In this document: positions 1 to 64,000 of the stretch, in pieces
Position numbering within the stretch: the stretch's first letter is position 1
How the letters are laid out: each line of letters starts with the position of its first letter
Source: a phage
Sequence record: PZ171033.1
Length of the DNA: 64,000 nt
Direction: 5' to 3' (one strand)
Position numbers and translations under genes: made by a program
Notes under the pieces: model-generated
What the model was told of the DNA's origin: nothing
What the model saw: only the letters and a program-made list of their open reading frames with translations
Database searches by the model: none

Positions 1-374
1 ACTCTCATTGCAAACATCAACGAATTACTCGTGATGAACCAAGTGCTACAGAAGTGTATGGCTTACTTCTTAAAGTAAGTGCTGCTCGTTGTGCTCGTGC
101 TTCTTACAACAACTTCGAAGGACGTCTTTCTACTATTGAAGAGGACTTAGGGTTGTTTACTAAGCTGGTTGAAGACCAACCTATTCATGCTTCACCTACT
201 GAACACCAGGCAACTCCTATGCTGTTCGGTGATAAGTTCATTAACAACCAGAACCCAGCAACCTGGGAACAGGGTGTTACATCAATGGACCGTGCAGGTA
301 ATCTGTATTCAGGTAACCTGTTAGATTTCATCCAATTTCGCAAGTTAATCCCTGGTGAAACCATTACAGAATAA
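1..374 (+). CDS. hypothetical protein, 5' partial
   Basis: Reading frame open from nt 3 to stop at 374; no recognisable motif. Confidence 0.35.
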   Translation, partial: SHCKHQRITRDEPSATEVYGLLLKVSAARCARASYNNFEGRLSTIEEDLGLFTKLVEDQPIHASPTEHQATPMLFGDKFINNQNPATWEQGVTSMDRAGNLYSGNLLDFIQFRKLIPGETITE

Positions 375-383
375 GGTAATTAA

Positions 384-512
384 ATGTCTCAAGAAGATGC
401 ACTGTTTATTATCCGTAATTTCCTAGATGCAAATTGGGAACAGTTTTCTGAGTTCTGTGAAGAACTCGGAGAATCTGCTGAGGAAACTTATGAAGCAACT
501 AGTGGGTAATCA
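384..512 (+). CDS. small acidic hypothetical protein (42 aa)
   Basis: ATG with AAGG 9 nt upstream; below ORF-track size cutoff. Confidence 0.3.
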
Positions 513-514
513 AA

Positions 515-751
515 ATGAAGCGTCTAGCTATCCAAGCAATGATTATAAGTATCATCCTGGTTCTGGAATTTGTATTTGCACTACATGGTGCACAGAGCCT
601 GGAAGAGTTGTTCTTCGTAGTAGCCCGTTTCTCTGCATGTGTTCTTGGCCTATGGTGTGTGTATTACTATGCACGCGATTATGTAGCCATTAAGGAACAT
701 GATGATGCTAAGGAACGCCTACGACAATTCGTAGAAGAGAATCGTAAGTAA
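515..751 (+). CDS. small membrane protein
   Basis: Hydrophobic helices; followed by intrinsic terminator. Confidence 0.5.
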   Translation: MKRLAIQAMIISIILVLEFVFALHGAQSLEELFFVVARFSACVLGLWCVYYYARDYVAIKEHDDAKERLRQFVEENRK

Positions 752-756
752 ACCTA

Positions 757-782
757 AGACCTCCTCCGGGAGGTCTTTTTTT
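757..782 (+). terminator. intrinsic terminator
   Basis: AGACCTCC-TCCG-GGAGGTCT hairpin followed by T7 tract. Confidence 0.65.
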
Positions 783-810
783 GATTCTATTAACTCTTTT
801 AGGAGGGCAT

Positions 811-1023
811 ATGCCTGCTAAATACCGTATCAAAGACACACCACTAATGTGTGAGGGTGAGAAGGGTGACATTGTATATGCCTGCATCCAAGACGATTTC
901 AATGCTGCTCTGATGTTAACCCAAATGACAAATACACTGCATGTATCAGTAACACTGGACCCTACCGGTGACTATCCATGCTTCCCTATTCCTGCCCATA
1001 ACCTGGAGCAAATTCATGATTAA
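811..1023 (+). CDS. hypothetical protein
   Basis: ATG at 811 preceded by AGGAGGG; ORF-track start at 781 is upstream extension. Confidence 0.5.
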   Translation: MPAKYRIKDTPLMCEGEKGDIVYACIQDDFNAALMLTQMTNTLHVSVTLDPTGDYPCFPIPAHNLEQIHD

Positions 1024-1330
1024 CCCTGAAGTAATTCATAGTAAAACCGGTAAGGCTGTCCCACTTAGTGAAATTGCAGTAACTGGGGATATTGCTGCTT
1101 GTCCAGCTAACATTGCCTCTCTATGTATGTGCATTGCTGCACTAGCAGAAGAACGTAAGTTATGGTTGGAACCAAGCAAGGAAATGGTACTGGCTGGTAT
1201 GGCTGAACTGAATGCACTTCTGAAAGAAATGTATGACGAAAATGGTCAATTAGTTGAACCAACTGATGACCAAATTTCAGACGCTGTAGTATTTGTCCTT
1301 CAAGCAATGGCAGGTAAACGCAATGGCTAA
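1016..1330 (+). CDS. hypothetical protein
   Basis: ATG at 1016 with GGAG upstream, overlapping previous stop. Confidence 0.5.
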   Translation: MINPEVIHSKTGKAVPLSEIAVTGDIAACPANIASLCMCIAALAEERKLWLEPSKEMVLAGMAELNALLKEMYDENGQLVEPTDDQISDAVVFVLQAMAGKRNG

Positions 1331-1514
1331 TGTAAATATCGCCTCAGAGAAAACGTATAGCATTCAGATTAACGGCTTAACCGAGTATCAGGTCTTATTC
1401 CTAATGAATGCTTTTCAAAACAGTCCACTGGGCCATCACCCTAATGATGAACCACGGGAAGAAGCTGAACTTCGTAAAGCTATTTTTGATAAGTGTAAAC
1501 AAATTCTAATGTAA
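1323..1514 (+). CDS. hypothetical protein
   Basis: ATG at 1323 overlapping previous stop. Confidence 0.45.
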   Translation: MANVNIASEKTYSIQINGLTEYQVLFLMNAFQNSPLGHHPNDEPREEAELRKAIFDKCKQILM

Positions 1515-1541
1515 GCAACATTTAATCTGGAGAGTAAATAA

Positions 1542-4109
1542 ATGTTAGTTGCAGATACCAATGAAGTAGCTACCTCAGCGACACTGGGTGGCAAAGAAAC
1601 AATTGCCTTTGGCATCTCTGATGACCCGGCATTCTTTCATGTATTAAGTACTTCCCTGTATAACAATCCTACTTTAGCAGTAGTTCGTGAGACTATCTGT
1701 AACAGTTGGGATGCTCATATTGAAGCAGGTAAGACTGATACTCCTATTCGTATCACTATTGATACAGACAACTTTATTACCTTCCGTGACTACGGTAATG
1801 GCATCCCAGATGAACTCATTGGTTCCATCTATGGTGTTTATGGTGCATCTACTAAGAAGTCCAACAGTAGTGTTACTGGTGGCTTTGGTCTGGGATGTAA
1901 ATCCCCATTCGCTTATACAGATAGCTTCCAGGTTACTTCATGGAACCAAGGAAAGATGTCGGTATATAACGTAGCTAAGGCTGCGATTGAGAATGATGGT
2001 AAACCAGGTATTGTTCCTATTGTTACTGGTATTCCTACTGAGGAATCAGGTCTGGAAGTTAAACTCCAGTTAGGCAAACATGATTTAAATACCTTTATTC
2101 ATTACATCACATCAATCGTATTTAACGGTGAGATTAAAGCCGAGCTTAGTATCCCTAAACTCGTTAAAACGGAAGAAGGTAATAGTATTCAACAAGGTGA
2201 CTACACCCTACTGAGTACACTAGGTATGTCATTTGAACCTGGTTCATATGATATGTCTGATAGCTGGTATAAAGGCTATATGGGCAACAGTAACATATTC
2301 GTTCGTTACGGTAACGTAATGTACCCAATTGTATCCAGCCCAGCTAGTGAAGAGGCTGTAGGTCTTATCCTCAATTTTATGAATATCATTGGTGCTAACA
2401 ATTTAGTAGTTCAGGCTGCACCAGATACGCTGGCTATTGCTCCTAGTCGAGAAACGCTGTCTAACCAGAAGTTAACCGACGATGGTATTACTACTCTATG
2501 CGTAGATTTAGTAGACCGTATGGAGAAAGAGATTAAGGCTAAGATTCCTGAAGCCATTAAGCAGGTTGAAGAATATGCCTCTAAATCCCCTACTCGCTTC
2601 TGGGAATATCCATCTTTCCTACTTGCTGTTACAGACAAAACTGTTCAACGCTATATGTCCTCTAGTTTGTGGGCTAAACAACGTAAGCATTACATCAAGC
2701 ACTGGCGTAACTTATCCAATAAAGCATTATTAGCTCGTCCTGAATATGCAGGTCTTAAGAAACTGTATGGTAAGGCTATGAGTGCTCTTAAAGAGACTCG
2801 TGAAGAAGGTACATATTATCCATTTCATGAATTAGTATATCGCCATCTACACTTACCACAGCTTGCTGCTTTGAAAACCTCTGGTATTAAGTGGTCTGGT
2901 TACATAATGAACCAAGGTAATCGTGTTGACCTGGTGAAGGGTAGACTTACTGACTACTTTAAGATGTATCATAACTCCCATCAGGGTATTGGCATATTTA
3001 CTACCAAAAACGTTGTAGTTACTCGCCGTTTATCTGATTGTGCAGACTCTTTTTCATACTTCCCTGAGTACAATCGAGGTGATCTGGAGCGTACAGCTTT
3101 TGTTCACGTCGTTGGTCCTAAGAAGGGTGCAGCAGAAGAAGCTGTAGCTAAATTCACTGCCATGGGTTATCGGGTAATTGACTTTACTCAATATAATGAG
3201 TGGGACAAACCAACTAACTACCGTAGAGAACAGGCTAAGATAGCTGCTGAGAAACGTGCTAAGACAATAGCTGCCAATAAAACCAAAGCAGGAGGTAAAA
3301 CTAATGCTCTGATTTCATTGAATGCAGTTCTTGGTACTACTCCTGCATGGGGTAAAAGTGGTGATTTGGTATCTAAACCATTCATTGACGGGGGATTTGC
3401 TGACCCAAGTCGTCATGAGAAATATGGTTTCATTGAGGTAGAACAGCCTAAGTACTACGTACTAGCCAACCAGGTTAGTTCGGGTAGTCCTGTAACTGCT
3501 CAGATTGGAACCATGTGGAAGTGGTATGAGTTATCTGATGAGATGAAAGCAGAGACTGTTGTCTGTCGCAATCAAATCGAGGCTAACAAAGCCAAACGAC
3601 GTGGTGCTATTCACATTGATGACGTTCGTTTTAGAGAACTGATGTCAGTTATTACCAGTAAGGGATTCAAGAAATACGTTACTGAACATCGTATTGATAT
3701 TCTGGAATATATAGAACTGGATGACAGGGAATACTGGGAAATTCTAGACATACTGGGTCTAACATTCAAACCATTACAGAATCTGATTTTTAAACCAGAG
3801 TATGAATGGGCATATGACTTTTTACGAAATCGACCACATGACAACAAAGAAAAACTTGTTGAAATGGGTTGTATTAAGTCAGTGGATGACTTAGAGCCAT
3901 ATACAATGATGGTTAATCCCTGTAACCATAAGTACTTTAAAATACTTAATGATTACAAAGGATTATTCAGTTATAGCTGGGGTAAGAATGACATTCTACA
4001 GACGCTGGACTTAGGTAGTTTGGTCAAACACCTTAAGAAGAATCCAGAGGATATTCCTGGGTTTAAGTCCCTCTACCGTAATCGTCTAAATAAACTGAAA
4101 GGTAACTAA
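1542..4109 (+). CDS. rIIA: rIIA-like protein with N-terminal GHKL (Bergerat-fold) ATPase domain
   Basis: N-terminal motifs ETICNSWDA (N box), DYGNGI (G1), GGFGLGCKS (G2); 855 aa; followed by large partner ORF as in rIIA/rIIB pairs. Confidence 0.65.
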   Translation: MLVADTNEVATSATLGGKETIAFGISDDPAFFHVLSTSLYNNPTLAVVRETICNSWDAHIEAGKTDTPIRITIDTDNFITFRDYGNGIPDELIGSIYGVYGASTKKSNSSVTGGFGLGCKSPFAYTDSFQVTSWNQGKMSVYNVAKAAIENDGKPGIVPIVTGIPTEESGLEVKLQLGKHDLNTFIHYITSIVFNGEIKAELSIPKLVKTEEGNSIQQGDYTLLSTLGMSFEPGSYDMSDSWYKGYMGNSNIFVRYGNVMYPIVSSPASEEAVGLILNFMNIIGANNLVVQAAPDTLAIAPSRETLSNQKLTDDGITTLCVDLVDRMEKEIKAKIPEAIKQVEEYASKSPTRFWEYPSFLLAVTDKTVQRYMSSSLWAKQRKHYIKHWRNLSNKALLARPEYAGLKKLYGKAMSALKETREEGTYYPFHELVYRHLHLPQLAALKTSGIKWSGYIMNQGNRVDLVKGRLTDYFKMYHNSHQGIGIFTTKNVVVTRRLSDCADSFSYFPEYNRGDLERTAFVHVVGPKKGAAEEAVAKFTAMGYRVIDFTQYNEWDKPTNYRREQAKIAAEKRAKTIAANKTKAGGKTNALISLNAVLGTTPAWGKSGDLVSKPFIDGGFADPSRHEKYGFIEVEQPKYYVLANQVSSGSPVTAQIGTMWKWYELSDEMKAETVVCRNQIEANKAKRRGAIHIDDVRFRELMSVITSKGFKKYVTEHRIDILEYIELDDREYWEILDILGLTFKPLQNLIFKPEYEWAYDFLRNRPHDNKEKLVEMGCIKSVDDLEPYTMMVNPCNHKYFKILNDYKGLFSYSWGKNDILQTLDLGSLVKHLKKNPEDIPGFKSLYRNRLNKLKGN

Positions 4110-4113
4110 TCTG

Positions 4114-6162
4114 ATGAAAATCGAACTGATTTCTATCATCGCACTGGCAGTTGACAGTCGTAACCTTACACTGTGGAAGCCTGATGGCTCCACAATTGTA
4201 TATCCACAGAGCGACCCACGGGTTGCTCGTATTGTATCTGAAGCACAAACCAAAGGTCTGGGAACTACCAAAGATCAAATAGAAGTAAACATTGCACCAG
4301 AAGTAAACCTGCGTACTGAATACCTGGAAGCAGAGAAGAACACTAACGGATTCGTCCGTTTCTTCAAGGTAGCTAAAGCTAAACTTAAAGAGTTCTTCCA
4401 GGATGGCACGGGTACTCAACCTAACCGTATTATTTCTGATATTAAGCTAGGCAACCCTACTAAAACATTAGTATCTAAAGCTATGGATACCTTCCTGGCT
4501 GTACAGGCTAATGAACCAGAAGTAACTGTAACAGATGGTTGTTATGACAGACGTGACAACCTGATGTGGGTTACTGGCTGGGACAAAGACCATAACCATC
4601 CTGCACTGGTTCGTTTTATCAATGACGTATTGCGTTGTGGTTATGACCATACCAACCGTACTCTTGCACAAGAATGGCCTATTGCAATTCGTGCGGTATC
4701 CGATGATGAAATGGGTGAGTTTGTTAAACAAGCTCAGCACATCAAAGGGGTACACGTTGTATTTACCAGTCGTGATGTAACGCCATTTCCTTACATAGAA
4801 GTGGCTAAAACTACGAACCAGGATAAGCTGGCTGCTGCTTCTGAGAAGTTAGCTGCATTGGGTGCTATTAGTACTGATGATGCTAACTTCCACACTGAAG
4901 TGAAAGAAGATGAAGTGGTTGTTGCTGTTACCAACAATGGGGTTATCCCCGGAGTTGAGAACCTACATCGTCACTTACGTCAGTCTGCCCAGCTGAAAGA
5001 CTACAAGGGCTTTACTAAGTTCCTTGAGCGTCTGGCTCCGGTTATTAAAGACCGTCTGCACTCAGTGGAAGACCTGATGAAGTTCATGGAGACTGCTGAA
5101 CTACCTATTGCTGATGATGGTTCAATCCTATTCCTTAAACGCTTGCAGTATAAAGGCAATGAGGATGGTAAACGTGTATTCGTTGACTGTCACTCAGGTA
5201 ACATCAAACAGTGGGTAGGTTGTAAAGTGCAGGTACGTGAAGACCTGGTAGACCCTGACCGTCGTCAGGATTGTTCTAACGGTCTGCACGTAGCTTCCAT
5301 GAGCTATCTACGTGGCTTCGGTGGTAACGTAACTATCCTTGGTAAAGTAGCACCGGAAGATGTATTTGCTGTTCCTGAGTACAGCACTAATAAGATGCGT
5401 GTATCTGCGTATCACATTATTGCTGAACTACCGGAAGAGGAACGTAATAACGTTAACAATGGTATCTACCTGTCTAAGACAGAAGTAGGTAAGAAATTGC
5501 TTAATGATGCCATCGTTGGGAACCATAGCTCACCTACCACACTTATTATGGTTGGTGGTCATCGTGGTACTAACCTCAAATACACCAATCTCACATCTGG
5601 TTCTGTAGAACAATTCCGTACAGTTGCTAGCAAAGAAGCACTGAACATGGAAGAGTCACTGAATGAAGCTGTAGCTGCTGAACCAGTGAAGGCTACTGAC
5701 CTTAAACCTGTTATTAAGAAGGCTCCTACTGTGAAAGAACAAATCCAGGAACTAGTAAAAGAGTTCCTTAATGCAACAACACCAGAAGATAAATTAGCTG
5801 CTGCTGACCTTCTGGTAGAACTGCGTGGTAAAGCTCGTAAGCCTTGGGCTTTATTCGATGTGGGTAATGATGTAGTAGCTAAGATTGCTGATGTACGTGC
5901 AACCTATACAGCTAAGCCTATTGGTAAACCTAAAGCTGTTAAGCAGGATAAGACAGTTAAACCTACTAAATCTAAGCCAGCTATTAATAGCACTAATGCC
6001 AACATCATCAGAGGTTACCTAGCAGATAGTGGTATGTCCGATTATCAGAAAGCCCACTCCATTCATGACCTGAAACGTGCAGCTAAAAAGTCATATGCTG
6101 CTATGGGTCTTACTGAAGAAGAGTGTAAAGCTATTGATAAGCTGAAGCACCACCTTAAGTAA
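4114..6162 (+). CDS. rIIB-like protein (positional inference)
   Basis: 682 aa ORF immediately downstream of rIIA-like gene; no motif recognised. Confidence 0.45.
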   Translation: MKIELISIIALAVDSRNLTLWKPDGSTIVYPQSDPRVARIVSEAQTKGLGTTKDQIEVNIAPEVNLRTEYLEAEKNTNGFVRFFKVAKAKLKEFFQDGTGTQPNRIISDIKLGNPTKTLVSKAMDTFLAVQANEPEVTVTDGCYDRRDNLMWVTGWDKDHNHPALVRFINDVLRCGYDHTNRTLAQEWPIAIRAVSDDEMGEFVKQAQHIKGVHVVFTSRDVTPFPYIEVAKTTNQDKLAAASEKLAALGAISTDDANFHTEVKEDEVVVAVTNNGVIPGVENLHRHLRQSAQLKDYKGFTKFLERLAPVIKDRLHSVEDLMKFMETAELPIADDGSILFLKRLQYKGNEDGKRVFVDCHSGNIKQWVGCKVQVREDLVDPDRRQDCSNGLHVASMSYLRGFGGNVTILGKVAPEDVFAVPEYSTNKMRVSAYHIIAELPEEERNNVNNGIYLSKTEVGKKLLNDAIVGNHSSPTTLIMVGGHRGTNLKYTNLTSGSVEQFRTVASKEALNMEESLNEAVAAEPVKATDLKPVIKKAPTVKEQIQELVKEFLNATTPEDKLAAADLLVELRGKARKPWALFDVGNDVVAKIADVRATYTAKPIGKPKAVKQDKTVKPTKSKPAINSTNANIIRGYLADSGMSDYQKAHSIHDLKRAAKKSYAAMGLTEEECKAIDKLKHHLK

Positions 6163-6176
6163 TAGCCTGTTCAAAT

Positions 6177-6209
6177 AGCCTCACTTATAATAAAGTGAGG
6201 CTATCTTTG
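6177..6209 (+). terminator. intrinsic terminator
   Basis: AGCCTCACTT-ATAATA-AAGTGAGGCT hairpin then ATCTTTG. Confidence 0.6.
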
Positions 6210-6224
6210 AAGAGGAAATAAGCT

Positions 6225-6620
6225 ATGTCTAAAGTATTCAGAAGTAATCGCAAAGCAACTGATGAAGACATCATTCGTATGAATGCTGTTGGTCTGTCCC
6301 TCGCAACTATCGCTAAGACGTTGGGGGTTCACCCCACTACGGTTACTTTGCGATTGCGTTCTCTAAACATCGAACCAGCCGATACACGTCGGACGTTCAT
6401 GGAAAACGTATTAAGACCTTTACCAACCCATGTGGCTGATTGGCTATCAGAACAAGTTGGTCCTGCTTATGAGATTCGTTCATATGTAAGAGACTTGATT
6501 CTGGAGGCATATAACAATCGCCACCTTAACCAAGAGAGTGAGCATGACAAGTTCATCCGTTTGTACGCTGGCAAATACGGAAGCCTGGTTCCGGAAAGCA
6601 GTACCAAATCCAACGAGTAA
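6225..6620 (+). CDS. putative DNA-binding protein with helix-turn-helix
   Basis: HTH-like segment GLSLATIAKTLGVHPTTV; RBS GAGGAAA. Confidence 0.5.
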   Translation: MSKVFRSNRKATDEDIIRMNAVGLSLATIAKTLGVHPTTVTLRLRSLNIEPADTRRTFMENVLRPLPTHVADWLSEQVGPAYEIRSYVRDLILEAYNNRHLNQESEHDKFIRLYAGKYGSLVPESSTKSNE

Positions 6621-6636
6621 GAACATTAGTACCCAG

Positions 6637-6999
6637 ATGGGTTGCCATCTGGAAGAAGTAGAAGAAATGCTTCAGACCATTTATCCAAATGGTAGTTACG
6701 ATGCAGAATTACTGCAACGTGCTCAAGATGCCATTACAAATCTAGCAAACCATATGAAACGTAATGACGATGCTTATCGCATTGACGCTAGTACCAGCCT
6801 GCTGGATGCACTGGCAGACCAGATTGTTACAGCAACTGGCGTCGGTACTTTCCTTGGGATGAATGTCCCTGGAGCATTGGCTGAGGTCAATCGCTCAAAC
6901 TATTCTAAGTTTGAGGATGGTGAACCCGTCTTCAATGAGAATATGAAAGTTATGAAAGGGAAAGACTATACTCCCCCAGATTTAACCCCATACATTTAA
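6637..6999 (+). CDS. hypothetical protein, possibly all-alpha NTP pyrophosphohydrolase-like
   Basis: Start moved to ATG 6637 to avoid overlap; acidic E/D-rich helical motifs; function guess is weak. Confidence 0.4.
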   Translation: MGCHLEEVEEMLQTIYPNGSYDAELLQRAQDAITNLANHMKRNDDAYRIDASTSLLDALADQIVTATGVGTFLGMNVPGALAEVNRSNYSKFEDGEPVFNENMKVMKGKDYTPPDLTPYI

Positions 7000-7019
7000 C
7001 CCTCTACGGAGGGTTTTTT
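7000..7019 (+). terminator. intrinsic terminator
   Basis: CCCTC-TACG-GAGGG then T6. Confidence 0.55.
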
Positions 7020-7032
7020 ACTGGAGATTTTA

Positions 7033-8343
7033 ATGTTTTCCAAACCTACCAAAGCCCCACTGAACAAGGGGCAAGAAGCGGTTGCGAAGGAGTTCTTCGA
7101 CTTCCTGCTCAACCCTAATGCTACCGAATTCAATATTAGTGGCCCAGGGGGAACTGGCAAGACATTCCTGATGTCGCATCTCATTGATGACACTATGCCT
7201 GCATATATGGAAACTTGCTCCCTTATGGGAACCAAGCCCCTGTATAACGAAGTTGTTATGACTGCGACCACGAACAAGGCTGCTGAAGTTCTGGCTCAGG
7301 CTACTGGACGTCCAACATCTACCTATCACTCCTTTCAGGGACTGATTGTTAAGAATGACTTTAAGACTGGTGAGGCTAATGTCGTACCTTCTAAATCATT
7401 CAATATTAAGAAGAACAAAATCATCTTCGTAGATGAAGCATCCATGATTGACCGTCAGTTACTTAAGTATGCTCGTGAAGGTACTCACCAGTGCAAACTG
7501 GTATTTGTAGGTGATGCTTCTCAGCTTCTGCCTGTTAAAGAGAATAAGTCTCCAGTGTATGCAGGTAATATCCCAACACACTATCTGACTGAACAGATGC
7601 GTACCGATGCACCGGAACTCAAAGCATTGCACCAGCAATTGCGTGATACGGTGGAGGGTAAGACGGGCTTCCTGCCTATTAAATGTATTCCAGGCATTAT
7701 TGACTGGGTACAAGAAGAAGAGATGGAGAAACTGGTTCTCAGTCACTTCACTCAACCTACCAACAGCCGTATTGTTGCTTATACGAATGACCAGGTTATT
7801 AATTACAATAACTACATTCGTGAAGCTAATGGCTACGTGGGTGAGTACTCCATTGGTGAGCAGCTAGTGTCTAACTCAGCTGTTCGCTTAGGTGTGGAAG
7901 ACCGTCTGTCTATCGAGCAGGATGTAAAACTCATTGACCAGGATAGTAGTACTCGCATGATTAAGGTTACAGGTGACCTGGAACTGGAAGTTCGTGATAG
8001 TACTCTGGACCTTGGTTATGGTGGTATTGTAAGTGAAGTTCCAGTACCTACTGATCCAGACTACTTCAACCGTTTGGTTAAGTGGCTGGGTAAAGAGAAG
8101 AACTGGGAACCTTACTTCCGTCTTAAAGAAACCATTCCAGACCTGCGTGCTACTCATGCATGTACTGTTCATAAATCACAAGGCTCTACCTACGACACAA
8201 TCTTCATTGATGCAAATGACCTCTCAAGCTGTCGCCAACCTGATATGGTTGCTCGCCTGCTTTACGTCGCTGTGTCTCGTGCCCGTAAGCGAGTAGTGTT
8301 CTATGGCAATCTTGCCAGTAAGTATGGTGGTCTAACTTTCTAA
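7033..8343 (+). CDS. Dda-like SF1 DNA helicase
   Basis: Walker A GPGGTGKT; C-terminal helicase motifs VHKSQGSTYD and VAVSRARKRV; 436 aa. Confidence 0.85.
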   Translation: MFSKPTKAPLNKGQEAVAKEFFDFLLNPNATEFNISGPGGTGKTFLMSHLIDDTMPAYMETCSLMGTKPLYNEVVMTATTNKAAEVLAQATGRPTSTYHSFQGLIVKNDFKTGEANVVPSKSFNIKKNKIIFVDEASMIDRQLLKYAREGTHQCKLVFVGDASQLLPVKENKSPVYAGNIPTHYLTEQMRTDAPELKALHQQLRDTVEGKTGFLPIKCIPGIIDWVQEEEMEKLVLSHFTQPTNSRIVAYTNDQVINYNNYIREANGYVGEYSIGEQLVSNSAVRLGVEDRLSIEQDVKLIDQDSSTRMIKVTGDLELEVRDSTLDLGYGGIVSEVPVPTDPDYFNRLVKWLGKEKNWEPYFRLKETIPDLRATHACTVHKSQGSTYDTIFIDANDLSSCRQPDMVARLLYVAVSRARKRVVFYGNLASKYGGLTF

Positions 8344-8353
8344 GGGAGGATAT

Positions 8354-8884
8354 ATGCCTCAGATTGGTTCAGCAACTATTGGTCAAGTTGCCAATAGCAG
8401 TGAGATAGTCAAACACCTGTTCTTAGCAGAACTGGTTCGTCTTGATAGTGTGTTAAACGGTATCATTGATAAAAACGACCGCATCAATGGTATTGATGTA
8501 TCGGCTGGATTCCTTTATCAGGGTGAGTTCTATCAGCGTTCTAATGCTGCCAGACCTCCAACCTACGGTGAACGATTAACACTTAATCCAGAACTTTGGC
8601 CTGCAATGGACAAGTATCTGAAAGCCTCCAGTCGTTTGATTATGGAAGTACACCTTGTGAACCAGACTGTATATCGCCTGGTTCGTGGTTGTATGTCCTA
8701 TCAGGATGTACGTGATGCTTTACCTGAATGCCTGGTAGCTCAAGACCAGACTGGTAAGTACAAGGAACTGCCACGTACTCGTGAAGCAGCCTGGACTCTT
8801 GCTGGTGATGCTATGGCAATTAAACAATATGAGAAGATTCTTCCCTCTATTGAGTATTATGCAGCTTCCCATCTGTTTTTCTAA
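8354..8884 (+). CDS. hypothetical protein
   Basis: 176 aa ORF in replication module. Confidence 0.5.
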   Translation: MPQIGSATIGQVANSSEIVKHLFLAELVRLDSVLNGIIDKNDRINGIDVSAGFLYQGEFYQRSNAARPPTYGERLTLNPELWPAMDKYLKASSRLIMEVHLVNQTVYRLVRGCMSYQDVRDALPECLVAQDQTGKYKELPRTREAAWTLAGDAMAIKQYEKILPSIEYYAASHLFF

Positions 8885-8893
8885 GGTAAAGCT

Positions 8894-10858
8894 ATGCGTT
8901 ACATCACCTCTCAAGATACGGGTAAGTATCCTATTGCTATCCTCGGTCATCAAATCCGAAGGGAGGAGATGATTAAAACCTACCTGCTGCCTAATGACCT
9001 AAGCATGGAAGACTTCATCTTCATTGAACTTCATTCTGCCCCCGGCAAGAAGAAGACTCCTGCAAGGGAAATTAAGGAGTTCATACAGCAGGAACTGCAA
9101 CAGGTACTGGATGATGCAGAAACTCAATACATTATCTGTACTGATTCTGATTACTTCAAAATACTGACTAAAGAAGCTAAAGCAGAGGCTAACCTCGGCT
9201 ATGTTTGCGATTCAGTATGGGGTAAGCAGAAGGTTATCTATGCACCTAGCTACAGGCAAGTATTTTATGACCCACCTGTAGTGAAATCCAAGATTGCTCA
9301 GGGTATGGATGCATTACTTAACCACATACGTGGACAGTATGCTGAACCAGGTCATGGAATCATTGAATTTGAAGCCTATCCAGATACACCAGAGAAGATT
9401 AAAGCCTGGCTAGACCAGTTGCTTGAGATGAATAAGCCACTGGCTATAGACATCGAAGCATTCGGTTTAAAGCACTATAACGCCGGTATAGGGACAATTA
9501 CATTCTGTTGGAGTAAGACACAAGGCATAGCCTTTAATGTGGACTATGAGCCAATTAAGGGGGCTACTGAAGCTCCCTATGGGCGTATTAACAGGAACGA
9601 TGTTGTTCGTAACCTGTTACGTGAGTTCTTCATTAAGTACACTCAACGGCAGATGTATCACAACATTAGCTATGACGTGTACATACTTATCTATCAGTTA
9701 TTCATGGATAACCTGATTGATACGGAAGGCTTGCTGCATGGCATGGAAATCATGCTACGTAATTGGGACTGTACTAAGTTAATCACCTACCTGGCTACTA
9801 ACAGTTGTGCTGGTAATCACCTTAGTCTGAAAGAACAGGCTCAGGAATATGCTGGTAACTATGCTCAGGATGACATTAAAGACATTCGTCTTATTCCTAA
9901 TGAGCAACTGTTACGCTACAACCTCATTGATGGTTTGTGTACGTGGTACACCTACGAGAAGCACTGGGATACTCTCATTGCTGATGACCAACTGGATGTT
10001 TACAACAACATCTTTAAACCAGCCTGTGAAGACATTATTCAGATGCAGTTAACCGGTATGCCCATGAATATGGAAACCGTTAACCAAGTAGCTGAGGAGA
10101 TGGAAACTGACAGGAACCAGGCTCTGAAAACTATTCGTGAGTCTAAGCTCATGAAGAACTTCACCCTGATGCTTCGTCAGGAATGGGTAGACGATAAGAA
10201 TGCTAAGCTTAAGAAGAAGCAAGTAACATTGGCTGATTGTGACATCGAGTTTAATCCTAACTCCGGTCCACAATTGCAGAAGTTGTTATTTGACTATATT
10301 GGCTTACCGGTTCTTGGTCTTACTAAGAGCAAGCAACCTGCTACTGACGGTGACACTATTAAAGCACTGCGTACACATACGCAGAGTGAAGATGTTAAGG
10401 AACTGCTCAATGCACTTATCGACTATAAACTCGTGGATAAGATTATCACTAGTTTTATACCAGCTTTCAGGAATGCCCAACCAGGGCCGGATGGCTGGCA
10501 CTACCTATTCGGCAACCTCAATCTGGGAGGCACAGTCTCCGGTAGGCTATCGGCTTCAGAGCCAAATCTACAAACAATTCCATCCGGTTCTAAATATGCC
10601 AAGAAGATTAAGAAATGCTTCGAAGCTCCTCCTGGCTGGATATTTTGCGGTTTGGACTTCGCCTCGCTGGAAGACAGAATCTCTGCACTAACTACTAAAG
10701 ACCCTCAGAAGCTTAAGGTGTACATGGGTGTGACTGTTTATACAGTTACTATAGAAGGAGTTGACCATCATATCCGAGATGATGATACAATCGTTTATGA
10801 TGGTAAAACTTATACCGGTGAGGAGTTCTATGACGCTTTTACCTGTGGCCTTCTATGA
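8894..10858 (+). CDS. DNA polymerase family A, N-terminal part (3'-5' exonuclease + start of polymerase domain)
   Basis: Exo motifs DIEAFG and YHNISYDVY; polymerase motifs SGRLSASEPNLQTIP and LDFASLEDRI (motif A); terminates just before HNH ORF. Confidence 0.8.
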   Translation: MRYITSQDTGKYPIAILGHQIRREEMIKTYLLPNDLSMEDFIFIELHSAPGKKKTPAREIKEFIQQELQQVLDDAETQYIICTDSDYFKILTKEAKAEANLGYVCDSVWGKQKVIYAPSYRQVFYDPPVVKSKIAQGMDALLNHIRGQYAEPGHGIIEFEAYPDTPEKIKAWLDQLLEMNKPLAIDIEAFGLKHYNAGIGTITFCWSKTQGIAFNVDYEPIKGATEAPYGRINRNDVVRNLLREFFIKYTQRQMYHNISYDVYILIYQLFMDNLIDTEGLLHGMEIMLRNWDCTKLITYLATNSCAGNHLSLKEQAQEYAGNYAQDDIKDIRLIPNEQLLRYNLIDGLCTWYTYEKHWDTLIADDQLDVYNNIFKPACEDIIQMQLTGMPMNMETVNQVAEEMETDRNQALKTIRESKLMKNFTLMLRQEWVDDKNAKLKKKQVTLADCDIEFNPNSGPQLQKLLFDYIGLPVLGLTKSKQPATDGDTIKALRTHTQSEDVKELLNALIDYKLVDKIITSFIPAFRNAQPGPDGWHYLFGNLNLGGTVSGRLSASEPNLQTIPSGSKYAKKIKKCFEAPPGWIFCGLDFASLEDRISALTTKDPQKLKVYMGVTVYTVTIEGVDHHIRDDDTIVYDGKTYTGEEFYDAFTCGLL

Positions 10859-11375
10859 ACAACGGTATAAGATTTCCGATGAAGGTTTCATCTTAAATCT
10901 TGCAAACAATCAACCCCTAAAACCGACTCTCAATCCTAACGGATACCTTAAGGTTGGGTTAGCTAATGGGGATGGTACACATCACCAAGAGCTACTTCAT
11001 ATTCTGGTAGCTAAACACTTCATCCCTAATCCTTATGGCTATGAACAGGTGAACCATAAAGATGGTAATAAACTGCATTGTCATAAGGATAATCTGGAAT
11101 GGTGCTCTGCTACTCAGAATGTTGAACATGCACTTAAAACAAGGCTACGTCCTGGTTACATGTCTGCTGACGATAAAGAAAAGTATCTCTTTGAGGTGCT
11201 GGCAGGTAAGCAAGTTAAAGACATTGCTTTTGAAATAGGTAGACGTTCTGAAACTTTGCATAAGATGCTCAGAACTACTGCTGACCGACTTGGTGTTCGA
11301 AATGAGTGGGATGATGTTATGAGGAGAAATAGAAAAGATGTTGCTTTACGACAGCTTGCCAAAATCAACTCATGA
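10830..11375 (+). CDS. HNH homing endonuclease inserted within DNA polymerase gene
   Basis: HNH motif VNHKDGNKLHCHKDNLEWCSATQNVEH; strong RBS AGGAG 5 nt before ATG 10830; different frame from polymerase. Confidence 0.75.
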   Translation: MTLLPVAFYEQRYKISDEGFILNLANNQPLKPTLNPNGYLKVGLANGDGTHHQELLHILVAKHFIPNPYGYEQVNHKDGNKLHCHKDNLEWCSATQNVEHALKTRLRPGYMSADDKEKYLFEVLAGKQVKDIAFEIGRRSETLHKMLRTTADRLGVRNEWDDVMRRNRKDVALRQLAKINS

Positions 11376-12168
11376 CTTCACTGGCAAGAAAATTGACAAC
11401 GTAGTCAAAGCCGGGAGTTCATCAGGTTATGATGGGCACAGTCTTCGTGCATATGCTTACTTCGGTGAGCAGATGCCAGACATAGAAGACACGGTAGAAT
11501 CCATTAACTCCATTCAGCATAAGTACAAATCATTACGTAGTGACTCGAAGGCTCCAACCTTCTTGCTTACCTATGGTGGTACGTATATGGGCTTAATGAA
11601 AAACTGTGGCTTCTCTGAAGAGAAGGCTAAAACTACAGAGAAGCGTTATCACGACCTCTATGTAGTTAGTGACAGGTGGGTTCAGGCTAAGCTAGACGAA
11701 GCTGCCAAAACTGGTTATGTTACTGCCGCATTCGGTTTGAGAGTGCGTACTCCTTTACTGGCTCAGGTTTTACGTGGGACATGCAAGACTCCGTATGAAG
11801 CAGAAGCAGAAGGCAGAACTGCTGGTAATGCTTTAGGACAAAGCTGGTGTCTACTGAATAACCGTGCTGGTTCAGAATTTATGCGTAAAGTCAGAGCCAG
11901 TGAGTTCAGGTTAGATATTCGTCCTAGTATTCACATTCATGATGCTCAGTACTTCATGATTCGTGACAACATGGATACCTTACAGTTTACGAACAAGCAC
12001 TTGGTTGAAGCCGTTAACTGGCAAGATCATCCTGATATTGCCCATCCAGAAGTTGGTTTGGGTGGGGAACTATCCTTGTTCTACCCAACGTGGGCTAATG
12101 AGATTGAAATTCCAAATCACGCTACCCCAGAAGAAGTTCATCAAATAATTCAAAAGGCATTCGCATGA
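11338..12168 (+). CDS. DNA polymerase family A, C-terminal part
   Basis: GYDGHSLRAYAYFG, RSDSKAPTFLLTYGGTYMG (motif B / O-helix-like), HIHDAQYF (motif C). Confidence 0.75.
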   Translation: MLLYDSLPKSTHDFTGKKIDNVVKAGSSSGYDGHSLRAYAYFGEQMPDIEDTVESINSIQHKYKSLRSDSKAPTFLLTYGGTYMGLMKNCGFSEEKAKTTEKRYHDLYVVSDRWVQAKLDEAAKTGYVTAAFGLRVRTPLLAQVLRGTCKTPYEAEAEGRTAGNALGQSWCLLNNRAGSEFMRKVRASEFRLDIRPSIHIHDAQYFMIRDNMDTLQFTNKHLVEAVNWQDHPDIAHPEVGLGGELSLFYPTWANEIEIPNHATPEEVHQIIQKAFA

Positions 12169-12470
12169 CCAAAAGTACTAAAGAAACTGTAGTCAGAAAA
12201 TATCATTGGATGGTAGCAGCACAGGTAGTATTCCAACTTCCTAAAGTGGATGATGGTTCCCTGCTTACCATGAACACAATGCTGCTCACTGATGAACCTT
12301 ATGTGACCTATAAAGATTTGGCACGTGCCAATCACTCCCTGAAGATTAGTCTGGACCAACGCTTTGATACCTCGGTTGACCTGAAAGACATCGTTTATCT
12401 GTCTCTCAGCAACCTGGGTCTGATGTCTGAACCAGAGTTCCAGGCAAATATGATTCCTAAGGAGAAATAA
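12165..12470 (+). CDS. hypothetical protein
   Basis: 101 aa ORF. Confidence 0.45.
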   Translation: MTKSTKETVVRKYHWMVAAQVVFQLPKVDDGSLLTMNTMLLTDEPYVTYKDLARANHSLKISLDQRFDTSVDLKDIVYLSLSNLGLMSEPEFQANMIPKEK

Positions 12471-12754
12471 TGGCTAAGCTCTCCGGTGGATTGAATAACT
12501 GGTATGTAGTACCAGTTAAACACCCTCAACGGAAAGAGCAAGAGCCATATCAAGCAGAATGTGAGGATATTATCCAAGCACTGGGCATGACCTTCGATGA
12601 AGGTTGTGCCTTTAAAGCTTTATGGCGAAATGCTGCTGCCCGTATGGGTAATGGTAAACCTGGAAACTCTTCGGTGTACGACTCAGAGAAGATTGTGCAC
12701 TATGCCAATCGCATATTGAAAAAGGCTTATAATGAAGATAACCAACAATCATGA
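12470..12754 (+). CDS. hypothetical protein
   Basis: 94 aa ORF. Confidence 0.45.
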   Translation: MAKLSGGLNNWYVVPVKHPQRKEQEPYQAECEDIIQALGMTFDEGCAFKALWRNAAARMGNGKPGNSSVYDSEKIVHYANRILKKAYNEDNQQS

Positions 12755-13712
12755 TGTCTCACTGGCTCTGGCTGTATGGCTATTACATGATGAGTACGAT
12801 TACGTAGACAATCCTAAGTATCTGTCTGTTACTACATTGCTTAAGCCCATTAAGCAAATCGTCATGAAGCATCGTGTAGATTTGAGTGACCAGTCAATTG
12901 ATGTTATGGATTTCGTCTCAACATCAATGGGTACTGGTTTACATGACTCTATCGAGAAAGCCTGGAAGTTAGGTCATAAGACTGCATTGAAGAAGCTAGG
13001 TTATCCTCAGCGTGTAATTGATGCAGTAGTCATTAATCCAACCAAAGCAGACTTTGATACTAACCCTGACCTTATCCCAATCTACATTGAACAACGTGGA
13101 ACCAGGGTAGTTAAGGGTTGGACTATCGGTGGTAAGTTCGACATCGTAACAGAAGGTCTATTACAGGACTTTAAGTCTACCTCAACCTATTCCTGGGTTG
13201 CTGGTTCCCGTGATGATGAACACAAGATGCAAGGCAGCTTGTATCGTTGGATTCACAACGACATCATTACTGAGGATGTAATTCGTATTAACTACATCTT
13301 CACTGACTTCATGAAGCACATGGCTAATAGCAATCCGAACTATCCTGCTAATCGTATTATGCATAAGGATATTCCACTGCTATCTGTCGATAAGACTGAA
13401 CGTTGGGTAGAAGAGAAGATTCACCTCATTGAGAAGTACTGGAATGCACCTGAAGAGGAAATTCCTGAGTGTACTGACGAGGAGTTGTGGCGAACAGAGC
13501 CACAGTTCAAATACTTCTCTGATGCTTCTAAGGTAGATGTACCTGGAGCCAGAAGTACCAAAAACTTTGACGATATGGCATCTGCTCGTATCTTCATGGC
13601 TGAAAAAGGTGGCAAGGGTGCTATCAAGGTCGTGGAGGGGCAGGTTAAGCGTTGTCTGTACTGCCCTGTCGCATCCATTTGCAAACAAAGAGAGAGATAT
13701 TTTCCATCATGA
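12732..13712 (+). CDS. PD-(D/E)XK nuclease, Cas4/RecB-like, with C-terminal cysteine cluster
   Basis: D...E-x-K-like segment FDIVTEGLLQDFK and C-terminal CLYCPVASIC. Confidence 0.5.
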   Translation: MKITNNHDVSLALAVWLLHDEYDYVDNPKYLSVTTLLKPIKQIVMKHRVDLSDQSIDVMDFVSTSMGTGLHDSIEKAWKLGHKTALKKLGYPQRVIDAVVINPTKADFDTNPDLIPIYIEQRGTRVVKGWTIGGKFDIVTEGLLQDFKSTSTYSWVAGSRDDEHKMQGSLYRWIHNDIITEDVIRINYIFTDFMKHMANSNPNYPANRIMHKDIPLLSVDKTERWVEEKIHLIEKYWNAPEEEIPECTDEELWRTEPQFKYFSDASKVDVPGARSTKNFDDMASARIFMAEKGGKGAIKVVEGQVKRCLYCPVASICKQRERYFPS

Positions 13713-15862
13713 GTATTGACCTTACCGGAGTAGTGCATCATCCGGCGATTGAAGAAATCGTAGATGTGCTCTGCAATAAAACCCAGAATAATGACCGGGG
13801 ATTTTTCCGTGTCGAAGTAGCCTACTTCTTGGCTAAAATGGCATCCTGCATGGGTGCAACCATCGTAACTAAAGATCGTGGTGACCTGCCGGTAAACATC
13901 TACGCTATAGCGTTGGCTACATCTGGTTTCGGTAAAGGTCACTCAGTAAATATCATTGAAGACGGGTTCATGACTGGCTTCCGTAAACGCTTTATGGAAG
14001 ACACCATGCCCGTCATTGCAAATGATCGTTTATGGAAGATTGCTAACGAACGTGCTGCTCGTCAAGGTACAGACCAGAATGATGAGTTTGATAAAGTCGA
14101 AGCAGAATATAAACGTGCTGGAGCATATCCGTTTACGTTTGACTCCGGTACTCCACCAGCAGTTAAGCAACTACGGCATAAACTGTTAATGGCTGGATGT
14201 GGTTCAATCAACCTTCAGATTGATGAAATTGGTTCAAACCTGTTGGCTAACACAGATGTATTAACCCTGTTCCTGGAGCTGTATGACCAGGGTAAGGTTA
14301 AGCAGAAACTAACCAAAAATACTGCTGAAAGTGTTCGTGGTGAAGAACTGGATGGTAAAACTCCAGCTAACCTGTTGCTGTTTGGTACACCAAGTAAGCT
14401 ACTAGATGGTGGTCAGACCGAAGATCAGTTCTATGACTTCCTTGATACAGGGTATGCACGTCGTTGTCTATTTGCCATTGGGCACTTAGACAAACGAGCA
14501 CATGCAACAATGTCTCCGGAAGAAATCTACCGTAACCTGATTAAGCAGGATAACGTACAGTCTCTGGGTAAGTGGGCTAACCACTTCCATAGTCTGGCTG
14601 ACCCAAACCTGTTTGGCTTTAAGATGGTTGTAGAAGATGCTGTGGGTATTGCTCTGATTACTTACAAAATTGATTGTGAGAAACAAGCAGAAGCTATGGC
14701 TGACCACGAAGAAATTCGTAAAGCTGAAATTTCCCACCGTTACTTCAAAGCACTTAAACTGGCTGGAGCACTGGCGTTTGTTGACCAGAGTTCATTCATT
14801 GAAATGTCCCACCTTAAACAAGCAATCTTGCTTGTAGAGGAATCCGGGGCAGCATTCCAGGGTATTCTCAATCGTGAGAAAGCCTATGTGAAGCTGGCTA
14901 AGTATATCGCTTCTGTAGGTAAAGAAGTGACTCATGCTGACTTGCTAGAGTCATTGCCGTTCTATAAGAGTGGCAATGCAGCTCGTAATGAGATGATGAC
15001 CCTTGCTACAGCATGGGGCTACAAACAGCACATCATCATTAAGAAAACCTTCAATGAAGGTATTGAGTTCTTCCGTGGTGAAACTCTGAAAGAAACTGAC
15101 ATCAATGAGATGATAGTGGCATATAGTGATAGCTTTGCTTATGACTACATTGGTGAACGTGTACCGTTCGACCAGTTGCATGTATTAACCCAAGCTCCCG
15201 GTATGCACTGGGTAAACCATCACATGAAGAATGGACATCGTTCTGAAGAGAACGTTATTCCAGGATTTAACATGATTGTTATCGACTGTGATGGTGGAGT
15301 ACCACTGCATACGTGCCATGAACTGATGAAGGAATATAAGTTCATGACTTATACCACTAAGCGTCATTCTGATGAACAGAATCGCTTCCGTCTGATTATT
15401 CCAATGAACTATGAGTTACACCTCGATACTGAGGAATACAAAGAGTTCATGAATAACGTTATGTCCTGGCTACCATTCGAAACGGATGAATCTGCTAACC
15501 AACGAGCCAAGAAGTGGATGTCCTGCGAGACTGGTTCCTATCATTACAATCTTGAAGCAAATCTGTTGGACGTGCGTGACTTTATTCCTCGTACTAGTAA
15601 GAACGAGCAGTTCCAGAACCAGATGAAGGAAGTACAGTCGTTGGATAATCTGGAGCGTTGGTTCGCTAGTCGTATTGCTACCGGTAATCGTAATAATCAA
15701 ATGATTAAGTACGCACTGGCATTGGTTGACAGTGGTTGGGATTTTGCCCAAGTACAGCAAGCCGTCCACTCATTCAATAAGAAACTGGCTAATCCATTGC
15801 CGGATGATGAATTGAATGCAACCGTAATGGTCACCGTGGCTAAACGCTTTGCTGGTAAGTAA
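13709..15862 (+). CDS. putative DNA primase (AEP/prim-pol-like DxD motif)
   Basis: MIVIDCDGG motif; size and position as N4-type primase; start set to ATG 13709. Confidence 0.45.
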   Translation: MSIDLTGVVHHPAIEEIVDVLCNKTQNNDRGFFRVEVAYFLAKMASCMGATIVTKDRGDLPVNIYAIALATSGFGKGHSVNIIEDGFMTGFRKRFMEDTMPVIANDRLWKIANERAARQGTDQNDEFDKVEAEYKRAGAYPFTFDSGTPPAVKQLRHKLLMAGCGSINLQIDEIGSNLLANTDVLTLFLELYDQGKVKQKLTKNTAESVRGEELDGKTPANLLLFGTPSKLLDGGQTEDQFYDFLDTGYARRCLFAIGHLDKRAHATMSPEEIYRNLIKQDNVQSLGKWANHFHSLADPNLFGFKMVVEDAVGIALITYKIDCEKQAEAMADHEEIRKAEISHRYFKALKLAGALAFVDQSSFIEMSHLKQAILLVEESGAAFQGILNREKAYVKLAKYIASVGKEVTHADLLESLPFYKSGNAARNEMMTLATAWGYKQHIIIKKTFNEGIEFFRGETLKETDINEMIVAYSDSFAYDYIGERVPFDQLHVLTQAPGMHWVNHHMKNGHRSEENVIPGFNMIVIDCDGGVPLHTCHELMKEYKFMTYTTKRHSDEQNRFRLIIPMNYELHLDTEEYKEFMNNVMSWLPFETDESANQRAKKWMSCETGSYHYNLEANLLDVRDFIPRTSKNEQFQNQMKEVQSLDNLERWFASRIATGNRNNQMIKYALALVDSGWDFAQVQQAVHSFNKKLANPLPDDELNATVMVTVAKRFAGK

Positions 15863-15867
15863 GCAAA

Positions 15868-15898
15868 CAGGAGTCTTTCTTTGGTTTGAAGGACTCCT
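15868..15898 (+). promoter_or_regulatory. stable hairpin without U tract
   Basis: GGAGTCTTTC/GAAGGACTCC 10-bp stem, 8-nt loop. Confidence 0.3.
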
Positions 15899-15918
15899 AA
15901 ATTAAATGAGGAAAAATA

Positions 15919-16671
15919 ATGTCCGAAGTAATTCCCAATGATATGAACACTCAGCTAATCCTGATTGCAGGATTCTCAGCGAGTGGTAAATCAGCATCAC
16001 TGCGTAACATCAGGAACCAGGAACGCTGGCTCTATCTGAACACCGAAGCAGGTAAACGTCTGCCTTTCCGTAACAAGTTCAATACTTACAACATCGAAGA
16101 CCCTTATCAAATCTGGGAAGCATTTGATGTTGCATCTCCTAGTGGAGAAATGGCAGATGATGTTGATGGTATCATTATTGACTCAGCAACCTTTATGATG
16201 GATATGCTGGAATCCCAGTACGTGTTGCCATCTGCAAACACGCAGAAGGCATGGGGAGATTTTGCACAGTTCTTTAAGATACTGCTGCAACAGAAAGTCG
16301 TTAAGTTTGGTAAGCCAGTAATTATTACTGCTCATGCTAAAGACGAACTTGATGAAGCTGCTGGTGTAATGAAAACATTCATCCCAGTGAAAGGCTCTCT
16401 GAAGAATAACGGGCTTGAAGCCTACTTCTCTACTGTGGTTTACGCAGAACGTGTAGACATTAAAGAGCTGGAGAAGTACGGAAACAAGATGTTAGAAATT
16501 ACGGAAGAAGAACGTGACTTAGGATATAAGCACGTATTCCAGACCCGTCCAACCAAGAAGTCAGTAGGTAAACGACTTCGTTCCCCAATGGGTATGTTCG
16601 ATAAGTCTGAGACTTATATCGACAACGATGCCCAGAAACTCTTAGACCACCTGGCTGAATACTACGCTTAA
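15919..16671 (+). CDS. P-loop ATPase (RecA/AAA-like)
   Basis: Walker A GFSASGKS near N-terminus; 250 aa. Confidence 0.55.
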   Translation: MSEVIPNDMNTQLILIAGFSASGKSASLRNIRNQERWLYLNTEAGKRLPFRNKFNTYNIEDPYQIWEAFDVASPSGEMADDVDGIIIDSATFMMDMLESQYVLPSANTQKAWGDFAQFFKILLQQKVVKFGKPVIITAHAKDELDEAAGVMKTFIPVKGSLKNNGLEAYFSTVVYAERVDIKELEKYGNKMLEITEEERDLGYKHVFQTRPTKKSVGKRLRSPMGMFDKSETYIDNDAQKLLDHLAEYYA

Positions 16672-16710
16672 GCGTTTGTCTGGTTGTTAATCACTTATTA
16701 GGAAAATCAT

Positions 16711-17514
16711 ATGTCATTGTTCAGTAATCTGAAAGAAAAAACCAAAAACGTTGAAGCTGCTAAAGACTCCCTGGGTGGGGGTGGTTTCGGTGCAAAAGAA
16801 ACCGATATCTACACCGGTAATGTAAAAGTAGCTTACGTAGGTAAAGCTGACTCTGGTGCAGACTGGATGCAGTTAATCATTGATGACTTGAAGAACTCTG
16901 ATGGCGTACCTGCCGGTGAGTTCCGTGCACAGGTGTACTTCACTTCTGGTAATGCTAAAGGCAACAAGCCGACTTACGAGAAGAACGGTAAAGAATACTT
17001 CCTGCCTGGCTACACTGTCATTAATGACATGATGCTGATGGCTACTGGTACTGAACTGCCTGAAGCAGACTTCGAAGAAAAGATTGTTAAAGTCTATGAC
17101 TTCGATGCTAAAGCGGAAGTTAATAAATCAGTCATGGTTCCAGTTGATCTGTTAAACCAGACTGTTACCTTCGCTCTGGAAAAAGTTCTGGAATCCAAGC
17201 AGGTTAAAGGCGACAACGGTTATGTTGACTCCGGTGAAACCCGTGAAGTAAACGAGATTCAGAAAGTGTTTCACCCGGAACTGCTGGTCACAGTCGTCGA
17301 GGCTCAGGAAGCAGAGAAGGCTGAAAAAGAACTGACCCCAGAACTGGCTGTATTCTATGCAGCATGGCTGGAAAAGAACAAAGGCAAGACTCGTGACAAG
17401 ACCAAGAGTTCTGCCGGTGGTAATGGTAAAGGTGGCTTGCCTCCTAAACCAGGTGCAGGTGCTGGCACGGGTACTGCTCCTGCTGGTGGTAAATCACTGT
17501 TCGGTAAACGTTAA
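16711..17514 (+). CDS. putative single-stranded DNA-binding protein (N4 SSB-like by size and position)
   Basis: 267 aa with glycine-rich C-terminal tail; located after primase/ATPase. Confidence 0.4.
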   Translation: MSLFSNLKEKTKNVEAAKDSLGGGGFGAKETDIYTGNVKVAYVGKADSGADWMQLIIDDLKNSDGVPAGEFRAQVYFTSGNAKGNKPTYEKNGKEYFLPGYTVINDMMLMATGTELPEADFEEKIVKVYDFDAKAEVNKSVMVPVDLLNQTVTFALEKVLESKQVKGDNGYVDSGETREVNEIQKVFHPELLVTVVEAQEAEKAEKELTPELAVFYAAWLEKNKGKTRDKTKSSAGGNGKGGLPPKPGAGAGTGTAPAGGKSLFGKR

Positions 17515-18068
17515 TGAAAATCCCAATTGTCGGTGCAGACATTAGTCTCCGCAATTGGGGTTTAGCTCGTGGGATGCTGGACATTGAGTCCGGCGTCTTC
17601 GAGCAGGTCGAACTTAAACTGGTTCAAACTGAAGTTGACCACAACAAACAAGTTCGAACCAACTCCAAAGATATACAAGCCGCTCACGATTTGTTTCTTG
17701 GTTGTGAGGAATGGTTACGGTCTGCTAAAGCAGTGTTCGTAGAAGTACCAGTAGGCTCTCAGTCTGCTAACGGTATGAAATCCTATGGTGTATGCATAGG
17801 ATTAATCGGTGCATTTCATGCATTGGGTTGTCCAATCTTTGAAGTATCCCCAATTGAAAACAAACTTGCACTGGTCGGTGATAAAACTGCATCCAAAGAC
17901 ACGATGATCCGTGCTGCTCATGCCATCTATCCCGAAGCCAACTGGCTCACGGATAAGAAAGGCAAACTTCTGAATAAGAATGAGCACTTAGCAGATGCAA
18001 TCGGTGCAATCCATGCTGGTGTAAATCTCCCAGCTTTCCAGAACCTCATTAAGTTATTAAAGGCGTAA
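17514..18068 (+). CDS. RuvC-like Holliday junction resolvase
   Basis: N-terminal KIPIVGADISLRNWGLA resembles RuvC/YqgF first motif. Confidence 0.5.
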   Translation: MKIPIVGADISLRNWGLARGMLDIESGVFEQVELKLVQTEVDHNKQVRTNSKDIQAAHDLFLGCEEWLRSAKAVFVEVPVGSQSANGMKSYGVCIGLIGAFHALGCPIFEVSPIENKLALVGDKTASKDTMIRAAHAIYPEANWLTDKKGKLLNKNEHLADAIGAIHAGVNLPAFQNLIKLLKA

Positions 18069-18069
18069 T

Positions 18070-18522
18070 ATGCAAATCATTTTGAACCAGTCCGAAGTAG
18101 AAGCTGCTGTACAGGCTTATGTTGATGATCAAATCAATCTTGCTGGTGACATTAATATTGTCATCAATGCAGATGGTACTGCCTCCGTTGGTATCAACGA
18201 AGAGGTGAGTCATGAAGATGACACTCCACCCTTGGTAGAGAAGAAAACTCGTCGTTCCCGTAAAAACCCCCAAGAAGCTAAGCATCGTCCGGTAGAACCG
18301 GAGCCAGAAGAAGTAGTTGAAGAGGCAAAGGTAGAAGAAACCCAGACCTCTACTGGTGGTCCGAACGGGAATTCTACGCCGGAACCTGAAGAAGCAGTAG
18401 CTGAACCAGAAGCACAAGAAGAAGTTGTGCAGGAAGAGGATATGAAAGAAGACCGTGAGCTTCCTCCGGAAGAACGACCGGTAACGAAGCCTTCACTGTT
18501 CGCTGGCCTTAAACGTAGTTAA
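18070..18522 (+). CDS. acidic E/P-rich hypothetical protein
   Basis: Highly acidic low-complexity C-terminal half. Confidence 0.45.
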   Translation: MQIILNQSEVEAAVQAYVDDQINLAGDINIVINADGTASVGINEEVSHEDDTPPLVEKKTRRSRKNPQEAKHRPVEPEPEEVVEEAKVEETQTSTGGPNGNSTPEPEEAVAEPEAQEEVVQEEDMKEDRELPPEERPVTKPSLFAGLKRS

Positions 18523-19225
18523 TCTGGTAGGTGGCTCAGAAGCTGCTGCTATTTGTGGTAGTGTTCGTAATTCTGATGCTATTGCTTATCAGGATTCTGG
18601 ACGTGTCGGCTCCATACATAGCATTTATCATCACTGTACTTATACTTTGGAAACTCAGTGATAAAAACGGTGGTGACAAGCCGCCAGAGTAACAACAACA
18701 ACCGAACCAGTGGACTTTAATACTCTCCGAAGTCCACAGGTTCAATCTAAACTAAGCGGAAAAGTTAGCTTTTTCTTGGGTGTAGAACCTGTTGAAGGAA
18801 ACAAAGAATTTCACATTGAATAGTTAATATCGTAAAGGGTTCTGTTAGAATCCTTTGAGATAGGAACTCCTATCATAACTATTCTTAACTTAATCTTTGC
18901 CGTATGGCACTGACGCTAGGGGTGGCCCCCCATCCGTCAGGTAGACTATTTTAAGAATGGGTTATCACAGCAAATGTAAAGCAACATTCGGGTTAATCAA
19001 TGGCCTCTCCCTATAGGGGCCATTTCTGAATCTTAGGCTATATCCCAAAGGTTAGTATCTTTGGGATAAGGCTTCAGATCTCTTATCAACTAACGCTCAT
19101 GTTGAGCATTCTACTCACACAAGCCCCTATATGGGCTGGGTTAAATGTCGGATAGCATAGCTACCTACAGCATCGAGATGTTAGGTCTTACATGTAATAT
19201 AGGGTATAAAGGGAGGACTCGTCCC

Positions 19226-19242
19226 CTCCCTCCTATTATAAT
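19226..19242 (+). promoter_or_regulatory. promoter-like motif copy 1 (CCTATTATAAT)
   Basis: C-rich tract + TATAAT directly upstream of tRNA-like element. Confidence 0.3.
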
Positions 19243-19243
19243 G

Positions 19244-19313
19244 GTCGGGGTAGCACGTAGGCATGTGCGGATGGTCGCTACTTCCCTCGCTGGTTCGAAT
19301 CCAGCCCCCGACT
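19244..19313 (+). tRNA. tRNA-like element (non-canonical anticodon arm)
   Basis: 7/7 acceptor stem GTCGGGG/CCCCGAC, D arm GCAC/GTGC, T arm GCTGG-TTCGAAT-CCAGC; anticodon arm does not pair canonically by hand. Confidence 0.35.
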
Positions 19314-19864
19314 TACTGACATCCTATCAATGAGTACATTAGGCTAACGTGCGGAGGTTTACACTGTAGCCGGTGTAGGTGGAGAAGACGGCAGGGTAGC
19401 TACCTGTGCTTAGTGTACTCTTTGATAGTTTTCGTAAGCGATTATGCGGTTTTTTAGAAACGAACCAATAACATAAATGCAAACGATGATGTTGTTCTGA
19501 TGGCGGCGTAATAGCCTGTAAGTCAGCAAGGTCTTCCGACTCCTTGTAAGCAAATTCGGCGCAGTGGCCCGCTGTGATTAATAATGGGCACACAACAGGT
19601 AAGAGCATTTAGGCTACTGAGAAATCATCCGAGGCAATCAGACCTATCTTCTGTTAAGTGCTCTTTCCGTTGTGGTGAATGCGCAGGCTGATGCGCAGTG
19701 GGACGTGGCTGACTCACGAGGATGGCTCAAGCGAATAAGCAAGCTCGACGCCGCCGAATAAGCGCCTTATGCCGGAGATCAGCACCGGCCACCACAACAA
19801 GTCCAGACGATATCTGAGTGACTATAAAAACAGATGGAGCCAGGTGGAATCCCTGGCAACTAAT

Positions 19865-19930
19865 TCCGGTGTAGGTACTAGTGTCGTGCACGGCATGAGC
19901 ATTCTGGTTCGAGTCCAGACGCCGGAACCA
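19865..19930 (+). ncRNA. short tRNA-like element with encoded CCA
   Basis: Acceptor TCCGGTG/CGCCGGA, T arm TCTGG-TTCGAGT-CCAGA, 3' ACCA; only 31 nt between acceptor and T stem. Confidence 0.3.
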
Positions 19931-19932
19931 AT

Positions 19933-20056
19933 TATCAGTTGCACGAGATGGCTTGACATGTTCAAGTTTGGACTAAGTGTGACACCGCTAGATTGGAGGG
20001 CTGCTGCGGTAAGCTATAGACTCCAACCGGAGGTTCGAATCCTTCACTGATAACCA
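19933..20056 (+). ncRNA. 124-nt tRNA-like RNA with encoded CCA
   Basis: T arm GGAGG-TTCGAAT-CCTTC, 3' ACTGATA-A-CCA; only complementary 5' strand TATCAGT is 122 nt upstream. Confidence 0.25.
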
Positions 20057-20414
20057 ATTCAAAGTAGCATTGCACTAACCCATCCCGGAGTTCAAAGGCC
20101 AAACATGGAGCAGTGCTACTCTGAATTAGAAGAATTATGGTGGGTCTGGTGAAGTAGATAGGGTTCGATTCCCTCCGGTAGAGTAATCTACTAGCGTGCT
20201 TGGTGCACGAATAAGACTTAATACTGGTGGTTCAATTCCATCCCCCACTGCCTATTTGAGGTGTAACAGTTAAATCCAGTTGCCGGAAGTGCTATTCTAG
20301 ATACGCTGCCAATGTGTGAACGGTAAGGCTGTACAGGACTCGGACTCCCACCTCAAACCAAAGTCGCCAGATACTTATGGCAAACGGGTAGTAACGAACT
20401 AGTCATTCGTCAAA

Positions 20415-20432
20415 CGCCCACCCTATTATGAG
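20415..20432 (+). promoter_or_regulatory. promoter-like motif copy 2 (CACCCTATTATG)
   Basis: Near-identical to copy 3. Confidence 0.3.
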
Positions 20433-20610
20433 TCAGCAAGAACGCCTTCATTTAAACTTAAACAAAAAAGCTTAACGCAATAATTATGTAGGGGTATGTA
20501 AGGATTGCGAAGAAGGAGCCAGTTAAAGTCTGGCATGACTCACCTAATTGAGGCTGTACTTATGTTCTACAGTAGGTGCACAACACTGGGCTGCTACACC
20601 CAGAGGTACA

Positions 20611-20628
20611 GCCTCACCCTATTATGGG
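20611..20628 (+). promoter_or_regulatory. promoter-like motif copy 3 (CACCCTATTATG)
   Basis: Near-identical to copy 2. Confidence 0.3.
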
Positions 20629-20693
20629 TAGCCTATACTAGTTATAGGGCAGATAATCTGTGGCAGTGTAAGGCTGCACTACCCTTTCATTAA

Positions 20694-20769
20694 TACCCGG
20701 TAGGCTTAGTGGTAAAGCCCCACTAGTAAACCAACTAGGACGCAGGTTCGAATCCTGTCCGGGTAGCCA
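20694..20769 (+). tRNA. tRNA-like gene with encoded CCA (6-nt anticodon loop)
   Basis: Acceptor TACCCGG/CCGGGTA, D arm GGCT/AGCC, T arm GCAGG-TTCGAAT-CCTGT, discriminator G + CCA; anticodon stem CTAGT/ACTAG with 6-nt loop. Confidence 0.4.
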
Positions 20770-20774
20770 TTTAT

Positions 20775-20859
20775 GCCCACTTAGCTCAGTGGTAGAGCGC
20801 AGGAAAGCTTCGAGAGAACAAGGTGTCTGTGGTCACTGGTTCAAATCCAGTAGTGGGTA
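20775..20859 (+). tRNA. tRNA-like gene, 85 nt, no pairable anticodon arm
   Basis: Acceptor GCCCACT/AGTGGGT, canonical D arm TAGCTCAGTGGTAGAGC, T arm ACTGG-TTCAAAT-CCAGT; 36 nt between D and T arms with no 5-bp/7-nt stem-loop. Confidence 0.4.
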
Positions 20860-21174
20860 CTTATTTGCTGCAATATTCCCATAGGGAATGGTGTCGTATA
20901 CGCCACCTAGTTTCTGGTGAAACTCCAGATGCAGCAATCCATTCAGCAGTAACATAGTCCTGATTGCATTGCACTCTAAAGACAACACTGGTAAGACAGT
21001 CCAGTGGCTGCTATTGTATTGTTATTCCCCTCGACGGGAATTTCGCTAGTGAAGGTAACACTTAAAAATCCAAACCCACGTCTTACTGCTATCGGGCTAT
21101 CAACCCACAGTCGCTTAACACACTAGTGGTAGTAGTTTGACGACCTAGCCTCGTTAGCTGCGTTAAAGCTACTA

Positions 21175-21210
21175 AGTCCCCTAGAGGGGCGGCTCTAGGG
21201 GACTTTTTTA
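21175..21210 (+). terminator. strong intrinsic terminator
   Basis: 12-bp stem AGTCCCCTAGAG/CTCTAGGGGACT then T6. Confidence 0.7.
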
Positions 21211-21238
21211 TTTGAGTATTAATAGCCGGATAATCAAT

Positions 21239-21397
21239 ATGATTGACCTAATCTCAACCCCGTATGCCTATGAGGTAACGGACAACCGAGGGCATAAGTA
21301 CTTGGTATTTGCAGGTAGCGTAGCCTATAACAACGCAGTCATGTTTAAGTACAAACTCAAACCACTCTATGAGGCTAATAATGGCAACAGTAAGTAA
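21239..21397 (+). CDS. hypothetical protein
   Basis: Short ORF, start taken at ATG 21239. Confidence 0.4.
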   Translation: MIDLISTPYAYEVTDNRGHKYLVFAGSVAYNNAVMFKYKLKPLYEANNGNSK

Positions 21398-21761
21398 AGA
21401 AGCAATCGAAGCTAAGATTAAGAGCGTCTACTATTTCAATGGAGCGGATGCAGTGAAGTCTGCATTCGTTGACCCATCTGCACTACCGGCAGATGATTTG
21501 GCTAACCTGGGTCTGGTAACCTATTGTGTAATCATTCTGGAAAACAACTTTAAAGTTGAAGGTGTATCTGCTTGCGTAGACCCAACTATCTATGATGAAC
21601 AGAAGGGTCGTCAATATGCATATGAAAATGCATTCAATAAGATTTGGGAATTAGAGGGTTACCTACTACGTCAGGCACTGCACGAGAAAGAAGAGACTGC
21701 TAAAGCTCTGGCTTCCTTTGCAGAAAACAATACCTGTGATGGTGGTGGTTGTACAATCTGA
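21381..21761 (+). CDS. hypothetical protein
   Basis: ATG 21381 with GAGG upstream. Confidence 0.5.
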   Translation: MATVSKEAIEAKIKSVYYFNGADAVKSAFVDPSALPADDLANLGLVTYCVIILENNFKVEGVSACVDPTIYDEQKGRQYAYENAFNKIWELEGYLLRQALHEKEETAKALASFAENNTCDGGGCTI

Positions 21762-21843
21762 TCCAAAGGTGTAAGGTAGTTTTTACCGAAAGGTACTGAA
21801 CTACCCGACAAAGTAGTAAGGCTCTAGAAGCCGAAACAAAACA

Positions 21844-21866
21844 AGCCCTCCTAGCGAGGGCTTTAT
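21844..21866 (+). terminator. terminator-like hairpin
   Basis: AGCCCTC-CTAGC-GAGGGCT then TTTAT. Confidence 0.45.
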
Positions 21867-21880
21867 CATTTGAGGTAGTT

Positions 21881-22372
21881 ATGTCAGAAGAAATTAAAGT
21901 CCATTTCACCAACTACATTGGAACCAAGTGTGTAAATGGATTCCGGATGAACAAGGAAACATATTGCAAACTCCGTGGCTGGGATGTGCCTGCTAATGAA
22001 GACCCATTAGAAGTAGGTTACTTAGTAGAATACCCAGATTCTAAACCTAACCATGAACAATTCCGTGGTTATATTAGCTGGTCACCAAGGGCTGCATTTG
22101 AAGCTGCATATTGTGATGTAGATAAGGGTTGTACTTTTGGTCACGCAGTAGAACTTATAAAACTGGGTCACAGACTGACCCGTAAAGGCTGGAACGGTAA
22201 GGGAATGTATATTACCCTAGTATCTGGTGAAAATTGGGCTATGGATAAACATGAGAATACCGTATGTGAGAAACGGGATTGGTTGGGCATCAAAACTGTT
22301 GATGACCAGTTTATGCCTTGGGTTCCTTCCCAATCGGATGTATTAGCTGAAGATTGGGTATTAGCTCAGTAA
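21881..22372 (+). CDS. DUF2829-domain protein (Tad2-like candidate)
   Basis: C-terminal FGHAVELIKLGHRLTRKGWNGKGMYITL ... SDVLAEDWVL matches DUF2829 signature from memory; RBS GAGGTAG. Confidence 0.5.
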   Translation: MSEEIKVHFTNYIGTKCVNGFRMNKETYCKLRGWDVPANEDPLEVGYLVEYPDSKPNHEQFRGYISWSPRAAFEAAYCDVDKGCTFGHAVELIKLGHRLTRKGWNGKGMYITLVSGENWAMDKHENTVCEKRDWLGIKTVDDQFMPWVPSQSDVLAEDWVLAQ

Positions 22373-22377
22373 GAATT

Positions 22378-22406
22378 AAAGCCCCTCATTTGAGGGGCTT
22401 TTTTAT
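22378..22406. terminator. bidirectional intrinsic terminator
   Basis: GCCCCTC-ATTT-GAGGGGC flanked by A and T tracts; lies between convergent genes. Confidence 0.65.
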
Positions 22407-22407
22407 T

Positions 22408-25400
22408 TTAGTTTATCAGGTTCATCCAAGGGTTCAGGTTGTGAGCACGTAAGCCTTGACCGAAACCGAAGGAGTAACCAAGATTGCCCTGTGCAGCAAT
22501 ACTAAAGATGTTGTCCTGAATAGGCAGGCCAACGTTACCAAACATGGTAGGGGTTGGGGCCAACATAGCCATAGCAGCATGAACTGGGTTATTACGAATC
22601 ATGGACACTGCAACTTTTGCAGAACGAATCTTAAAGTTGTAGAACCACATCAGACCAACACTTTCCATATACCCACGGAAACGACCTGGCAGACGATCAT
22701 AGTTAATAAACTCTTCCGTTACACGTCCTAGTGCTTCTTCGCGAGTCTTACCTTTACGCTGAGTTAATTCATCATAGATGATTGCTTTAGCAATAAAGTC
22801 AGAGTACTCAACCGTCTTCTGGATACCCTGGAACAAAGCAGTATCCTTAGTGATAAGTGCATAACGACCAGCATTACGTACAGACTTAGGCAGCTTATCA
22901 GCCAACTTATCCATGTACTCGTGAAGTTTACCTTCAGTAATCAGGATGTCGTCACGACCAATACCAGCGTCTGCAATTGAAGAGAACTCACCTGCTTCTA
23001 ACAGGGGCCAGATACTCAAACGCTTATGACTATCAGAGATGGACTGAATCTCAGCCTTAAGTTTACGAATCTGGTTCGGGTTAGTAGCTGCACGTAATTC
23101 TGCTTCTGCATCTACCTGACGCAGACGAGATTTCAGATACTGGTTAATCTCAGCAGTTTTCTGTGGAATGCTCTTAGCAATGTTCTTAACAGGTACACCA
23201 CGAGCAACCATCTGGTAAAGGTTAGCCAGGAAGTTAACAGCAGGTACGACTACTGACTTAACTACAATCAGGGTCTTAGCTTCTTTAACTAAATTCTGAA
23301 CCAGGTTCTCACCACCCATTACGTATTTATAGGCACGGTTACCGAAGACACCCAACATAGCTTTCTTGAAGGTATCCAGTGTTTCTTGGGACCAACGAGA
23401 GTTACCAGACCAGGCATCACCAACAGAAGCTGCACGATAGCCGAGAGCATCATTGAGCATGTCACGACGTACCCACAGCTCACCAGGACCAAACAGACTT
23501 TCTGCTTTCTGACGTGTTTCACTATTCATCAGCTTAAGTGCATCGGCAGTTACTGGGTCCAGTTTAGAACCAAGAAGGTTAACGTACTGGGACTTATTAG
23601 AAGCAGACATCTTAATGTCGTTCTCATACATGCTATGCAGGTTCTCAATTAGCATATCGTTGAAACGCTGAGCCTTAGCCTCTTCTACCTGACGACCACG
23701 CCATACACCGATTGCACGAGCAAGATGGTTCTCACCCTCAATGTGCTTCAGCATGTTAGGGTCAATGGATTGCTCATAAGCAACCACATTACCATTGGCA
23801 TCATATACAGGCAGAAGTGGTTCATTACCACGTTCACCACGAGCCAGTGCTTTAGTGATACGATCTACAGAAGGCTTGTCAGTAATACGACCAGCTACCA
23901 TGGTTCCCATAGTAAAGCCTGTACCAAGGTCCACACCACCAGCAGTATTGCGAACGTTCTGTAAGATACCCTGTGAGAATGGGGCCTGTGCCTGTACTGG
24001 TGCGAAGTAGTAGCTACGAGCAGGACCACGATTAGCAGAGCTACCCTGATATGTACCCAGTCGTACATAGGATTTCTCAATCAAATCAGCAAACTGACTA
24101 TCTTCAGCAACAATCAGATTAACACCCTGTTTAGTCTCACTAGGGATATGCCCTTTGTACTGGTTCAGGGTTGCACGCATATCAGATTTGGCTTTAGCCA
24201 TTTCATCTTTACGCTGACCAACCAGGTAAGAGGTGGCAAAGTCCATCCCATCAACTTCTGTCTGAGCCAGTGAAGATAACATCTCACGGTCGGACTTGTT
24301 CATTGCTTCCAGTGCATACAGGGTAATCAGTTTATCCAGTTGAGCTACATCTACAGTAGAGCGTGCAGCCTGACGTTCACCCAGCATACGGGAGATTGCA
24401 GTAGCATTACGCAGCAGGTTTTTACCGACAGTACCATTAATCATGTACTGAGCCAGTTGCTTAGATTTACGGTTAATCAGAGGCCAGTTACGACCAGCTT
24501 GTTTCTGCAAATCTGCTTCCAGCTTATTCACTTCACGGTCAACAATCTTCTGGTCAGTCAGTAAGTCACGGATTTCAGCCAGTGACATAGTGTCACGCAG
24601 GACAGCTAAATCTGTTTTACCCATACCAGTATGCATTACTTTCCACTCATCATTAGTCAGCTTACGGCTGAACTTAGATGCGATAGTAGTAGGCAGATGT
24701 TCACGGAACTGCTGACGGTCTGCCTGCACCTGTGCACGTACTGCTTTAATCAAATCGTATACAGAAGCATTGCTCTTAGTACGACCGGTTAAGTCATTAA
24801 CCAGGTCATGGAAAGGTTGCCATACCTTACCCTGGTTCATTGCAGCCATAACACCTTCAGCTACGATTGCACCATTCTTCTCTGTAGCAATAGCAGCTAC
24901 CAGTTGTGCAGCATGAGCAGCACCTTTAACCAATGGATTATTGGTATTGGCTGCAACTTCACGAGCACCTTCCAAAGCACGGGTAGATAGTACATCAATA
25001 GAATCCACCAGATACTGGTTAGCACGGTCAATAGCATTACCAGTAGGAGTAGCAACGGAATCATAGAAGGATTCTGCATTAAGACTGGTCTGCATAATCG
25101 TCTGAGCCAGTGCATCCATACCTTCCTGTACGTTAGTAGCTTTAGTATCACCTGCTACACGAGCATTCAGACTAGCCATTGCAGCAGTACCAATGTTAGT
25201 CAGCATTGCATCAACGGTATTACCTGATTTCTTATCTGCTTTCATGACAGGAATGTCAGCCAGTACTTTACGTACTTCTTCACTTACCATTGCCAGACCA
25301 ACAAAGGTAGGCAGTAAAGAAGATCGACCTTGTGCATCAAACTCAATGTTGTTAGCACCCATGATGGTATCGAACTTCTGCTGTGCATAATAACGATCAG

Positions 25401-28400
25401 CAGGGTTAGTACTATCTGGGTCAGCCATAAATGCTTCGACGGTCAGATTCTTAGTAACATGCGTGTAGTATTCCTGTGCACGAGCCATAGCAGCAGGGTT
25501 AACAGCAGCCTCGGTAGCCAGTGCAGCAACAATATTGGTAAAGAGACGCTGTTCCTGCATATTCATGGTGAAGCCATGAGCCTGAACATCACGAGTTACT
25601 TTAGTTGCATTTACTACTGCATCAGAGAACTTACCTTTGCGAATTACTTGCTGTACTGGTTCTGAACCAATGTAGTTAGTAATTAGCTTATCAAAGGTTT
25701 TCCCTAGCTCTTCCAGACGAGTATTTTCACCATACGCTTTGTTATGGAACAGAGTAGTATCTTTGGCTACAGCAGCAGTAGGAGCTTGCCCACGCATTAC
25801 TACAGCAGAGTTAAACAGTAAGCCAGAGAACATATCTTCTGCATTAGCAGGAGCTTTCTTACGTCCAAATACCAGACGTTTGATTGCTTCATATACAGCC
25901 TGAACCATAGTTTTAAGTGCAGTGGTTTTCTTCTGCTTACTAATCAGTTCTCGGTTGGTTAAACCCCAAGCCATGTACTCGTTCAGTGCAGCAGCTTTAG
26001 CCATTGCTGGTTCAATAAAGCCATTGGATAGGTGACCATTAATGGTATTCAGTGCATCAGCATATGCTTCTCGTACTGCCGGAGATTCATCCCTAACATC
26101 CAGAGCACGGAACTGATTCATCAGGTCTTCGATGTTCTGGACTGCTTCATTAGGAGTGCCTTCATAGTGAGCCAGTACAGATTCAAAAGTAGAAGCATGT
26201 ACCAATTCATGAACCAGAGTCTCTAAGGAAGGGGTAACTAAGTAGATGGTTTTATCTTCAAAGTTAGTCCAGCCGTATGCATTACCAGCTTCAGCAGCTT
26301 CAATATCTTCCGGTGCTGGGCGAGTAATGTTCTTCTCAATAGCATAGGCATCCAATTGAGCAGGTGTACCGTAAACAACTTTATAGTCTTTAGCAGCAAG
26401 GGATTTCTGTATTTCTTTCAATACTTCTTGCTGTTCAGGAGACATCTCTTTAGCCAGTTTAGTAATGGCAGTGTTAGACAGCAGACGTACACCAGACTTC
26501 AGTACACGACCAACCTGTTCCATCGCCGGTACTTCTTCCACTGGTTCTGCTTTAGTAGCACGTACTGCTTCACGACGCTTATTTAATTCAGCATCAAACA
26601 GTTCGTTCAGCTTAGCTACTTGCTGGTCTACAGTAAGACCTTCCAGAGAGATTTTACCGTTGTTCACATAAGGAGCACCTACGGCAGCCATCTGGTCAAC
26701 AGTGACTTGTACCTGGTCCATTACCTTGTGACGAATATCTACACCCAGAGCAATGTTACGCAGGTTACGTTCAATCTGCTCAGCACCGACACGTAACAGG
26801 TCATCAGTAGCACCCTCACGTTGGTCATACTCCAGAGCAGACTTAGCGATAGCCTGTTTGGTTTCATCAGACAGTTTACTGAAGTCTACGTTCTTCATGA
26901 ACTTAGCGTAGGAGTCATAAACATTCTTGATAGGGTTACCCTGCCAGGAAGTATATACAGCCTCATTAGCTTTGCGACTTGCATCAGTGATGTCATTGAT
27001 ACCAATGTTCATACCATCAAAGATTTTCAGGGTATTCTTCGGAGCACCTTTCATAGTAGAAAGTGTCTGCATCATCATGCCATCACCAGTACCGATGGTC
27101 ATAAATGGAATACCTGCAACACCTGCCTGTGAAGGAGCATAAATGCTCATTGGCACACGCATACGGTCATCTAAGTTAGTAGCCAGTACTTGGTTAGCAA
27201 CATCAGTATTCTCACTACCAGCAATGTAGAAAGTCTGTGAACCAGTCTCAATCATTGGAGCCAGTGAAGATAATGATTCCTGGATTTCATTCAGTTCTTT
27301 CTGCGTTAAGAAATCACCTTTCTTCCAGGTTGGGTCTTTTTCTTTTTCTGCCAGCTTAGCCTGTACTGCTTGCTGGAACATATCCTGCAATACCAGAGAT
27401 TGAATCTGGGTAGCCTTCTGCAAGTTCTCGGTAGAGTGCATCAGACCTTCACCAACAGTATTACGGATACCAGTACGCATTGGTTCAACGAACAGGTGGA
27501 GCATGTTCTCTTGTAAGTTCTTCAGGGCATTACCGGATACGGTAAATTTCTGGGGGTCTAACTTACCAGTCAGAGCACCATCTACTTGCTGAATAGACAA
27601 CTCACCTTTACGCATAACTGGAACATTACCAGTCAGTGCTTCCATAGAAGTAAGGAAAGTATCCAACATAGCCTGAGCATCAGCTTCAGACGCAGCCTCC
27701 TTACCAAACATTGCCATAGCTGGGGAAATGCTAGGGTCAGCAGCTCGTGCTTGCAGAACGTCACTGAAGCGTTCGTAGATGGTATCAGTAATTGCACTGA
27801 CCATCTTGCCAGCAATACCACGAGCACCAGAACCATAGATGGTAATGGTCAGTGGGTTTTTAGCAATACCACGTTTCAGGTCCAGAGTACCGTCTTCATT
27901 CAGGTTAAAGTCTTTAATGAACAAGTCCATTAACTTCTGGAGATGATTCATCTGGCTCATAACTGGAACGTTGTTACGGTAAGTAGTACGTAACTCATTC
28001 AGTGCTTGTTGAAGACCATTGGTAGATGCTTCATACAAGTCAACATTATCGTCGATAGAACAATGTTCGTTCATCGTTTTACCAGCACGACCAAAGAACA
28101 AACCACCTTTGGCAGTGTTCTTAATCCAGTCTGGAGTGAACTTACCACCAGTCATTAATACCATTGCGTTGATTGGGCCGTTGGTTACACCATCAGCTTC
28201 AACGTACAGTGGAGTAGTAAAATTAGCACGGTCATCACTGTTCAGGTAACGGGCATATTCCATCAGAGCCATGAGAGCTACGAAGGATTTATCACTACCC
28301 AGAGAGGTCTTCAGGATGTCTACTGCATCTGTCGGTAAGTGACCAGACTTATCAAACTCAACCATCATATCAACAGCAGGTTTCAGTTTACCTTCCAGAG

Positions 28401-31400
28401 CTTTAGTTAACTCTTCAGACATAACTTCACGGGACATTTTATGTACCTTGATGCCTAATGCCTGAGCCAGACCTAACTGGAAGTCAGAGAACGCTTGGCT
28501 GTTTTCATTACTCAAGTCGATAGTAGAGAAGGTTGGTAGGATTGCTTCACGAACCAGCTTACTGGATTGTGGGTTGTTCTTACCAAGCATCTGCATACGA
28601 CCTACACGGGTCATGTTATAACCGTAGTGGATAGGTGTATCCAGACCATTCTCTTGTTCTCGTATCTGATTAATTACACCGAACAGAGAATCATATGCCA
28701 TAGACACGGACAGGTTTTTACCTTCCAAAGATTTAGCAGTGTTCGCGTTCAGTAATTCTGGATTAAGAGTACCAGCACCCATCAGTTCCAGAATGTTGTC
28801 ACGCCCCAATGCTTCATAGAAGTTAACCATTGGCATATGTACACGGAACTCGGTAGCCTGTTCAGCTTTCAGTGCAGCCTTCTGTTCAGGGGTATTCTTA
28901 ACAGCAGGGTTACGCAACTGAGTCTGAGCCACAGAAGGAATGTCATCACCAAAGTACATTTTCTCTTCTGGTTCTAAGAGGACAGCTTCCTCAATAGCAG
29001 TAGGGAATTTATTAATGGCATCATTGTCATCCAACTTCTCAATGGTATACAGACCAACAGTCTTATTGGAGTCTGGGTCAATCTCAGACACATCCAACAT
29101 AGACTCTTTAACTTCACCCATCTCAATGAGAGAAGACAGAATCTCTGTAGCCATTGCCATTGGGATACCTTTGGTATAACCCAGCGGTGCATTAGGATTA
29201 CGATTCAAACCCCAGTAGGATTCAATCTTCTGAGCCAGTGAGTTAGTAGCTTCAACCAGGGTCTGGGCATTCTCGAACTCAGCCAGAATACCTTCTGGTA
29301 ACAGAGATGCTTCTACGCCTGTAATAGCAGCTACGTCTTTCATATCTTTAATGGCAGCATTCTGTGTAGTAGTCAGTCGCCATTGCAAACCAGCAAGCAC
29401 AGCAGTCTCTAACAACTGGTCGTTGAACTTAAAGGTATCCCCATCTTGTTCAACTATATTCAGCAGTTTGCCACCTACCCAACGGTTAGCTTCAGTACCT
29501 TCTGCAAAACGTTTACCAACGTTCTTATTAGCAAGGAACTTAGCCAGACGTTCAGACAAAGTAGTCTTCAGAGTTTCACCAAAGTCCATTAAGTCCTGAT
29601 AACGCTTAATCACATCACTAGTGAGAGCGTTATTTTCTTTTTGAGTGAATGCCTCAAAGCGAGCAGCAGAAGACAGTGCTTGCTTAATATCAGTCAAAGG
29701 AGATTCTGAACCAATGGTACGGGACTTAGGTTCTTCCGGTAAGGTAAATGCTTTCAGGAACTGGTTCGGTGTCTTTTCATTGTTATAGACAGGGAACACT
29801 GTTTCCATTTCTGTTTTGGTTTCAGCTACTTCCTGGATGGTATCCTCATTCTTGAGAATAGCATCTACTGTTTCAGGCTTAGTAGTAGAGACTTCTTCTG
29901 TTTTTGGACTAGTCTCCTTAGTAGGAGCAGTCTTATTTTCTACCACAGGTTTAGCTTTAGGCTGTACAGTAGTAGTGTCCTCTTGCACTGGTGCAGGAGA
30001 TTCATCAACCTGATTCACTGGTTCATTAGTCTGTTGAGACTGAGTGGCATCAAGACCACCTTGACGGAACTCTTTAACTACCTGGGCAGCAGGCTTGTTC
30101 AGACGTGAATCCAACGAGGTAACTTTCACATGAGAAACATTAAGCTCCGGGTAAGCCGTAGCAAGTGCATTAGCAATATCAGCTACGGTTTTGGCTTCCA
30201 GTCCTACTTGCTGGGCAAACTTAACAGACTTGGTATCGTAAGGATTGACACCGAGGCCAGTACGACTACGTACCCATTCACGGGAAGGCGAGAGAGCCTG
30301 ATAATGAACAGACTTATTCTTATCCGCATTCCCCGAAATCAGATGCTCATTCAACGCTCCGACCTTATTCTGCATGTGCTGGGCGAACTTCATAAAGTCG
30401 CTCAGATAAGCGGAGGCCAAATCGAAGTTACCAGAGTTATACGCAGAACGAATGCGTTTCGCATGTTGCAACGCAGAGTACTGTCCTTCATTAGAACGAG
30501 ACTCGTCGGTTTTAATCTGTTTACTAACAATGTCTTGAGGACGTAAGCCTAGTTCTTCTGCTTTAGCGTCGAACTCACGTGCACCCTGTAACAAGGCAGC
30601 AGCAGATTGCAGGGCAGCACGTTGACGATTCCCCAGTGTAATCTTACCTTCACTTGCGTGCTTCAGAACCATGTTCACTGAATCTGCATCCAGTACTTCT
30701 GGAGACACATCAGCAGCCATAGCAATGTTGTTTGCTTGGGCTTGATTAGCTTCTTCAGTAGCTTTCAGCTTACCTGCTTCAGCCTGTTCCTGAATCATGG
30801 AATGGATGGCACGGAATGCACGGAGTACTTTAGGGGTATTCTGTACGTTAGCCATCAAGCCAGAGAACTGGTCTACGATTGTAGCAGCAGGAGAACCTTG
30901 TTCCAGATTAGCCAGAGCACCTGGGTCACGGTTAATGAAGCTATCCATAGACATGATGTTGTCATACATCTGGATTGCAGCTTCCATTTGAACGTTAGGG
31001 TCTTCAGCAGTATTAACCAGGTCAGCCATCTTCTGAATAGCTTCAACACGGTTAGTGGAACCAGAAACAGCTTCACGGATTGCCGGGTTAGCTTGTTCCA
31101 ATTCTACCGGGTCAAACTTCATTGCCTGAGTTAAGTCAGCAGCATACTGGGTAGCAGCAGCTTTCTCTTCTGGAGTGATGTCCATTGCATCCACTGCTTC
31201 TTGTACAGTTGCCTGTGCTTGTTCTGCCTGAGCAGCAGCTTCCTGTGCAGCAGCATTAACCGTAGCATCAGCTACAGGGGATGCTTGTTCATTACGCTTA
31301 GCAACTTCTTCACCACGTTGAATCAGGATGTTAGTAAGAGGGGATGCAGCTTTTGCTAATGTTTTGCCAACCAGAGAAGCACCAGCCAGGGTAGTACGAA

Positions 31401-32760
31401 GAGCAGGGCCAGCAGAAGCACCAACTGCTTTAACAGTTGTACCAGGAGCTTGAGCAACCCCAGCACTACCGAATCCATAAAGTGCACCCAGACCTGCTTG
31501 CTCACCAACCCCTTTGAGGGTGTCACGGGATGCATCAACGTTTTCTTTGATTGCAGTATTCTGTGCGAACTGACCAAAGCCGGATTGAATACCTTCTTCG
31601 ACTGTTTCACGTAGCATATTAGAACCAGCACCTGCCAGTGAACCTACCTTAAGTGGGTTAAGTTCAAAGCGAGATACCAGTGGACCGGTAGCAGCAGCAA
31701 CTGGAGCAGTTAAGCCAGCAGCAATGATACCTGTTTCAGATGCAGTCTGACGTCGTGCTTCATCAGGAGATAAACCATCAGCAATATGTTGCTGGTAAAC
31801 AGGAGACTTACTTGCCAGTTCTTGGTGGGACATCTTCATGATTTCAGAAGCAGTCTGTTGGTATGCACCACCAGCTTCCATACCACCAATTGCAATAGCA
31901 GGTGCAGCAACACGACCAGCAGACAGTGCAACCTGTGCAGGACGTGAACCTAACCCAGCAGCTAAGGTAATACCTTTAACAGCTTTATCACCTCCTACCA
32001 TTACTTTACCTAATGCAGATACACCACGGATAAGTGGACCACCAGTAAAGAGGGAACCAACACCTTCACTCAGTCCGTCGGAAGCAGCCATACCATTATC
32101 AAGTGTATTAGCAACAGAATCAAAAGCGTCACGACCAATACGAGACAGGGAGGCAACCAAATCGCTCTCTCCGTTTTTTATATCTTGTTCATAGAGTTTC
32201 TGGTTCTTTTGGGCAGAAATCTGGTTCTGATTCTGAACAACTTTACGGGTAGCATTCAGTGCATCAGACTGTAGATTGTGTACACCTTCATTCAACCAAT
32301 CCATCCCGGAAGCAATGGATGCCCCGGCATTATCATTGACCAGACCTGTGCCAAGAGCAGCAATGCCCCCAAGGGTATTAGCAACACCAAGACCAACACC
32401 AGAAAGAGTATCGCCAAATGCTTCTGCGTTAGTACGTTGTTTAGATAAGCCCTGACGTACAACATCAGTAGCATTAGCTCGGCTATTAAGAATCTGTAAA
32501 CCTTGCTCATTACCATACTTATTAATGATTTCTAAGGGAGAGGCTTGAGTGAAATCTGCCTGAAGTGAACCGGGTTCGAATGCACCGATTCCAAGATTAC
32601 CTACTCGTCCAGTCTGGAGATTGTAAGCGTTCTCTGGGGTTAATTGGAAAGGGCTTTGCCCTTGTGCAGCTTGCTTCTGAGAGGTTGCAGTAGAGACATC
32701 GACTTGCTTAGCATTAGTGATGCTGTCTGCGAAACCTGCCAGACGGTCAAATGTTGACAT
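22408..32760 (-). CDS. giant virion-encapsidated RNA polymerase (N4 vRNAP-like)
   Basis: About 3450 aa; T7-like motif B KRGIAKNPLTITIYGSGARG; start set to ATG 32760 with AGGAAAC RBS (ORF track 32778 is TTG). Confidence 0.85.
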   Translation of the reverse strand: MSTFDRLAGFADSITNAKQVDVSTATSQKQAAQGQSPFQLTPENAYNLQTGRVGNLGIGAFEPGSLQADFTQASPLEIINKYGNEQGLQILNSRANATDVVRQGLSKQRTNAEAFGDTLSGVGLGVANTLGGIAALGTGLVNDNAGASIASGMDWLNEGVHNLQSDALNATRKVVQNQNQISAQKNQKLYEQDIKNGESDLVASLSRIGRDAFDSVANTLDNGMAASDGLSEGVGSLFTGGPLIRGVSALGKVMVGGDKAVKGITLAAGLGSRPAQVALSAGRVAAPAIAIGGMEAGGAYQQTASEIMKMSHQELASKSPVYQQHIADGLSPDEARRQTASETGIIAAGLTAPVAAATGPLVSRFELNPLKVGSLAGAGSNMLRETVEEGIQSGFGQFAQNTAIKENVDASRDTLKGVGEQAGLGALYGFGSAGVAQAPGTTVKAVGASAGPALRTTLAGASLVGKTLAKAASPLTNILIQRGEEVAKRNEQASPVADATVNAAAQEAAAQAEQAQATVQEAVDAMDITPEEKAAATQYAADLTQAMKFDPVELEQANPAIREAVSGSTNRVEAIQKMADLVNTAEDPNVQMEAAIQMYDNIMSMDSFINRDPGALANLEQGSPAATIVDQFSGLMANVQNTPKVLRAFRAIHSMIQEQAEAGKLKATEEANQAQANNIAMAADVSPEVLDADSVNMVLKHASEGKITLGNRQRAALQSAAALLQGAREFDAKAEELGLRPQDIVSKQIKTDESRSNEGQYSALQHAKRIRSAYNSGNFDLASAYLSDFMKFAQHMQNKVGALNEHLISGNADKNKSVHYQALSPSREWVRSRTGLGVNPYDTKSVKFAQQVGLEAKTVADIANALATAYPELNVSHVKVTSLDSRLNKPAAQVVKEFRQGGLDATQSQQTNEPVNQVDESPAPVQEDTTTVQPKAKPVVENKTAPTKETSPKTEEVSTTKPETVDAILKNEDTIQEVAETKTEMETVFPVYNNEKTPNQFLKAFTLPEEPKSRTIGSESPLTDIKQALSSAARFEAFTQKENNALTSDVIKRYQDLMDFGETLKTTLSERLAKFLANKNVGKRFAEGTEANRWVGGKLLNIVEQDGDTFKFNDQLLETAVLAGLQWRLTTTQNAAIKDMKDVAAITGVEASLLPEGILAEFENAQTLVEATNSLAQKIESYWGLNRNPNAPLGYTKGIPMAMATEILSSLIEMGEVKESMLDVSEIDPDSNKTVGLYTIEKLDDNDAINKFPTAIEEAVLLEPEEKMYFGDDIPSVAQTQLRNPAVKNTPEQKAALKAEQATEFRVHMPMVNFYEALGRDNILELMGAGTLNPELLNANTAKSLEGKNLSVSMAYDSLFGVINQIREQENGLDTPIHYGYNMTRVGRMQMLGKNNPQSSKLVREAILPTFSTIDLSNENSQAFSDFQLGLAQALGIKVHKMSREVMSEELTKALEGKLKPAVDMMVEFDKSGHLPTDAVDILKTSLGSDKSFVALMALMEYARYLNSDDRANFTTPLYVEADGVTNGPINAMVLMTGGKFTPDWIKNTAKGGLFFGRAGKTMNEHCSIDDNVDLYEASTNGLQQALNELRTTYRNNVPVMSQMNHLQKLMDLFIKDFNLNEDGTLDLKRGIAKNPLTITIYGSGARGIAGKMVSAITDTIYERFSDVLQARAADPSISPAMAMFGKEAASEADAQAMLDTFLTSMEALTGNVPVMRKGELSIQQVDGALTGKLDPQKFTVSGNALKNLQENMLHLFVEPMRTGIRNTVGEGLMHSTENLQKATQIQSLVLQDMFQQAVQAKLAEKEKDPTWKKGDFLTQKELNEIQESLSSLAPMIETGSQTFYIAGSENTDVANQVLATNLDDRMRVPMSIYAPSQAGVAGIPFMTIGTGDGMMMQTLSTMKGAPKNTLKIFDGMNIGINDITDASRKANEAVYTSWQGNPIKNVYDSYAKFMKNVDFSKLSDETKQAIAKSALEYDQREGATDDLLRVGAEQIERNLRNIALGVDIRHKVMDQVQVTVDQMAAVGAPYVNNGKISLEGLTVDQQVAKLNELFDAELNKRREAVRATKAEPVEEVPAMEQVGRVLKSGVRLLSNTAITKLAKEMSPEQQEVLKEIQKSLAAKDYKVVYGTPAQLDAYAIEKNITRPAPEDIEAAEAGNAYGWTNFEDKTIYLVTPSLETLVHELVHASTFESVLAHYEGTPNEAVQNIEDLMNQFRALDVRDESPAVREAYADALNTINGHLSNGFIEPAMAKAAALNEYMAWGLTNRELISKQKKTTALKTMVQAVYEAIKRLVFGRKKAPANAEDMFSGLLFNSAVVMRGQAPTAAVAKDTTLFHNKAYGENTRLEELGKTFDKLITNYIGSEPVQQVIRKGKFSDAVVNATKVTRDVQAHGFTMNMQEQRLFTNIVAALATEAAVNPAAMARAQEYYTHVTKNLTVEAFMADPDSTNPADRYYAQQKFDTIMGANNIEFDAQGRSSLLPTFVGLAMVSEEVRKVLADIPVMKADKKSGNTVDAMLTNIGTAAMASLNARVAGDTKATNVQEGMDALAQTIMQTSLNAESFYDSVATPTGNAIDRANQYLVDSIDVLSTRALEGAREVAANTNNPLVKGAAHAAQLVAAIATEKNGAIVAEGVMAAMNQGKVWQPFHDLVNDLTGRTKSNASVYDLIKAVRAQVQADRQQFREHLPTTIASKFSRKLTNDEWKVMHTGMGKTDLAVLRDTMSLAEIRDLLTDQKIVDREVNKLEADLQKQAGRNWPLINRKSKQLAQYMINGTVGKNLLRNATAISRMLGERQAARSTVDVAQLDKLITLYALEAMNKSDREMLSSLAQTEVDGMDFATSYLVGQRKDEMAKAKSDMRATLNQYKGHIPSETKQGVNLIVAEDSQFADLIEKSYVRLGTYQGSSANRGPARSYYFAPVQAQAPFSQGILQNVRNTAGGVDLGTGFTMGTMVAGRITDKPSVDRITKALARGERGNEPLLPVYDANGNVVAYEQSIDPNMLKHIEGENHLARAIGVWRGRQVEEAKAQRFNDMLIENLHSMYENDIKMSASNKSQYVNLLGSKLDPVTADALKLMNSETRQKAESLFGPGELWVRRDMLNDALGYRAASVGDAWSGNSRWSQETLDTFKKAMLGVFGNRAYKYVMGGENLVQNLVKEAKTLIVVKSVVVPAVNFLANLYQMVARGVPVKNIAKSIPQKTAEINQYLKSRLRQVDAEAELRAATNPNQIRKLKAEIQSISDSHKRLSIWPLLEAGEFSSIADAGIGRDDILITEGKLHEYMDKLADKLPKSVRNAGRYALITKDTALFQGIQKTVEYSDFIAKAIIYDELTQRKGKTREEALGRVTEEFINYDRLPGRFRGYMESVGLMWFYNFKIRSAKVAVSMIRNNPVHAAMAMLAPTPTMFGNVGLPIQDNIFSIAAQGNLGYSFGFGQGLRAHNLNPWMNLIN

Positions 32761-32823
32761 AGCATGTTTCCTGTTCAAACTTATATCGTATATAGGTAAC
32801 TTACTCTACAGTAAGCCAGTTAA

Positions 32824-32851
32824 AGAAAAAAGCCCCGTAGGGCTTTTATTA
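32824..32851 (-). terminator. intrinsic terminator upstream of vRNAP
   Basis: AGCCC-CGTA-GGGCT with T-rich flanks on both strands. Confidence 0.5.
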
Positions 32852-32854
32852 GTA

Positions 32855-34819
32855 TTACCGATTTTGTCTTGGTTGCATATACTCAGGCAGTCCTTGTGCC
32901 TGACGTAAGTACCGTGCAGCACGTTCTTCATCTTCCTTGGCTCGTGCCCTGTCCACACTAGCCTGTGACTGAAAACCTCTTGGAGCCAGGTTAGCTGGGT
33001 CAGCTTGTACTTGTGCCTGTGCAGCTTGGAGCATTGCAGCAGCTTTAGTAACAGCCTCCTGTCGTGCAGGTAACAGTGCAGTAAGACCACTTTGTCCGGT
33101 GTTAATCTTATTCTGGGTATTTGCCAGTGCAGCTACAGCAGCATCATATGCAGTCTGTGCTGCCTGAATGTTCTGCATAGCCTGAGCACGACCTAGGTTA
33201 CGAACACTACCTTCTAATGGTTCACCTCGTTTTACACCCTCAATTAACTGTTCTACCTGACGGTCATTAAGACGCATACCATTACCGGCTTCATTGGTAA
33301 TGAATGGGTTAACTGCATCAATAGCACGACTAATATAACCTTCCGGTACACCAGTCTGTGCACGTTGCATAACAGCAGCAGCCATAGCTGGTGACATATT
33401 CCCACGTTGGGAAATATCATTCAGTCGGTTCAGTACCCAGTTACGGTCAGCACCTTTAAAGTCACCCTCCAACAGACGGTTAGCAATCTCACCTACTGGG
33501 GTATTATCGGTGACAGTACCAAGGAAGTCAGTGTTAAGACTACCGGTGTTATCCTGCATAGAACGAGTACCAATCATACCAGTAGCCAGAGTAGATACTG
33601 CCTGATTACCTTGGTTATTCTGAACCATAGCTAGTGGGTCAGCCCCCACTTCTGCTTGAGCAATAACAGGTTTAATCTGTTCCCAAGTCATATCCTTATA
33701 AGCACCTGGAGCAGAGTTAGGGAGTGCAGCCCAAGTATCTTTAAGGTTACCGTTCTTACGGGCCTCGAAGATAGCCTTACCAATCTTATCCTGGTTCTCA
33801 GGAGAAAGAGGCTGGCTTTGCCAATCTGAACCAAGAACTTTAGGAGCGAAGTCTTTCAGAGTAGCTTGGTTAATCTGGAATGCACCAACAGGTGAAGCAC
33901 CTTGGTTCTTCTTCATACCATCCTGGTGTTTAATTACATCACCAATACTCATTTGAGTAATAGGAGTAGATGTACTGGCAAACTGGTAAGTAACATCATA
34001 AGGAGAACCCTGACGAGTACCAGCAGTACCTGGAGCAGATGTAGCACCAACATTATTACCGTAAACACCCGGGTATGCTCGTGCAAGCATTTCCTGCAAA
34101 CGTGCCTGTGCAACCGGGGACAGGTTCTTACTATATGCTTCTGCCAACAGACGGGCATCATTAGGGTTCTCAGCACCACGAGTAATCTGTGACATTACAC
34201 CCATAGCTGCCTGACTATCAGCATCATTACGTTGGGCAACACCTAAATCAAAACGGTTCTGTGCCTGATTAATAGCCTGACCACCCTGACCTTGAAGACG
34301 ACCCAACATGTCCAATTGTTGGTCAGCAGGGAGTGCAGACAGTGCATCACGGGTCTGACTTAATGCAGCATTAATACGGTTCTGGTCGCCGGACTGATAA
34401 GCCTCAGACAGCAAACGAATAGCTGGGGAAGCATTATCTAATGCAGTGTTAGTATCCTGTAAACGACCAAAGCGATATGCATTGTAGTCATTGGTTCCCT
34501 GCTGACCTTGTTGGGTCAGTAATGTACCTGCTCGCTCATCCAGATTCTGGAGAGTACGTTGGTTTACCAATGAGGGGTCAACCCCCTGAAACAGTGCACC
34601 GGATGCTAAAGCATTACGGTACTCATTCGGGTCTTGATACTGCATAGCATTCATCATGACGGCATTGCCAGCCTCCTGCTTGGCAGCGTTCTGGAAATTA
34701 CCCAGTGCATCACTTAAGCCGGAGGTGGCGTTACCAATCATGCTGCCAAATGTGCGAATGCTGTCACCAACTCCAGAGAAGTTAGGTGCATCAACATTTC
34801 TCCACGTTATCTGAGCCAT
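32855..34819 (-). CDS. virion protein, likely co-injected with vRNAP
   Basis: 654 aa, Q/A-rich; first gene upstream of vRNAP in late operon. Confidence 0.55.
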   Translation of the reverse strand: MAQITWRNVDAPNFSGVGDSIRTFGSMIGNATSGLSDALGNFQNAAKQEAGNAVMMNAMQYQDPNEYRNALASGALFQGVDPSLVNQRTLQNLDERAGTLLTQQGQQGTNDYNAYRFGRLQDTNTALDNASPAIRLLSEAYQSGDQNRINAALSQTRDALSALPADQQLDMLGRLQGQGGQAINQAQNRFDLGVAQRNDADSQAAMGVMSQITRGAENPNDARLLAEAYSKNLSPVAQARLQEMLARAYPGVYGNNVGATSAPGTAGTRQGSPYDVTYQFASTSTPITQMSIGDVIKHQDGMKKNQGASPVGAFQINQATLKDFAPKVLGSDWQSQPLSPENQDKIGKAIFEARKNGNLKDTWAALPNSAPGAYKDMTWEQIKPVIAQAEVGADPLAMVQNNQGNQAVSTLATGMIGTRSMQDNTGSLNTDFLGTVTDNTPVGEIANRLLEGDFKGADRNWVLNRLNDISQRGNMSPAMAAAVMQRAQTGVPEGYISRAIDAVNPFITNEAGNGMRLNDRQVEQLIEGVKRGEPLEGSVRNLGRAQAMQNIQAAQTAYDAAVAALANTQNKINTGQSGLTALLPARQEAVTKAAAMLQAAQAQVQADPANLAPRGFQSQASVDRARAKEDEERAARYLRQAQGLPEYMQPRQNR

Positions 34820-34831
34820 GATGGTTTCCTA

Positions 34832-35275
34832 TTAACGAGTTAGTTTATTAGCAGCAATGTAAGCATCAGCCGAAGACTGGTCACGGTTCTCTGCTGTAGC
34901 ACGGCTACGAGCACGGTCTTCCAGTGCAGTGTTATAAGACTTAATCTGGTTATTCAGGTTAGTGTTAGTAACACTCTTAGTAAAGTTCAACTGGTCTTTG
35001 GCTAACTTGTTAGCCTGGAAACCACTATAGATACCAGCTAAGGAACCAAGTGCACCAAGTCCTAGTTGAAAGGTGGGTACGTTCATACCCAACTGATTAG
35101 CTGAACCAGATAAGAAGGAAGTTGGGGAAGCCACTCCTGTACCTGCATTCATACCAATAGCTGCACCAGGGGTATAGTTCATAGCTGGGGTATTAAAGTT
35201 CTGATTGTTATTAGACATCCAAGACATAGCAGCTGGCTGTGGGGTTTGGTTGCCTGTTAAGAATGACAAATCCAT
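34832..35275 (-). CDS. virion protein
   Basis: ATG 35275 with AGGAGA RBS. Confidence 0.5.
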   Translation of the reverse strand: MDLSFLTGNQTPQPAAMSWMSNNNQNFNTPAMNYTPGAAIGMNAGTGVASPTSFLSGSANQLGMNVPTFQLGLGALGSLAGIYSGFQANKLAKDQLNFTKSVTNTNLNNQIKSYNTALEDRARSRATAENRDQSSADAYIAANKLTR

Positions 35276-35288
35276 GAGGATTCTCCTG

Positions 35289-37943
35289 TTAAACAAGGTC
35301 TGTATTAAGAGTCATATCAGAGTAGCTTCCAATCATGTTTAAAGACATGTCAGCTATATCTGAACCAGTCATGAGAGTACGTGAGAGGAAAGAATCCATC
35401 GACTCCATTGACACAAATTGCATAGGGTCAATTACACCCTGCCCAGCAGTACCAAACATTTCTTCATACTGCTTATTGATTGCCATCATATCAGTATTGT
35501 ACTGCTGCATTACATTCTCTGCTTTCTGAATAGTAGCAGCCGTAGATGCATTAATATACTGACTAATACCATTACCCACTGAACTGGTAAGTTGCATTAT
35601 GTTCTGAGCATTCATCATTTCACTGGCTAAGGTAGATAAAGATGTACCAGTAGATAAAGCAGTACCAACATTCATAGCTACCATTGAAGCAACAGCAGCA
35701 ATGATAAAACCTAGCTTATCACCAAACAGTGAAGTAGATACTTTAGTGACAATAGATATCATAATCATTGCAGCAATGGCGTTTGCTACAGCACCCACTA
35801 TTACAGCAGCTAATCCAACAAAACCAAGTGATGCGCCAACTGCACTGTAAGCCCCAAGAATACCTGCACCACCAGCACCCATAGTGAATACAGATACAAC
35901 GACAGCAACTACAACGACCACTATCTTAAAGACAGAAGTTTGATACCACTTCTTCTTAACCTTCTTATACGAGTTCATTACTAAGTAGGAACAGGCAGTA
36001 GACAGTTGAGTACTACGAGTCAGTGACATTGAACGGTAGATGTTAGTGTGTAGTGGAATAATGAATCCACTCTCTTCTGCATCACCCATTGCTTCAGCAA
36101 CATCAATGTTCACTGATTTATTTTTATATACTCTATTGTTGTGGTTTAGGCCCAATACCCTAAGTTTACGATAAGTGTTATTACCATCCTGCCAAAGCAA
36201 CTCATACTCCTGCATGGAATAAAACGTAGTGGTAACTTCCAGTTTCTTAGTAGAACCAGAGTTACTGGCAGTACGTATGTTCTTACGGGTAAGAGTTATA
36301 TCCCCTGCATATCTGGCTCGAAGTTGTCCTTGTTTAGCACCAGTCCATGCTTCACCTGAATGGGTAGTTTCAGACACATAGTTCCAACCAATAGTCATGT
36401 CATACTTATATTGCTTATTACTATGTACCCTAAACTCTCGCTTAGGTATGACAGGGTATTCTGGCAAGGGTGGAGGTGTTCCAACAGTTTGTCCTTCATA
36501 CCTGTTCCACCATTCCACATATGCATCAACTGCATCATTTGCTGCCTGATAACCTGCAATCACTGCTTCCAGTGTAGGGTAGGTTGGATCAGGTGGGAAT
36601 GCTTCAGTAGCCATCTGAAAGAAACGGTAGATGTATTCCTTAGCAGTATCTTCTGGAGTATTAAGAGATACACCGAATGTGCCATAGATGTATTGAATAT
36701 CACCTATGTCGTCATTCTTCTTAAGCTCAGTCACTACTTTATCAAGCTTACCACCAGTAGCTTTATAGAGTGCCTTCTTACAGTGAGGGTAGATTGGGTC
36801 ATTCTCTACCCATTGTTTATCATTCCTGATTGGAATGAATGGATAGAATCGGTTATCGGTAGCTTCAGTCTCAAACAGTGAATCAAGTACAACGTTACCT
36901 GAGTTATGCTTATAGATAAGCATCTTAGGTGTACCAACAGCAGTCATCTCAGTATCAGTGCGAGTAGTCTGGGATGAGTACTTACGAACCAGTGTCTCTG
37001 TAGTTGTAGTGATTGTATCTGTGCGAGTAACACCACCACCTAAATCAACAACATTGGTAGTTACAGTAGTACTGGATTGAACTTCACCAAACTTTGTATG
37101 AGTCATTACCCTATCAGATACAACCACAGTTACATCATCAGGTTTCTCAGTAAATCCTCTACGGTAAACCTTAACGTAAGAGTTCCAGTTATCCACACTT
37201 GGTTCAGTAACAGTACTGTCTTCATCCGGCCTACCATCAGAGTAAACAGAATGAGTCTGTATAGTCTTAGTAAGATTGGTTGTATTAGCTGTCGTATCAC
37301 TTGAGATGGTAGTCCATAGCAGGGTAGATGGTAAGTCATCCTCGTCATCGTAGACAGTAGTCGGTCCTACTACCGGTGGATTGGTAGTAGGGGACTTATA
37401 GAATGAGTAATCAGCATAGAGATACAAAGCACCTGGTTCAAAGTTAGTAGGTGTGAATGTAATAGTGGAACCTCCATCCAGAGAGGTCATAGTAATTTCA
37501 TTGGTATCTTCATCAATGTCTACGTCGAATCGTTCCATGATTCGACTTGGGGCATTATCATAAAGATATTGATCACACCATTGCTCAAAATCAGCAAAGC
37601 CAATCTCTGCTGCCTGAACATAGACAGATTCTCCAGCAGGTGGAGTAATTTGACCCTCTATAACAGTAGGGTCAATCTTAGCCAGTACGCCTAATGAAGA
37701 ACCTGCCATGCCAACTTCTGAATCATAGTGGTTCTTGCTCCAGCTGGAGAACAGTCGCATACGAATACCGGGTCCATTCAGATAACTATCGGAGATAGTG
37801 TCTGCCATAGTGAATCCTGTATTGGAAACAATGTTACCAATGACTACAGTCTTCATATAGTTTGGGCGTTTATGGATATCCCCTGCCATGTTATAGACAG
37901 AGGATGCTACGTATACTTTGGTCTTCCCACTGAATAAGCCCAT
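35289..37943 (-). CDS. large virion protein with hydrophobic transmembrane-like segments
   Basis: 884 aa; long hydrophobic stretch VVVVVAVVVSVFTMGAGG... Confidence 0.6.
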   Translation of the reverse strand: MGLFSGKTKVYVASSVYNMAGDIHKRPNYMKTVVIGNIVSNTGFTMADTISDSYLNGPGIRMRLFSSWSKNHYDSEVGMAGSSLGVLAKIDPTVIEGQITPPAGESVYVQAAEIGFADFEQWCDQYLYDNAPSRIMERFDVDIDEDTNEITMTSLDGGSTITFTPTNFEPGALYLYADYSFYKSPTTNPPVVGPTTVYDDEDDLPSTLLWTTISSDTTANTTNLTKTIQTHSVYSDGRPDEDSTVTEPSVDNWNSYVKVYRRGFTEKPDDVTVVVSDRVMTHTKFGEVQSSTTVTTNVVDLGGGVTRTDTITTTTETLVRKYSSQTTRTDTEMTAVGTPKMLIYKHNSGNVVLDSLFETEATDNRFYPFIPIRNDKQWVENDPIYPHCKKALYKATGGKLDKVVTELKKNDDIGDIQYIYGTFGVSLNTPEDTAKEYIYRFFQMATEAFPPDPTYPTLEAVIAGYQAANDAVDAYVEWWNRYEGQTVGTPPPLPEYPVIPKREFRVHSNKQYKYDMTIGWNYVSETTHSGEAWTGAKQGQLRARYAGDITLTRKNIRTASNSGSTKKLEVTTTFYSMQEYELLWQDGNNTYRKLRVLGLNHNNRVYKNKSVNIDVAEAMGDAEESGFIIPLHTNIYRSMSLTRSTQLSTACSYLVMNSYKKVKKKWYQTSVFKIVVVVVAVVVSVFTMGAGGAGILGAYSAVGASLGFVGLAAVIVGAVANAIAAMIMISIVTKVSTSLFGDKLGFIIAAVASMVAMNVGTALSTGTSLSTLASEMMNAQNIMQLTSSVGNGISQYINASTAATIQKAENVMQQYNTDMMAINKQYEEMFGTAGQGVIDPMQFVSMESMDSFLSRTLMTGSDIADMSLNMIGSYSDMTLNTDLV

Positions 37944-37944
37944 A

Positions 37945-38787
37945 TTAGTTCAGCCCGTTGTTAGACTTCAGCTTGGTCAGAATGGTATCAATACTTGAGT
38001 TAGTGAAACCATTAGGTGGGTTCAAGCCTTCATCAATAGTCTTCTGTGTAATCCATGCATCGGTAAACAGCTTAGCTGCTTTAACTTCTGCATCTCGTTG
38101 GTAAGAAGTAATCTGTTGTGAATACAACTCTTTCTGTTTGCCAATAGAACCAAGAATAGGTAATGCATCAGAACGGGTTTCTTGGGTCTGTGCACGTTGT
38201 ACTTCATATTGTTCCTGTATCAAACGTTCTTGTGCAGGAAGAATTTTTTCTGAAGTATACAGTGCAGCACAGTACGTTTCAGACTCAGTAGCAATCTTCA
38301 TCTTAGTAAGAGCATACTCACTCTTAGCAGACAGTGCCTGAATCTTAGCCAGTACAAACTGTGCCTTAGACGTTGCCAGTTGAACACGTGCAGTAACTGC
38401 CTGAATCTGTGCCATAGCAGCAGCCCAGTATGCTTGGTCACGACCAAGTAAGAACTGAACAGCATTACTCATGCACGATTCCATCATAGCAATGTATGCT
38501 TTGGTGTATTCACCACCGGTAATACGGTTAGCTTTAAACTCAGCTTTAAGGTGATTGTGTGCAGATTCCATTAATGCATCAAACGTACCACTACCACCTA
38601 CTTCACGCGTAGTAAGTGATTCATTTGTTACTTTAGTAATAGCATCAAAGATTAGGGAATTATCACCACCAGGGATATCCCATTCAGGGCCAGACATATC
38701 AATGTCAGGAAGGGTAAAGTCATCACCCTTAGTTAACTCTTCTAGGAGTCGGTTAGCTTCTACCTCAGCAGAACAAGACATAATCAT
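37945..38787 (-). CDS. virion protein
   Basis: 280 aa in structural operon. Confidence 0.55.
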
Positions 38788-38857
38788 TCCTCTTGGTTCA
38801 AAAAGAAACGGCCCACGGAGTTACCCCAGTGAGCCGTGTTGAACTGTAGCTTATACG

Positions 38858-39496
38858 TTAATCGTTAAGGCTACCAGCAGCAATCTGTGCTTGAGCCAGT
38901 TGAGCCAATTCAGCTTCCGTCAACGGAGGCAGTACTTCAATGGAGAACTCACGTGCTTCTGTTGCACGGATGTCTGGTAAGCCATTCTTACCTTTACGAG
39001 TCGTAATGTTGATGAACTTACGCTCTTTAAGAAACTCATAGATACAATACGGAATATGATAACCATTGTCGGTTACTTCACCGAACGGAACAAACTTACG
39101 TACAGTACCCATATATTCGTTAGCTACGGTGATAATCTCACCCGGCAGGTCTTTCTTCTTAGGGTCAAGGTTCTGGATACGTACACGAATCAGTCGAGTC
39201 TGTTCTGCACGAATCTTCTGACCCAGGGTCATCTTCTTAACACCAGCTTCTTGTTTTTCACCAAGCGGGTTAACAGTAGCTTCTACTACTGGTTCATCTT
39301 TTACTTGTGCAGCTTCAATCTTCTCACGAAGCTTCTCAACGGAAATGTTGTTAGAGAACTTGATATTCATCAACGTTGCACGTTGCTTAAGAACTTCAAG
39401 TTCGCTAGGCATTGCAATATCGTTAACGGTATCTTCGTTGCCCTGTACGTTCACTTCTACGTCAGTGGTCGGTTTATCGTTAATGCTCATGTTCAT
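38858..39496 (-). CDS. structural protein downstream of capsid gene
   Basis: 212 aa. Confidence 0.55.
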   Translation of the reverse strand: MNMSINDKPTTDVEVNVQGNEDTVNDIAMPSELEVLKQRATLMNIKFSNNISVEKLREKIEAAQVKDEPVVEATVNPLGEKQEAGVKKMTLGQKIRAEQTRLIRVRIQNLDPKKKDLPGEIITVANEYMGTVRKFVPFGEVTDNGYHIPYCIYEFLKERKFINITTRKGKNGLPDIRATEAREFSIEVLPPLTEAELAQLAQAQIAAGSLND

Positions 39497-39527
39497 ATTT
39501 CCTGTGGTTCATTTAGTTTTATTAAGA

Positions 39528-39556
39528 GGGGGACTTATGTCCCCCTTGTTTTATTT
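39528..39556. terminator. hairpin terminator between capsid gene and next gene
   Basis: GGGGGAC-TTAT-GTCCCCC; U tract stronger on plus strand (TTGTTTTATTT). Confidence 0.4.
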
Positions 39557-39563
39557 CGGACTA

Positions 39564-40766
39564 TTACAGAGGAGCAACAGTCTTAATCAGAGCCAGACGT
39601 TCTGGGCGTTTAACCAGGATACCATAGTACCACTTGATAGAACTGAAGCCAGTTTCACCATACGGGTCATTACGGTCAGCAGTTTCTTTACCCGGCATCT
39701 TAGTCATGATGGTGAACTTAACAGACTTACCATCAGTCTGGAAGCCAATGGTAGAGAAGGAATCATCACCAACTACCAGCATCGGGAATACGTCGTAGTG
39801 CTCCTGACCAGATACCATAGAAGTACGGTAACCCGGGTTAGAACTAACCTGTGCACCAGCACCTGCCCAATGCAGCATCTCAGGAACCTGGATGATACGG
39901 AACTTATCAATACAACCGATTTCACCATTCATCAGTGTACCAGCATCAGCATAGTGCTGAACTTCGATGAATGCTTTGTTACCGAACAGGTCTTTCATCG
40001 CTTTCAGTTCTGGAACCAGTTCAGAACCAACGTACATTACACGAGTACCACCAAGTACTTTGGTATCTGTCAGTTTAGAACCAGTGATGATAGTAGTCTG
40101 GGTCGGAGTACGGTTCTCAGTAAGAATCTGGTCAAGACGCATCAGGTTCTTATAAGAAACTACAGACGGGGTAGAACCTTCACCGGTGATGGTAGCGTCA
40201 GAGACAGCAGCACCTGCATACAGTACAGTACCAGCAGCAGCCAGCAGGTCTTTCTGGAGAACAGCTTCAGTCAACTGTACAGCACCGTTCATCAGTTCAC
40301 GAGACAGGTGTTCTTTCAGTTGGTCATCAGAATCAAAGTCCAGGGACTCTTGAGTAAATTCGTAGAAGAAGCCGAACTTATGAATAGAACCTTCTCGAGC
40401 CAGACGAGTAAAGCCTACACGGTTAACACGACCACCATTCTCTGACAGCAGAGGCAGTTTAGAGGTGATATTACCAACGTCTTTAGAAGAACCATACAGG
40501 TTACCATTAACGATGGTAGCACCATTAGCATCAATACCCTGGTCGTTAATGTTCTTATCGTCGAGCAGAGGAACGTACTCATACACCTTAACAGTCTTAC
40601 CGTAGTTCTTCGGCATGTTAACGGTGTTAGCCAGAGGCATGAAATACTGATCTTTACGGGACTGAATAATAGCTTTCTTCAGCCAGTAATAGGTATTCAT
40701 CTGGTCGGAACCAGCACCATCAATGCTAGATTTCTGACCGTCAATTGGAGCGTTATAGTTTAACAT
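39564..40766 (-). CDS. major capsid protein
   Basis: 400 aa, position between scaffold-like and portal genes as in N4. Confidence 0.65.
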
Positions 40767-40782
40767 ATCATCTCATTCCTGT

Positions 40783-42003
40783 TTAAAGACTACCCGGTAC
40801 TGGGAGTTTAGCGAAATCTTCATCACTCATAGCGAGTGGGTTTACAATAGGTGTTGCTTTACGTGTAGCAGCCCGATTAAGGGAAGCTGCTTTAGCTTGC
40901 TCATTGTTAGCCAGAGTCTGCTTAGGTTGTGCCACACGCACTACCGGCTGAACTGCTGGTTTAACTGCTTGTACCGGTTCAGGCTTAGCCACTTGGTTAA
41001 ATGCTCCTTGTTGTGCAAGGAGGTTACCAACATAGTTATAAGCCTGAATGAACGGAGTACCTACCGGAATCTGACCTAACACCTGAAGACGGTTCACTTC
41101 ATTAGCAATGGTGTCATAAATACCATTCTCACGCTGTTCGTGAATGGTGTGGAGTAAGCCACGATTCTGATAAAGAGCATCTTTACTGGCAGCATCCCAT
41201 GTCGAGCTAATAACACCTAATGTAGCTTGTCCTTCTTGAGTAGACTTTAAGTCGTCAATTTCGGTTGCAAAATCTGCTTCGGTGTCTGTAACACGGTGTT
41301 TGCCACCCTGGTAGTTAATTTCCTCTTCCGGATTAAAGTCCAGAGGATCTGTACCAGAGTCTTTCAACAACTTTTTAATGGCTTCAGGATTCTTCTTATC
41401 CAGGTCAATCAGGAAAGAAAGTTTTTCCTCATCCATTAAACCGTTGTTCTGTAACATCAGCATTACCTTACGATACGGCTGAAGTTCTTGCATCTTACGA
41501 GTATAGTTAGCACCCATCTGCATCAGGCTAATGGCCTCCTCCGGAGAACGGGGAGTAATCATTTTGCCGTTAGCTTTAAAAGGAGCCATCAACTTCTCAT
41601 AACCTTCCTTATAGTTGAAGTCAGCAGGCAGACCTTCAGACTGTTTGCCTTCTTCTTTCTGTTCCTGGCCTGGTTCAGCAGTAGAAGGTTCAGCTTCAGT
41701 AATCGGCTTACCGTTACTATCAACTTCTGTGTCAACAACTTTATCATCAACTTTATCAGAAGTTAAAGAATTTGCTGAATCATCTTCAACTGGTTCAGTC
41801 TCAGGGGAGGTTTCTTCGGTTGGTAGGTCTTCAACAGCAGGGGTGACAACTTCTTCATCAGGAGTCTGTACGCCGTTGGTTTCTGGGTTGTTCTGAGTGG
41901 AAGTATCTTCCTCAGCAATAATAGCTGGGGCTTCCATATTCAGAATCTCATCATCCGACATTGCGAGAATGTCGGAAGCTGTGGTTGCAGCTTCCGTAGT
42001 CAT
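40783..42003 (-). CDS. putative scaffolding / head assembly protein
   Basis: Acidic N-terminus, directly upstream of capsid gene. Confidence 0.4.
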   Translation of the reverse strand: MTTEAATTASDILAMSDDEILNMEAPAIIAEEDTSTQNNPETNGVQTPDEEVVTPAVEDLPTEETSPETEPVEDDSANSLTSDKVDDKVVDTEVDSNGKPITEAEPSTAEPGQEQKEEGKQSEGLPADFNYKEGYEKLMAPFKANGKMITPRSPEEAISLMQMGANYTRKMQELQPYRKVMLMLQNNGLMDEEKLSFLIDLDKKNPEAIKKLLKDSGTDPLDFNPEEEINYQGGKHRVTDTEADFATEIDDLKSTQEGQATLGVISSTWDAASKDALYQNRGLLHTIHEQRENGIYDTIANEVNRLQVLGQIPVGTPFIQAYNYVGNLLAQQGAFNQVAKPEPVQAVKPAVQPVVRVAQPKQTLANNEQAKAASLNRAATRKATPIVNPLAMSDEDFAKLPVPGSL

Positions 42004-42022
42004 AGGAAATATCTCCGGTTAA

Positions 42023-42367
42023 TTATTCGTCTTCAGGTTCAGCACGAACTGCGTCGAGTTCTTCTTCCACCTGTAGAATAACGTCAGCTTCGTTTTCGCC
42101 CATACGAATAGCGAGATCGAGCCAACGACGTAAGTGACCAGCAGCTTGAGCCATGTTCAATGCATCTGCACGGTTATTGGCTTCAAGCAGTGGGTCACCA
42201 GACTCCTGCACGTAACGTGCACAATCTTCCGTACAGAACTGGCGAAGGATTACTTTACGGAACAGTGGATTCTCCAGAAGTTTACGTACATCTTCTGCGT
42301 GTGCAACTGCACCTTTAGCAGCTTCCAGTCGATGTTCCAGTCCAGCGATTGTTGATTCTTTACTCAT
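42023..42367 (-). CDS. hypothetical head-associated protein
   Basis: 114 aa between portal and scaffold-like genes. Confidence 0.5.
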   Translation of the reverse strand: MSKESTIAGLEHRLEAAKGAVAHAEDVRKLLENPLFRKVILRQFCTEDCARYVQESGDPLLEANNRADALNMAQAAGHLRRWLDLAIRMGENEADVILQVEEELDAVRAEPEDE

Positions 42368-42380
42368 GTGAAGGTCTGCC

Positions 42381-44651
42381 TTACAGGTTCATGCCAAGAG
42401 CCGATGCTGGGTCTTGGCTAGGGTCATAGTATTGAGAACTGAGTGAATAAGCCGGGTCTTGCTGAGCAGCTAAATCACGTTCTGGTATAGAGTTCCCGTT
42501 AGTCAAAGTATTATATCCAACAGCTGCAGATATGTTGGGGGTAGTTTCCCCTTCTTTAATAGGTGTTGTCAATGCCTTAGTTATCTGAAGGTTCTGGTTT
42601 CCTTGAGATTGTGCTTTTTGTTTTTCCATATCACGAGCATGTTTAGTACCAGATTCCTGTTCCAGATAATCCAGGTCTTTAAGGTCACCAGCAGAAGCAG
42701 CCTCTTTAGCCTTAGCCATATTGAGTGTAATCTTGCTTTGTAACTCTTCATTCTCAAGCTGTGCTTTCTGAATCGCCAATTGTTTAAGCTGTTCTTCCAT
42801 AGGGTCCGGTTGTGGTTGCCAAGTACGTAACTCATGAGCCAGGTCAGGCATACGTTTAAGTTCTGCAATTTTAGCTACGAGAGATAACGTAATAGTCTGG
42901 TCAACCGTATTACCAAGTGTTTGAACCATGAAGCTCAAGTCCTGAGACTTCTGGTTATCAATTTCAGCAGTGTTAATATCAACCTCAATATCGAAGTTAC
43001 CTTTAAGGTCTTCTCGGTTAATTTCTACATACTGCTCGTTAGTAATACGTACTACTTCCTTCTCAGATAAGAACACAGCATTCATTGCACAAATCTTAGT
43101 ACCAATGTCTGCCATGCCTTTAGCTAATCGACGAAGGATTGCCATCTCACGTTTGGATGCTGCATCAAGTGCACCACGAATACCAGCAGCCACATCTCCA
43201 TAAGCTGAACCAGTTACACCACCTGAGAATGCTTTAACACCAGTTAGTGATTCTGCTTCCTGGTTTTGCATCTGGGTCATTACTATTGCCGACTGAGGTA
43301 ATTCAGGGAACTTATGTTCCATAATGGCCTGACTAGGATTGCCCTGCATTGGGTTGTATTCATAGTCCTGCCCATCATCGTATCGACGACGGTTCAGTGT
43401 ATCCAGCATTCCTTTAGGATAACCACGTTGACCATTTGCACTTCGACCCAACAGGTCAATCATCCCACGCATAGTTGCACCAAGAATTGCTTGGTTATCC
43501 CCTAACAGTTCAGCATCAGCTTCACCAAAGAGTTCACGTTTACGTGGCATGTAAGGAACAACTACCAAAGGCAACTTACCATCCGGGAATGGGTTCTTCT
43601 CCATACGAATAAGGGTAGAACCAATCCAGGTAGCAACAATTGGTTCCAGAGAACCATCATCATTGATGTCGTAAAATCCCCAGTATTCATAGGCAACAAC
43701 TTTCTTACGAAGTGCATCCTTAAACTGGAAGTCACTTGGAGTTTTACTTTCATGGTCTGGGTCAGTCATAGGACTGGAACTTTCCCAGTCAATCTTATCT
43801 AAATTGTGATAACGGTCCTTGTTCTTCATGAGGTCTGCTTTACATGTCTCAAAGGAGATAACTGCATACAGAGCCTTATCCAAATCACCATTACAACTTG
43901 GGTCAATGACTACGTTATTAGGGTTAAGCATTTCAACAGTAGGTCTGTTAACCAGTGCTTTCTCTACTTCTACTTCTGTAACTCCAGTCTGGATTGCATA
44001 GGTAGCTTCTCCAGTTTCATTGAAGTAGTTAACAGCTTCCTTAATATCTTCCGGCATTGTTTCATCGTACTCACGAGGATTCTCTGCCTGAAGCTGTAAA
44101 GCTTGTTGGAGAACATCTGCCTGTTCCTGGTTCTCAATTGGATACAACTGGAAGACTGGTGTTTCTGTTTTAATCTTAACAGTCTTACGTTCCCAACCAA
44201 TACGAGCGATACCAGTACCGTCATCTACGACACTGTGTACGTAATCATCTATCAGTTTCACTTTATTAAGCTGGGTACGGAATTGGTAGTTAAGAACTAA
44301 TTCATTCTGACGTGCAGCTAACTCATCTTCATAAGTAACAGGAGTTACTTTAAAGAGCTTATTAGACGATAGGAATGGTTCAGACAATGGAGCATATCGC
44401 CACTCTGCCTGACGGCGAACCAGTCTGGGTTGGACTTGTGAACGTCCCTTAACCTTTGGGGGTTTAGCCTTACCTTTGACTTCCATCAGGTCATTCCACT
44501 CACGAATCTGAGCCATGATTGCATCATGAGCAGGTTTAGCTGATTCCAAATCACCTTTCAGTAATTGGATACTTGGTTCCTTCTTCCAGTCCGTTAATTT
44601 CTCTGATTGAGCCGGGTCTGGTAAAGGCTTAAAAGTGTCTTGGTGTTCCAT
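42381..44651 (-). CDS. portal protein
   Basis: 756 aa, size and position as N4 portal. Confidence 0.6.
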
Positions 44652-44653
44652 AG

Positions 44654-45160
44654 TTATTCCTGTTCAAAAAGTTTACGGTCAGCCTGAATCTGTTTACCCA
44701 ACTCAATTAGTTGGCTGTCACGGAGTCTAACAGTTGCCCGGAGTTCTTCAACCAAACGTCTGCCTTCTTCAAGACTGTTGTCGAGTCTGGCTGCATGGCT
44801 TGCAAGACTTCTGCACTCAAAGGTTCCGGCTTCGGCTTGACGTTTATATACCGATGCTCGTCTTTCAGACTGTTGCATCCGGCTGTCGTAATCACTGCTA
44901 ACGCGAGCAAGCTCGCTTGCGTAATTACTCTCAGCCGTCTGCAACCGGGAAGTGAGTAACCCGACTTCATAACTATGGTTTCTTTGGAGAGCATTGTATT
45001 TGTCCTGTAATTTTTGTGTTGCCTTTTGGTCTTCAATCTTTTGGTCATCCCATTTCTTTTGAACAGTAGACTGTCCATTGGAGTTACCCCAAAAGTAAAT
45101 GGTGGCCCCGAGGACCACCACCAGAAGATAAGGCCAACCTTTAGAGATTAGCATCTTCAT
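44654..45160 (-). CDS. i-spanin (Rz-like)
   Basis: N-terminal TM helix then coiled coil; GGAGG RBS before ATG 45160. Confidence 0.55.
44707..44970 (-). CDS. o-spanin (Rz1-like) embedded in i-spanin gene
   Basis: Alternate frame inside Rz-like gene; lipobox LAVITTAGC; proline-rich mature part. Confidence 0.55.
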   Translation of the reverse strand: MKSGYSLPGCRRLRVITQASLLALAVITTAGCNSLKDEHRYINVKPKPEPLSAEVLQAMQPDSTTVLKKADVWLKNSGQLLDSVTAN

Positions 45161-45776
45161 TACATGCCTCCAGTGGCACATTGCCTATTCGGTTAGCTAC
45201 CCAACCATACGTAAAGTCTGGCATGTTTAATGAGGTGTAGTGGTTCAGTTGTTTGGCATCAAGTAGCTTAATCATTACCTGACATGCTGCAACTTTGCCT
45301 CGTTTTTTCTGTAATGCTTTATATGCATTAACAGTACTTACACCGACTTTACCATCAACCTGTATTTTAGGGTAGTCTTTGCCATTGCGGGACATTTCAT
45401 TAAGAGACATCTGCAACCACTTAGCCGGGCGAGTTACACCAGTGTTAACACCAGCGTCAACCAGCTTATGTGTTACAGCAGGAGATATATCAGCGAAGGC
45501 TACGAAGTTAGGCTTAAGAACGTAGTCATCAATGTATATCTCAGCAGCCATCTCTTTGGATAAACCTTTCATAGAACCATCCCAACCATACTCAGTAGCC
45601 AAAACTTCTTTATGAGATTTAGCTACCGATTGGGTAATACCATGATTGGTTTCGCCACCTGGGTCACGGGGATTGTTTACATAACCCCCTTCCATATAGA
45701 ACACTGCCCCCAGGATAGCAGCGATAACCCCTCCCACTGCACCACCTTTCGCAGCAAGTTTCTGTTTAGCTTTCAT
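45141..45776 (-). CDS. GH108-type N-acetylmuramidase endolysin with putative SAR domain
   Basis: EGGYVNNPRDPGGETNHGIT motif; N-terminal GGAVGGVIAAILGAVF. Confidence 0.7.
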   Translation of the reverse strand: MKAKQKLAAKGGAVGGVIAAILGAVFYMEGGYVNNPRDPGGETNHGITQSVAKSHKEVLATEYGWDGSMKGLSKEMAAEIYIDDYVLKPNFVAFADISPAVTHKLVDAGVNTGVTRPAKWLQMSLNEMSRNGKDYPKIQVDGKVGVSTVNAYKALQKKRGKVAACQVMIKLLDAKQLNHYTSLNMPDFTYGWVANRIGNVPLEACNEDANL

Positions 45777-46026
45777 GTGAATCTTCCTTTGGTCGGAATC
45801 GTACCAATCTGCCTACGATGTTTAAGGCAAACAGTGCAATTGCAATATTGGAACCATGGGGAATATCTTCCAGGATGTGACGGGGTAATCCTGTCAGCAT
45901 TGGTTGGATAATATCTATAGCAGAAAACAAAATTAAACCTAATGTACTAATCTGAACGGATGCCCACTTCCAGCATCTTTTCCAGTTAGGTACTAACTCT
46001 ACTTTTCTTTTTAGCCTGCGAACCAT
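45766..46026 (-). CDS. holin-like two-TM protein
   Basis: Two hydrophobic helices; GGGAGA RBS before ATG 46026. Confidence 0.4.
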   Translation of the reverse strand: MVRRLKRKVELVPNWKRCWKWASVQISTLGLILFSAIDIIQPMLTGLPRHILEDIPHGSNIAIALFALNIVGRLVRFRPKEDSHES

Positions 46027-46340
46027 GCGAATATCTCCCGTCTTGCAGCAGCTAATACACCAATAATTGCACCTGTCCCAGCCCACACCCACTTACCGAA
46101 AATTCCAGCACCAACAACTTTATGCTTAATGGTGATGAACTCTTCAATAGTAGGTTCATTCTTAGCTAAGCTATCCTCCACATTTTTTAGTCTATTACCT
46201 ATGTCATTGATTGAATCCCGTAGTTCTGACAGAGTCTCCTCCAGTTTCTCACGGTCTTGTCTGTCTCTTGTCTGGTTCTCAAACAGAGTCTTCAATCGTT
46301 CCTCCAGTCTGACTAGGAGCAGTTCACCCGATTCATTCAT
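46011..46340 (-). CDS. membrane protein (coiled coil + C-terminal TM)
   Basis: 109 aa. Confidence 0.4.
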   Translation of the reverse strand: MNESGELLLVRLEERLKTLFENQTRDRQDREKLEETLSELRDSINDIGNRLKNVEDSLAKNEPTIEEFITIKHKVVGAGIFGKWVWAGTGAIIGVLAAARREIFAWFAG

Positions 46341-46557
46341 AATATTACCGTAGTTGTGTAGTTAGAATCCCCAATAGGGTCATATCATAAGATGACTCTT
46401 AGATAATACTTAGTAAGATGAGGTACATCCAGACATAGTGTCTGATATCAGCTCATGGTGGGTGGTATTCAGTTGGGTATGTTTAATATATCCGAGTAAG
46501 TAATTACCCTAACAGCAGTATCAATTAGGGTAATGCAAACAGTAAACTCTATATAAG

Positions 46558-46585
46558 AAAAGGCCCGTTCGGGCCTTTGTTTTAG
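46558..46585 (-). terminator. intrinsic terminator
   Basis: AAAGGCCC-GTTC-GGGCCTTT, U-rich on minus strand. Confidence 0.55.
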
Positions 46586-48492
46586 TTAGAAATCTGATAC
46601 GGAATGGTAACCCGCACACCAAACGTTGCTGCCTGGCTCCATGTGTTCGTCAAATGGACTCGCAGTTTATTGCTAGATATTTGTTCTAATTGTATCTGGC
46701 ATTGAGCTGTAGCAGCACTTCTTGTTGTAACAAAGGCCAGTGCTTCTGATATTTTTACAGGGTCAGTATACGTTATATCTTGGTAGGTATTCACACCAGC
46801 TACTACCGATGAAAACGTCAATGTATCGTTTTTAACGTTATTAAACGCCACAGACCGCTTACCCGGAACCACCATAAACCCGGATGCCACGGTAGACGTT
46901 ATTTCAGTGTTATTTGGAGTCAGAAAAGGGCAGCTCAATACACCGGAACTAGCAGTAGTATTATAATGAGTATCTATGATCGAAATCGTAGTTATACGAA
47001 GAACAGATAATGGAACTTGATGTGATAACCAGTCAGACTCCATCAGCTTCGCTTTGAACTCAAGGTGATTAACAGCCCACGCATCAATGGCGATGACGAC
47101 GTTTTCTAAACCTTTCAGGTATATAGTACATGACGAATCGAAAAGTAAAGACCAGGCTGTTCCGGATACGATACGAGCGTAAGCGTACTTATTGTAATAC
47201 GGATCACTTGGGGTTGCAGCATTTCCGCGTGGAGTTAAACCGTCGTATATTGACTGCGTATCAAAGTTCTCAAAGTAACACCCGTGGAACCCAAAGTTCT
47301 GATACCGCATATATGCAGCAGTATCTGAACCTACAATATAGTTCGTGAAGTTCTCGAAAGCGCAACCAAAGAAATTAATTGGCCCATTACCAGCAGAGCC
47401 AGTCATCGGGAAAAATCTATTAAACGCTGCGGCACGACAACCAAAGAAGGAGGCGTTATAAGCTTGGTCAATTCCAACACAATCTTTACATGCCAGCCAT
47501 TCCGTCTGATGGAATTTACTATAAAAACCTCCTGCGACAGAAAATGGTAGGGCCAACCCCATAAATGTTACAAACGACGTCTGGATTGAACCGCCTGCAC
47601 TGTATAACCCTTTTTGGGTTCCTATAACCCCCATAGAATAGGCTGGGATGCCTTTTACCAGTACATCCTTAAGGACAATATCCGCCTGTGTGCAAGAGAT
47701 AGCATAATCATCGGCAACGTTACAGTATAATTGACTATGCGTGCTGGTGGGCACTTTGTTTGTCATGATTCCGGAATAACCACGTATCTCTAACCGACGC
47801 CCTGTGAATGTGACTTGATTGTCAAGGCGCACAATACTTCCTGGTGGTATGGTTATGATAACGTGGGTAGCATCCGAGTTTAGTATTTGCTGGATGGCGG
47901 CGGAATCGTCTGCCACCCCGTCGCAAACTGCCCCGTACATTTGCGGGGTAACGGTAAAAATTCCATCCTGAACCGTTCCGCCCTGCGAAATACTAACCAT
48001 AGACGCACCGGTGGAGGAAGCCAATTCATCTCTCAAATTGGGGTCGGTCTGTGGCTTCCAGTCCACATTACCAACAGGGTTGATTCCTGTGGTAATTGTT
48101 ACAGGTAAAGAACCTAAGTAGGTGTAACCTATGCCATTATGGAACAATAACTCATTTCGTGTATTCACTACCAAACCAGTAGCAAACGAGTCGGATAGGC
48201 TCACGAACTCTCTACGTGTAGCAGCCAGTTCACCCAAATCAATTGTGCCTGCTGAATGATCCAGGACTGCATGTTCATTGAGGCTTACAGCAGTAGTTCC
48301 TGCCGGAAGTACAGGTAATGAGTAAGCACGCTGGGTAGATTTATCATAGATTACTTTGTAACCACCTAAGTCTACACCTACAGAAAAGTAGACCACCTCA
48401 TTCTGCTTAACACCAAACTTACGGGCAATTGCTTGCTTGTTGGTAAGAATACCAGTAGAGCCTTTACCACCTTGTGAGAATAACTCGTTCAT
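46582..48492 (-). CDS. tail spike with pectate-lyase-like beta-helix (candidate depolymerase)
   Basis: MYGAVCDGVADDSAAIQQIL signature. Confidence 0.6.
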   Translation of the reverse strand: MNELFSQGGKGSTGILTNKQAIARKFGVKQNEVVYFSVGVDLGGYKVIYDKSTQRAYSLPVLPAGTTAVSLNEHAVLDHSAGTIDLGELAATRREFVSLSDSFATGLVVNTRNELLFHNGIGYTYLGSLPVTITTGINPVGNVDWKPQTDPNLRDELASSTGASMVSISQGGTVQDGIFTVTPQMYGAVCDGVADDSAAIQQILNSDATHVIITIPPGSIVRLDNQVTFTGRRLEIRGYSGIMTNKVPTSTHSQLYCNVADDYAISCTQADIVLKDVLVKGIPAYSMGVIGTQKGLYSAGGSIQTSFVTFMGLALPFSVAGGFYSKFHQTEWLACKDCVGIDQAYNASFFGCRAAAFNRFFPMTGSAGNGPINFFGCAFENFTNYIVGSDTAAYMRYQNFGFHGCYFENFDTQSIYDGLTPRGNAATPSDPYYNKYAYARIVSGTAWSLLFDSSCTIYLKGLENVVIAIDAWAVNHLEFKAKLMESDWLSHQVPLSVLRITTISIIDTHYNTTASSGVLSCPFLTPNNTEITSTVASGFMVVPGKRSVAFNNVKNDTLTFSSVVAGVNTYQDITYTDPVKISEALAFVTTRSAATAQCQIQLEQISSNKLRVHLTNTWSQAATFGVRVTIPYQISN

Positions 48493-48515
48493 AAATACCT
48501 CTTTGTTTTTCTAGT

Positions 48516-48537
48516 AAAAACCCCTCCGGAGAGGGGA
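48516..48537 (-). terminator. intrinsic terminator
   Basis: CCCCTC-CGGA-GAGGGG then TTTTTAC on minus strand. Confidence 0.55.
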
Positions 48538-48545
48538 ATATTTAA

Positions 48546-51500
48546 TTAGCTTGCAATATACACGCCTGCATTAGTATATCCACTCAGTACTCTTGTTTTG
48601 AAAGTTGTATCAACAGTACTCGATGCAGGAGTAGTTCCAAGAACACAGGATTGAATTCGACCGACAACCTGAACACCGGAACCAAAGTCAGTACCCATAG
48701 TAGTATCAGGGGAAGCGATAGGTTTATCAGAATGCGAGTCCCAACGAAAAACACATCCAACAAAGTCAAACAAACCAGATCGGTATGTAGCCCCTGATCC
48801 TCCCACACCAAATAACTCACAAGATGTGAATGTTATTTTATTGTACGAGGTGTTACCTGTACGTGTAACAGCATTATCAAAAAAACCCTTGTTCATACGT
48901 TGGTTACTAACAGCAATAGTCATATCAGTCCAAGCAGAAGTACATGGAATTACATGAGCACTGCGTTCAATATGAATTTCCTGTTTAGTACCATACGAAG
49001 TAAACTTGAATCCATCCACACGAGCAGCATTCAACGAATCCTGGTTAATACGTCCAAGACGTTCCAGCTCAATATTACTGACCTTCACAATATACCGGGA
49101 ACCTGAACGGTTAATTGCGTTCATTTGAGCAGAAGTAATGCTGGTATAGTTGCGTTCGTTGTAGACAACACGATAATTAGTATTACCTAAATAGCGATTA
49201 CTACCACCACCAAAAGTGACACCATCTACGGTATGGAACTGAGGAAGAACCTGATACTGCTCAAAATTACTTCCCCCAGACACACCAAGGTTAATGGTGC
49301 GAATGTCCATGTTGGGATTGGTATTCGCAATATCGTACTCTACATTGTTTATAAAGATGTCCGGGCAATATCCCAGCATTGCATGGTCTGCCTTAGGCTC
49401 CATGGCAGTAACAACACTGTGACCAGTACAACCAGAGTGTAGAGTTACCTTAAGGTTTTTAACAATAACCTTACCATCCCAGGAGTTATTATAATCATAC
49501 TTAGTAGACCAGAAATCTTCCGATGCCTTATCTAAACTAAGGTTATGATGACAATCCAGGGCAGTCCATGTTCCCCAGCCCATACCATTACAATGGTTGG
49601 TTATAGTGCATCCTTGGATAAATACATCAGATACACCGCAGTGACCACCAACACTACGCAGTTTACTATCGCGTACGGTAAGCCCACGATAATAATTACC
49701 ATCTATACCGGACCAACCAGACAGTGAGTTTATGCGTTCAGCTGTTACACTAGAGGCTTGGGTAAGCATTACGGTATAGCCTCCCCCATACGTTTCAGGG
49801 AAGTTTGCATCCAAACTATAATCAGTAATATAAGACCGAGCACAACGGTTAAATTCAATAAAGCTCATAGCAAAGCCATTATTCTTAGAAGCAACATTAT
49901 TACCAAGAATATTAACGTTATTGCGTTCGCAGAATATAACCCAACCAATACCAGCACCATCCAGGATAATGTTTGGAGCTTTAAATGTAAGTTCTTTAAC
50001 AAATGGTTTGTAACTTACAGTTGGTGCAGAAGTAAAAGAATGGTAATGATTATAGCTTAATGCCCCTTTCTGGTCAGTCTCGTTAACCTCAATTTTGTAT
50101 TGAGGTGAACCTGCTGCTGACGCATTTGCCTTACGCTGCAACCAAACATCTGTGGATTCAAAAGAAAGCCACCCGGATAGCCCAGTTACATCTATAGATT
50201 TTTTACCACGAGAAAAAGTTTCAGATGCAAACTGTGCGGTTACATCCCGAGATTCCTGAGGAATACGGAAAAGAATACTGGTATTGTTCCAGTTCTCACT
50301 ATTGCCATCATTGGTAGTACAGATAATGGTTGCTGCACTAAAGTCAGCAGGTACTTCTATATCAATAGGGTCAGTAGGATGAGCATCCAGTACATAAGTA
50401 CCAGAGGCGCTAACGGAAAGTCCTTTGGCCTTAGCCTCTGCAAGCATAGCCTTAAAAACTGCTGTGTGGTTGGTTTCTGTACCATTACTAAACATTTCAG
50501 GGGTAAGAATAACACCCTTATTATTTAATAATTCATCGACTGAACCAGGTAACGGAACCAGGTCTACGGTGATGCTACCCGGATTGTAAGTAAGTTTCCC
50601 ATTGGATACCGAACCAATGTAAATGTTGGTTGGTAATGGTGGCAAACCATAAGCCTTCTGGGCAGCTACGTCATAAATAATCTTCTTGTCATTAAGGTAC
50701 TGGGTAGTGTTAGTACTCAGAATGACGTCAGTATCTTTGACATTAGACGAGCGTGCCACTTCCTGAATGGTTCGGTCTGACATAATTAATGTCTCAGACT
50801 CGCCACCAATAGTAATAATAAGACGATCATTGGTTGCCAATGGCTCGGTCAACATAATACGTTGGTTATCAGCATCAACGGTATAAGAGTTTTCTGACAG
50901 ACCAGCATAGTAACGAGCACCATTCTTATAAATAGCAGGTATAGACTGGAAGATATAAGGAATCTGAATTACCTGTTCGCCCCCGGAAGCATAACCACCA
51001 TTGTATAACCAGTTAATCTGAACCCAGTCATTAACATTAGGATTATCAGGTACAGCAGGAGTTCCAGTTAAAAGGATTATTACTTCATCACCTTCCTCAA
51101 GAGGTTGAGCCAGGGTTACTGACAGACTATCCACGTTAAACTCAAAACCACGCCCTACATACTGCATATTGCCGTTAATGACGATAAAAGGTACACCTAC
51201 TGTTCCATCCGGTACGTTAATGGAAGTTTCACCACCAGTAGCAGAACCGTTTGCGTATACCCAAGGAATATAAGCACCCCCACCAGAGGAAGTATCACCA
51301 CTATTGGAACCAGATGTAGCAACAGTGATCCATGAACCAGTTGCAGTAGTATCGTTAGGTATAATGCCGGTACGGTCATCTTCTACATAAAGATAGTCAG
51401 TTACCTGACGGTCACTCGCACGGGAGAACCCGTAGATACGAGCATACTTAGCATTAGTAGTGAGGGCTTTAAGTTCTGTCTCAGACTGTACACCAATAAC

Positions 51501-51686
51501 CATTCCATACTGATTCAGAAGATCATACAGAAGTTTAAGGTTACCCAAGTTACAGTAAACAGTACGAACCACATGGTAAGCATTACCAAGCAGTGCATCT
51601 ACCATTGGATCATTAGAACTGTTCTGACAGTAAGGATTGGACCAATCCTGACTTGCATCAAAGGGGGTATGTGCGTTCATCGCCAT
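48546..51686 (-). CDS. large tail fiber / tail sheath-like protein
   Basis: 1046 aa, repetitive beta-rich sequence. Confidence 0.55.
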   Translation of the reverse strand: MAMNAHTPFDASQDWSNPYCQNSSNDPMVDALLGNAYHVVRTVYCNLGNLKLLYDLLNQYGMVIGVQSETELKALTTNAKYARIYGFSRASDRQVTDYLYVEDDRTGIIPNDTTATGSWITVATSGSNSGDTSSGGGAYIPWVYANGSATGGETSINVPDGTVGVPFIVINGNMQYVGRGFEFNVDSLSVTLAQPLEEGDEVIILLTGTPAVPDNPNVNDWVQINWLYNGGYASGGEQVIQIPYIFQSIPAIYKNGARYYAGLSENSYTVDADNQRIMLTEPLATNDRLIITIGGESETLIMSDRTIQEVARSSNVKDTDVILSTNTTQYLNDKKIIYDVAAQKAYGLPPLPTNIYIGSVSNGKLTYNPGSITVDLVPLPGSVDELLNNKGVILTPEMFSNGTETNHTAVFKAMLAEAKAKGLSVSASGTYVLDAHPTDPIDIEVPADFSAATIICTTNDGNSENWNNTSILFRIPQESRDVTAQFASETFSRGKKSIDVTGLSGWLSFESTDVWLQRKANASAAGSPQYKIEVNETDQKGALSYNHYHSFTSAPTVSYKPFVKELTFKAPNIILDGAGIGWVIFCERNNVNILGNNVASKNNGFAMSFIEFNRCARSYITDYSLDANFPETYGGGYTVMLTQASSVTAERINSLSGWSGIDGNYYRGLTVRDSKLRSVGGHCGVSDVFIQGCTITNHCNGMGWGTWTALDCHHNLSLDKASEDFWSTKYDYNNSWDGKVIVKNLKVTLHSGCTGHSVVTAMEPKADHAMLGYCPDIFINNVEYDIANTNPNMDIRTINLGVSGGSNFEQYQVLPQFHTVDGVTFGGGSNRYLGNTNYRVVYNERNYTSITSAQMNAINRSGSRYIVKVSNIELERLGRINQDSLNAARVDGFKFTSYGTKQEIHIERSAHVIPCTSAWTDMTIAVSNQRMNKGFFDNAVTRTGNTSYNKITFTSCELFGVGGSGATYRSGLFDFVGCVFRWDSHSDKPIASPDTTMGTDFGSGVQVVGRIQSCVLGTTPASSTVDTTFKTRVLSGYTNAGVYIAS

Positions 51687-52387
51687 CCTCGTTGTTCAAA
51701 TTTAGTTTCGGTAATTGAAATACTTCCATTAGCCAGGTCGTAATCAACAACCTCACCACAGATGCTTTCATATGTTTGCAGATACTCTGCTGCTTTAGCG
51801 TTAGCTTCGGGAGTATTCAAACCAGTGTGGTAACGGTAACCCACCCAGTTATGAAGTGCCGTCATTAGCGTATCAGCTAAATCAACTTCCTGTTCTTCAT
51901 CACCCGTAAGAACTGGGTGCTTAGCTTGATACGTTACGTTAAGTGCCTCAAAGTGTCGAGGTCGCATACACTGAATAGTATCAGGCCGTGGAGTGAAAAT
52001 AGCACGAGGGTCTGAGTCGTCGTTCAGTCTACGTCGATTCCCAGAGTTATCAAACACATTTAGGATTTTAATAACATCATCCTGGAAAGGCTTCATGAAC
52101 CCATCCATGATGTACGGATATTGAACCTCAAGGGTAGGCTTAGTAAATCTGGAGTAAGCATATTTGGATTGAAGAGGATAATCAGTACGACCTTCCTTCA
52201 TCTCCACAATGCAGCTATTTGTCTTAAGAGGGAAACGACTATACAGTCGTACCAGTCCTTCATTAATAGCTGCCAGTATCTCCGGCTTACTATCTGGTTC
52301 AATATCCAGTCTGTCATCCGTGACTGAACCAGTACCTTTTAAGGTACTTAGTGCCAAGCCACGGTATACTTCCGATAATTTCTGCAT
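51677..52387 (-). CDS. structural/assembly protein
   Basis: 236 aa between terminase and tail genes. Confidence 0.5.
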   Translation of the reverse strand: MQKLSEVYRGLALSTLKGTGSVTDDRLDIEPDSKPEILAAINEGLVRLYSRFPLKTNSCIVEMKEGRTDYPLQSKYAYSRFTKPTLEVQYPYIMDGFMKPFQDDVIKILNVFDNSGNRRRLNDDSDPRAIFTPRPDTIQCMRPRHFEALNVTYQAKHPVLTGDEEQEVDLADTLMTALHNWVGYRYHTGLNTPEANAKAAEYLQTYESICGEVVDYDLANGSISITETKFEQRGWR

Positions 52388-52393
52388 GGTTCC

Positions 52394-54004
52394 TCACACA
52401 ATGTATGAACGTAGTGGATTAACACTATCTTCTTCTTCCTCATCCCACATTGGGTCACCCTTGTTATCCACCAAAGTCATACCTGCTTGTGGTTTCCAAG
52501 GATTGAGATAACCCAGCATGGAGATAGTATCAATACAGTCATCCTTACCTTTAATCCCATTAATGGTAGCTAGTTTAATCTGGCCCATGAACAGACCCAT
52601 AATAGTCGTATCTCTCAACTCTTCTGGGAAGTACATCTTACCAGCTTTGAACCATGGAACTACCAGGTTAAAGCGTGACAGTTTAGAGGTTACAGGACGG
52701 ATGCCTGGCTTACCACCCTCAGAGGATGCAAAGTTAAAGAAGACATTACGGTTAATCATTTCTTTCTGAAGGAGTGAGATAAATCCATTTTGTTGTCCTG
52801 TAATTTCGACACCAACGTTTTGTGGTTGGTATTCCTGAACCAGACGGAAGAGGTCGTCAAAGTTCTTATCCATAAGCTGACGATTAGCCACACCATCAAC
52901 CCAGAACCAATCTCCATTAGAACTATAAGCCCAAACTGATATGACACTGTAGTCACTGGTCTGTTTCTCCGAAGTAGCAAAGTCAGTTGTAATATAATAG
53001 TTGTAGCAGGACTTCATCCTTAACAGTTGCTGTCTGCTGTACCATTTAATCTCACTATCCTGAACAAGGCGTTCATCTTCAGAACTAATACGAAGCATAA
53101 GTTCCTGGTAGAAGCCAGCCAGCTTACCAGTCTTAACTGCCATGTCATATTGGGCTTTGATGTAGTCGTAGGAGAAACGGTCATCCCATGCACCCTGAAA
53201 TTCTTCTCTACTACAGGGGAACTTCTCACATACAGGCCATACGTTTACATCCCATGCACCAGACTCTACTGCTTCAATGATAATGTCTTCCTTATTAAAG
53301 GGAGTACCATTGAAGATTACTTTACGACGAGTAGGGTCAAGAGCATGGTTCACACCTTTATAAACAGTATCTTTAATAGCTTCCATGCTAGTCTTAGAGT
53401 TAGCATCACCATCACTAATCAAGTCATCCAGTACACAGAGTGTTGGACGTTTACCATATATCTTCGTACCACGAAGACCTGTCTTAGCACCAAACAACTT
53501 AACACCAAGTCGATGTCCTTCTACATTACGGAACTCCAGTAGGTTATCCGTAAAGGTAGCTTCAGGTATCCATTGCTGAAGGAACTCACTATTCTTGTAA
53601 CGAAATTCAATGTTCTTACGTGCAGACTTAGCACCGTTATCCATTGAGTCAGATACGTAAATCATTCCTTCTACTTTACCCAGGCTAGGTAAGTGACCAA
53701 ACACTGCCAGAAACAAAGTAAAGTATTCCATGAATACAGCAGTCTTACCTGCACCACGGAAGCACAGGTTAACTACATACTGGTTCGGACTAATCATCTT
53801 ATCCAGCATCTTCAGGTGAACTGGAGGTGTTTTGTTGGATTCACCTTCTTTGCCATTAACCAACTTAATAAAGTTGGCAAAGGTAAGAGCAAACTGACTA
53901 GGAACATAGTTAGATGAATTAAGGTGGGAGTAATCCACCTGGTCCAGCCATTCATCTAGTTCCTGTTTAATTAACTCAGACATCTGTAATGTCCTCATCT
54001 GCAC
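52394..54004 (-). CDS. terL: terminase large subunit
   Basis: Walker A CFRGAGKTAV, Walker B LCVLDDLISD, nuclease-domain YYITTDFATS. Confidence 0.85.
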   Translation of the reverse strand: MQMRTLQMSELIKQELDEWLDQVDYSHLNSSNYVPSQFALTFANFIKLVNGKEGESNKTPPVHLKMLDKMISPNQYVVNLCFRGAGKTAVFMEYFTLFLAVFGHLPSLGKVEGMIYVSDSMDNGAKSARKNIEFRYKNSEFLQQWIPEATFTDNLLEFRNVEGHRLGVKLFGAKTGLRGTKIYGKRPTLCVLDDLISDGDANSKTSMEAIKDTVYKGVNHALDPTRRKVIFNGTPFNKEDIIIEAVESGAWDVNVWPVCEKFPCSREEFQGAWDDRFSYDYIKAQYDMAVKTGKLAGFYQELMLRISSEDERLVQDSEIKWYSRQQLLRMKSCYNYYITTDFATSEKQTSDYSVISVWAYSSNGDWFWVDGVANRQLMDKNFDDLFRLVQEYQPQNVGVEITGQQNGFISLLQKEMINRNVFFNFASSEGGKPGIRPVTSKLSRFNLVVPWFKAGKMYFPEELRDTTIMGLFMGQIKLATINGIKGKDDCIDTISMLGYLNPWKPQAGMTLVDNKGDPMWDEEEEDSVNPLRSYIV

Positions 54005-54665
54005 GAACTAGTTTAGAACCAGCAACCTCTTTGGTAGGTACACCACTATTGATTGCATTGATTTGCTGCTCAGCTAATGCAGCAAGTGTTGCCTTGAGGT
54101 CAGTTAATCCAGAGTTCTCTCTCAAGTCCAGATTGATATTTGTTACCTGGTCTTTCGGTTTAGCTAAGTGAGTAAGGATAGAGTTAGCTGCATCACATCT
54201 TACTTTCTCACTCGCTGCTGTAGTCATTAGTTCAACCTGAACGTTGATAGCCTTCTGATAATTATCTTGGTTCACAATCCACACTGGAACCAAACTTTGT
54301 TCCATGATGAGGTTAACTAGCTTACCCCTGTGGTAAGCAGATACATAAGCACTAATATCTTTCTCACTGGTTCCTCGTGCTACGAGTTCTGCTTGTCGGT
54401 TGGGGAATGTCTTGAAGTAGGCTTCCTTATTTGAGTAGCCCATGTGCTTGTAAGTCACATACTGAACTGCATTCATGTAGTCCTGTGTCTTAAACTTACC
54501 TTCCTTCATTACACCAGAGTAGGAGATAAAGTTTTCACGGAAGGACTCAGCAACCAGTTGGTCTTGGGTTATGTTGTTAATCGTGTCTACCAACTCCTGG
54601 GTCACACTGTTTTTGAAGTTAGCAGGTAGTGCATTAATAATCTGCTGCTTAGTTAGTTCACTCAT
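53976..54665 (-). CDS. putative terminase small subunit
   Basis: 229 aa immediately upstream of and overlapping terL. Confidence 0.35.
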   Translation of the reverse strand: MSELTKQQIINALPANFKNSVTQELVDTINNITQDQLVAESFRENFISYSGVMKEGKFKTQDYMNAVQYVTYKHMGYSNKEAYFKTFPNRQAELVARGTSEKDISAYVSAYHRGKLVNLIMEQSLVPVWIVNQDNYQKAINVQVELMTTAASEKVRCDAANSILTHLAKPKDQVTNINLDLRENSGLTDLKATLAALAEQQINAINSGVPTKEVAGSKLVRADEDITDV

Positions 54666-54836
54666 ACTTATCTCGCTACAAAGTTATGTCTATTAAAGAA
54701 GATTCTTTTCTTGGGGTGAGTTACCCCTTGAAGAAACGATACCATACAGTTACACTTTAGTCATGATATAGAAAAAGTTCATGATACTAAATAGTATGTA
54801 ATGTTCCGATGACCCTATTCCCAAAAGGAGTAACAT

Positions 54837-55127
54837 TTGAGAATCTATATGAGAGTCCATGACTCTAAAGATGAATACGCAGAGGTAGACCACACCGAAG
54901 CTGGTATTCTTTCAGATGATATTATCATCACACATGATGAAGATACCTATCATGAATTAGCTGGGATGATGCTTTTAGAGAATCGTCCGGGCATTAACAT
55001 CCTGGAACCAAGAGAAACTTACTCTTTAGAAAAACGTTTTTCAGCTCTCGTGTTCTTCACAAAATTACCTCATAGTGTCTCCGTCAGGCGAAGCAAAGAC
55101 AGTGTTCGGATGACGGTGACGATGTGA
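54837..55127 (+). CDS. small protein, member of paralogous family
   Basis: Probable TTG start with AAAGGAG 7 nt upstream; motif IIITHDEDTYHELAGMMLL. Confidence 0.4.
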   Translation: MRIYMRVHDSKDEYAEVDHTEAGILSDDIIITHDEDTYHELAGMMLLENRPGINILEPRETYSLEKRFSALVFFTKLPHSVSVRRSKDSVRMTVTM

Positions 55128-55275
55128 TTAGTCATGCCGCCTAGTAGACAGTGGCGGTACTCGTAAAGAGTTAATAACTTCTACAGTCAGGGTTGCCCGG
55201 CTCCTTTCCTACCTAGTAGGCTAACGATACACATGTATCTAGGGTGATGAACTGGCCCGTGATAGAAAACGGTAA

Positions 55276-55312
55276 GGGGTAGAGTCGAGAGGCTCTACCC
55301 CATTTCTTTTTT
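55276..55312 (+). terminator. intrinsic terminator
   Basis: GGGGTAGAG/CTCTACCCC stem then TTTCTTTTTT. Confidence 0.6.
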
Positions 55313-55327
55313 AGGAGGTATGCAAAT

Positions 55328-55723
55328 ATGAGCATCTACGCTTTTGATATTGATATTACCGGTGTACTTCGTAAGCAGGAACCCTACTACCTAGGGGAAC
55401 CAGAGATGGTAAGTAAGTTCTTATCTAAACATGCAGTCTTCCTACCAGACTGTGAAGAATCCCATGAGATAGTTGGTTCATTCTTCTTAAGTAACCTGCA
55501 AATCAATACACGTATACTTACTGAACCAGTTGTGTATGACCTTACTGAGTATGCAGACTTCGAAACATTCTTCCCAGGAGTTAGGTTCTATAAAGTACCT
55601 GGCTGGGAAATGATTGTTGAACATAACCTCTTTAATAAAACACTTTCCATTTACTTCAGACCTATCCCTAAAGGAAGGAAAATCCATCATGAAATTCATA
55701 CTGACCGCCCCCAGTTTTATTAA
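55328..55723 (+). CDS. small protein, paralogous family
   Basis: AGGAGGT RBS; motif HEIVGSFFL. Confidence 0.5.
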   Translation: MSIYAFDIDITGVLRKQEPYYLGEPEMVSKFLSKHAVFLPDCEESHEIVGSFFLSNLQINTRILTEPVVYDLTEYADFETFFPGVRFYKVPGWEMIVEHNLFNKTLSIYFRPIPKGRKIHHEIHTDRPQFY

Positions 55724-56003
55724 AGGGGAATCCTTATACACAACAGACTTTACTTTAGAAGAAGTCATAGACAGCAACCCTCAGCATGTAATTCTGGTTC
55801 CTACCCTAGAGGACTACCATGAAGTAAGGGGTCAACTCTTCTTAGCAGGTAATGATCGTAAGGTTGTGTGTATCATTCCTCCTTCTGTCTATACCAATAG
55901 TGGTGCGTATGATGCTCTACCTTTTATGTTGGTATCCGAGGACTACCAATGGGATAGTCGCTACGAGAATGAGGAATACCGCTACTACTATGTAAGGAAG
56001 TAA
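55689..56003 (+). CDS. small protein, paralogous family
   Basis: AAGGAAGG RBS before ATG 55689; motif HVILVPTLEDYHEVRGQLFL. Confidence 0.45.
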   Translation: MKFILTAPSFIKGESLYTTDFTLEEVIDSNPQHVILVPTLEDYHEVRGQLFLAGNDRKVVCIIPPSVYTNSGAYDALPFMLVSEDYQWDSRYENEEYRYYYVRK

Positions 56004-56006
56004 GAT

Positions 56007-56324
56007 ATGCACTTCTATGGTTTGAGCTATCGTAGTACCAACCCCCTTAATCTGGGGGTAGGTAAATCCCATTGGATGAGAATAAGCACGCCTATGACCA
56101 TGTACTACGAACAATGTGAAAAAGCGGATGAGTTCATCGGAACCTGTCTATTATTAGGCGTACCTATTACCTTTATTAAAATAGATACTTCCATTGAAGT
56201 TCCAGAGAATGTAGTTGTATACATCTACTCTTCCTGTGAACCTCTGATAGAAACTACCCTTACGGGTAGACTTATTACCCTCTACCCTTCTACCTCATAT
56301 TTATCTAGCGACGAGAGTCTCTAA
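56007..56324 (+). CDS. small hypothetical protein
   Basis: 105 aa. Confidence 0.5.
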   Translation: MHFYGLSYRSTNPLNLGVGKSHWMRISTPMTMYYEQCEKADEFIGTCLLLGVPITFIKIDTSIEVPENVVVYIYSSCEPLIETTLTGRLITLYPSTSYLSSDESL

Positions 56325-56608
56325 TGGTTATCAGTAAAATTTATCCAGAGCCTAATGAGGAAAATTACATCCTCCATAAAGAAATAGCTGACCCGAATGC
56401 TGATGTACTTATCCTGGTTCCAGATGAACAGTCTCTACATGTGATACAAGGATTACTCTTCCTATACAATAAGAATTCGGTAGTACATCTACTTGAACCA
56501 GAAACACCTATGTCCTGGCAGGGTAGCTTTAGTCCTTGGCATCTTAATACAGACAAGTACATCCTTTCATTCGAGGGTAACACTCCCATCTATAAGGAAA
56601 GGAACTAA
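56324..56608 (+). CDS. small protein, paralogous family
   Basis: Motif VLILVPDEQSLHVIQGLLFL. Confidence 0.5.
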   Translation: MVISKIYPEPNEENYILHKEIADPNADVLILVPDEQSLHVIQGLLFLYNKNSVVHLLEPETPMSWQGSFSPWHLNTDKYILSFEGNTPIYKERN

Positions 56609-56611
56609 AAC

Positions 56612-56950
56612 ATGAACGTTAAGCTCTTGGGAATGAGTGGTACTGACTTACTGCATTATTCCTCTGTACCAGAAAAAGCAATCATCCATATTATGACCTA
56701 TGGGAGTTCTACACTAATAATGGAACCAGGAGAGTTAGCAGACTTTGCACAGGGGCATAAACTTATTACTAACAGTAATGCAGAGATAGTTATCCTGCAA
56801 AACGGTGAGTCAGTCTCCATACCATTGGGAGATTATGCTCATGTGTTTATCAAAGATGCTACCGTAAGGAATAGTAGTGGTAACCCTAACCATCCTGACT
56901 ATTACTCTGGCATAGCACGTATCATCACCAGAACCTCCCCTCCTATTTAA
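56612..56950 (+). CDS. small hypothetical protein
   Basis: 112 aa. Confidence 0.5.
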   Translation: MNVKLLGMSGTDLLHYSSVPEKAIIHIMTYGSSTLIMEPGELADFAQGHKLITNSNAEIVILQNGESVSIPLGDYAHVFIKDATVRNSSGNPNHPDYYSGIARIITRTSPPI

Positions 56951-57108
56951 CTGCTTATAAGTGAGATAGCTATGATATTTTTGCATGTCAAAATGTTGAT
57001 AGCTATGTATGGCTACAGTGGTGTGGCTGGGGCTACACCCTTACACTCAACCATCCCCCCCGGTATGTTGACCGTGTAGCCACTACCCTACCCCACCTTA
57101 CACGTTAC

Positions 57109-57123
57109 ACATGCTCCGCATGT
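57109..57123 (+). promoter_or_regulatory. 3-nt-loop hairpin, candidate vRNAP early promoter
   Basis: ACATGC-TCC-GCATGT, then NNNGG; intergenic upstream of gene at 57166. Confidence 0.35.
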
Positions 57124-57165
57124 TATGGACATGTCGTCCTATCATCAACTATTGGAGCTATCATC

Positions 57166-57489
57166 ATGACCACTACCGCTACTGTACGTATGACTGCAGG
57201 AACTTTACTTGGTACTGTTAACTCAGCTGCTACTACTGTTGCAGATACATTTGGTACAGCAACTAAAGCAGTAGGTATGCTTAATTCATATGTAAGTACT
57301 ATGGCAGAGAAACAAGCCATCCGTACTAAATTAGAAATGCATACCTTTGTTAATAAACTGGCAGAGGAAACAGCTATGACTGAGACTCTGCGTAAGAAAA
57401 GTATCGAGGAATTCTGCAAGGATTCAGAGAACGCTCGTATCTATAACGCAGAATATTCCAAAGTAATTGACATCCTGACTAAAGACTAA
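57166..57489 (+). CDS. early protein
   Basis: 107 aa. Confidence 0.5.
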   Translation: MTTTATVRMTAGTLLGTVNSAATTVADTFGTATKAVGMLNSYVSTMAEKQAIRTKLEMHTFVNKLAEETAMTETLRKKSIEEFCKDSENARIYNAEYSKVIDILTKD

Positions 57490-57496
57490 GTCACAT

Positions 57497-57524
57497 AGGA
57501 GACTCTTCGGAGTCTCCTGTTTTG
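57497..57524 (+). terminator. intrinsic terminator
   Basis: GGAGACTC-TTCG-GAGTCTCC then TGTTTTG. Confidence 0.6.
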
Positions 57525-57597
57525 AACATTAGATAGATAGTCAAAAGTAGATAACTATCTACTTTAAGTTAACTAACTCGCACTATCTTTAAAAGAA

Positions 57598-57612
57598 AGA
57601 CGCTCCGCGTCT
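57598..57612 (+). promoter_or_regulatory. 3-nt-loop hairpin, candidate vRNAP early promoter
   Basis: AGACGC-TCC-GCGTCT then AAAGG. Confidence 0.35.
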
Positions 57613-57722
57613 AAAGGATAAGAATGAATCCACTTCTTATCGAAATCTTAAGTCTTTTCTTGGGTTTAGTCACCGACAGACAAACCCATAAATCAAAAAA
57701 TCATTTATCTGGAGAGTACAAA

Positions 57723-58103
57723 ATGTCTATTCAAAAATTCACTTTCGGTCAATCTAACACTGCTGCTTCTACTGCTAAAGCTGATAAACCAAAAGCTCAG
57801 TTCTGGCTGAACATTGGTTATGTGGCTAATGAAGGCTCTGATGATGAGAAATTCATCTCACTGCCTACTGGTATTCCATTGGATACTCAGGAACCGCTGC
57901 CTACTAACAGCAGCAATGCTGACTTCCGTGCTATGCGTTGTGCACAGAACGATTTGCTGGAACAGTTAATCGAATATGCTCAGAACCTGGAACCAGGTGA
58001 AGAGGGTATCATTAACCTGCAAGTTCAACTTCGTCGTGTGAAAGCAGAGGCTGCTGACATCCCAGCAGACGAGAATAAATATGCTCGTAAACTGACTTTC
58101 TAA
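57723..58103 (+). CDS. early protein
   Basis: ATG 57723 with GGAGAG RBS. Confidence 0.5.
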
Positions 58104-58112
58104 TCAACCAAT

Positions 58113-58141
58113 AGACTCCCTTCAGGGAGTCTTTTATTTTT
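58113..58141 (+). terminator. intrinsic terminator
   Basis: AGACTCCC-TTCA-GGGAGTCT then TTTATTTTT. Confidence 0.65.
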
Positions 58142-58246
58142 AACTAGACGATAAGCTATTTCTACTTTTTGAGTATCTTTAGACGAAGGGTACTGAAACA
58201 GTAACCAGATAGATATAGATTTATATTAGATGAAGGAGTAACCATT

Positions 58247-58543
58247 ATGCGTACAATTTGTAACCGTTATAACTCACAGAAGTTGATTGAAATGTTACAA
58301 CCTTGGGGTAGTAAGATGGCACTGAATGCACGTTGGCAGGTATCTGTAGAAGGTGCAAATGGTCAGTGTTATGACCACTTCTTTGTAGCTAAGCCTACTC
58401 GTAAACAAATCCGTAAACTCCATAAAGTACGTAAGCATTACTTACTAAGCAAATGCTACGAATGCGGAAAAAGGATAGAACTGGGTAAAGAATTTACCTG
58501 GGATGGCTTAAACTATGCACACACTGACTGCCTGAAAGGATAA
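58247..58543 (+). CDS. Cys/His-rich putative zinc-binding protein
   Basis: CYECG and HTDC motifs. Confidence 0.5.
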   Translation: MRTICNRYNSQKLIEMLQPWGSKMALNARWQVSVEGANGQCYDHFFVAKPTRKQIRKLHKVRKHYLLSKCYECGKRIELGKEFTWDGLNYAHTDCLKG

Positions 58544-58547
58544 GACT

Positions 58548-58766
58548 ATGTTGGACTTCATTGCGTTTGTAATACTCTGTTATGTGCTGTATCGCCTGCG
58601 TGGTTACATTCTCAATGGAGCCAAGTGGGTAAGAACTAAGCTGGTACTTATCTGTAAGTTACCAGTTGTATTCGTTAAGTGTCTGTTTGCTTCCATAGTA
58701 GCTAAAGAAGTTCGTAAGCAACTCTGGGCTAAAGAAGCAGAAGAGTTTGCAAAGAGGAACCAGTGA
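58548..58766 (+). CDS. small membrane protein
   Basis: Hydrophobic N-terminus. Confidence 0.45.
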   Translation: MLDFIAFVILCYVLYRLRGYILNGAKWVRTKLVLICKLPVVFVKCLFASIVAKEVRKQLWAKEAEEFAKRNQ

Positions 58767-58928
58767 TATTCACTAACATTGAGGATGCCATTGAAGAATG
58801 TATCTTCCGTAGATATCACACTGGAGTACAGAAAAGACACTATGGTGTTGTACAGCTCAATGGCTATCAAATGGCTGTAAGAATTGTACGTAACAATAAA
58901 CCTTTTAACTTTATGTGGAGTACTAAAC

Positions 58929-59111
58929 ATGCGTAAGTCATTAATCATGGGAACCAGAGAAGATGTGTCACGTTTACGTAATCGTAATGCAGCAAGCAAA
59001 CGGGCACTCAGCATGACCAATGAACAACTGAAAGAATTCATTGATTCAGGACTTAAGCAAAGTAAAGCTCGTATCGTAACCTTTAATCACCCTGCAATCT
59101 TAGGAGAATAA
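58929..59111 (+). CDS. small hypothetical protein
   Basis: ATG 58929 with GGAG RBS. Confidence 0.45.
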   Translation: MRKSLIMGTREDVSRLRNRNAASKRALSMTNEQLKEFIDSGLKQSKARIVTFNHPAILGE

Positions 59112-59112
59112 A

Positions 59113-59328
59113 ATGTATTTCACTATCTTAATCACCTTAACCTACTTAAGCGTATGGCTTACCTCAGAAGCAGCTAATATCACTAAAATGTTTCGTATTA
59201 AAGGAGATGTCAGGGGATTTGCTGTATTCGGGTATGTCACTGTACTAAGTAAGGGAGCCAGTGTTGGATATGTAATATGGTACATTTGGTACTGCTTCGG
59301 TGATTTACTTACGAATCTGTTCAAATGA
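59113..59328 (+). CDS. small membrane protein
   Basis: Hydrophobic helices. Confidence 0.45.
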   Translation: MYFTILITLTYLSVWLTSEAANITKMFRIKGDVRGFAVFGYVTVLSKGASVGYVIWYIWYCFGDLLTNLFK

Positions 59329-59388
59329 ACTGGCCTATCTCAATAATCATGCTTGCACTGTTAACCTATGGTGCATTAGTAGAACTGG

Positions 59389-59423
59389 GAGTCCTCCATT
59401 AGGGGGACTTCTATTTTTTATTT
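59389..59423 (+). terminator. intrinsic terminator
   Basis: 9-bp stem GAGTCCTCC/GGGGGACTT, loop ATTA, then TATTTTTTATTT. Confidence 0.55.
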
Positions 59424-59448
59424 AGATAAATAGACTCAGGAGATAACC

Positions 59449-59667
59449 ATGCAACAAGAACATATCGAATCATTAGAGTATATGTGCCGTATGTACGGTG
59501 TTTATGAAGTAGCTAAAACAATAAAGAATTATGCTAAGAAAACCAGTAAAGAGTATAAGAAAGCTGGTAATGAAGGTGCAATAATCCACCAGGATGCTGA
59601 AATCTTAGATACTGCATGCAATGCAATGGCTATTGCCCATCCACTAAGGAGTAAAGATGTTAAATGA
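59449..59667 (+). CDS. small hypothetical protein
   Basis: 72 aa. Confidence 0.45.
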   Translation: MQQEHIESLEYMCRMYGVYEVAKTIKNYAKKTSKEYKKAGNEGAIIHQDAEILDTACNAMAIAHPLRSKDVK

Positions 59668-59968
59668 AATTGTTTGTATACTTCCTCATTCAGCTAAGAT
59701 AGCTGACCGGAATATACGTATACACTTACCATTCCCATTAAGCAATCCATTCACTCGTAATGAAAGAACCACAGTAGAAGATGTAGAGGTAGCTTATGAA
59801 GCTTACCTTCGTAATCGTCTTATTAGTGGTGACAAGTTAATTACAGCAGAGATGGAAAGGATTGCATCCTTTGTAACAGATAGTACAGGTAAGCCTGTTG
59901 GCTTAATTGGTACTGAATCTGATGTTAACGTTATTCGTAAAATATTAATGGAGGCTTTAAGCCAATGA
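59657..59968 (+). CDS. small hypothetical protein
   Basis: 103 aa. Confidence 0.45.
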   Translation: MLNEIVCILPHSAKIADRNIRIHLPFPLSNPFTRNERTTVEDVEVAYEAYLRNRLISGDKLITAEMERIASFVTDSTGKPVGLIGTESDVNVIRKILMEALSQ

Positions 59969-60186
59969 TGTACACGAGCGATTATGGTATTTGCCCAGTC
60001 TGTAAGAAAGGACGTGGAGTTGCCAATCATAAACGTTGTAGTCGTATATTACAGAAACAACGGAACCAGGAAGAATGGGATAAGTTGTTAAATAATCAGC
60101 ACAAAGAAGAAAATCAACAGATGGCTGTTAAAGCATCTACTCAACGTATTCGCCGTATTAACTATATACAAGGATACCAAAAGTGA
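59965..60186 (+). CDS. zinc-ribbon protein
   Basis: CPVCKK ... HKRC. Confidence 0.45.
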   Translation: MMYTSDYGICPVCKKGRGVANHKRCSRILQKQRNQEEWDKLLNNQHKEENQQMAVKASTQRIRRINYIQGYQK

Positions 60187-60440
60187 TTATTACCTATCCT
60201 ACTCACAAGATGGTTGAATATATGGGAAGCACTGTCGATGTCCCTTTATGGGTTAATTACATTGCTTTGCTTCCTAATGTATTTACTAAGAGTTCAACCT
60301 TAATTGGATTCAGTCATAAACCTAAACTAACTGACCAAGGAATATGGGTTAGTAAGAAAGGTAAGCAAGAAGATATAGGCGTTATGACACGCTTTAAACC
60401 CACTAAAGATTTAATCTACGGTACTTTAAGGAAAGTATGA
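60183..60440 (+). CDS. small hypothetical protein
   Basis: 85 aa. Confidence 0.45.
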   Translation: MIITYPTHKMVEYMGSTVDVPLWVNYIALLPNVFTKSSTLIGFSHKPKLTDQGIWVSKKGKQEDIGVMTRFKPTKDLIYGTLRKV

Positions 60441-60751
60441 ATAACATAATAGTAGTACACGATAATACATTTACTGATGTAGATAAGATGATGCGTAATA
60501 TTGATTATGTATCTCAGACTAGTAAAGCATTCAATGAAGAGTTTACTCTGTACTGTAATGCTGAATCTCCACTGGTTCCTATTCTTAAGGAATCAGGACT
60601 ACCATTCTCTACAGAGAACTTCCCGGAAGAACCAGACTATGTAATTTCATTTATCTATGACTTACATGATGGTTCTGAAACTAGTGAATTAGCTATGAAC
60701 CAGTGGCGTAGTAAACGTCCTGTATTCCCATTCCAGGTACTTAAACCATGA
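60437..60751 (+). CDS. small hypothetical protein
   Basis: 104 aa. Confidence 0.45.
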   Translation: MNNIIVVHDNTFTDVDKMMRNIDYVSQTSKAFNEEFTLYCNAESPLVPILKESGLPFSTENFPEEPDYVISFIYDLHDGSETSELAMNQWRSKRPVFPFQVLKP

Positions 60752-61128
60752 AGATTATGTCATTAGGTGACGATACCAATGCTTTACTTGGTGTATCTGC
60801 ACGTCCAATTATTATTGTTAATAAACATCGTGGTAAATCCGGTGAGTATATTGGACGTGGTTCACCGTTAGGCAATCCATTTGTCATTGGTAAACATGGA
60901 ACCAGAGAGCAAGTAATTGCTAAGTATAAAGTCTGGTTACAAGAACAGATTGATAAAGGTAATCCAGTTGTATTGGATGAACTTAATCGTCTGGGTAATA
61001 AAGCCATTGATGAGAAAGGGCTAGCCTTACAATGCTTCTGTTATCCGAAACCGTGTCATGGTGAGGTTATTAAAGAGAAGCTAGTGAAAGCTATGTATAA
61101 CTATTTTGTGGAGAATCCTAATGGATAA
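60748..61128 (+). CDS. DUF4326-like protein
   Basis: IVNKHRGKSGEYIGRGSPLGNPF and C-terminal CFCYPKPCHG. Confidence 0.5.
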   Translation: MKIMSLGDDTNALLGVSARPIIIVNKHRGKSGEYIGRGSPLGNPFVIGKHGTREQVIAKYKVWLQEQIDKGNPVVLDELNRLGNKAIDEKGLALQCFCYPKPCHGEVIKEKLVKAMYNYFVENPNG

Positions 61129-61306
61129 GCAATGCAAATGTGGTAAAGGCCATGTATCCCAATGGGATGGTAAATGTGGTCATTGCCGAACCAAGAAAGA
61201 ACAGCGTGACCATGAATATGCTCTTACTTACTTAGAAGTAACTCGTAAATACAACAATATGACCACACACGATGCTTATACTTACAACAGAGAGGCATGT
61301 AAATGA
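61121..61306 (+). CDS. zinc-ribbon protein
   Basis: CKCGKGH ... CGHC. Confidence 0.4.
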   Translation: MDKQCKCGKGHVSQWDGKCGHCRTKKEQRDHEYALTYLEVTRKYNNMTTHDAYTYNREACK

Positions 61307-61683
61307 AAGAAATCTTAGTATTCGGAAGTAATTTAGCAGGCCGTCATGGTGCTGGTGCAGCAAAAGTTGCATATAAGAAGCATGGTGCTCGTTGGGGTAT
61401 GGGCGTAGGCCATTATGGTTGCAGCTATGCAATCCCAACCAAAGACCAGAACATCAAATCTATGAAACTGGATGACATCAAAGTATTCGTAGATGCTTTC
61501 ATCCTATACGCAGCATCACACCCAGAGTGGGACTTTAAAGTAACACGCATTGGTTGTGGTTTAGCTGGATATAAGGATGAAGAAATTGCTCCTATGTTTG
61601 CCAATGCTACAGGCAATGTCATGTTTGACGAAGCCTGGAAGCCTATTCTGGGAAATGATTATATCTACTGGGGAACCTTCTAA
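61303..61683 (+). CDS. hypothetical protein, glycine-rich Rossmann-like N-terminus
   Basis: ILVFGSNLAGRHGAGAAKVA; family not recognised. Confidence 0.5.
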   Translation: MKEILVFGSNLAGRHGAGAAKVAYKKHGARWGMGVGHYGCSYAIPTKDQNIKSMKLDDIKVFVDAFILYAASHPEWDFKVTRIGCGLAGYKDEEIAPMFANATGNVMFDEAWKPILGNDYIYWGTF

Positions 61684-61943
61684 TGACATATGAAGAACTA
61701 TGGGCTGCTCAGGTCAGAGCCAGAGCACTCACACGGCATGACATCTATTGTGCATTACAGAACGAATTAAAGGGACGTACTAAGCTAGGTCACATATCAG
61801 GTTTCATTAAAATACCTATGCGTAGTCTAGTATGGCCTTATAAAGAAAAAAGTAATGAATTTAGCGGTAATGGTTTATATGTACGTATCAACTACCTTGG
61901 TCAAGAGAACAATATTCGTATTGCCTTTTGGACTAAGCGTTAG
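61683..61943 (+). CDS. small hypothetical protein
   Basis: 86 aa. Confidence 0.45.
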   Translation: MTYEELWAAQVRARALTRHDIYCALQNELKGRTKLGHISGFIKIPMRSLVWPYKEKSNEFSGNGLYVRINYLGQENNIRIAFWTKR

Positions 61944-61948
61944 GTAAT

Positions 61949-61963
61949 AGCTGCTCCGCAGCT
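61949..61963 (+). promoter_or_regulatory. 3-nt-loop hairpin, candidate vRNAP early promoter (or short terminator)
   Basis: AGCTGC-TCC-GCAGCT then TTTGG; upstream of RNAPII gene. Confidence 0.35.
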
Positions 61964-61996
61964 TTTGGTTATTAATAACATTTAGGAGAATATGCG

Positions 61997-62815
61997 ATGT
62001 ACTCATCTATTGAACATCAGAAGCAGCTTGAAGTCCTTTTTAACAAAAACCAATTACTGCCTCGCATGAGGAAGGAATTCGAGGACTCCAAAGAAATTGA
62101 CTTTAAGGCATTCGCTGCCTATTTAGAAATTGATTATAAGCTGCTCATTGATGCAATGGTGCAGATTGCCCTACATAAACGTGCTGACATCCAGACTATG
62201 ATTGGCTCTCTCATGAGTCACTCAGATGATGCTCAGTACATCGCTGACTGTCTGTATAAGATGGCAGAGAATGACTGCTTCAACTATGACCCTACCATCG
62301 ACAAGTTCGGTGTTATCTATGAGATTAGTGAAGATGTTCAGATGGAACTGGAAGCATTCCAGTATCCATTACCAATCGTCAGTAAACCTAAGCCTGTCCT
62401 GACTAACCGGGACACTGGTTACTATGAGTCTAAAGGCTCAATCATCCTCAAGAAGAACCATCATGAGATGGACGTCTGCCTTGACCACATTAACCGCATG
62501 AACAACCAACGTCTCTGTATTAACTGGGACGTTGCTAACTATGTAAAAGACTCTCGTCCTAACATGGATAAACCCAAAGAGGGTGAAACCCGTCAGGATT
62601 ATGAGAAACGTGTTAAAGCCTTTGAGAAGTACAGTCGTACTGCTAAGGAAGTAATGGAGTTAGTAACCAAAGAGGGCAATAACTTCTCGCTAGCGCATAA
62701 GTATGACAAGAGGGGCAGAACCTATGCCTGTGGATACCACATTAACTATGCGGGGACTTCATATAACAAGGCAGTGATTGAATTTGCAGATAAAGAACTA
62801 GTAAACGAGGATTAG
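61997..62815 (+). CDS. T7-like RNA polymerase N-terminal-half subunit (N4 RNAPII small subunit-like)
   Basis: YDKRGRTYACGYHINYAGTSYNKAVIEFA resembles T7 RNAP DWRGRVYAVS...; 272 aa. Confidence 0.7.
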   Translation: MYSSIEHQKQLEVLFNKNQLLPRMRKEFEDSKEIDFKAFAAYLEIDYKLLIDAMVQIALHKRADIQTMIGSLMSHSDDAQYIADCLYKMAENDCFNYDPTIDKFGVIYEISEDVQMELEAFQYPLPIVSKPKPVLTNRDTGYYESKGSIILKKNHHEMDVCLDHINRMNNQRLCINWDVANYVKDSRPNMDKPKEGETRQDYEKRVKAFEKYSRTAKEVMELVTKEGNNFSLAHKYDKRGRTYACGYHINYAGTSYNKAVIEFADKELVNED

Positions 62816-62816
62816 T

Positions 62817-63398
62817 ATGAAGACATGTTCAGTATGTAAGAAGAACTTGCCTCTGGACATGTTCAATAAACAGTCCACTGGCAAACAGGGTGTTAGGGCA
62901 GACTGTAAAGACTGCCTTAAACGCTTTATCCGTTCAAAACACGGAGTCATTAATCAGATGTACTCCGGTTGTATCAGTAGAACCAAGAAGAAGGGATTTA
63001 CTTCCGTATCCTTCACTAGGGAGGAGCTAGAGAAATGGGTATATTCATGCAAAGAATTTCACACATTGTATGACAAGTGGGTATTGGAAGATTATCCAAC
63101 TGCCTTGAAACCTAGCTTAGACAGACTGGATGATTACAAAGGTTATTCCCTGGATAACATTCGTATTGTTACAGCCAATACCAACGTAAAGAGGTACTAC
63201 TCTGATGCAATCAACGGCATCAATACTAAATCAGCTAAGCCCGTTGAGCAGTACTCACTAGATGGTGAATACATTAGGACATTCCATTCACTTAGTGCTG
63301 CTGCACGAAGTGTTAATGGTATACCTTCTAATATTAATCAAGTAATTAATGGTACGTATGCGCAAGCATATGGCTATAAGTGGAAACTAGGAGCCTAA
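62817..63398 (+). CDS. putative HNH-family homing endonuclease between RNAPII subunit genes
   Basis: N-terminal Cys4 (CSVC ... CKDC), PSLDRLDDYKGYSLDNIRIV core, C-terminal HTH ending GYKWK. Confidence 0.55.
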   Translation: MKTCSVCKKNLPLDMFNKQSTGKQGVRADCKDCLKRFIRSKHGVINQMYSGCISRTKKKGFTSVSFTREELEKWVYSCKEFHTLYDKWVLEDYPTALKPSLDRLDDYKGYSLDNIRIVTANTNVKRYYSDAINGINTKSAKPVEQYSLDGEYIRTFHSLSAAARSVNGIPSNINQVINGTYAQAYGYKWKLGA

Positions 63399-63399
63399 G

Positions 63400-64000
63400 A
63401 TGCAGATTTTCACAGCTAAAGAATATTTAAAAATTGATATTGCCAATTCTTACGGGCTGGATAAGAAGACATGGGATGAACGTATTAGCTGGTTCGATGA
63501 GAACGAAGCTAACCTGCTTAATCTGGTAGATGAAGCAGAAGAATCCGCACTGTTCTATGCAGGTGTAAACGCATGGAAAGATATGAAAGCCGGTAAGCCT
63601 ATCGGTTATGCCGTAGCTCTGGATGCTACATCATCAGGCTTACAGTTACTGGCTTGCCTGACTGGTGACCGTTCTGCTGCTGAACTGTGTAACGTAGTTA
63701 ACTACATGGGCGAGAATGGTAAGCCATTACGTCGTGATGCTTATACAGTTATCTATCACAAGATGCTGGACATCCTTGGTGAAGCATCACGTATTAAACG
63801 TAGTGACACTAAGCAAGCAGTTATGACTGCATTCTACGGTTCAGAAGCCAAACCTAAAGAAGTATTCGGTGAGGGTATCCGTCTCAAGACTTTTGAGAAT
63901 GTAATGGAAACGGTTGCTAGTGGTCCTTGGGCATTGAACAAGTTCTTACTGCAATGTGGTAACCCGGATGCTAACCGTTACGTATGGGTACTGCCTGACA
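63400..64000 (+). CDS. T7-like RNA polymerase C-terminal-half subunit (N4 RNAPII large subunit-like), 3' partial
   Basis: ALDATSSGLQLLACLTGD resembles T7 RNAP DGSCSGIQHFSAMLRD; AGGAG RBS; ORF runs off window end. Confidence 0.7.
   Translation, partial: MQIFTAKEYLKIDIANSYGLDKKTWDERISWFDENEANLLNLVDEAEESALFYAGVNAWKDMKAGKPIGYAVALDATSSGLQLLACLTGDRSAAELCNVVNYMGENGKPLRRDAYTVIYHKMLDILGEASRIKRSDTKQAVMTAFYGSEAKPKEVFGEGIRLKTFENVMETVASGPWALNKFLLQCGNPDANRYVWVLPD

Follow-up and report, generated by a model that had tools for sequence, protein, structure and literature searches.

A conserved 124-nt RNA with tRNA-like ends and a near-invariant core in the non-coding cluster of N4-like coliphages of the genus Gamaleyavirus

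The closest known analogue in kind of the RNA described here is species 1 RNA (rnaC, 139 nt) of phage T4, which demonstrates that stable RNAs with a tRNA frame and of a comparable size are indeed produced by phages within tRNA clusters. The second small stable RNA of the T4 tRNA cluster is species 2 RNA (rnaD), and, to our knowledge, the role of both RNAs is still unexplained after some fifty years. Like the 124-nt RNA of the N4-like coliphage analyzed in this work, rnaC is phage-encoded, is situated at the end of a tRNA array where it abuts genes of the tRNA type, falls within a length range of 120–140 nt and carries a canonical T arm (CCGGG-UUCGAAU-CCCGG) just before the 3′ strand by which the molecule is closed onto its 5′ end, the D and anticodon arms being replaced with two long internal arms. 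In rnaC, however, the acceptor closure is imperfect and CCA is not encoded, whereas the 124-nt RNA has a perfect 7-bp acceptor followed by an encoded A-CCA. No sequence homology was revealed between the two: the model of the 124-nt RNA matched a part of rnaC with 14.6 bits (E = 0.01) and scored ordinary T4 tRNAs above it.

Another group of described molecules with tRNA-like ends is represented by tmRNAs, the genes of which are known in three forms, namely, standard, permuted and intron-containing, and the acceptor of which bears the alanine identity pair G3:U70. The tRNA-like domain (TLD) of tmRNA resembles the 124-nt RNA in being an anticodon-less acceptor/T-arm module that can be phage-encoded; unlike it, the 124-nt RNA has the pairs U1-A72, A2-U71 and Y3-R70 and closes on itself. 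Mycobacteriophage DS6A has a TLD-only tmRNA, and TLD-only molecules are reported to inhibit the host tmRNA (PMC4131195, PMC11915505). In the literature searched, mycobacteriophages, Bacillus phage G and 79 database entries without names were the only phage sources given for tmRNAs, and nothing was found there on tRNA-like RNAs of N4-like phages or on tmRNA-like RNAs of enterobacterial phages; for T4 species 1 RNA, the same literature gave irrelevant matches only.

Class II and canonical tRNAs share with the 124-nt RNA the 7-bp acceptor, U8, the UUCGAAU T arm, the discriminator with CCA and the order of the four-way junction, whereas tRNA has neither the hairpin that the 124-nt RNA carries in its D loop nor the 11-nt linker that precedes its arm II. 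YrlA (RF02553) is similar in having a tRNA-mimicking module with a genuine T arm; however, both YrlA, the tRNA-like module of which is at the apex of a Ro-binding helix, and the T-arm core of the N4 type are closed by a long helix and have no free CCA, in contrast to the 7-bp acceptor and free A-CCA of the 124-nt RNA. The Rfam YrlA model did not match the element, and its sole hit in the region was a chance match over two adjacent tRNAs. The CCA-less N4-type T-arm RNA is present in N4, G7C, Pylas, FSL SP-058 and Yersinia phage TG1, and in N4, G7C and the Yersinia T4-like phages it stands alone. Its layout is the one that the 124-nt RNA would have without arm I, with U and ACCG followed by a linker of 4 nt, a stem, a loop of 22 nt and the T arm; this loop is UGUUGUGGAAAGCUA in the N4 core and UGCUGCGGUAAGCUA in the 124-nt RNA. 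Homology between them was considered and rejected: the layouts are alike, but the similarity is marginal (p of about 0.04 for N4 and not significant for three others), and nhmmer gave no link. None of the 43 records carrying the 124-nt RNA was among the 31 in which the N4-type core occurs. A different tRNA-like RNA, 147 nt long, was found in a Kuravirus; it has the same acceptor ends (U1-A72/A2-U71...G6-C67/U7-A66 and ACCA).

The window, i.e., the whole 64,000-nt stretch of record PZ171033.1 that was analyzed, belongs to a coliphage that is N4-like and a member of the genus Gamaleyavirus (Schitoviridae). The region 19200–20900 was 93–97% identical to those of St11Ph5, ECBP1, Bp4, nithesis and other phages, with several separate matching pieces per genome. 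No convincing ORF was detected between approximately 18700 and 21200, and this non-coding cluster of about 2.5 kb is preceded by the genes for an N4-type SSB and a RuvC-like resolvase and followed by a 3456-aa ORF from 22408 on the minus strand, the size of which is that of a virion RNA polymerase. The cluster is on the plus strand, the same as the flanking genes, and a strong terminator is its 3′ limit (Table 1). It is a mosaic, the modules of which are present, absent or reordered between close relatives; besides the element under study, it contains several other tRNA-like RNAs with non-functional anticodon loops. The motif CCCTATTATG was evaluated as a general promoter and rejected, since it does not occur outside the non-coding cluster and is no more frequent than expected by chance.

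Table 1. Positions in the window of the 124-nt element, its parts and the neighboring features of the non-coding cluster (index 1 = position 19933)
Feature	Position	Index	Strand	Description and evidence
tmRNA-like tag RNA	19318–19805		+	5′ long helix (module B1), PK1-like region, tag frame, downstream helices
Tag frame	19479–19511			GCA AAC GAT GAT GTT GTT CTG ATG GCG GCG TAA (ANDDVVLMAA, stop)
Conserved leader of about 60 nt	19806–19864			precedes the 66-nt element
66-nt tRNA-like element (module C)	19865–19930		+	acceptor UCCGGUG/CGCCGGA, one central hairpin, ACCA
124-nt element	19933–20056	1–124	+
Acceptor stem, 5′ strand UAUCAGU	19933–19939	1–7	+	pairs with 20046–20052; 3 of 7 pairs change on both sides in homologues
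U8 and arm I (D-arm position)	19940–19980		+	4-bp stem, 19941–19944 with 19977–19980
Arm I internal loop	GG at 19970–19971		+	A14, G15, GG; core residues read by inspection of the sequence
Arm I inserted 7-bp hairpin	19950–19956 with 19962–19968		+	loop CAUGU; covaries; loop sequence variable
Single-stranded linker	19981–19992		+	GACACCGCUAGA; ACCGC at 19984–19988; invariant except A52G, G59U
Arm II (anticodon-arm position)	19993–20026		+	predicted by centroid and consensus folds
Arm II stem, 6 bp	19993–19998 with 20021–20026			UUGGAG/CUCCAA
Arm II loop, 22 nt	19999–20020			GGCUGCUGCGGUAAGCUAUAGA
T arm	20029–20045		+	GGAGG-UUCGAAU-CCUUC; matches Rfam tRNA model positions 46–63; pair 99:111 covaries
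Acceptor 3′ strand ACUGAUA, discriminator A, encoded CCA	20046–20052, 20053, 20054–20056		+	sequence, covariation
tRNA-like RNA	20694–20769			6-nt anticodon loop
tRNA-like RNA	20775–20859			24-nt insert
Strong intrinsic terminator	21174–21205		+	13-bp perfect stem, then T run; closes the plus-strand non-coding region

The order of elements at the junction of the 124-nt RNA is that of a tRNA, namely, acceptor, U8, arm I, arm II, T arm, acceptor and A-CCA. By inspection, arm I can be read as a D arm, the loop of which keeps A14, G15 and a GG with A residues after it; the insert in this D-loop-like region, a hairpin of 19 nt (index 18–36), is placed before the GG. The anticodon arm is replaced by a near-invariant 44-nt domain (index 51–94) consisting of a linker of about 11 nt, the 6-bp stem of arm II and its 22-nt loop. 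The 7-nt anticodon loop is absent, and for this reason the RNA cannot decode. In a preceding sequence-only reading of the window, a tRNA-like domain closed around a single insert of about 50 nt had been proposed; the tRNA-like domain was retained in the present analysis, whereas the single insert gave way to two, i.e., the 19-nt hairpin and the 44-nt domain. The letters and coordinates on which that reading was built (TATCAGT, the T arm and ACTGATA-A-CCA) were all read exactly in the sequence, and the CCA of the preceding element occupies 19928–19930, 2 nt before TATCAGT, in agreement with the abutment it had described. A pseudoknot between ACCGC (index 52–56, 19984–19988) and GCGGU (index 74–78, 20006–20010) was also considered; it is compatible with A52G but is not conserved in N4-type cores, and it was set aside as unproven.

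A 141-nt query matched 43 phage records in blastn, which belonged to Gamaleyavirus and the Klebsiella Kaypoctavirus group; in none of the 43 was the element annotated as RNA, and in some of them small hypothetical ORFs were placed there. RudolfBernhard Bas96 and ECBP1 are examples of carrier phages. From the loci of both groups that were fetched, an alignment of 13 distinct versions was obtained, all 13 of which were exactly 124 nt long and free of indels. CCA was encoded in all versions except two variant lineages with UCA instead. In the five-helix structure, 99.5% of the cells were paired, compared with 28–47% when the partners were slid by 1–3 columns, and the observed covariation score was reached in none of 500 shuffles. 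Changes on both sides were found at five pairs of the alignment. In the acceptor stem, pair 3:118 was represented by U-A, C-G or U-G, pair 4:117 by C-G or U-A and pair 5:116 by A-U or G-C, with pair 2:119 being G-U in one metagenome copy; in the T stem, pair 99:111 was A-U or G-C; and in the arm I hairpin, pair 21:33 was U-A or C-G, pair 18:36 was G-U, G-C or A-U, and pair 24:30 was A-U or G-U. No variation was found among the versions in the stems 9–12/45–48 (4 bp) and 61–66/89–94 (6 bp), so that covariation neither supports nor contradicts these two helices. The minimum free energy did not differ from that of shuffled sequences (z = −0.17, no more stable), and thus the support for the structure is comparative rather than thermodynamic. 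Judging by these compensatory substitutions, the comparison showed the 124-nt element to be a conserved structured RNA with a covarying 7-bp acceptor, a T arm, a discriminator A and CCA; thereby, covariation across the 13 versions bore out what had been put forward in the sequence-only reading, namely, the T arm, a length of 124 nt and closure by the distant TATCAGT/ACTGATA pairing.

The distribution of substitutions along the element was uneven. The segment with index 37–97 was invariant across the two genera except for three rare single changes, while the flanking DNA was unalignable; the helices around this segment drift while its interior stays fixed. The stem of arm II and 20 of its 22 loop bases were unchanged in all of the 13 and further versions, and the changes in the linker were A52G in phage PW7 and G59U in one metagenome variant. 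Scans of viral contigs and metagenomes for more divergent homologues gave only near-identical copies, a 14-mer scan gave only chance matches, and no blastn match to the element was found among 5,426 E. coli genomes. The element is accessory, being absent from the close relative pSb-1 and from three other loci.

The ends of the RNA correspond to those of tRNA (RF00005), with a 7-bp acceptor, a T arm with a loop of the T-psi-C type, a discriminator and CCA, whereas the anticodon arm (5-bp stem, 7-nt loop) and a length of 70–95 nt were not found. ARAGORN made no call on the 124-nt element, and no Rfam family called it at curated thresholds; when the element alone was compared with the Rfam tRNA model at E up to 10, only the T arm was matched, its 12.1 bits being below the gathering score of 29. 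Thus, neither ARAGORN nor Rfam pointed to a closer acceptor partner giving a tRNA of normal length, the result that the sequence-only reading had named as decisive against itself. In a covariance model built from the 124-nt RNA alone, the next-best matches were genuine tRNAs, aligned end to end with 17–29 bits, and the best of these was a class II tRNA-Ser with 29 bits; these matches confirm the tRNA frame from the other direction.

With the tmRNA models (RF00023, RF01849–51 and RF04321), no hits were obtained on 19925–20062 at E up to 10. The acceptor pair 3:70 was U-A, C-G or U-G (U being the 5′ base of the latter), and G3:U70 was never present. The element does not enclose a tag frame; it closes on itself, and the tag frame belongs to a separate upstream module. 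The sequence TATCAAT at about 19330 was considered as an acceptor partner lying far upstream, with which the whole region would form one giant tmRNA, and was rejected, as it is unchanged in KP8 though the 3′ strand changes. Descent from the host ssrA gene was likewise rejected: E. coli ssrA reads UUGACUAAG and not UUGGACUAAG, and the local alignment score was equal to the shuffled mean.

Immediately upstream of the 124-nt RNA is a 66-nt element with three arms, the T arm being UCUGG-UUCGAGU-CCAGA; comparison of the window with KP8, in the record of which this element is annotated as tRNA-OTHER, showed covariation in its T stem and its central hairpin. It abuts the 124-nt RNA in the Gamaleyavirus loci, whereas in KP8-type phages and PhAPEC7 the upstream neighbor is instead a 7-bp minihelix ending in ACCA, which in KP8-type loci is the 3′ end of the tag RNA. 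In both contexts, the 5′ end of the 124-nt RNA is 2–4 nt past the upstream ...ACCA; for KP8-type loci, a distance of about 5 nt from the minihelix-ACCA was also obtained. By analogy, this CCA-abutting arrangement is that of a polycistronic tRNA precursor.

Farther upstream, about 420 nt from the element, the comparison with tmRNA models suggested in the sequence-only reading gave a weak match to the tag RNA rather than to the element itself. The hits were located at 19408–19560 (31.2 bits, E = 7 × 10−4 for Rfam tmRNA_permuted, and a partial match for beta_tmRNA). The permuted and beta models weakly matched the tag RNA here and in four other phages, at interior positions only, and the tRNA-like domain of tmRNA was never covered by these matches. 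An enclosing tRNA-like domain of its own is missing from the tag RNA. About 900 records of phages from unrelated groups contained a homologue of the tag module, in nearly every case without annotation; among these phages were Felixounavirus, Ackermannviridae, several siphoviruses and P1-like phages. Other tags were of the classical type, such as ANDNVFLAVA, ANEEMYLAVA and ANEEAYLMVA. In other phages, different tRNA-like parts accompany the tag RNA at the 3′ end or within the 5′ helix. Felixounavirus Alf5 has a tRNA-like element of 79 nt, bearing G3:U70 and ACCA, beside the tag RNA, and in Pylas and FSL SP-058, the CCA-less T-arm core is at the apex of the 5′ helix of the tag RNA. The 124-nt RNA was downstream of the tag module in 16 of 17 mapped loci. 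In phage U1G, it is present and the tag module is absent, and most of the tag-bearing phages are without it. No complementarity between the tag RNA and the 124-nt RNA was conserved; base pairing between them was rejected, as the best duplexes were at different sites in three phages and were no better than those of shuffles. A functional link between the two RNAs is plausible from their positions.

The reading preferred here, to which a probability of about 0.5 is assigned, is that the 124-nt stretch is the gene for a stable, non-decoding tRNA mimic that most likely acts, together with the tag RNA, on translation or ribosome rescue. As in the biology of tRNA, the cluster would be transcribed as a polycistronic non-coding precursor. 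RNase P of E. coli favors U at −1 and 3′ RCCA, and most versions of the element have U at −1 and a 3′ RCCA; cleavage by RNase P would be expected at U19933. After such a cut, the upstream element would still end in a short trailer, and trimming by 3′ exonucleases could restore its CCA end. The released stable 124-nt RNA would then fold into an L shape and probably be recognized by tRNA-handling proteins, because the core residues U8, A14, G15, GG and UUCGAAU are kept. The working end is likely to be its near-invariant 44-nt domain, to which a specific factor probably binds. The weakest step concerns the role, which may be to act with the phage tag RNA on the machinery of translation or ribosome rescue, either as a free-standing tRNA-like module for a tag RNA that lost its tRNA-like domain or as a competitor of the host tmRNA or tRNA for their binding proteins. 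This step is weak because phage U1G lacks the tag module, most tag phages lack the element, the pair G3:U70 is missing, and there is no conserved pairing with the tag RNA.

A stronger version of the link, that of a split phage trans-translation system with the 124-nt RNA as its chargeable tRNA-like half and the tag RNA as its mRNA-like half, is improbable. According to it, phage lineages would pair the tag RNA with different tRNA-like modules; the candidates are the 124-nt RNA, the 66-nt element, the G3:U70 element of Felixounavirus and the T-arm core of Pylas and FSL SP-058. If the two RNAs were nevertheless such a system, this would be a tmRNA architecture outside the three known gene forms. 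An explanation unconnected to the tag RNA is that of an anti-defence decoy, i.e., a tRNA mimic that would absorb or inhibit the immune systems or toxins which the host directs at tRNA; the targets proposed were anticodon nucleases, acceptor-end nucleases or nucleotidyltransferases, and tRNA acetyltransferases. The highly mosaic cluster, with presence or absence of modules among close relatives, is typical of accessory counter-defence loci; the same cluster carries several tRNA-like RNAs with non-functional anticodon loops as well as the 66-nt element, and the 147-nt Kuravirus RNA with the same acceptor ends is in line with it. However, a simple decoy needs no near-invariant interior of 60 nt unlike any E. 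coli sequence, and the literature searched has nothing that joins N4-like phages with tRNA-like RNAs, so that the decoy is considered rather unlikely.

The two contexts in which an upstream ...ACCA always abuts the element could also mean that the tRNA frame merely recruits RNase P for the maturation of the 3′ CCA of the upstream RNA, the 124-nt RNA being a by-product. tRNA-like processing signals are well known, examples being MALAT1-mascRNA and mitochondrial tRNA punctuation. For such a purpose, only the acceptor and T arms are needed, yet it is these that drift, while the interior with which RNase P can dispense is near-invariant, and the 3′ end of the 124-nt RNA itself is a well-formed A-CCA; we regard the by-product explanation as unlikely. 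The position of a tRNA frame in a tRNA cluster with aberrant tRNA-like neighbors would suit a decaying or insertion-disrupted tRNA gene that has no function of its own, but the exact length and the compensatory changes in three helices are not the behavior of a pseudogene, and the core of 60 nt has stayed near-invariant over two genera, in 43 phage records and in metagenomes, which makes decay very improbable. The least credible explanation, and one given almost no weight, is that what is conserved is not an RNA but a small protein, corresponding to the minus-strand ORF calls of 40–47 aa, or a signal at the DNA level. A hypothetical protein is indeed annotated at this place in some records, and one frame of the minus strand is open everywhere, over index 33–124 in all loci. 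However, no open frame across the element had limits conserved among the loci: the limits of the ORF vary from locus to locus, and its N-terminal part falls in non-homologous flanks. Nearly all substitutions in the universally open minus-strand frame were non-synonymous, and they are pairwise compensatory in the RNA helices. Judging from this pattern of substitutions, the invariance of index 37–97 is not a coding constraint.

The 124-nt RNA is thus a previously unannotated family among the tRNA-framed stable RNAs of phages, and at its locus, about 43 deposited genomes have spurious small ORFs or nothing annotated. It provides a clean new example of a tRNA-framed RNA, in which the ends are supported by covariation and the near-invariant core of 60 nt marks the functional part. 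Carriers of the element, including a phage of the BASEL collection, grow on E. coli K-12, and therefore deletion, pull-down and charging experiments are straightforward. Finally, the position of the 124-nt RNA, usually close downstream of a widespread tag RNA, raises the possibility that modular RNA parts serve phages as a means of manipulating ribosome rescue.

The tmRNA-like tag RNA of the cluster encodes a tag peptide of the classical type, ANDDVVLMAA*, and has no enclosing tRNA-like domain; its matches to the Rfam tmRNA models were confined to interior positions. Homologues of this tag module were found in approximately 900 phage records from unrelated families, with tags such as ANDNVFLAVA, ANEEMYLAVA and ANEEAYLMVA, and annotation was absent from nearly all of these records. 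The coordinates of the tag RNA and of the tRNA-like elements associated with it here and in other phages are summarized in the table.

Coordinates of the tag RNA, tRNA-like elements and associated motifs in the window and in the comparison loci
Feature	Locus	Position	Additional data
tRNA-like gene	window	19243-19314	ARAGORN call tRNA-Ala(cgc)
tmRNA-like tag RNA	window	19318-19805	tag frame 19479-19511
Exact 11-nt direct repeat CCGGTGTAGGT	window	19370-19380 and 19866-19876	
66-nt three-arm tRNA-like element	window	19865-19930	leader 19806-19864
~115-125-nt element, two T-arm-like hairpins	window	20131-20256	
Two aberrant tRNAs	window	20694-20769 and 20775-20859	
Motif CC(C/T)TATTATG/A	window	19228-19240, 20421-20430, 20617-20626	
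Motif CC(C/T)TATTATG/A	L028; L017	~1738-1750; ~6270-6282	
CCA-less T-arm RNA core	L152; L017	2131-2245; 6275-6395	N4; G7C
CCA-less T-arm RNA core	L165	~880-985	Yersinia phage TG1
CCA-less T-arm RNA core	L166; L153	~905-990; ~2415-2500	Pylas; FSL SP-058
147-nt tRNA-like RNA	L154	2581-2727	Kuravirus vB-EcoP-XT18
79-nt tRNA-like element	L021	866-947	Felixounavirus Alf5
124-nt RNA copies with A-TCA 3' end	L011/L163 and L157		metagenome and IMG/VR

The 66-nt element that follows the tag RNA is composed of an acceptor (UCCGGUG/CGCCGGA), a central hairpin, a T arm and ACCA, and covariation was observed between its window and KP8 versions. The order of the elements differs between the two phages, with the 66-nt element located upstream of the 124-nt RNA in the window but downstream of it in KP8; its leader is also present in Kuravirus XT18, where it precedes a different tRNA-like RNA. 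The second copy of the direct repeat comprises the 5' acceptor strand of the 66-nt element and the next bases. The first copy lies in the variable apex of the 5' helix of the tag RNA and is followed by GGAGAAGACGG, which is similar to the tmRNA 5' end. The repeat may be what is left of a tRNA-like domain that was rearranged.

The putative tRNA-Ala(cgc) gene of the window, immediately preceded by a GC-rich hairpin and CCTCCTATTATAAT, does not encode CCA and gave only a weak tRNA-Sec match in Rfam (28 bits). The element at 20131-20256 contains two hairpins that resemble T arms (AGGG-TTCGATT-CCCT; GGTGG-TTCAATT-CCATC), together with an acceptor-like closure, and is kept in KP8 and G7C. In the aberrant tRNA at 20694-20769 the anticodon loop measures 6 nt (ARAGORN output "anticodon ac"). 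The one at 20775-20859 has 24 nt inserted in its anticodon region, its place being taken in relatives by a normal-length tRNA-Ile(aat).

The motif CC(C/T)TATTATG/A directly precedes structured RNA modules, in several phages right where the first helix begins at its base, and may represent a cluster-specific promoter or processing site. The motif is absent elsewhere in the 64-kb window, and its count showed no excess over chance.

Comparable RNAs were identified in other phages. The CCA-less T-arm core, labelled tRNA-Undet in a few records, has a layout like that of the 124-nt RNA minus arm I, the arm with the inserted hairpin at the D-arm position, and the two were not found to co-occur. In N4, G7C and T4-like Yersinia phages the core has a long closing helix, and in Pylas and FSL SP-058 it sits inside the tag RNA, at the apex of the 5' helix. 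The 147-nt RNA of XT18, which has the acceptor UACAGGU/ACCUGUA and ACCA along with a T arm and a hairpin insert in a D-loop-like region, was found in 13 Kuravirus records, none of which annotates it as RNA and one of which places a hypothetical protein over it. The Alf5 element, unannotated in its record, is located approximately 100 nt downstream of the Alf5 tag RNA and combines a G3:U70 pair with ACCA (Rfam tRNA score of 31.7 bits).

As for the 124-nt RNA itself, A-TCA replaces A-CCA at its 3' end in two distinct sequence backgrounds (L011/L163 and L157). These copies imply that an encoded CCA is not strictly required, or that a CCA-adding enzyme rebuilds it.

What the first reader, a model, noticed from the sequence alone, without database searches (positions are those of the whole stretch)
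20551..20684. Two further structured elements: a 10-bp inverted repeat and a cloverleaf-like 59-nt element
GAGGCTGTAC (20551-20560) pairs perfectly with GTACAGCCTC (20597-20606) around an inner hairpin. At 20626-20684 a closing stem GGGTAG/CTACCC encloses three hairpins (CCTATA-CTAGT-TATAGG, CAGA-TAA-TCTG, GCAG-TGTAAGG-CTGC), a four-way junction without tRNA sequence signatures.
Basis: seen in the sequence. Interest (0 to 1): 0.45.

Follow-up and report, generated by a model that had tools for sequence, protein, structure and literature searches.

The report
Phage tRNA-array structured RNA cassettes
Both elements are real, conserved RNA folds sitting as separate "cassettes" among the tRNA genes of an N4-like coliphage, and the first belongs to an unannotated RNA family found in the tRNA clusters of more than 350 enterobacterial phage genomes.

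Summary
The window is an N4-like coliphage (Gamaleyavirus). The finding lies in a 2.5-kb non-coding array of tRNAs and tRNA-like RNAs (18700-21210, + strand) that ends at a strong terminator.

It has a 13-bp closing stem, a 4-bp hairpin capped by CUACAGUAGGUGCAC, and a hairpin with a GCUACA loop. That 15-nt loop is nearly invariant, while the stems covary, in T5-like, Vi01-like and N4-like phages. BLAST finds 351 phage records, always inside tRNA clusters on the tRNA strand and never annotated. Rfam 15 has no match.

Element 2 (20626-20684, coordinates exact) is a compact four-way junction. This fold is the minimum-energy structure in 7 of 8 homologues and has compensatory changes in its hairpins. 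In most relatives the closing stem is followed by N-CCA. It occurs only in a few Gamaleyavirus and Kaypoctavirus genomes.

The cassettes appear in all combinations between genomes. My best reading is that they are small RNAs cut from the tRNA precursor and act in trans on a conserved host factor. Function and expression are untested.

The parts
20549..20616 (+). Cassette B: three-way-junction RNA, a member of the widespread 'CUACAGUAGGUGCAC-loop' family
   Evidence: Model R3 scores it 61.8 bits, E = 5e-16. The fold has z = -3.2. The sequence is identical in 7 Gamaleyavirus genomes or contigs.
20549..20561 (+). B, P1 5' strand (TGAGGCTGTACTT). It pairs with 20604-20616 (AGGTACAGCCTCA).
   Evidence: The P1 columns covary across the family: 6 of 7 pairs change on both sides. 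L175 has GGGGAATAAT/GTTATTCCTC instead.
20563..20585 (+). B, P2 hairpin: stem TGTT (20563-66) / AACA (20582-85) with 15-nt loop L1 CTACAGTAGGTGCAC (20567-81)
   Evidence: L1 is identical in T5-like, most Vi01-like, Ithacavirus and N4-like members. All 3 P2 pairs covary.
20586..20603 (+). B, P3 hairpin: CTGGG / CCCAG with loop L2 CTGCTACA (20591-98)
   Evidence: GCTAC in L2 is invariant. The stem differs between lineages: CGG/CCG, GCGG/CCGT, GGAG/CTCC, GAGG/CCTC.
20617..20625 (+). Linker CCCTATTAT. CC follows the closing stem and C20617. CCTATTAT (20618-25) occurs only 3 times in the window, each time directly before a cassette.
20626..20684 (+). Cassette C: 59-nt perfect four-way junction (mini-cloverleaf)
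   Evidence: Model R1 scores it 87 bits. RNAalifold independently recovers the closing stem and hairpins 1 and 3.
20632..20648 (+). C, hairpin 1: CCTATA-CTAGT-TATAGG. The loop plus closing A gives the palindrome ACTAGT.
   Evidence: Three pairs carry compensatory changes: CCTATA/TATAGG, CTCGTA/TACGAG, CCCGTA/TATGGG. The loop is invariant.
20649..20661 (+). C, hairpin 2: GCAGA-TAA-TCTGT
   Evidence: It is replaced by GCATGT(T)...(G)ACGTGT in the Klebsiella phages. G.U becomes A-U at the base pair. The loop is variable.
20662..20678 (+). C, hairpin 3: (G)GCAG(T)-GTAAG-(G)CTGC(A)
   Evidence: The sequence is invariant except U.G to C-G in L178, and G-C / U-A at the outer pair.
20685..20693 (+). 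C 3' tail and linker TTTCATTAA. T-TCA here corresponds to N-CCA in KKP3715, L246, L247, L254, L250, KP8 and K60PH164C1.
20429..20542 (+). Context: cassette A, closed by TGAGTCA/TGACTCA, conserved in about 60 Gamaleyavirus records
   Evidence: fold z = -3.4.
20694..20859 (+). Context: two atypical tRNA genes (20694-20766 and 20775-20859) directly downstream
21174..21205 (+). Context: intrinsic terminator (13-bp stem plus T run) that closes the RNA array

Best explanation
Both elements are genes for small structured RNAs. They are independent cassettes of the phage's tRNA/tRNA-like array.

Shown:
- They lie on the tRNA strand, between a conserved cassette A and two tRNAs.
- Each is closed by its own terminal helix.
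- They are separated by short A/U-rich linkers.
- They are gained, lost and swapped as whole units between related genomes.
- Their helices are kept by compensatory and G.U-type changes that work only on the + strand.

Cassette B is a member of an undescribed family of three-way junctions: P1, then P2 capped by the near-invariant 15-nt loop CUACAGUAGGUGCAC, then P3 capped by a GCUAC loop. The family is spread through tRNA clusters of T5-like, Vi01-like and N4-like phages of Enterobacterales.

Cassette C is a lineage-restricted tRNA-shaped mini-cloverleaf. In most relatives it has a 7-bp acceptor-like stem followed by N-CCA.

Inferred:
- The array is transcribed as one precursor up to the terminator at 21174-21205.
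- The host tRNA-maturation enzymes (RNase P, RNase E, 3' exonucleases) cut the cassettes out as stable RNAs of 60-70 nt, as happens for T4 rnaC and rnaD.
- The RNAs act in trans. They present their invariant loops to a factor conserved among enterobacterial hosts, most plausibly a tRNA-directed enzyme or defence nuclease.
- B possibly acts as a dimer, through the self-complementary GUGCAC in its loop.
For: Genome identity and context.

Absence from relatives: B and C are missing from most relatives, which join cassette A directly to the tRNA. The boundaries fall exactly at the closing stems.

Combinations seen:
- A-tRNA1
- A-B-C-tRNA1
- A-B-X-tRNA1
- A-X-C-tRNA1
- A-B-tRNA2
- A-C-tRNA2

Family of B:
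- R2 found a homologue in L175 with a wholly different but complementary closing stem.
- A scan for the 15-mer found members in T5-like, Vi01-like and Ithacavirus contigs, all beside tRNA genes on the same strand.
- BLAST of the T5-like version hit 351 phage records, 347 of them near full length, none annotated as RNA.
- The structure test gave 91.8% paired against 70.8% in shuffles (0/500). Ten of 15 pairs changed on both sides. The covariation score was 0.579 against 0.183. Slid controls gave 31-47% paired.
- G.U pairs (GCGG/CCGU; two in the L175 P1) fit only this strand.
- In Taipeivirus, loop positions 10-15 change from GUGCAC to UGCGCA. Both are 6-nt palindromes.

C:
- The cloverleaf is the minimum-energy fold in 7 of 8 homologues.
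- Pairing is 97.5% for the cloverleaf against 90.6% for the rival hairpin, with 3 against 0 double changes.
- With 9 distinct sequences, pairing is 95.5% and 4 pairs change on both sides.
- N-CCA follows the stem in 7 of 10 homologues.

Other checks:
- Rfam gave no match for either element, nor for the T5-like and Vi01-like versions of B.
- There is no E. coli or plasmid counterpart.
- T4 rnaD and rnaC show the same layout in a tRNA cluster...CACCA, then AAUU, then the next RNA.
Against: - No expression or processing data could be consulted.
- No promoter stands out: 6 sigma-70-like sites against 5.0 expected.
- Both cassettes are dispensable. Among the GenBank phage records that carry cassette A, B is in 2 and C in 2.
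- The evidence for C rests on only three lineages. Its control values are modest: 52 of 500 shuffles reach the observed number of double-change pairs.
- The copy of C in this window looks slightly eroded. The first pair is U.U, CCA has become UCA, and a rival hairpin is 1.2 kcal/mol more stable.
- In the T5-like, Vi01-like and Ithacavirus members read, B is not followed by an N-CC/CCA-like tail, so tRNA-like ends are not a family-wide feature.
- RNAalifold prefers pairing L1 with L2 over P2 and P3.
- Trans action, the host target and dimerisation are inference only.
Confidence: 0.6

Rival explanations
1. They are decaying remnants of tRNA genes: pseudogenes or spacers left in the array, with no function of their own.
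For: C has a cloverleaf shape and an N-CCA tail that is mutated in the window, E20 and Kpn16-P2. Its hairpin-2 loop is not conserved. Both cassettes are absent from most relatives. The neighbouring tRNAs are themselves aberrant.
Against: Helices are kept by compensatory changes while loops stay invariant. The 15-nt loop of B is identical across phage families that share no other nucleotide similarity here. C has no significant sequence similarity to any phage tRNA tested: best score 26 against a null 95th percentile of 22 and a null maximum of 27.
Confidence: 0.12
2. They are cis-acting processing or stability modules. On this reading they are structured spacers that guide or block RNase E, RNase P or exonucleases so that the neighbouring tRNAs mature correctly, and they have no role as free RNAs.
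For: They always sit between tRNAs or tRNA-like genes on the same strand. The linkers are A/U-rich, with U at -1 and G at +1 before most cassettes of the window array.
Against: A spacer hairpin does not need a 15-nt invariant loop plus a second conserved loop. B sits next to different tRNAs in different phages: Lys, Gln/Met, or none. Most Gamaleyaviruses mature the same tRNA1 and tRNA2 without B or C.
Confidence: 0.15
3. They act as DNA. Candidates are cruciform or hairpin sites (such as N4-type hairpin promoters), a replication or recombination site, or a miniature inverted-repeat mobile element.
For: B has perfect 11-bp terminal inverted repeats and is 100% identical in 7 genomes that differ elsewhere. 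Palindromes (GTGCAC, ACTAGT) sit in the loops. Hairpin 2 of C in this window has a 5-bp stem and a 3-nt loop.
Against: G.U pairs would be A.C mismatches on the other strand. The orientation always follows the tRNAs in three phage families. R3 and R2 score the reverse strand 40-85 bits lower. There is no target-site duplication at the B or C boundaries. The 5-bp/3-nt form of hairpin 2 is not conserved.
Confidence: 0.05
4. The region encodes a small protein (ORF 20505-20693, 62 aa, TTG start).
For: An open frame exists. Some GenBank records annotate short hypothetical proteins across the homologous array.
Against: The frame spans three independently present or absent cassettes and is destroyed in every genome lacking B or C. 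Substitutions are paired across stems, not codon-patterned. The start codon is TTG and no similar ORF is annotated in KKP3715.
Confidence: 0.01

Closest known systems
Phage T4 species 1 and species 2 RNAs (rnaC, rnaD)
   Same: They are small stable RNAs of unknown function encoded inside a phage tRNA cluster on the tRNA strand. They sit directly after a tRNA, each ending in ...CCA-like sequence followed by an AAUU-type linker. rnaC carries a T-arm-like hairpin.
   Different: There is no sequence or structure homology. R3 finds nothing in the T4 cluster with filters off; the best hit is 9.8 bits. The T4 RNAs are 119-139 nt against 59-68 nt here.
tRNA and tRNA-like structures (Rfam RF00005, clan CL00001)
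   Same: C has four helices around a junction, a 6-7-bp terminal stem with N-CCA in most homologues, and lies in a tRNA array. The closing stem plus hairpin 3 would stack to 11-12 bp, the length of an acceptor/T minihelix.
   Different: It has no linker nucleotides at the junction, no D-loop GG or T-loop UUCRA sequence, and no 7-nt anticodon loop. Neither ARAGORN nor the tRNA covariance model finds it, even at E <= 10. It has no significant similarity to any phage tRNA.
Phage-encoded tRNAs that counter tRNA-targeting host defences (PMC10264068, PMC11464382, PMC11555353)
   Same: They share the genomic neighbourhood, patchy accessory distribution and horizontal spread among lytic enterobacterial phages, including T5-like phages.
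   Different: Those are functional decoding tRNAs. B and C cannot decode. A decoy or inhibitor role here is only a hypothesis.
Recalled from memory, not tested.
   Same: B exposes a 6-nt palindrome in a hairpin loop. The palindrome is replaced by another palindrome in Taipeivirus (GUGCAC to UGCGCA). B is a three-way junction with two loops that are complementary over 4 nt (GUAG / CUAC).
   Different: There is no homology. Rfam found no match at all. The genomic setting and biology are different, and dimerisation has not been shown.

Membership tests
B family defined here (tRNA-array three-way junction with CUACAGUAGGUGCAC loop) | A closing helix P1 encloses two adjacent hairpins, P2 and P3 | tested here: met
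   Window 20549-20616 aligns end to end to model R3 at 61.8 bits. Pairs are listed.
B family defined here (tRNA-array three-way junction with CUACAGUAGGUGCAC loop) | The 15-nt P2 loop is CUACAGUAGGUGCAC, and the P3 loop contains GCUAC | tested here: met
   The exact 15-mer is at 20567-20581 and CTGCTACA at 20591-20598.
B family defined here (tRNA-array three-way junction with CUACAGUAGGUGCAC loop) | Lies inside a phage tRNA cluster, on the tRNA strand | tested here: met
   In the window, tRNAs lie at 20694-20859 on the + strand. The same holds for BD13, Vi01, UTK0001, KpS110, IME250, L306, L309 and L261.
tRNA (RF00005), for cassette C | Cloverleaf of an acceptor stem plus three arms | tested here: met
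   The four-way junction is the minimum-energy fold in 7 of 8 homologues and is supported by covariation.
tRNA (RF00005), for cassette C | 7-bp acceptor stem followed by a discriminator base and CCA | tested here: inconclusive
   U1-A72 plus N-CCA is present in KP8, K60PH164C1, L246 and L250. KKP3715, L247 and L254 have U.U at the first pair but keep CCA. The window and E20 have TCA, and Kpn16-P2 has CTA.
tRNA (RF00005), for cassette C | Conserved D-loop and T-loop sequence, 7-nt anticodon loop with U33, recognition by tRNA models | tested here: not met
   There is no ARAGORN call. The Rfam tRNA model gives no hit at E <= 10 on 271 nt or on the KP8 copy. The hairpin-2 loop is 3-7 nt and variable.
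T4 rnaC/rnaD-type stable RNAs | Encoded within the tRNA cluster and co-oriented with it | tested here: met
T4 rnaC/rnaD-type stable RNAs | Sequence or structure homology to rnaC or rnaD | tested here: not met
   R3 with filters off on the T4 cluster gave nothing above 9.8 bits. Only R3 was run on T4; R1 (cassette C) was not.
T4 rnaC/rnaD-type stable RNAs | Accumulates as a discrete RNA processed from the tRNA precursor | not testable with these tools
   No transcript data were available.
Any curated Rfam 15 family (ribozymes, riboswitches, ToxI, pRNA, tmRNA and others) | Match to the family covariance model | tested here: not met
   Only noise below E about 0.4 appeared: c4-a1b1 at 13.8 bits on the wrong strand. 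Nothing was found for the T5-like and Vi01-like versions of B.
N4 virion-RNA-polymerase hairpin promoter (definition recalled from memory: 5-7-bp stem, 3-nt loop, early region) | Conserved short hairpin with a 3-nt loop | tested here: not met
   Hairpin 2 of C has 5 bp and 3 nt only in this window. It is 4 bp/5 nt in KKP3715-type copies and 7 bp/3 nt or 5 bp/7 nt in the Klebsiella phages. The locus lies at the end of the rightward gene block, not at the genome end.
Miniature inverted-repeat mobile element | Terminal inverted repeats plus target-site duplication, with copies at unrelated sites | tested here: not met
   Inverted repeats are present, but there is no flanking duplication (CTAATT ... 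CCCTATTAT). There is one copy per genome, always in the tRNA array. The inverted repeat sequence itself covaries like an RNA stem.

The most novel reading that the evidence does not exclude
Cassette B would be the first-noticed member of a new class of phage RNA. This class is a horizontally exchanged three-way-junction RNA with a near-invariant, partly palindromic 15-nt loop. Unrelated lytic phages of Enterobacterales (T5-like, Vi01-like, N4-like) carry it in their tRNA arrays to bind or disarm a conserved host factor. It could work as an RNA decoy or inhibitor of a tRNA-directed defence nuclease, as a dimerising RNA, or even as a new small ribozyme that helps cut the array. With C and the other cassettes it would define a shared, shuffled pool of accessory RNA genes, analogous to protein anti-defence islands.
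Probability: 0.25. Interest if true: 0.8.

Novelty: new variant of a known kind. Interest (0 to 1): 0.6.

Why it matters
Phage tRNA clusters have recently been shown to be counter-defence loci, yet the non-tRNA RNAs inside them have had no assigned function since T4 rnaC and rnaD were found.

This work gives a precisely defined RNA family with a consensus structure and invariant loops. It has more than 350 genomic instances in therapeutic-type phages of Salmonella, E. coli, Klebsiella and Dickeya. Natural presence/absence variants exist among near-identical N4-like phages.

That makes a clean experiment possible: add or remove one 68-nt cassette and test host range against defence systems. The work also shows that current phage annotation misses these RNAs or mislabels them as hypothetical proteins.

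Tried and rejected
1. The 3' arm was cut off, and the resulting z of -0.4 was misleading. redid the fold.

2. One search scanned the viral collection for GGCTGTAC...GTACAGCC. The pattern is palindromic and unspecific, gave 120+ chance hits, and wasted a scan.

3. Searches scanned for the hairpin-3 15-mer of C. The only true hit was KP8, so C is rare.

4. The single metagenome scan gave five more C copies, mostly KKP3715-like, and added little depth. Four soil contigs carried a partial look-alike hairpin that I did not pursue.

5. I tested the idea that C derives from or mimics tRNA-Tyr. Its hairpin-2 stem GCAGA/TCTGT equals the anticodon stem of the L175 tRNA-Tyr, and the hairpin-3 loop UGUAA resembles U33-A37. 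Local alignment against 45 phage tRNAs scored Tyr at 14-16, below the shuffle null (mean 18.7, 95th percentile 22). The idea is not supported.

6. I considered G3.U70 in the Klebsiella copies of C as an AlaRS identity element. It is not conserved (G-C in the coliphage copies), so I dropped it.

7. A resemblance of B to the ToxI antitoxin repeat (shared AGGUG and UGCUAC, recalled from memory) is at the level expected by chance, and Rfam gave no hit. I dropped it.

8. HDV-like 'theta' ribozymes next to phage tRNAs do not fit. The helix order of C is incompatible with a nested double pseudoknot, and there is no Rfam hit.

9. Host origin is excluded: no match in 5,426 E. coli genomes or in PLSDB.

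10. Literature searches, including the exact 15-mer, found no description. A catalogue of 10,006 candidate viral RNAs exists (PMC10690425), but its tables were not available to check.

Full report
**Where we are.** The 2.5 kb around the finding match N4-like coliphages of the genus Gamaleyavirus (Schitoviridae) at 87-95% identity. The 3456-aa ORF at 22408-32778 (-) lies where relatives annotate the virion RNA polymerase. Between the SSB/RuvC-like gene block and that gene lies a stretch with no convincing ORF, 18700-21210. It contains tRNA genes, T-arm-bearing tRNA-like pieces and a tmRNA-like tag sequence, all on the + strand. It ends at a 13-bp-stem intrinsic terminator at 21174-21205. The finding lies in this array, just upstream of two atypical tRNAs at 20694-20766 and 20775-20859.

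**The observation.**
- The quoted sequences exist, but the first element is mis-placed. GAGGCTGTAC is at 20550-20559 and GTACAGCCTC at 20606-20615.
The correct span, 20547-20618, folds at -28.8 kcal/mol with z = -3.2. The closing helix is 13 bp, T20549-A20616 to T20561-A20604.
- A 10-bp inverted repeat by itself is not unusual. About 10 loci occur in the window against about 4.6 counts in shuffles.
- The second element is exactly at 20626-20684, with the three hairpins as described. In this copy a long G.U-rich hairpin is 1.2 kcal/mol more stable than the cloverleaf.

**Both are cassettes.**
- BLAST of 20440-20700 shows that 20440-20546 (cassette A) is conserved in about 60 Gamaleyavirus records. 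The next 150 nt are present in very few: KKP 3715 in full, PW8 with element 1 only, E20 with element 2 only, and four Klebsiella Kaypoctavirus records with element 2 only.
- In most relatives cassette A abuts the tRNA directly, and the indel boundaries coincide with the closing stems.
- Across GenBank, IMG/VR and metagenome contigs I found six arrangements: A-tRNA1, A-B-C-tRNA1, A-B-X-tRNA1, A-X-C-tRNA1, A-B-tRNA2 and A-C-tRNA2. X is a third cassette.
- In KP8, C sits between different neighbours.
- In the window array, each cassette read is closed by a terminal helix, usually starting U-A. Next comes N-CC(A/U/C)-like sequence and an A/U-rich linker (TAATT, CTATTAT, CATTAAT) that ends in U before the G of the next stem.
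- CCTATTAT occurs three times in 64 kb, each time directly before a cassette.
- T4 shows the same layout around rnaD and rnaC.

**Element 1 (cassette B) is one of a large family.**
- B is invariant in seven Gamaleyavirus genomes, so these carry no covariation.
- A single-sequence model (R2) found a diverged copy in a related contig, L175. There the closing stem is GGGGAATAAT/GTTATTCCTC instead of GAGGCTGTAC/GTACAGCCTC, and the inner stems also differ. CTACAGTAGGTGCAC and GCTAC are retained.
- Scanning IMG/VR for that 15-mer recovered copies in T5-like contigs (106-122 kb), Vi01-like contigs (about 157 kb) and Salmonella N4-like Ithacavirus contigs. All are embedded among tRNA genes on the same strand.
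- BLAST of the T5-like version hits 351 GenBank phage records: Salmonella 242, Klebsiella 38, Escherichia 28, Dickeya 19 and others. They include Demerecviridae, Ackermannviridae and Schitoviridae. In the 60 records listed, the match lies under nothing or under a 'hypothetical protein'.

**Consensus structure of the B family.**
- P1 is 6-13 bp.
- P2 is 4 bp and closes the 15-nt loop L1.
- P3 is 3-5 bp and closes an 8-10-nt loop L2 containing GCUAC.
- On a model-guided alignment of 13 distinct sequences, 91.8% of cells pair against 70.8% in shuffles (0/500). Ten of 15 pairs change on both sides, and slid controls drop to 31-47%.
- G.U pairs and much lower reverse-strand scores fix the strand.
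- One copy in a MAG contig (L348) adds further P2/P3 covariation. There the core appears set inside a larger tRNA-like scaffold.
- Rfam 15 has no match for any version, and the literature library holds no paper containing the 15-mer.

**Features of the B loops.**
- L1 variants are few: CUAC-GUAGGUGCAC in Vi01, CUGCAGUAGGUGCAC in Dickeya phages, and CUACAGUAGUGCGCA in Taipeivirus.
- In Taipeivirus, positions 10-15 change from GUGCAC to UGCGCA. Both are 6-nt palindromes, which is what an intermolecular loop-loop duplex would select. This rests on one lineage.
- L1 GUAG and L2 CUAC are complementary. RNAalifold even prefers an L1-L2 helix (AGUA/UGCU) to P2/P3. Because these bases never vary, neither contact can be tested by covariation. 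The covariation of P2 argues that any L1-L2 contact is tertiary.

**Element 2 (cassette C).**
- Model R1 and one metagenome scan gave ten copies (nine distinct) in three lineages: the window type, the KKP3715/E20 type and the Klebsiella type.
- The four-way junction is the minimum-energy fold in all seven other homologues. It pairs 97.5% of cells against 90.6% for the rival hairpin, with 3 against 0 double changes. On nine distinct sequences it pairs 95.5% with four double-change pairs.
- RNAalifold independently recovers the closing stem and hairpins 1 and 3.
- Hairpin 2 is rebuilt with a different sequence in the Klebsiella phages.
- Loops 1 (CUAGU) and 3 (GUAAG) are invariant.
- With the preceding U, the terminal stem is 7 bp and is followed by N-CCA in 7 of 10 copies. 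The window copy has U.U at the first pair and UCA.
- The junction has no unpaired nucleotides. Closing stem plus hairpin 3 would stack to 11-12 bp, the size of an acceptor/T minihelix.
- It is not a tRNA by any detector and has no significant similarity to phage tRNAs.
- R1 finds no copy in the T5-like, Vi01-like or Ithacavirus loci.

**What they most likely do.**
- Shown: these are strand-specific, structurally constrained, modular RNA genes in a tRNA array.
- Inferred: they are co-transcribed with the array and released by the tRNA-processing machinery.
- Speculative: they act in trans on a factor conserved among Enterobacterales. The invariance of the B loops across phage families that otherwise share almost nothing here argues for a sequence-specific partner common to the hosts. 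The patchy, accessory distribution and the known counter-defence role of phage tRNA clusters (PMC10264068, PMC11464382, PMC11555353) make a decoy or inhibitor of a tRNA-directed enzyme the leading guess.
- Rivals are weighed in their own section: tRNA relics, purely cis-acting processing spacers, DNA-level sites and a small ORF. None explains covarying stems combined with invariant loops across families.

**Limits.**
- There are no transcript data.
- The evidence for C is shallow.
- The B-family alignment samples 13 distinct sequences out of hundreds.
- The alignment used for counting was fitted to the model, which favours the tested structure. The slid and shuffled controls, and the MAFFT alignment it was built from, show the same stems.
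- I could not check whether an uncurated catalogue of viral RNA candidates (PMC10690425) already lists the motif.

Noticed in passing
window 19408-19511: This is a tmRNA-like segment with an open tag frame, GCA AAC GAT GAT GTT GTT CTG ATG GCG GCG TAA = ANDDVVLMAA*. The Rfam tmRNA_permuted model scores it 31 bits, below the 47-bit threshold, and ARAGORN calls no tmRNA. It is 94-96% conserved in Klebsiella phage KP8 and contig L175. It may be a phage-encoded, possibly two-piece, tmRNA.
   Followed up: partly
window 19866-19931 and 19931-20050: Two tRNA-like pieces have an acceptor-type stem, a GGTTCGA T-arm and an encoded CCA, but aberrant or oversized middles. Their order is swapped in KP8. N4 itself shares 19800-19933 at 95% identity.
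   Followed up: partly
window 20694-20766 and 20775-20859: tRNA1 has a 6-nt anticodon loop (ARAGORN reports anticodon 'ac'). tRNA2 has 24 nt where the 11 central anticodon-arm positions (loop plus inner stem pairs) of the Rfam tRNA model should be. The same odd tRNA2 occurs in L168, and a 93% identical copy is in Salmonella phage Vi01 (L342 2756-2826). Other Gamaleyaviruses have a normal tRNA-Ile(AAU) at this place.
   Followed up: partly
window 18700-21210: CTAG is 4.5-fold enriched and the palindrome ACTAGT 12-fold enriched in the RNA array relative to the rest of the window. ACTAGT often falls in predicted hairpin loops: 20398, 20637, and the stem of tRNA1.
   Followed up: no
window 20429-20542: Cassette A is a 114-nt multi-hairpin RNA closed by TGAGTCA/TGACTCA. 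It is conserved in about 60 Gamaleyavirus records and has a fold z of -3.4. KP8 has a diverged counterpart.
   Followed up: partly
L004 1605-1745; L003 about 1690-1815; L176 from 8846: A third exchangeable cassette, X, shares TTGCTGTAAAATGA...CTTCAGAYACAGA. It occupies the slot of B in E20 and the slot of C in PW8.
   Followed up: no
window 20262-20350; L342 1930-1990: Another cassette is 99% identical to phage N4. Its core GCTGCCAATGT...GTAAGGCTG(T/C)A also appears next to the B-family element in Vi01. It shares GTAAGGCTGYAC with hairpin 3 of cassette C.
   Followed up: no
L348 316-418 (MAG contig JAGLOJ010000053): The B-family core (P2/L1 plus P3/L2) appears embedded in a larger RNA with acceptor-, D- and T-arm-like helices, just upstream of an ORF with a Shine-Dalgarno sequence. 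No tRNA detector calls it. This hints that the family may derive from a long-variable-arm tRNA.
   Followed up: partly
L248 13036-13068; L251, L252, L253: Soil metagenome contigs carry TTAGGTAGCTCTTACTAGTTAAGGCCTACCTAT, a hairpin that matches the 5' half of cassette C (GGTAGC...TACTAGTTA) but lacks hairpins 2 and 3.
   Followed up: no
L001 1293-3262 (phage nithesis) and other GenBank records: The homologous RNA array is annotated with up to nine short 'hypothetical protein' CDSs on both strands. One record even places RIIA/RIIB labels over it. These are probably annotation artefacts.
   Followed up: no

What the first reader, a model, noticed from the sequence alone, without database searches (positions are those of the whole stretch)
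20775..20859. tRNA-like gene with canonical acceptor, D and T arms but 36 unpairable nt where the anticodon arm should be
I tested every 5-bp/7-nt register in the 36-nt middle and found no stem-loop, even allowing G-U pairs. Length matches a type II tRNA but the anticodon domain looks replaced or interrupted.
Basis: seen in the sequence. Interest (0 to 1): 0.55.

Follow-up and report, generated by a model that had tools for sequence, protein, structure and literature searches.

The report
tRNA-shaped phage RNA carrying conserved cargo
This is a real, conserved phage gene for a tRNA-shaped RNA whose anticodon arm has been swapped for a fixed 30-base hairpin module, so it cannot decode codons; the same module is shared by about 200 unrelated enterobacterial phages, and nobody seems to have described it.

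Summary
Window 20775-20859 (+) is a strong tRNA match (Rfam 53.9 bits against a threshold of 29). It has a perfect acceptor stem, D arm, T arm and 5-nt variable loop, but no 5-bp/7-nt anticodon stem-loop. The middle is not wholly unpairable: a 4-bp stem (CAGG/UCUG) closes a weakly pairing, almost invariant interior that probably ends in a UUC/GAA stem with a GNRA tetraloop.

It is not a type II tRNA, an intron-bearing tRNA or a pseudogene. The window is an N4-like Gamaleyavirus. Sister phages carry an ordinary 74-nt tRNA-Ile(AAU) at the same site with the same acceptor and T arms, so the D and anticodon arms were swapped. The module recurs at 93-100% identity in Kuttervirus, T5-sized and N4-like phages, with compensatory acceptor-stem changes. 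It also sits at the anticodon-arm position of a second, tRNA-shaped four-way junction in HK620-like phages. That junction family carries more than 100 different inserts and has no Rfam family or literature hit.

Best reading: a naturally tRNA-scaffolded, non-decoding RNA that displays a selected cargo. It is most likely a decoy or ligand for a host tRNA-binding or defence factor. The function is inferred, not shown.

The parts
20775..20781 (+). Acceptor stem, 5' strand (GCCCACU)
   Evidence: Pairs with 20852-20858. Five of the 7 pairs show compensatory double changes across 8 distinct homologues, and 100% of cells are paired.
20784..20798 (+). D arm GCUC-AGUGGUA-GAGC, with A14, G15 and G18G19
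   Evidence: Rfam alignment. Invariant stem in all type A copies.
20800..20829 (+). Cargo module that replaces the anticodon arm. Closing stem CAGG/UCUG (20800-03 / 20826-29); 5' loop AAAGC (20804-08); UUC (20809-11); GAGA tetraloop (20812-15); GAA (20816-18); 3' loop CAAGGUG (20819-25).
   Evidence: Near-invariant in about 70 loci. Variation is limited to the two middle tetraloop positions (GAGA, GAAA, GGAA, GGGA, all GNRA) and to three wobble-compatible or loop sites. Weak predicted stability.
20830..20834 (+). Variable loop UGGUC (5 nt, class I)
   Evidence: Sequence and Rfam alignment.
20835..20851 (+). T arm ACUGG-UUCAAAU-CCAGU
20852..20859 (+). Acceptor stem 3' strand AGUGGGU plus discriminator A. 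CCA is not encoded here; it is encoded in the Kuttervirus copies.
20694..20769 (+). Neighbouring tRNA-like gene with a 6-nt anticodon loop (AAACCA) and an encoded GCCA end, 5 nt upstream of the finding
   Evidence: ARAGORN 'tRNA-??? (ac)'; Rfam tRNA 39.3 bits.
19671..19796 (+). 'Type B' tRNA-shaped four-way junction. It is the scaffold that carries the module in HK620-like phages; here it carries a different 74-nt insert. Parts: P1 UGUGGUG/CACCACA, hairpin GCGC-AGGCUGAU-GCGC, insert 19697-19770, hairpin GCCGG-AGAUCAGCA-CCGGC.
19408..19612 (+). tmRNA-like mRNA-like region: tag frame 19479-19511 (ANDDVVLMAA, then UAA UAG), followed by pseudoknot-like and hairpin elements. Part of the same non-coding array.
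   Evidence: Rfam tmRNA_permuted 31.2 bits, below threshold. Co-occurs with the module in 27 of 71 loci. Homologous stretch in 845 phage records.
21174..21205 (+). Intrinsic-terminator-like hairpin (13 bp plus a T run) that probably ends the roughly 2.3-kb non-coding array
   Evidence: consensus scan only.

Best explanation
The locus encodes a non-decoding, tRNA-scaffolded RNA. A complete class I tRNA body, apparently of tRNA-Ile2/Met ancestry, has had its anticodon arm replaced by a 30-nt, sequence-invariant hairpin module. Inferred steps follow. It is transcribed within the phage's array of tRNA-like genes. It is matured like a tRNA: RNase P cuts the 5' end, the 3' end is trimmed, and CCA is added where it is not encoded. 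The tRNA fold stabilises it, much as the engineered 'tRNA scaffold' does in E. coli. The selected part is the displayed module. The module is a mobile cassette that has moved between two different tRNA-shaped scaffolds and between at least four unrelated groups of enterobacterial phages. The most likely mode of action is as a tRNA mimic or decoy. The body would engage a host protein that recognises tRNAs, most plausibly an anticodon-directed defence nuclease or another tRNA or translation factor of Enterobacteriaceae. The aberrant arm would then bind, block or resist that protein.
For: Shown here:
- Full tRNA architecture and score.
- Compensatory changes in 5 of 7 acceptor pairs, with 100% pairing in 8 distinct copies.
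- The gene is 94-99% identical among carriers, whereas its 300-nt flanks align at only about 50% in 7 of 8 comparisons (one downstream flank, L148, is 82.8%).
- There are 198 phage records with matches. Of these, 139 (almost all listed ones Kuttervirus-sized, 150-160 kb) are at 90-95% identity over query positions 8-77. The rest include N4-like HK2, pSb-1 and Bas96 and the 111-kb EP_H11.
- In each family the gene sits 4-5 nt after another tRNA, and the Kuttervirus copies encode ACCA.
- Sister phages carry tRNA-Ile(AAU) at the same site, which shows an allele swap.
- The same module, together with the 3' strand of the D stem, occupies the anticodon-arm position of a second 7/4/5-bp junction in HK620-like phages.
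- That junction family carries 101 distinct inserts (80 after dereplication), and its closing stem covaries.
- Every tRNA-like gene in the window's array has an abnormal anticodon region.

By analogy:
- Replacing the anticodon stem-loop of a tRNA yields stable, correctly processed chimeric RNAs in E. coli (PMC3753655).
- Phage tRNAs with altered anticodon stem-loops neutralise PARIS and retron nucleases (PMC11464382, which cites eLife 12:e85183).
Against: - There is no expression, processing or binding data.
- No partner has been identified.
- The module shows no informative double covariation, so its fold is not established, and its predicted stability is no better than shuffled sequence.
- High conservation could partly reflect recent horizontal spread rather than long-term constraint.
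- A decoy with so large an alteration may no longer be recognised by anticodon nucleases, which read the anticodon loop.
- The co-location with tmRNA-like elements points to the ribosome rather than to defence nucleases.
Confidence: 0.45

Rival explanations
1. Ribosome-directed mimic. The 3-bp UUC/GAA helix capped by a GNRA loop (a U-turn-like fold) acts as a built-in codon-anticodon minihelix. The tRNA-shaped RNA could then occupy an A site lacking mRNA, as SmpB or the CrPV IRES PKI do, and work together with the phage's tmRNA-like element.
For: In 27 of 71 module loci a tmRNA-like tag frame lies on the same strand (ANDDVVLMAA, ANEEMYLAVA and others). In the junction scaffold it sits at a fixed distance of about -250 nt. 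The tetraloop is always GNRA and the 3-bp stem is invariant. The tRNA elbow nucleotides are intact.
Against: The junction family carries over 100 unrelated inserts at this position, so the position is not dedicated to such a mimic. A geometric mimic would not need an invariant UUC/GAA or CAAGGUG. No G3.U70 or other recognisable charging identity is present. In the window the module is 1.3 kb from the tag frame. The GNRA fold is not the only pairing the data allow.
Confidence: 0.12
2. Scaffolded regulatory RNA or aptamer unrelated to tRNA biology. The tRNA body serves only for stability and processing. The module base-pairs with, or binds, some other host or phage target such as an mRNA, Hfq or CsrA-type proteins, or RNA polymerase.
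For: Hypervariable cargos in the sister scaffold, one of which contains a hammerhead-like core. The module is purine-rich and weakly structured. The engineered tRNA scaffold works for arbitrary cargos.
Against: It does not explain why the cassette was grafted into a complete tRNA with every tertiary nucleotide retained, nor why neighbouring genes are also tRNAs with odd anticodon loops. Only 7-9-nt matches to rRNA or ssrA were found. mRNA targets could not be screened.
Confidence: 0.25
3. Intron-containing tRNA that is spliced to give a decoding tRNA.
For: ARAGORN -i returns tRNA-Pro(AGG) with a 15-nt intron. All four variable interior positions fall inside that 15-nt stretch.
Against: The proposed loop CAAGGUG has A33 and U37. 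The stem needs a 25-56 pair that is broken in Bas96. The intron position 29/30 is non-canonical. Eleven of the 15 'intron' bases are invariant. There is no group I core and no BHB. Bacteria have no known splicing endonuclease (established knowledge). The same module sits in a junction that is not a tRNA.
Confidence: 0.03
4. A decaying pseudogene or recombination scar with no function. At most its tRNA shape serves as a processing signal in the transcript.
For: It cannot decode. The flanking region is highly mosaic.
Against: The arms are perfect, with compensatory substitutions. It is retained in about 200 genomes of unrelated phage families. The observed substitutions avoid every paired position except wobble-compatible ones.
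Confidence: 0.05

Closest known systems
Canonical class I elongator tRNA (Rfam RF00005), specifically the tRNA-Ile2/Met-like genes of phage tRNA clusters
   Same: 7-bp acceptor stem, 4-bp D stem, 5-bp T stem, U8, A14, G18G19, UUCRAAU T loop, 5-nt variable loop, position inside tRNA arrays, and in some copies an encoded CCA. The sister allele is a tRNA-Ile(AAU).
   Different: There is no 5-bp/7-nt anticodon stem-loop, no U33 or R37 and no anticodon. A 30-nt module takes its place, so it cannot decode.
Engineered 'tRNA scaffold' chimeras (Ponchon and Dardel; PMC3753655)
   Same: Same design: acceptor, D and T arms are kept, and the anticodon stem-loop is replaced by a hairpin-closed insert. In E. 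coli such RNAs are processed and protected like tRNAs.
   Different: This one is natural, phage-encoded and evolutionarily conserved, and its cargo has unknown function. The engineered ones are laboratory constructs.
Phage tRNAs with altered anticodon stem-loops that defeat tRNA-targeting defences (T5 tRNA-Lys versus PARIS; T5 tRNA-Tyr versus retron Eco7; PMC11464382, eLife 12:e85183)
   Same: Phage-encoded, an intact tRNA body with a changed anticodon arm, enterobacterial hosts, and location in tRNA clusters.
   Different: Those are still decoding tRNAs with point changes. Here the whole arm is replaced, so any effect would have to be by decoy or inhibition, not by substituting for a cleaved tRNA.
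tmRNA tRNA-like domain, and other tRNA-like stable phage RNAs (T4 species 1 and 2 RNAs; from my own knowledge)
   Same: A tRNA-like acceptor and T arm with a non-anticodon element in place of the anticodon arm. Genomic association with a tmRNA-like tag-coding RNA.
   Different: It has a true D stem, no G3.U70, no mRNA-like region in cis and no long P2 helix or pseudoknots. The tmRNA-like region in the window is a separate element.
HK620-type tRNA-shaped four-way junction with a hypervariable insert ('type B'; apparently undescribed)
   Same: Identical module together with the adjoining D-stem 3' strand (GC G CAGG...), at the same architectural position. 7/4/5-bp stem lengths.
   Different: The junction has Watson-Crick-complementary hairpin loops (GCUGAU/AUCAGC) instead of canonical D and T loops, a 3-nt linker, and is embedded in a longer leader RNA. 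The finding uses a genuine tRNA body.

Membership tests
Decoding tRNA (RF00005) | Cloverleaf scoring above the family threshold | tested here: met
   53.9 bits against a gathering score of 29, full model 1-71.
Decoding tRNA (RF00005) | 5-bp anticodon stem with a 7-nt loop, U33, anticodon and purine 37 | tested here: not met
   Only 3-4 bp close a 22-nt interior. Default ARAGORN makes no call. The forced intron model gives A33 and U37.
Decoding tRNA (RF00005) | Aminoacylation and use on the ribosome | not testable with these tools
   Needs acid-gel Northern blots or charging assays.
Class II (long variable arm) tRNA | Variable arm longer than 10 nt between positions 44 and 48 | tested here: not met
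   The variable loop is UGGUC, 5 nt.
Intron-containing tRNA | Group I intron core (about 200 nt or more) or a bulge-helix-bulge, leaving a canonical loop after removal | tested here: not met
   The excess is 13-15 nt. No removal restores U33/R37 (by inspection). No Rfam intron hit at E <= 1.
tRNA pseudogene | Relaxed constraint: broken stems and lineage-specific decay | tested here: not met
   100% of cells paired, 5 compensatory pairs. Gene 94-99% identical; 7 of 8 flank comparisons about 50%, one 82.8%.
tmRNA tRNA-like domain | G3.U70 alanine identity, no D stem, mRNA-like region in the same molecule | tested here: not met
   Position 3:70 is C-G; the D stem is 4 bp; the tag frame lies 1.3 kb upstream as a separate element.
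tRNA-scaffolded cargo RNA (architecture of the engineered tRNA scaffold) | Acceptor, D and T arms kept; anticodon stem-loop replaced by a hairpin-closed insert | tested here: met
   Anatomy. Definition of the design in PMC3753655.
tRNA-scaffolded cargo RNA (architecture of the engineered tRNA scaffold) | Processed and stabilised by the tRNA maturation machinery in vivo | not testable with these tools
   Inferred from position in tRNA arrays and encoded CCA in the Kuttervirus copies.
Anticodon-nuclease-evading or decoy phage tRNA | Protects the phage against a tRNA-targeting defence system | not testable with these tools
   Only contextual support: all tRNA-like genes of the array have aberrant anticodon regions.

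The most novel reading that the evidence does not exclude
Enterobacterial phages may possess an undescribed RNA system in which tRNA-shaped scaffolds display interchangeable, fast-evolving RNA cargos. The scaffolds are either genuine tRNAs or a 7/4/5-bp junction with complementary hairpin loops that could kiss. These cargos are often encoded next to a tmRNA-like tag-coding RNA that has no tRNA-like domain. The module in this window would be one especially successful cargo, possibly a cis codon-anticodon mimic or a defence-protein ligand. It manipulates the host's translation or tRNA-surveillance machinery.
Probability: 0.2. Interest if true: 0.88.

Novelty: new variant of a known kind. Interest (0 to 1): 0.68.

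Why it matters
Phage tRNA genes are usually explained by codon supply, or more recently by escape from anticodon nucleases. This is a tRNA body that cannot decode yet is kept in hundreds of genomes and traded between unrelated phages, which implies that the tRNA shape itself is used as a delivery or display vehicle.

It would be a natural counterpart of the laboratory tRNA scaffold. It also gives a defined, small and portable RNA cassette to test for anti-defence or translation-hijacking activity.

It exposes two larger unannotated RNA families in well-studied phages (HK620, Felix O1-like, Vi01-like, N4-like). One is a tRNA-shaped junction with hypervariable inserts. The other is a tmRNA-like coding RNA without a tRNA-like domain.

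In practice, annotation pipelines currently label these genes tRNA-OTHER, Undet, Val or Leu. That inflates tRNA counts and hides a distinct class.

Tried and rejected
- Default ARAGORN made no call. With introns allowed it gave only a forced Pro(AGG) model, which I rejected.
- Rfam at E <= 1 over 19000-21500 returned only tRNA and sub-threshold tmRNA and tRNA-Sec hits. Rfam on the HK620 and RCIP0093 loci returned nothing relevant.
- Manual comparison with kink-turn, sarcin-ricin/loop E, SRP domain IV, the 11-nt tetraloop receptor, boxB and archaeal BHB motifs found no fit. This was inspection only.
- Mimicry of, or complementarity to, E. coli 16S, 23S, 5S, tRNA-Ile and ssrA gave only 7-9-nt matches (AACAAGGU = 16S 1499-1506; CAAGGUGC = ssrA 38-45), which is chance level.
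- A search for module variants with a changed stem base in viral contigs gave 3 chance hits.
- A scan of one genome per bacterial species gave 4 chance hits and no true module.
- The metagenome scan gave 14 loci, all with the same two scaffolds.
- In E. coli complete genomes the module is in 107 of 5426 genomes, in unannotated DNA; where context was seen it is homologous to the HK620 late-leader region.
- k-mer enrichment among 80 junction inserts found no shared motif.
- Literature string searches for the module, the junction core and the tag peptides returned nothing. Topic searches found only generic tRNA annotations.
- I did not use the protein tools because the locus is non-coding.

Full report
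**What is at the coordinates**

The window is an N4-like podophage of E. coli (Gamaleyavirus, Schitoviridae). The 3 kb around the finding matches phages Bp4, ECBP1, St11Ph5, UE-S5a and 24-32N at 87-94%. A 3456-codon ORF, homologous to the gene annotated as RNA polymerase in UE-S5a (presumably the virion RNA polymerase), lies just downstream on the other strand.

cmscan places a complete tRNA match at exactly 20775-20859 (+). It scores 53.9 bits against a gathering score of 29, with E = 8e-9. Default ARAGORN misses it.

Read directly from the sequence, the RNA has these parts:
- acceptor stem GCCCACU/AGUGGGU
- U8 A9
- D arm GCUC-AGUGGUA-GAGC
- G26
- a 30-nt middle segment (20800-20829)
- variable loop UGGUC
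- T arm ACUGG-UUCAAAU-CCAGU
- discriminator A

All nucleotides that build the tRNA elbow are present: U8, A14, G15/C48, G18G19 and the T loop.

**The middle segment**

The segment is not strictly unpairable, however. CAGG (20800-03) pairs with UCUG (20826-29).

Two weak inner pairings are possible:
- UUC/GAA closed by the tetraloop GAGA.
- GCUU/AGGU plus one G-C pair. This is what RNAfold and RNAalifold prefer.

The isolated module folds at only -1.7 to -5.6 kcal/mol, no better than shuffled sequence. Across homologues the tetraloop reads GAGA, GAAA, GGAA or GGGA, always GNRA. I therefore favour the GNRA hairpin, but no pair shows a double compensatory change, so the fold remains unproven.

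**It is not a type II tRNA, an intron-bearing tRNA or a pseudogene**

- The variable loop is 5 nt, so this is not a type II tRNA.
- ARAGORN with introns allowed returns only a forced tRNA-Pro(AGG). That model has a 15-nt intron at position 29/30 and a loop CAAGGUG with A33 and U37. Its fifth stem pair is broken in the Bas96 copy.
- Nothing resembling a group I core or a bulge-helix-bulge is present (inspection; Rfam at E <= 1).
- Decay is excluded. In 8 distinct copies every stem cell is paired, and 5 of 7 acceptor pairs carry compensatory double changes: GCCCACU/AGUGGGU, GUCCACU/AGUGGAC and UGCUUCA/UGAAGCA.
- The gene is 94-99% identical among N4-like and T5-sized carriers, while the 300-nt flanks align at only about 50% in 7 of 8 comparisons (one downstream flank, L148, is 82.8%).

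**The anticodon arm was replaced**

Sister Gamaleyaviruses (UE-S5a, ECBP1, 24-32N) carry a normal 74-76-nt tRNA-Ile(AAU) at the same place. Its acceptor stem, variable loop and T arm are identical or near-identical to those of the window gene, but its D and anticodon arms differ. Published annotations list these genes simply as tRNA-Ile-AAT, tRNA-Undet and tRNA-Cys-ACA (PMC11927229).

**Distribution**

The 85-nt gene matches 198 phage records:
- 100% in Escherichia phage HK2.
- 97.6% in Shigella phage pSb-1, and 97.5% (over positions 3-82) in Bas96, where it is annotated tRNA-Val.
- 96% in the 111-kb phage EP_H11.
- 90-95% over positions 8-77 in 139 records. Almost all listed ones are 150-160-kb Kuttervirus-type genomes (Vi01, Det7, CBA120, PhaxI and others). 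There it is unannotated or called tRNA-OTHER or tRNA-Leu.

In Vi01 it starts 4 nt after tRNA-Ser, has a different acceptor stem and encodes ACCA. In EP_H11 it starts 5 nt after the CCA end of the preceding tRNA, which I read as tRNA-Gly(UCC) by inspection. The gene therefore behaves as a member of tRNA arrays in three unrelated virulent phage groups.

**A second scaffold**

Positions 23-56 alone (the D-stem 3' strand plus the module) also match HK620, Klebsiella phages RCIP0093, SopranoGao and ZCKp20p, and Escherichia phage swi2.

In these phages the module sits in a different four-way junction with these parts:
- a 7-bp closing stem (UGUGGUG/CACCACA or UUGGAUG/CAUCCAA)
- the linker AAU
- hairpin GCGC-AGGCUGAU-GCGC
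- the module
- hairpin GCCGG-AGAUCAGCA-CCGGC

The stem lengths of 7, 4 and 5 bp are those of a tRNA, and the two hairpin loops are Watson-Crick complementary. In HK620 the junction lies in the late leader between qut and the terminator tQ.

Pattern scans of viral, metagenomic and species-representative genome collections found the module only in these two scaffolds. No copy has an altered stem. It occurs in 107 of 5426 complete E. coli genomes, always unannotated; where context was seen it matches the HK620 late-leader region.

**The junction is a hypervariable display site**

I searched for the junction's 5' half followed by anything other than the module. In all I found 101 different inserts of 24-162 nt, 80 after dereplication, with no shared motif. 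One contains a hammerhead-like CUGAUGA...GAAAC core. The closing stem has 7 contiguous pairs in 139 of 153 cases, with more than 30 different covarying sequences.

The window itself has such a junction at 19671-19796, carrying a 74-nt insert unrelated to the module. The module is therefore one cargo among many. It is unusual because it is conserved and has been grafted onto a genuine tRNA.

**Context in the window**

Between a promoter-like site (18824-18851) and a strong terminator-like hairpin (21174-21205) lie about 2.3 kb without convincing ORFs. This stretch holds at least six elements with a T arm; five of them, including the finding, also show a perfect 7-bp acceptor closure. All have abnormal central regions. 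It also holds the junction and a tmRNA-like coding region.

The tmRNA-like tag frame co-occurs with the module in 27 of 71 loci on the same strand. In junction-type loci it sits at a fixed distance of about -250 nt.

**Mechanism**

Shown here:
- a complete tRNA body
- a replaced anticodon arm
- conservation and horizontal spread
- an interchangeable-cargo architecture

Inferred: tRNA-like maturation and stability. Engineered tRNA scaffolds with the anticodon stem-loop replaced are processed and protected in E. coli (PMC3753655).

My preferred reading is a tRNA mimic or decoy that engages a host tRNA-recognising factor. I favour it because every tRNA-like gene of the array is altered specifically in the anticodon region. 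Phage tRNAs with altered anticodon stem-loops are also known to neutralise PARIS and retron nucleases (PMC11464382).

Rivals:
- a ribosomal A-site mimic with a built-in codon-anticodon-like minihelix, linked to the tmRNA-like RNA
- a scaffolded regulatory RNA or aptamer
- an intron-bearing tRNA
- a pseudogene

The last two are essentially excluded.

**Novelty**

No Rfam 15 family covers the module or the junction. No paper in the searchable library contains their sequences or the tag peptides. I rate the finding as a new variant of a known kind (tRNA-like phage RNAs and tRNA mimics), with a realistic chance that it belongs to a larger undescribed system.

Noticed in passing
window 19408-19612 (+); tag frame 19479-19511: A tmRNA-like mRNA-like region with no tRNA-like domain. 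It has the resume context AUAAAUGCAAACGA, a 10-codon tag ANDDVVLMAA, a UAA UAG double stop in a hairpin, then a pseudoknot-like element and a hairpin. Rfam tmRNA_permuted scores 31 bits, below threshold. A homologous stretch occurs in 845 phage records (Felixounavirus, Kuttervirus, Chaseviridae, siphophages, HK620); in the records listed it is unannotated or falls under a 'hypothetical protein' CDS. The tags vary like real tags (ANEEMYLAVA, ANDNVFLAVA, ANDNTFLAVA, ANDSEMRMVA and others). ARAGORN finds no tmRNA..
   Followed up: partly
window 19671-19796 (+); also L004 2478-2566 (HK620) and more than 170 viral loci: A tRNA-shaped four-way junction (7/4/5-bp stems, complementary hairpin loops GCUGAU/AUCAGC) with a hypervariable insert at the anticodon-arm position. 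There are 101 distinct inserts of 24-162 nt, and the closing stem covaries. No Rfam family and no literature hit..
   Followed up: partly
window 20694-20769 (+): A tRNA-like gene (Rfam 39.3 bits) with a 5-bp anticodon stem and a 6-nt loop AAACCA, plus an encoded GCCA end. It is conserved in UE-S5a and 24-32N, and annotated tRNA-OTHER/Undet in UE-S5a (unannotated in 24-32N)..
   Followed up: partly
window 19243-19314 (+): A tRNA-like gene that ARAGORN calls tRNA-Ala(CGC). It has U37 and a U.U mismatch in the anticodon stem, and falls below the Rfam tRNA threshold; its best hit is tRNA-Sec at 28 bits. It lies about 165 nt upstream of the tmRNA-like region..
   Followed up: no
window 19865-19930, 19933-20056 and about 20226-20250 (+): Further elements with a canonical T arm. 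The first two also have a perfect 7-bp acceptor closure and an encoded ACCA end, with 62-nt and 120-nt bodies and non-tRNA interiors; for the third (T arm at 20226) no perfect acceptor 5' strand was found and no CCA is encoded. The whole stretch 18850-21205 looks like one array of tRNA-shaped non-coding RNAs..
   Followed up: partly
L006 2583-2745 (Salmonella phage Vi01, just downstream of its copy of the finding): A roughly 165-nt RNA candidate with acceptor stem GAGUGUG/CGCACUC, a T arm UCGGG-UUCGAUU-CCCGA and a CCA-like 3' end. Its interior contains AAGGUGUGCAUGCCGA, which is nearly identical to E. coli ssrA nt 38-53. Seen by eye.
   Followed up: no
L001 1925-2003, L002 1891-1965 (sister Gamaleyaviruses): The allele that replaces the finding in sister phages is a tRNA with anticodon AAU. 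Its anticodon arm (ACCGACUAAUAAUCGG) differs from a phage tRNA-Met/Ile2 arm (swi2: ACCGACUCAUAAUCGG) only at position 34. An A34 isoleucine tRNA is itself unusual in bacteria..
   Followed up: no
L154 (IMG/VR contig), junction insert: One junction insert contains a hammerhead-ribozyme-like core (CUGAUGAGGCCAUAAGGCCGAAAC)..
   Followed up: no

What the first reader, a model, noticed from the sequence alone, without database searches (positions are those of the whole stretch)
21881..22372. Stand-alone DUF2829 (Tad2-like) gene bracketed by terminators
The C-terminal ~85 aa carry the DUF2829 signature (RKGWNGKGMYITL ... SDVLAEDWVL), the family that includes the Thoeris anti-defence sponge Tad2. 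The gene has its own RBS and terminators on both sides, and a ~75-aa N-terminal extension not typical of minimal Tad2.
Basis: partly seen in the sequence, partly recalled or inferred. Interest (0 to 1): 0.6.

Follow-up and report, generated by a model that had tools for sequence, protein, structure and literature searches.

The report
Two-domain Tad2 sponge in N4-like phage
This phage gene encodes a genuine member of the Tad2 family, proteins that soak up bacterial alarm molecules, and it sits in a known anti-immunity hotspot; the only unusual part is its N-terminal add-on, a widespread unnamed module found almost only attached to such sponge proteins.

Summary
A 163-aa ORF at 21881-22372 (+) has a Shine-Dalgarno sequence, terminator-like hairpins on both sides, and a C-terminal Tad2/DUF2829 domain (Pfam PF11195, 82.7 bits). 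That domain matches solved Tad2 structures in sequence and fold, and every reported ligand-contact residue is conserved.

The window is a Gamaleyavirus (G7C/N4-like phage). The gene is the ortholog of N4 gp49, which RefSeq already labels DUF2829. It lies in the primase-to-vRNAP "anti-signaling hotspot" described in 2026, next to an Acb4-family sponge gene and a Bes1 ortholog, so it is not really stand-alone.

The N-terminal ~75 aa form a distinct, highly conserved module:
- It spans 1,094 clusters at 50% identity and has no Pfam, NCBIfam or close PDB match.
- About 70% of 147 representatives are fused to Tad2, Sequestin or Acb4 by my own profiles (about 80% by Pfam counts, which add Acb2/Tad1).
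- It is homologous to the N-terminal domain-swapped dimerisation domain of RyR Tad (CB1 gp68).
- That domain is the only tested member. It was inactive, and it lacks 12 of the 26 most conserved positions.

The Tad2 call is ordinary. The module's role, scaffold or additional binder, is an open lead.

The parts
21881..22372 (+). CDS for the 163-aa two-domain protein (N-module plus Tad2/DUF2829); ortholog of phage N4 gp49
   Evidence: ORF. phrog_872 covers the full length, E = 5e-65. N4 gp49 carries the same two-domain sequence, and its N-domain is 92.5% identical by tblastn. An identical protein, P0003, is present in public assemblies.
21902..22120 (+). N-terminal module (residues ~8-80): beta-beta-alpha-beta-beta-alpha fold, unnamed family, homologous to the N-terminal domain-swapped dimerisation domain of RyR Tad (CB1 gp68)
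22130..22363 (+). Tad2 (DUF2829, PF11195) domain, residues 84-161, with pocket residues W104-N105-G106 and W147-V148-P149-S150-Q151-S152-D153
   Evidence: Pfam 82.7 bits. PDB sequence hits 9eib, 8v3e, 8sme, 8wje, 8kbi. Foldseek E ~1e-7, TMt up to 0.87. Conservation of these residues in A1, compared with the published contact residues.
21872..21875 (+). Shine-Dalgarno GAGG, 5 nt upstream of the ATG
   Evidence: Read directly from the sequence; conserved in PhAPEC5 and Mimir124.
21843..21863 (+). Upstream terminator-like hairpin between the Acb4-family gene and this gene (weak U tract, so probably leaky)
   Evidence: -13 kcal/mol, z = -2.96. Conserved in relatives. Annotated as a terminator in PhAPEC5.
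22378..22401 (.). Bidirectional terminator-like hairpin between this gene and the convergent virion RNA polymerase gene
   Evidence: -18 kcal/mol on both strands; strong U run on the + strand. Annotated on both strands in PhAPEC5.
21369..21761 (+). Neighbouring Acb4-family (PF13876) sponge gene, ortholog of N4 gp48; part of the same anti-signaling cluster
   Evidence: Pfam 89 bits, E = 2.8e-25. PF13876 is the Acb4 family. 42% identity to the Acb4 core of Ab09 gp59.

Best explanation
The gene encodes a phage anti-defence sponge.

C-terminal domain. This is a bona fide Tad2 domain. By homology it should assemble into a tetramer. Its inter-protomer pockets, lined by W104-N105-G106 and W147/S150/S152/D153, should bind and sequester TIR-made ADP-ribose-derived alarm signals. 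The most likely ligand is 1''-3' gcADPR (3'cADPR) of type I Thoeris; His-ADPR or N7-cADPR are possible. Sequestration keeps the Thoeris effector from being activated.

N-terminal module. It joins helix alpha1 of Tad2 through a very short linker. It is homologous to the RyR Tad N-terminal domain, which forms a domain-swapped dimer. It most likely pairs N-termini to stabilise or cross-link the oligomer.

Expression. The gene is expressed with the replication-gene block from the + strand, has its own ribosome-binding site, and is insulated from the convergent vRNAP gene by a bidirectional terminator. It works alongside a neighbouring Acb4-family sponge and a Bes1 ortholog, in the hotspot that N4-like phages use to collect anti-signaling genes.

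Shown here: family membership, fold, pocket-residue conservation, module homology and locus context. Inferred: oligomeric state, ligand identity, in vivo activity and the role of the N-module.
For: - Tad2 sequence: Pfam PF11195, 82.7 bits. PDB sequence hits to ModTad2 (8.5e-16), SPO1 Tad2 (2.3e-13) and HgmTad2/AcrIIA7 (3.7e-11).
- Tad2 fold: AlphaFold2 model pLDDT 91.9; Foldseek matches only Tad2 structures, E ~1e-7, TMt 0.8-0.87.
- Pocket residues: SPO1 W25/W73 and HgmTad2 W21/N22/G23, W87/L88, S90/T92/D93 align to W104/N105/G106, W147/V148 and S150/S152/D153. W104, N105, G106, W147 and S150 are invariant and D153 is at least 90% conserved across 71 homologs.
- N-module homology: HMM E = 1.5e-8 over HMM positions 2-70; BLASTP 5e-6; BFVD structural hit to the RyR-domain protein of phage TG1. 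The crystal-structure description of a domain-swapped dimer is quoted.
- Locus: primase, gp44, SSB, a Bes1 ortholog (41% identity, E = 3e-46), Acb4, this gene, then vRNAP. This matches the hotspot described.
Against: - No binding or infection experiment exists for this protein or for N4 gp49 in the literature I could search.
- Tad2 homologs differ in ligand: gcADPR, His-ADPR, N7-cADPR, cUMP/cCMP and cyclic dinucleotides. Specificity cannot be read from sequence. The best PDB sequence match is the His-ADPR binder ModTad2, by only a small margin.
- Oligomeric state could not be modelled because the tool predicts monomers only.
- The scaffold role for the N-module rests on one divergent homolog that keeps only 14 of 26 conserved positions.
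Confidence: 0.75

Rival explanations
1. It is a dual inhibitor. The N-terminal module is itself an independent ligand- or protein-binding anti-defence domain, a further sponge or an effector/TIR binder, so the protein neutralises two different signals or systems, as Tad2-Acb4 and Sequestin fusions do.
For: - In 147 representatives, Pfam finds Sequestin in 51, Tad2 in 41, Acb4 in 21 and Acb2/Tad1 hairpin in 5. The module is also fused to RyR, and about 90-aa stand-alone forms exist.
- This is the same guilt-by-fusion signal that led to the discovery of Sequestin.
- Sequence is very conserved across fusion contexts: mean column identity 54% with near-invariant polar and aromatic residues K16, R32, W34, E40, E50, N57, S66, W67, S68 and Y77.
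- The only tested member, CB1 gp68_N, lacks 12 of the 26 conserved positions, including R32, G33, W34, P37, E40, E50, D53, N57, G63 and Y77. It was assayed only against type I Thoeris.
Against: - CB1 gp68_N showed no activity, and in the crystal it acts as a dimerisation element.
- The module is net acidic (10 K+R against 13 D+E), unlike the positively charged pockets typical of sponges.
- Conserved aromatics could simply be the core of a small barrel.
Confidence: 0.3
2. The Tad2 domain mainly targets non-Thoeris signals, such as CBASS cyclic dinucleotides or c-di-GMP or Pycsar cUMP/cCMP, through the second pocket used by HgmTad2, SptTad2 and MoTad2.
For: Some Tad2 homologs bind cyclic dinucleotides or cUMP at the intra-dimer pocket. 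The beta2-beta3 insertion is the most variable part of the family alignment. From general knowledge, CBASS is more common than Thoeris in E. coli.
Against: The insertion here is about 19 aa (residues 115-133). That is shorter than SPO1 Tad2's 24 aa, which does not bind cyclic dinucleotides, and far shorter than HgmTad2's 41 aa, which forms the dinucleotide pocket. An Acb4-family gene next door already covers cyclic dinucleotides. The gcADPR pocket residues are fully conserved.
Confidence: 0.12
3. It is an anti-CRISPR of the AcrIIA7 type, as the pharokka annotation of the Mimir124 ortholog says.
For: AcrIIA7 carries DUF2829 and matches this protein (PDB 8kbi, 3.7e-11; 9kzr, 5.1e-11). The Mimir124 record labels both this gene and its neighbour 'anti-CRISPR protein'.
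Against: Li et al. could not reproduce any Cas9 inhibition by AcrIIA7/HgmTad2 or other Tad2 homologs and showed it is a sponge. Yirmiya et al. reached the same conclusion. From general knowledge, E. coli hosts do not carry type II-A CRISPR-Cas. The neighbour's label is likewise explained by its Acb4 identity.
Confidence: 0.02

Closest known systems
Tad2 (Thoeris anti-defence 2; DUF2829/PF11195): SPO1 gp34.65, ModTad2, HgmTad2/AcrIIA7
   Same: The C-terminal 80 aa share the sequence family, the fold (alpha1 plus an antiparallel sheet) and all reported ADPR-signal contact residues. It is phage-encoded, and the beta2-beta3 insertion is short like SPO1 Tad2.
   Different: It carries an extra ~80-aa N-terminal domain, absent from every Tad2 with a solved structure. 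Its ligand and oligomeric state are untested. It lacks the long insertion that gives HgmTad2 and SptTad2 their cyclic-dinucleotide pocket.
RyR Tad (Pectobacterium phage CB1 gp68; Fedorova et al. 2026 preprint)
   Same: Same two-part layout, with an N-terminal module followed by a signal-binding domain. The N-modules are homologous. Both are in the same hotspot of an N4-like phage.
   Different: The C-terminal binding domain is a RyR Repeat12-like helical domain, not Tad2. The CB1 N-module is a divergent, shortened version lacking 12 of the 26 positions conserved in the rest of the family.
Sponge-sponge fusions (Acb4-Tad2 of phage Pm86; Acb4-Sequestin of Ab09 gp59 and YH6; Tad2-Sequestin)
   Same: A single polypeptide combines a known sponge domain with a second small phage-specific domain. 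The locus in N4-like phages is the same.
   Different: The second domain here is neither Sequestin (no PF21825 hit; beta-rich rather than all-helical) nor Acb4, and it has no demonstrated ligand. Ab09 gp59 does not contain this module.
Phage N4 gp49 (YP_950527.1) and Gamaleyavirus orthologs (PhAPEC5 gp82, Bp4, ECBP1)
   Same: Direct orthologs with the same two-domain architecture and the same position next to the vRNAP gene. RefSeq already labels them 'DUF2829 domain-containing protein'.
   Different: In N4 the gene overlaps the upstream Acb4 gene. In this window and other Gamaleyaviruses a 119-bp spacer with conserved hairpins separates them.

Membership tests
Tad2 / DUF2829 (PF11195) | Significant match to the family HMM above the curated threshold | tested here: met
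   82.7 bits against a cut-off of 25, E = 2.7e-23, profile positions 2-72 of 73.
Tad2 / DUF2829 (PF11195) | [quoted passage not shown] | tested here: met
   AlphaFold2 model pLDDT 91.9. Foldseek PDB hits are exclusively Tad2 structures: 8sme, 8smf, 8wje, 9eib, 8kbi; E 1e-7 to 5e-6; TMt up to 0.87.
Tad2 / DUF2829 (PF11195) | Conserved ADPR-signal pocket residues (SPO1 W25, W73; HgmTad2 W21/N22/G23, W87/L88, S90/T92/D93) | tested here: met
   These align to W104/N105/G106, W147/V148 and S150/S152/D153 (residue lists). W104, N105, G106, W147 and S150 are invariant and D153 is at least 90% conserved in 71 homologs.
Tad2 / DUF2829 (PF11195) | Homotetramer with pockets formed between protomers | not testable with these tools
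   Only monomer prediction is available. SEC-MALS or AlphaFold-Multimer is needed.
Tad2 / DUF2829 (PF11195) | Binds and sequesters a TIR-derived signal and rescues phage from Thoeris | not testable with these tools
   Requires biochemistry and plaque assays. No published test of this protein or of N4 gp49 was found.
RyR Tad N-terminal module (unnamed family) | Sequence homology to CB1 gp68 residues ~1-70 | tested here: met
   HMM from A1 against gp68: 20.8 bits, E = 1.5e-8 for the single comparison, HMM positions 2-70 aligned to residues 4-65. BLASTP 39% identity over 41 aa, E = 5e-6.
RyR Tad N-terminal module (unnamed family) | Same fold as the N-terminal domain of RyR-domain phage proteins | tested here: met
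   Foldseek against BFVD: Yersinia phage TG1 RyR-domain protein, E = 1.7e-4, probability 1.00, TMq 0.69. The CB1 record names that protein as gp68's homolog.
RyR Tad N-terminal module (unnamed family) | Domain-swapped dimer (beta1 exchanged) | not testable with these tools
   Reported for CB1 gp68 only. The structure was not found in the PDB copy.
Sequestin (PF21825), considered for the N-terminal module | Match to PF21825; short all-alpha-helical dimer | tested here: not met
   No PF21825 hit even at E <= 10. The model is a beta-beta-alpha-beta-beta-alpha fold. In P0002 the module and PF21825 occupy separate regions, 1-70 and 79-136.
Lockin, considered for the N-terminal module | Curved beta-rich protomer forming hexamers; reported absent from complete phage genomes in INPHARED | tested here: inconclusive
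AcrIIA7-type anti-CRISPR | Inhibition of Cas9 | not testable with these tools
   Sequence similarity exists. The activity itself was not reproducible in the literature.
N4-like 'anti-signaling hotspot' (Fedorova et al. 2026) | Located between the DNA primase and the virion RNA polymerase, interspersed with SSB and a RuvC-like Bes1 ortholog, and carrying known signaling inhibitors | tested here: met
   Gene order: primase 13652-15862 (PriCT_1), AAA_24 15919-16671, SSB-position ORF 16711-17514, Bes1 ortholog 17514-18068 (41% identity, E = 3e-46), Acb4 21369-21761, this gene, then vRNAP 22408-32778 on the - strand (definition).

The most novel reading that the evidence does not exclude
The N-terminal module defines an uncharacterised family of at least 1,094 clusters at 50% identity. 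It acts as a hub partner for at least five unrelated signal-sponge families: Tad2, Sequestin, Acb4, Acb2/Tad1 and RyR. In its canonical form it may be a functional anti-defence domain in its own right, for example a binder of an immune signal not yet assayed or of a host immune protein, rather than a passive dimeriser. If so, N4 gp49 and this protein would be dual inhibitors, and the module could serve as bait for finding new sponge domains among its many unassigned fusion partners.
Probability: 0.3. Interest if true: 0.75.

Novelty: new variant of a known kind. Interest (0 to 1): 0.42.

Why it matters
The Tad2 assignment adds little. RefSeq already labels the orthologs, and a 2026 preprint maps this hotspot.

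What could matter is the N-terminal module. It is abundant, strongly conserved, missing from Pfam and NCBIfam, and found mostly welded to immune-signal sponges of unrelated folds. It is also present in the classic model phage N4, which is genetically tractable.

Working out whether it only dimerises sponges or binds something itself would clarify how phages build multi-signal inhibitors. Its diverse unassigned fusion partners are a ready list of candidate new sponge families.

Tried and rejected
- **Sequestin identity for the N-module:** rejected. No PF21825 hit, and the secondary structure differs.
- **Lockin identity:** unlikely.
- **N-module in Ab09 gp59.** I asked whether this experimentally studied Acb4-Sequestin fusion hides the N-module. 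It does not.
- **Published tests of N4 gp49.** I searched the Panoptes and sponge papers and found none. One 2026 preprint that mentions phage N4 could not be opened.
- **AFDB50 fold search:** unavailable.
- **First homolog search with the N-module.** The word-indexed search returned only 2 hits. The exhaustive HMMER search was needed.
- **Anti-CRISPR reading:** rejected on literature grounds.

Full report
**Observation.** The window contains a 163-aa ORF at 21881..22372 on the + strand. A GAGG Shine-Dalgarno lies 5 nt upstream of the ATG (read). Terminator-like hairpins flank the gene. The upstream one is at 21843-21863, with an 8-bp stem, -13 kcal/mol, z = -2.96 and a weak U tract. The downstream one is at 22378-22401, with a 10-bp stem and -18 kcal/mol on both strands, and a strong U run on the + strand. 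The scan found 9 terminator-like sites in 2.5 kb against 2.1 expected. The equivalent sites are annotated as terminators in phage PhAPEC5.

**The C-terminal domain is Tad2.**
- Pfam PF11195 ('Tad2-like', formerly DUF2829) matches residues 85-161 at 82.7 bits, with a cut-off of 25 and E = 2.7e-23.
- phmmer against PDB sequences finds ModTad2 (9eib/8v3e, ~9e-16), SPO1 Tad2 (8sme/8wje, ~2e-13), HgmTad2/AcrIIA7 (8kbi, 3.7e-11) and SptTad2.
- An AlphaFold2 model built on a 71-sequence alignment has mean pLDDT 91.9.
- Foldseek against the PDB returns only Tad2 structures as significant matches (E 1e-7 to 5e-6, TMt up to 0.87).
- The ligand-contact residues reported for SPO1 Tad2 are W25 and W73. Those for HgmTad2 are W21/N22/G23, W87/L88 and S90/T92/D93. 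They align to W104/N105/G106, W147/V148 and S150/S152/D153. W104, N105, G106, W147 and S150 are invariant and D153 is at least 90% conserved across the 71 homologs.
- The beta2-beta3 insertion is about 19 aa. That is shorter than SPO1 Tad2's 24 aa and far shorter than the 41-aa insertion that forms the cyclic-dinucleotide pocket in HgmTad2. A second pocket of that type is therefore not expected.

**Genome context.**
- The 1.4-kb region is 87-91% identical to Gamaleyavirus genomes (PhAPEC5, Bp4, ECBP1, Mimir124 and others).
- The downstream convergent 3,456-aa ORF is the virion RNA polymerase.
- RefSeq already labels the ortholog 'DUF2829 domain-containing protein' in PhAPEC5, Bp4, ECBP1 and phage N4, where it is gp49.
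- The upstream gene (21369-21761, 130 aa) belongs to PF13876 at 89 bits. Chang et al. define that family as the Acb4 cyclic-dinucleotide sponges. It is the ortholog of N4 gp48 and is 42% identical to the Acb4 core of Ab09 gp59.
- Further upstream lie the primase, an AAA_24 protein, an ORF in the SSB position, and a 184-aa protein 41% identical (E = 3e-46) to Ab09 gp60/Bes1.
- This is the 'anti-signaling hotspot' between primase and vRNAP that Fedorova et al. (bioRxiv 2026) describe in N4-like phages, carrying Tad2, Tad3, Acb4, Sequestin and Bes1/2.
- So the gene is not stand-alone in a functional sense. In N4 the two sponge genes overlap (TAATG) with no spacer, so the hairpin-bracketed layout is specific to Gamaleyaviruses.

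**The N-terminal extension is a discrete domain.**
- Residues ~8-80 fold confidently as beta-beta-alpha-beta-beta-alpha (pLDDT 91-97).
- They have no Pfam hit at E <= 10 apart from one chance-level match (Taq-exonuc, E = 0.091, 13.3 bits against a cut-off of 25).
- They have no NCBIfam hit and no PDB sequence hit, either as a single sequence or as a 53-sequence profile.
- An exhaustive phmmer search of 1.84 billion cluster representatives finds 1,094 clusters at E <= 1e-3 and 432 at E <= 1e-10.
- A Pfam scan of the top 147 shows Sequestin (PF21825) in 51, Tad2 in 41, Acb4 in 21 and Acb2/Tad1 hairpin in 5.
- My own HMM-based architecture tally gives: N-Sequestin 39; N-Tad2 38, plus 4 with split hits; Acb4-N-Sequestin 10; Acb4-N 7; N-Acb4 4; and 42 with the module alone or with unassigned tails. 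Those tails are highly diverse, with 42 singletons among 51 segments.
- The N-Tad2 architecture itself occurs in more than 100 clusters down to 45% identity, including a Novosphingobium chromosome.
- Across fusion contexts the module keeps about 54% mean column identity. Near-invariant residues are G14, K16, M23, Y28, R32-G33-W34, P37, E40, G46-Y47-L48-V49-E50-Y51, N57, G63-Y64, S66-W67-S68-P69, F73 and Y77.

[quoted passage not shown] In the crystal it forms a domain-swapped dimer. It showed no anti-type-I-Thoeris activity when expressed alone. I fetched gp68 and tested homology:
- The N-module HMM aligns end-to-end to gp68 residues 4-65 (20.8 bits, E = 1.5e-8 for the single comparison).
- BLASTP gives 39% identity over 41 aa (E = 5e-6).
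- Independently, Foldseek against BFVD matches the N-module model to the N-terminus of the RyR-domain protein of Yersinia phage TG1 (E = 1.7e-4, TMq 0.69). The CB1 record names that protein as gp68's homolog.

The module is therefore the same family. However, gp68 is a divergent member that keeps only 14 of 26 highly conserved positions. It lacks R32, G33, W34, P37, E40, E50, D53, N57, G63 and Y77, among others. The other experimentally studied fusion in this hotspot, Ab09 gp59, does not contain the module. The canonical module therefore appears to be untested.

**Mechanism.** The best-supported reading (confidence about 0.75) is a Tad2-type sponge. The C-domain tetramerises and sequesters a TIR-derived ADPR signal, blocking Thoeris effector activation. 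The most likely ligand is 3'cADPR. His-ADPR or N7-cADPR are possible, because Tad2 homologs vary in specificity. The N-module attaches directly before the tetramerisation helix alpha1. By homology with RyR Tad it most likely dimerises, stabilising or cross-linking the assembly.

The main alternative does not exclude this (about 0.3). Here the canonical N-module has its own binding function. Three things support it: the fusion pattern, which mirrors sponge-sponge fusions; the conserved polar and aromatic surface; and the existence of stand-alone forms. Three things count against it: the negative CB1 result, the module's net acidic charge, and the lack of any pocket analysis.

The anti-CRISPR label in the Mimir124 record traces back to AcrIIA7. 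Two studies contradict it.

**Verdict.** The finding itself is ordinary: an already annotated ortholog of N4 gp49 in a described hotspot. The added value is defining the N-terminal extension as a large, unnamed, sponge-associated module that is conserved in phage N4 and has an unresolved function.

Noticed in passing
window 21369-21761 (+): The upstream neighbour is an Acb4-family (PF13876) sponge gene, ortholog of N4 gp48 and 42% identical to the Acb4 core of Ab09 gp59. Pfam's family name says 'N4 Gp49' although RefSeq numbers this gene gp48, so the names do not match.
   Followed up: partly
window 17514-18068 (+): A 184-aa protein 41% identical (E = 3e-46) to Ab09 gp60 (Bes1). Bes1 is the RuvC-like 'broad evasion of signaling' protein whose mechanism is unknown. 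It has no Pfam hit.
   Followed up: partly
window 19243-20859 (+): A gene-poor stretch holds tRNA-like genes. ARAGORN calls tRNA-Ala(cgc) at 19243-19314 and an odd 'tRNA-???' with a 2-base anticodon at 20694-20769. Rfam adds a solid tRNA at 20775-20859 (53.9 bits) that ARAGORN missed, plus weak sub-threshold tmRNA-like matches at 19408-19560.
   Followed up: no
window 21775-21805 (+): A second conserved hairpin lies in the Acb4-Tad2 spacer: GGTAGTT...AACTACC, with an inner TACC-GAAA-GGTA stem and tetraloop. It is nearly identical in PhAPEC5 and Mimir124, and the whole spacer is absent from N4. Its function (RNA element, promoter or processing site) is unexplained.
   Followed up: no
window 21174-21205 and 21212-21397 (+): A strong terminator-like hairpin (13-bp stem, -24.3 kcal/mol) sits immediately before a 61-aa ORF (phrog_34266, unknown function). 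That ORF overlaps the start of the Acb4-family gene by 29 nt and may be another small hotspot gene.
   Followed up: no
proteins P0123-P0270 (homologs of the N-module): 51 unassigned segments of at least 45 aa are fused to the N-module, and 42 of them are singletons by phmmer clustering. Some look like divergent Tad2 or Sequestin, while others have no recognisable family. They are candidates for new sponge domains.
   Followed up: partly
locus L002 (Escherichia phage Mimir124, PQ310662.1) 3269-4268: Pharokka labels both the Acb4-family and the Tad2 orthologs 'anti-CRISPR protein'. The Tad2 label probably traces to AcrIIA7; I did not trace the source of the neighbour's label. Mimir124 also has an extra 76-aa gene (phrog 9565) between Tad2 and vRNAP, which shows that the locus content varies.
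   Followed up: no
methods of bioRxiv 10.1101/2025.08.24.671296: That study excluded sponge homologs carrying 'PF21825 or PDB 6E3C' as extra domains. I could not establish what 6E3C corresponds to. It is not detectably the N-module described here.
   Followed up: partly
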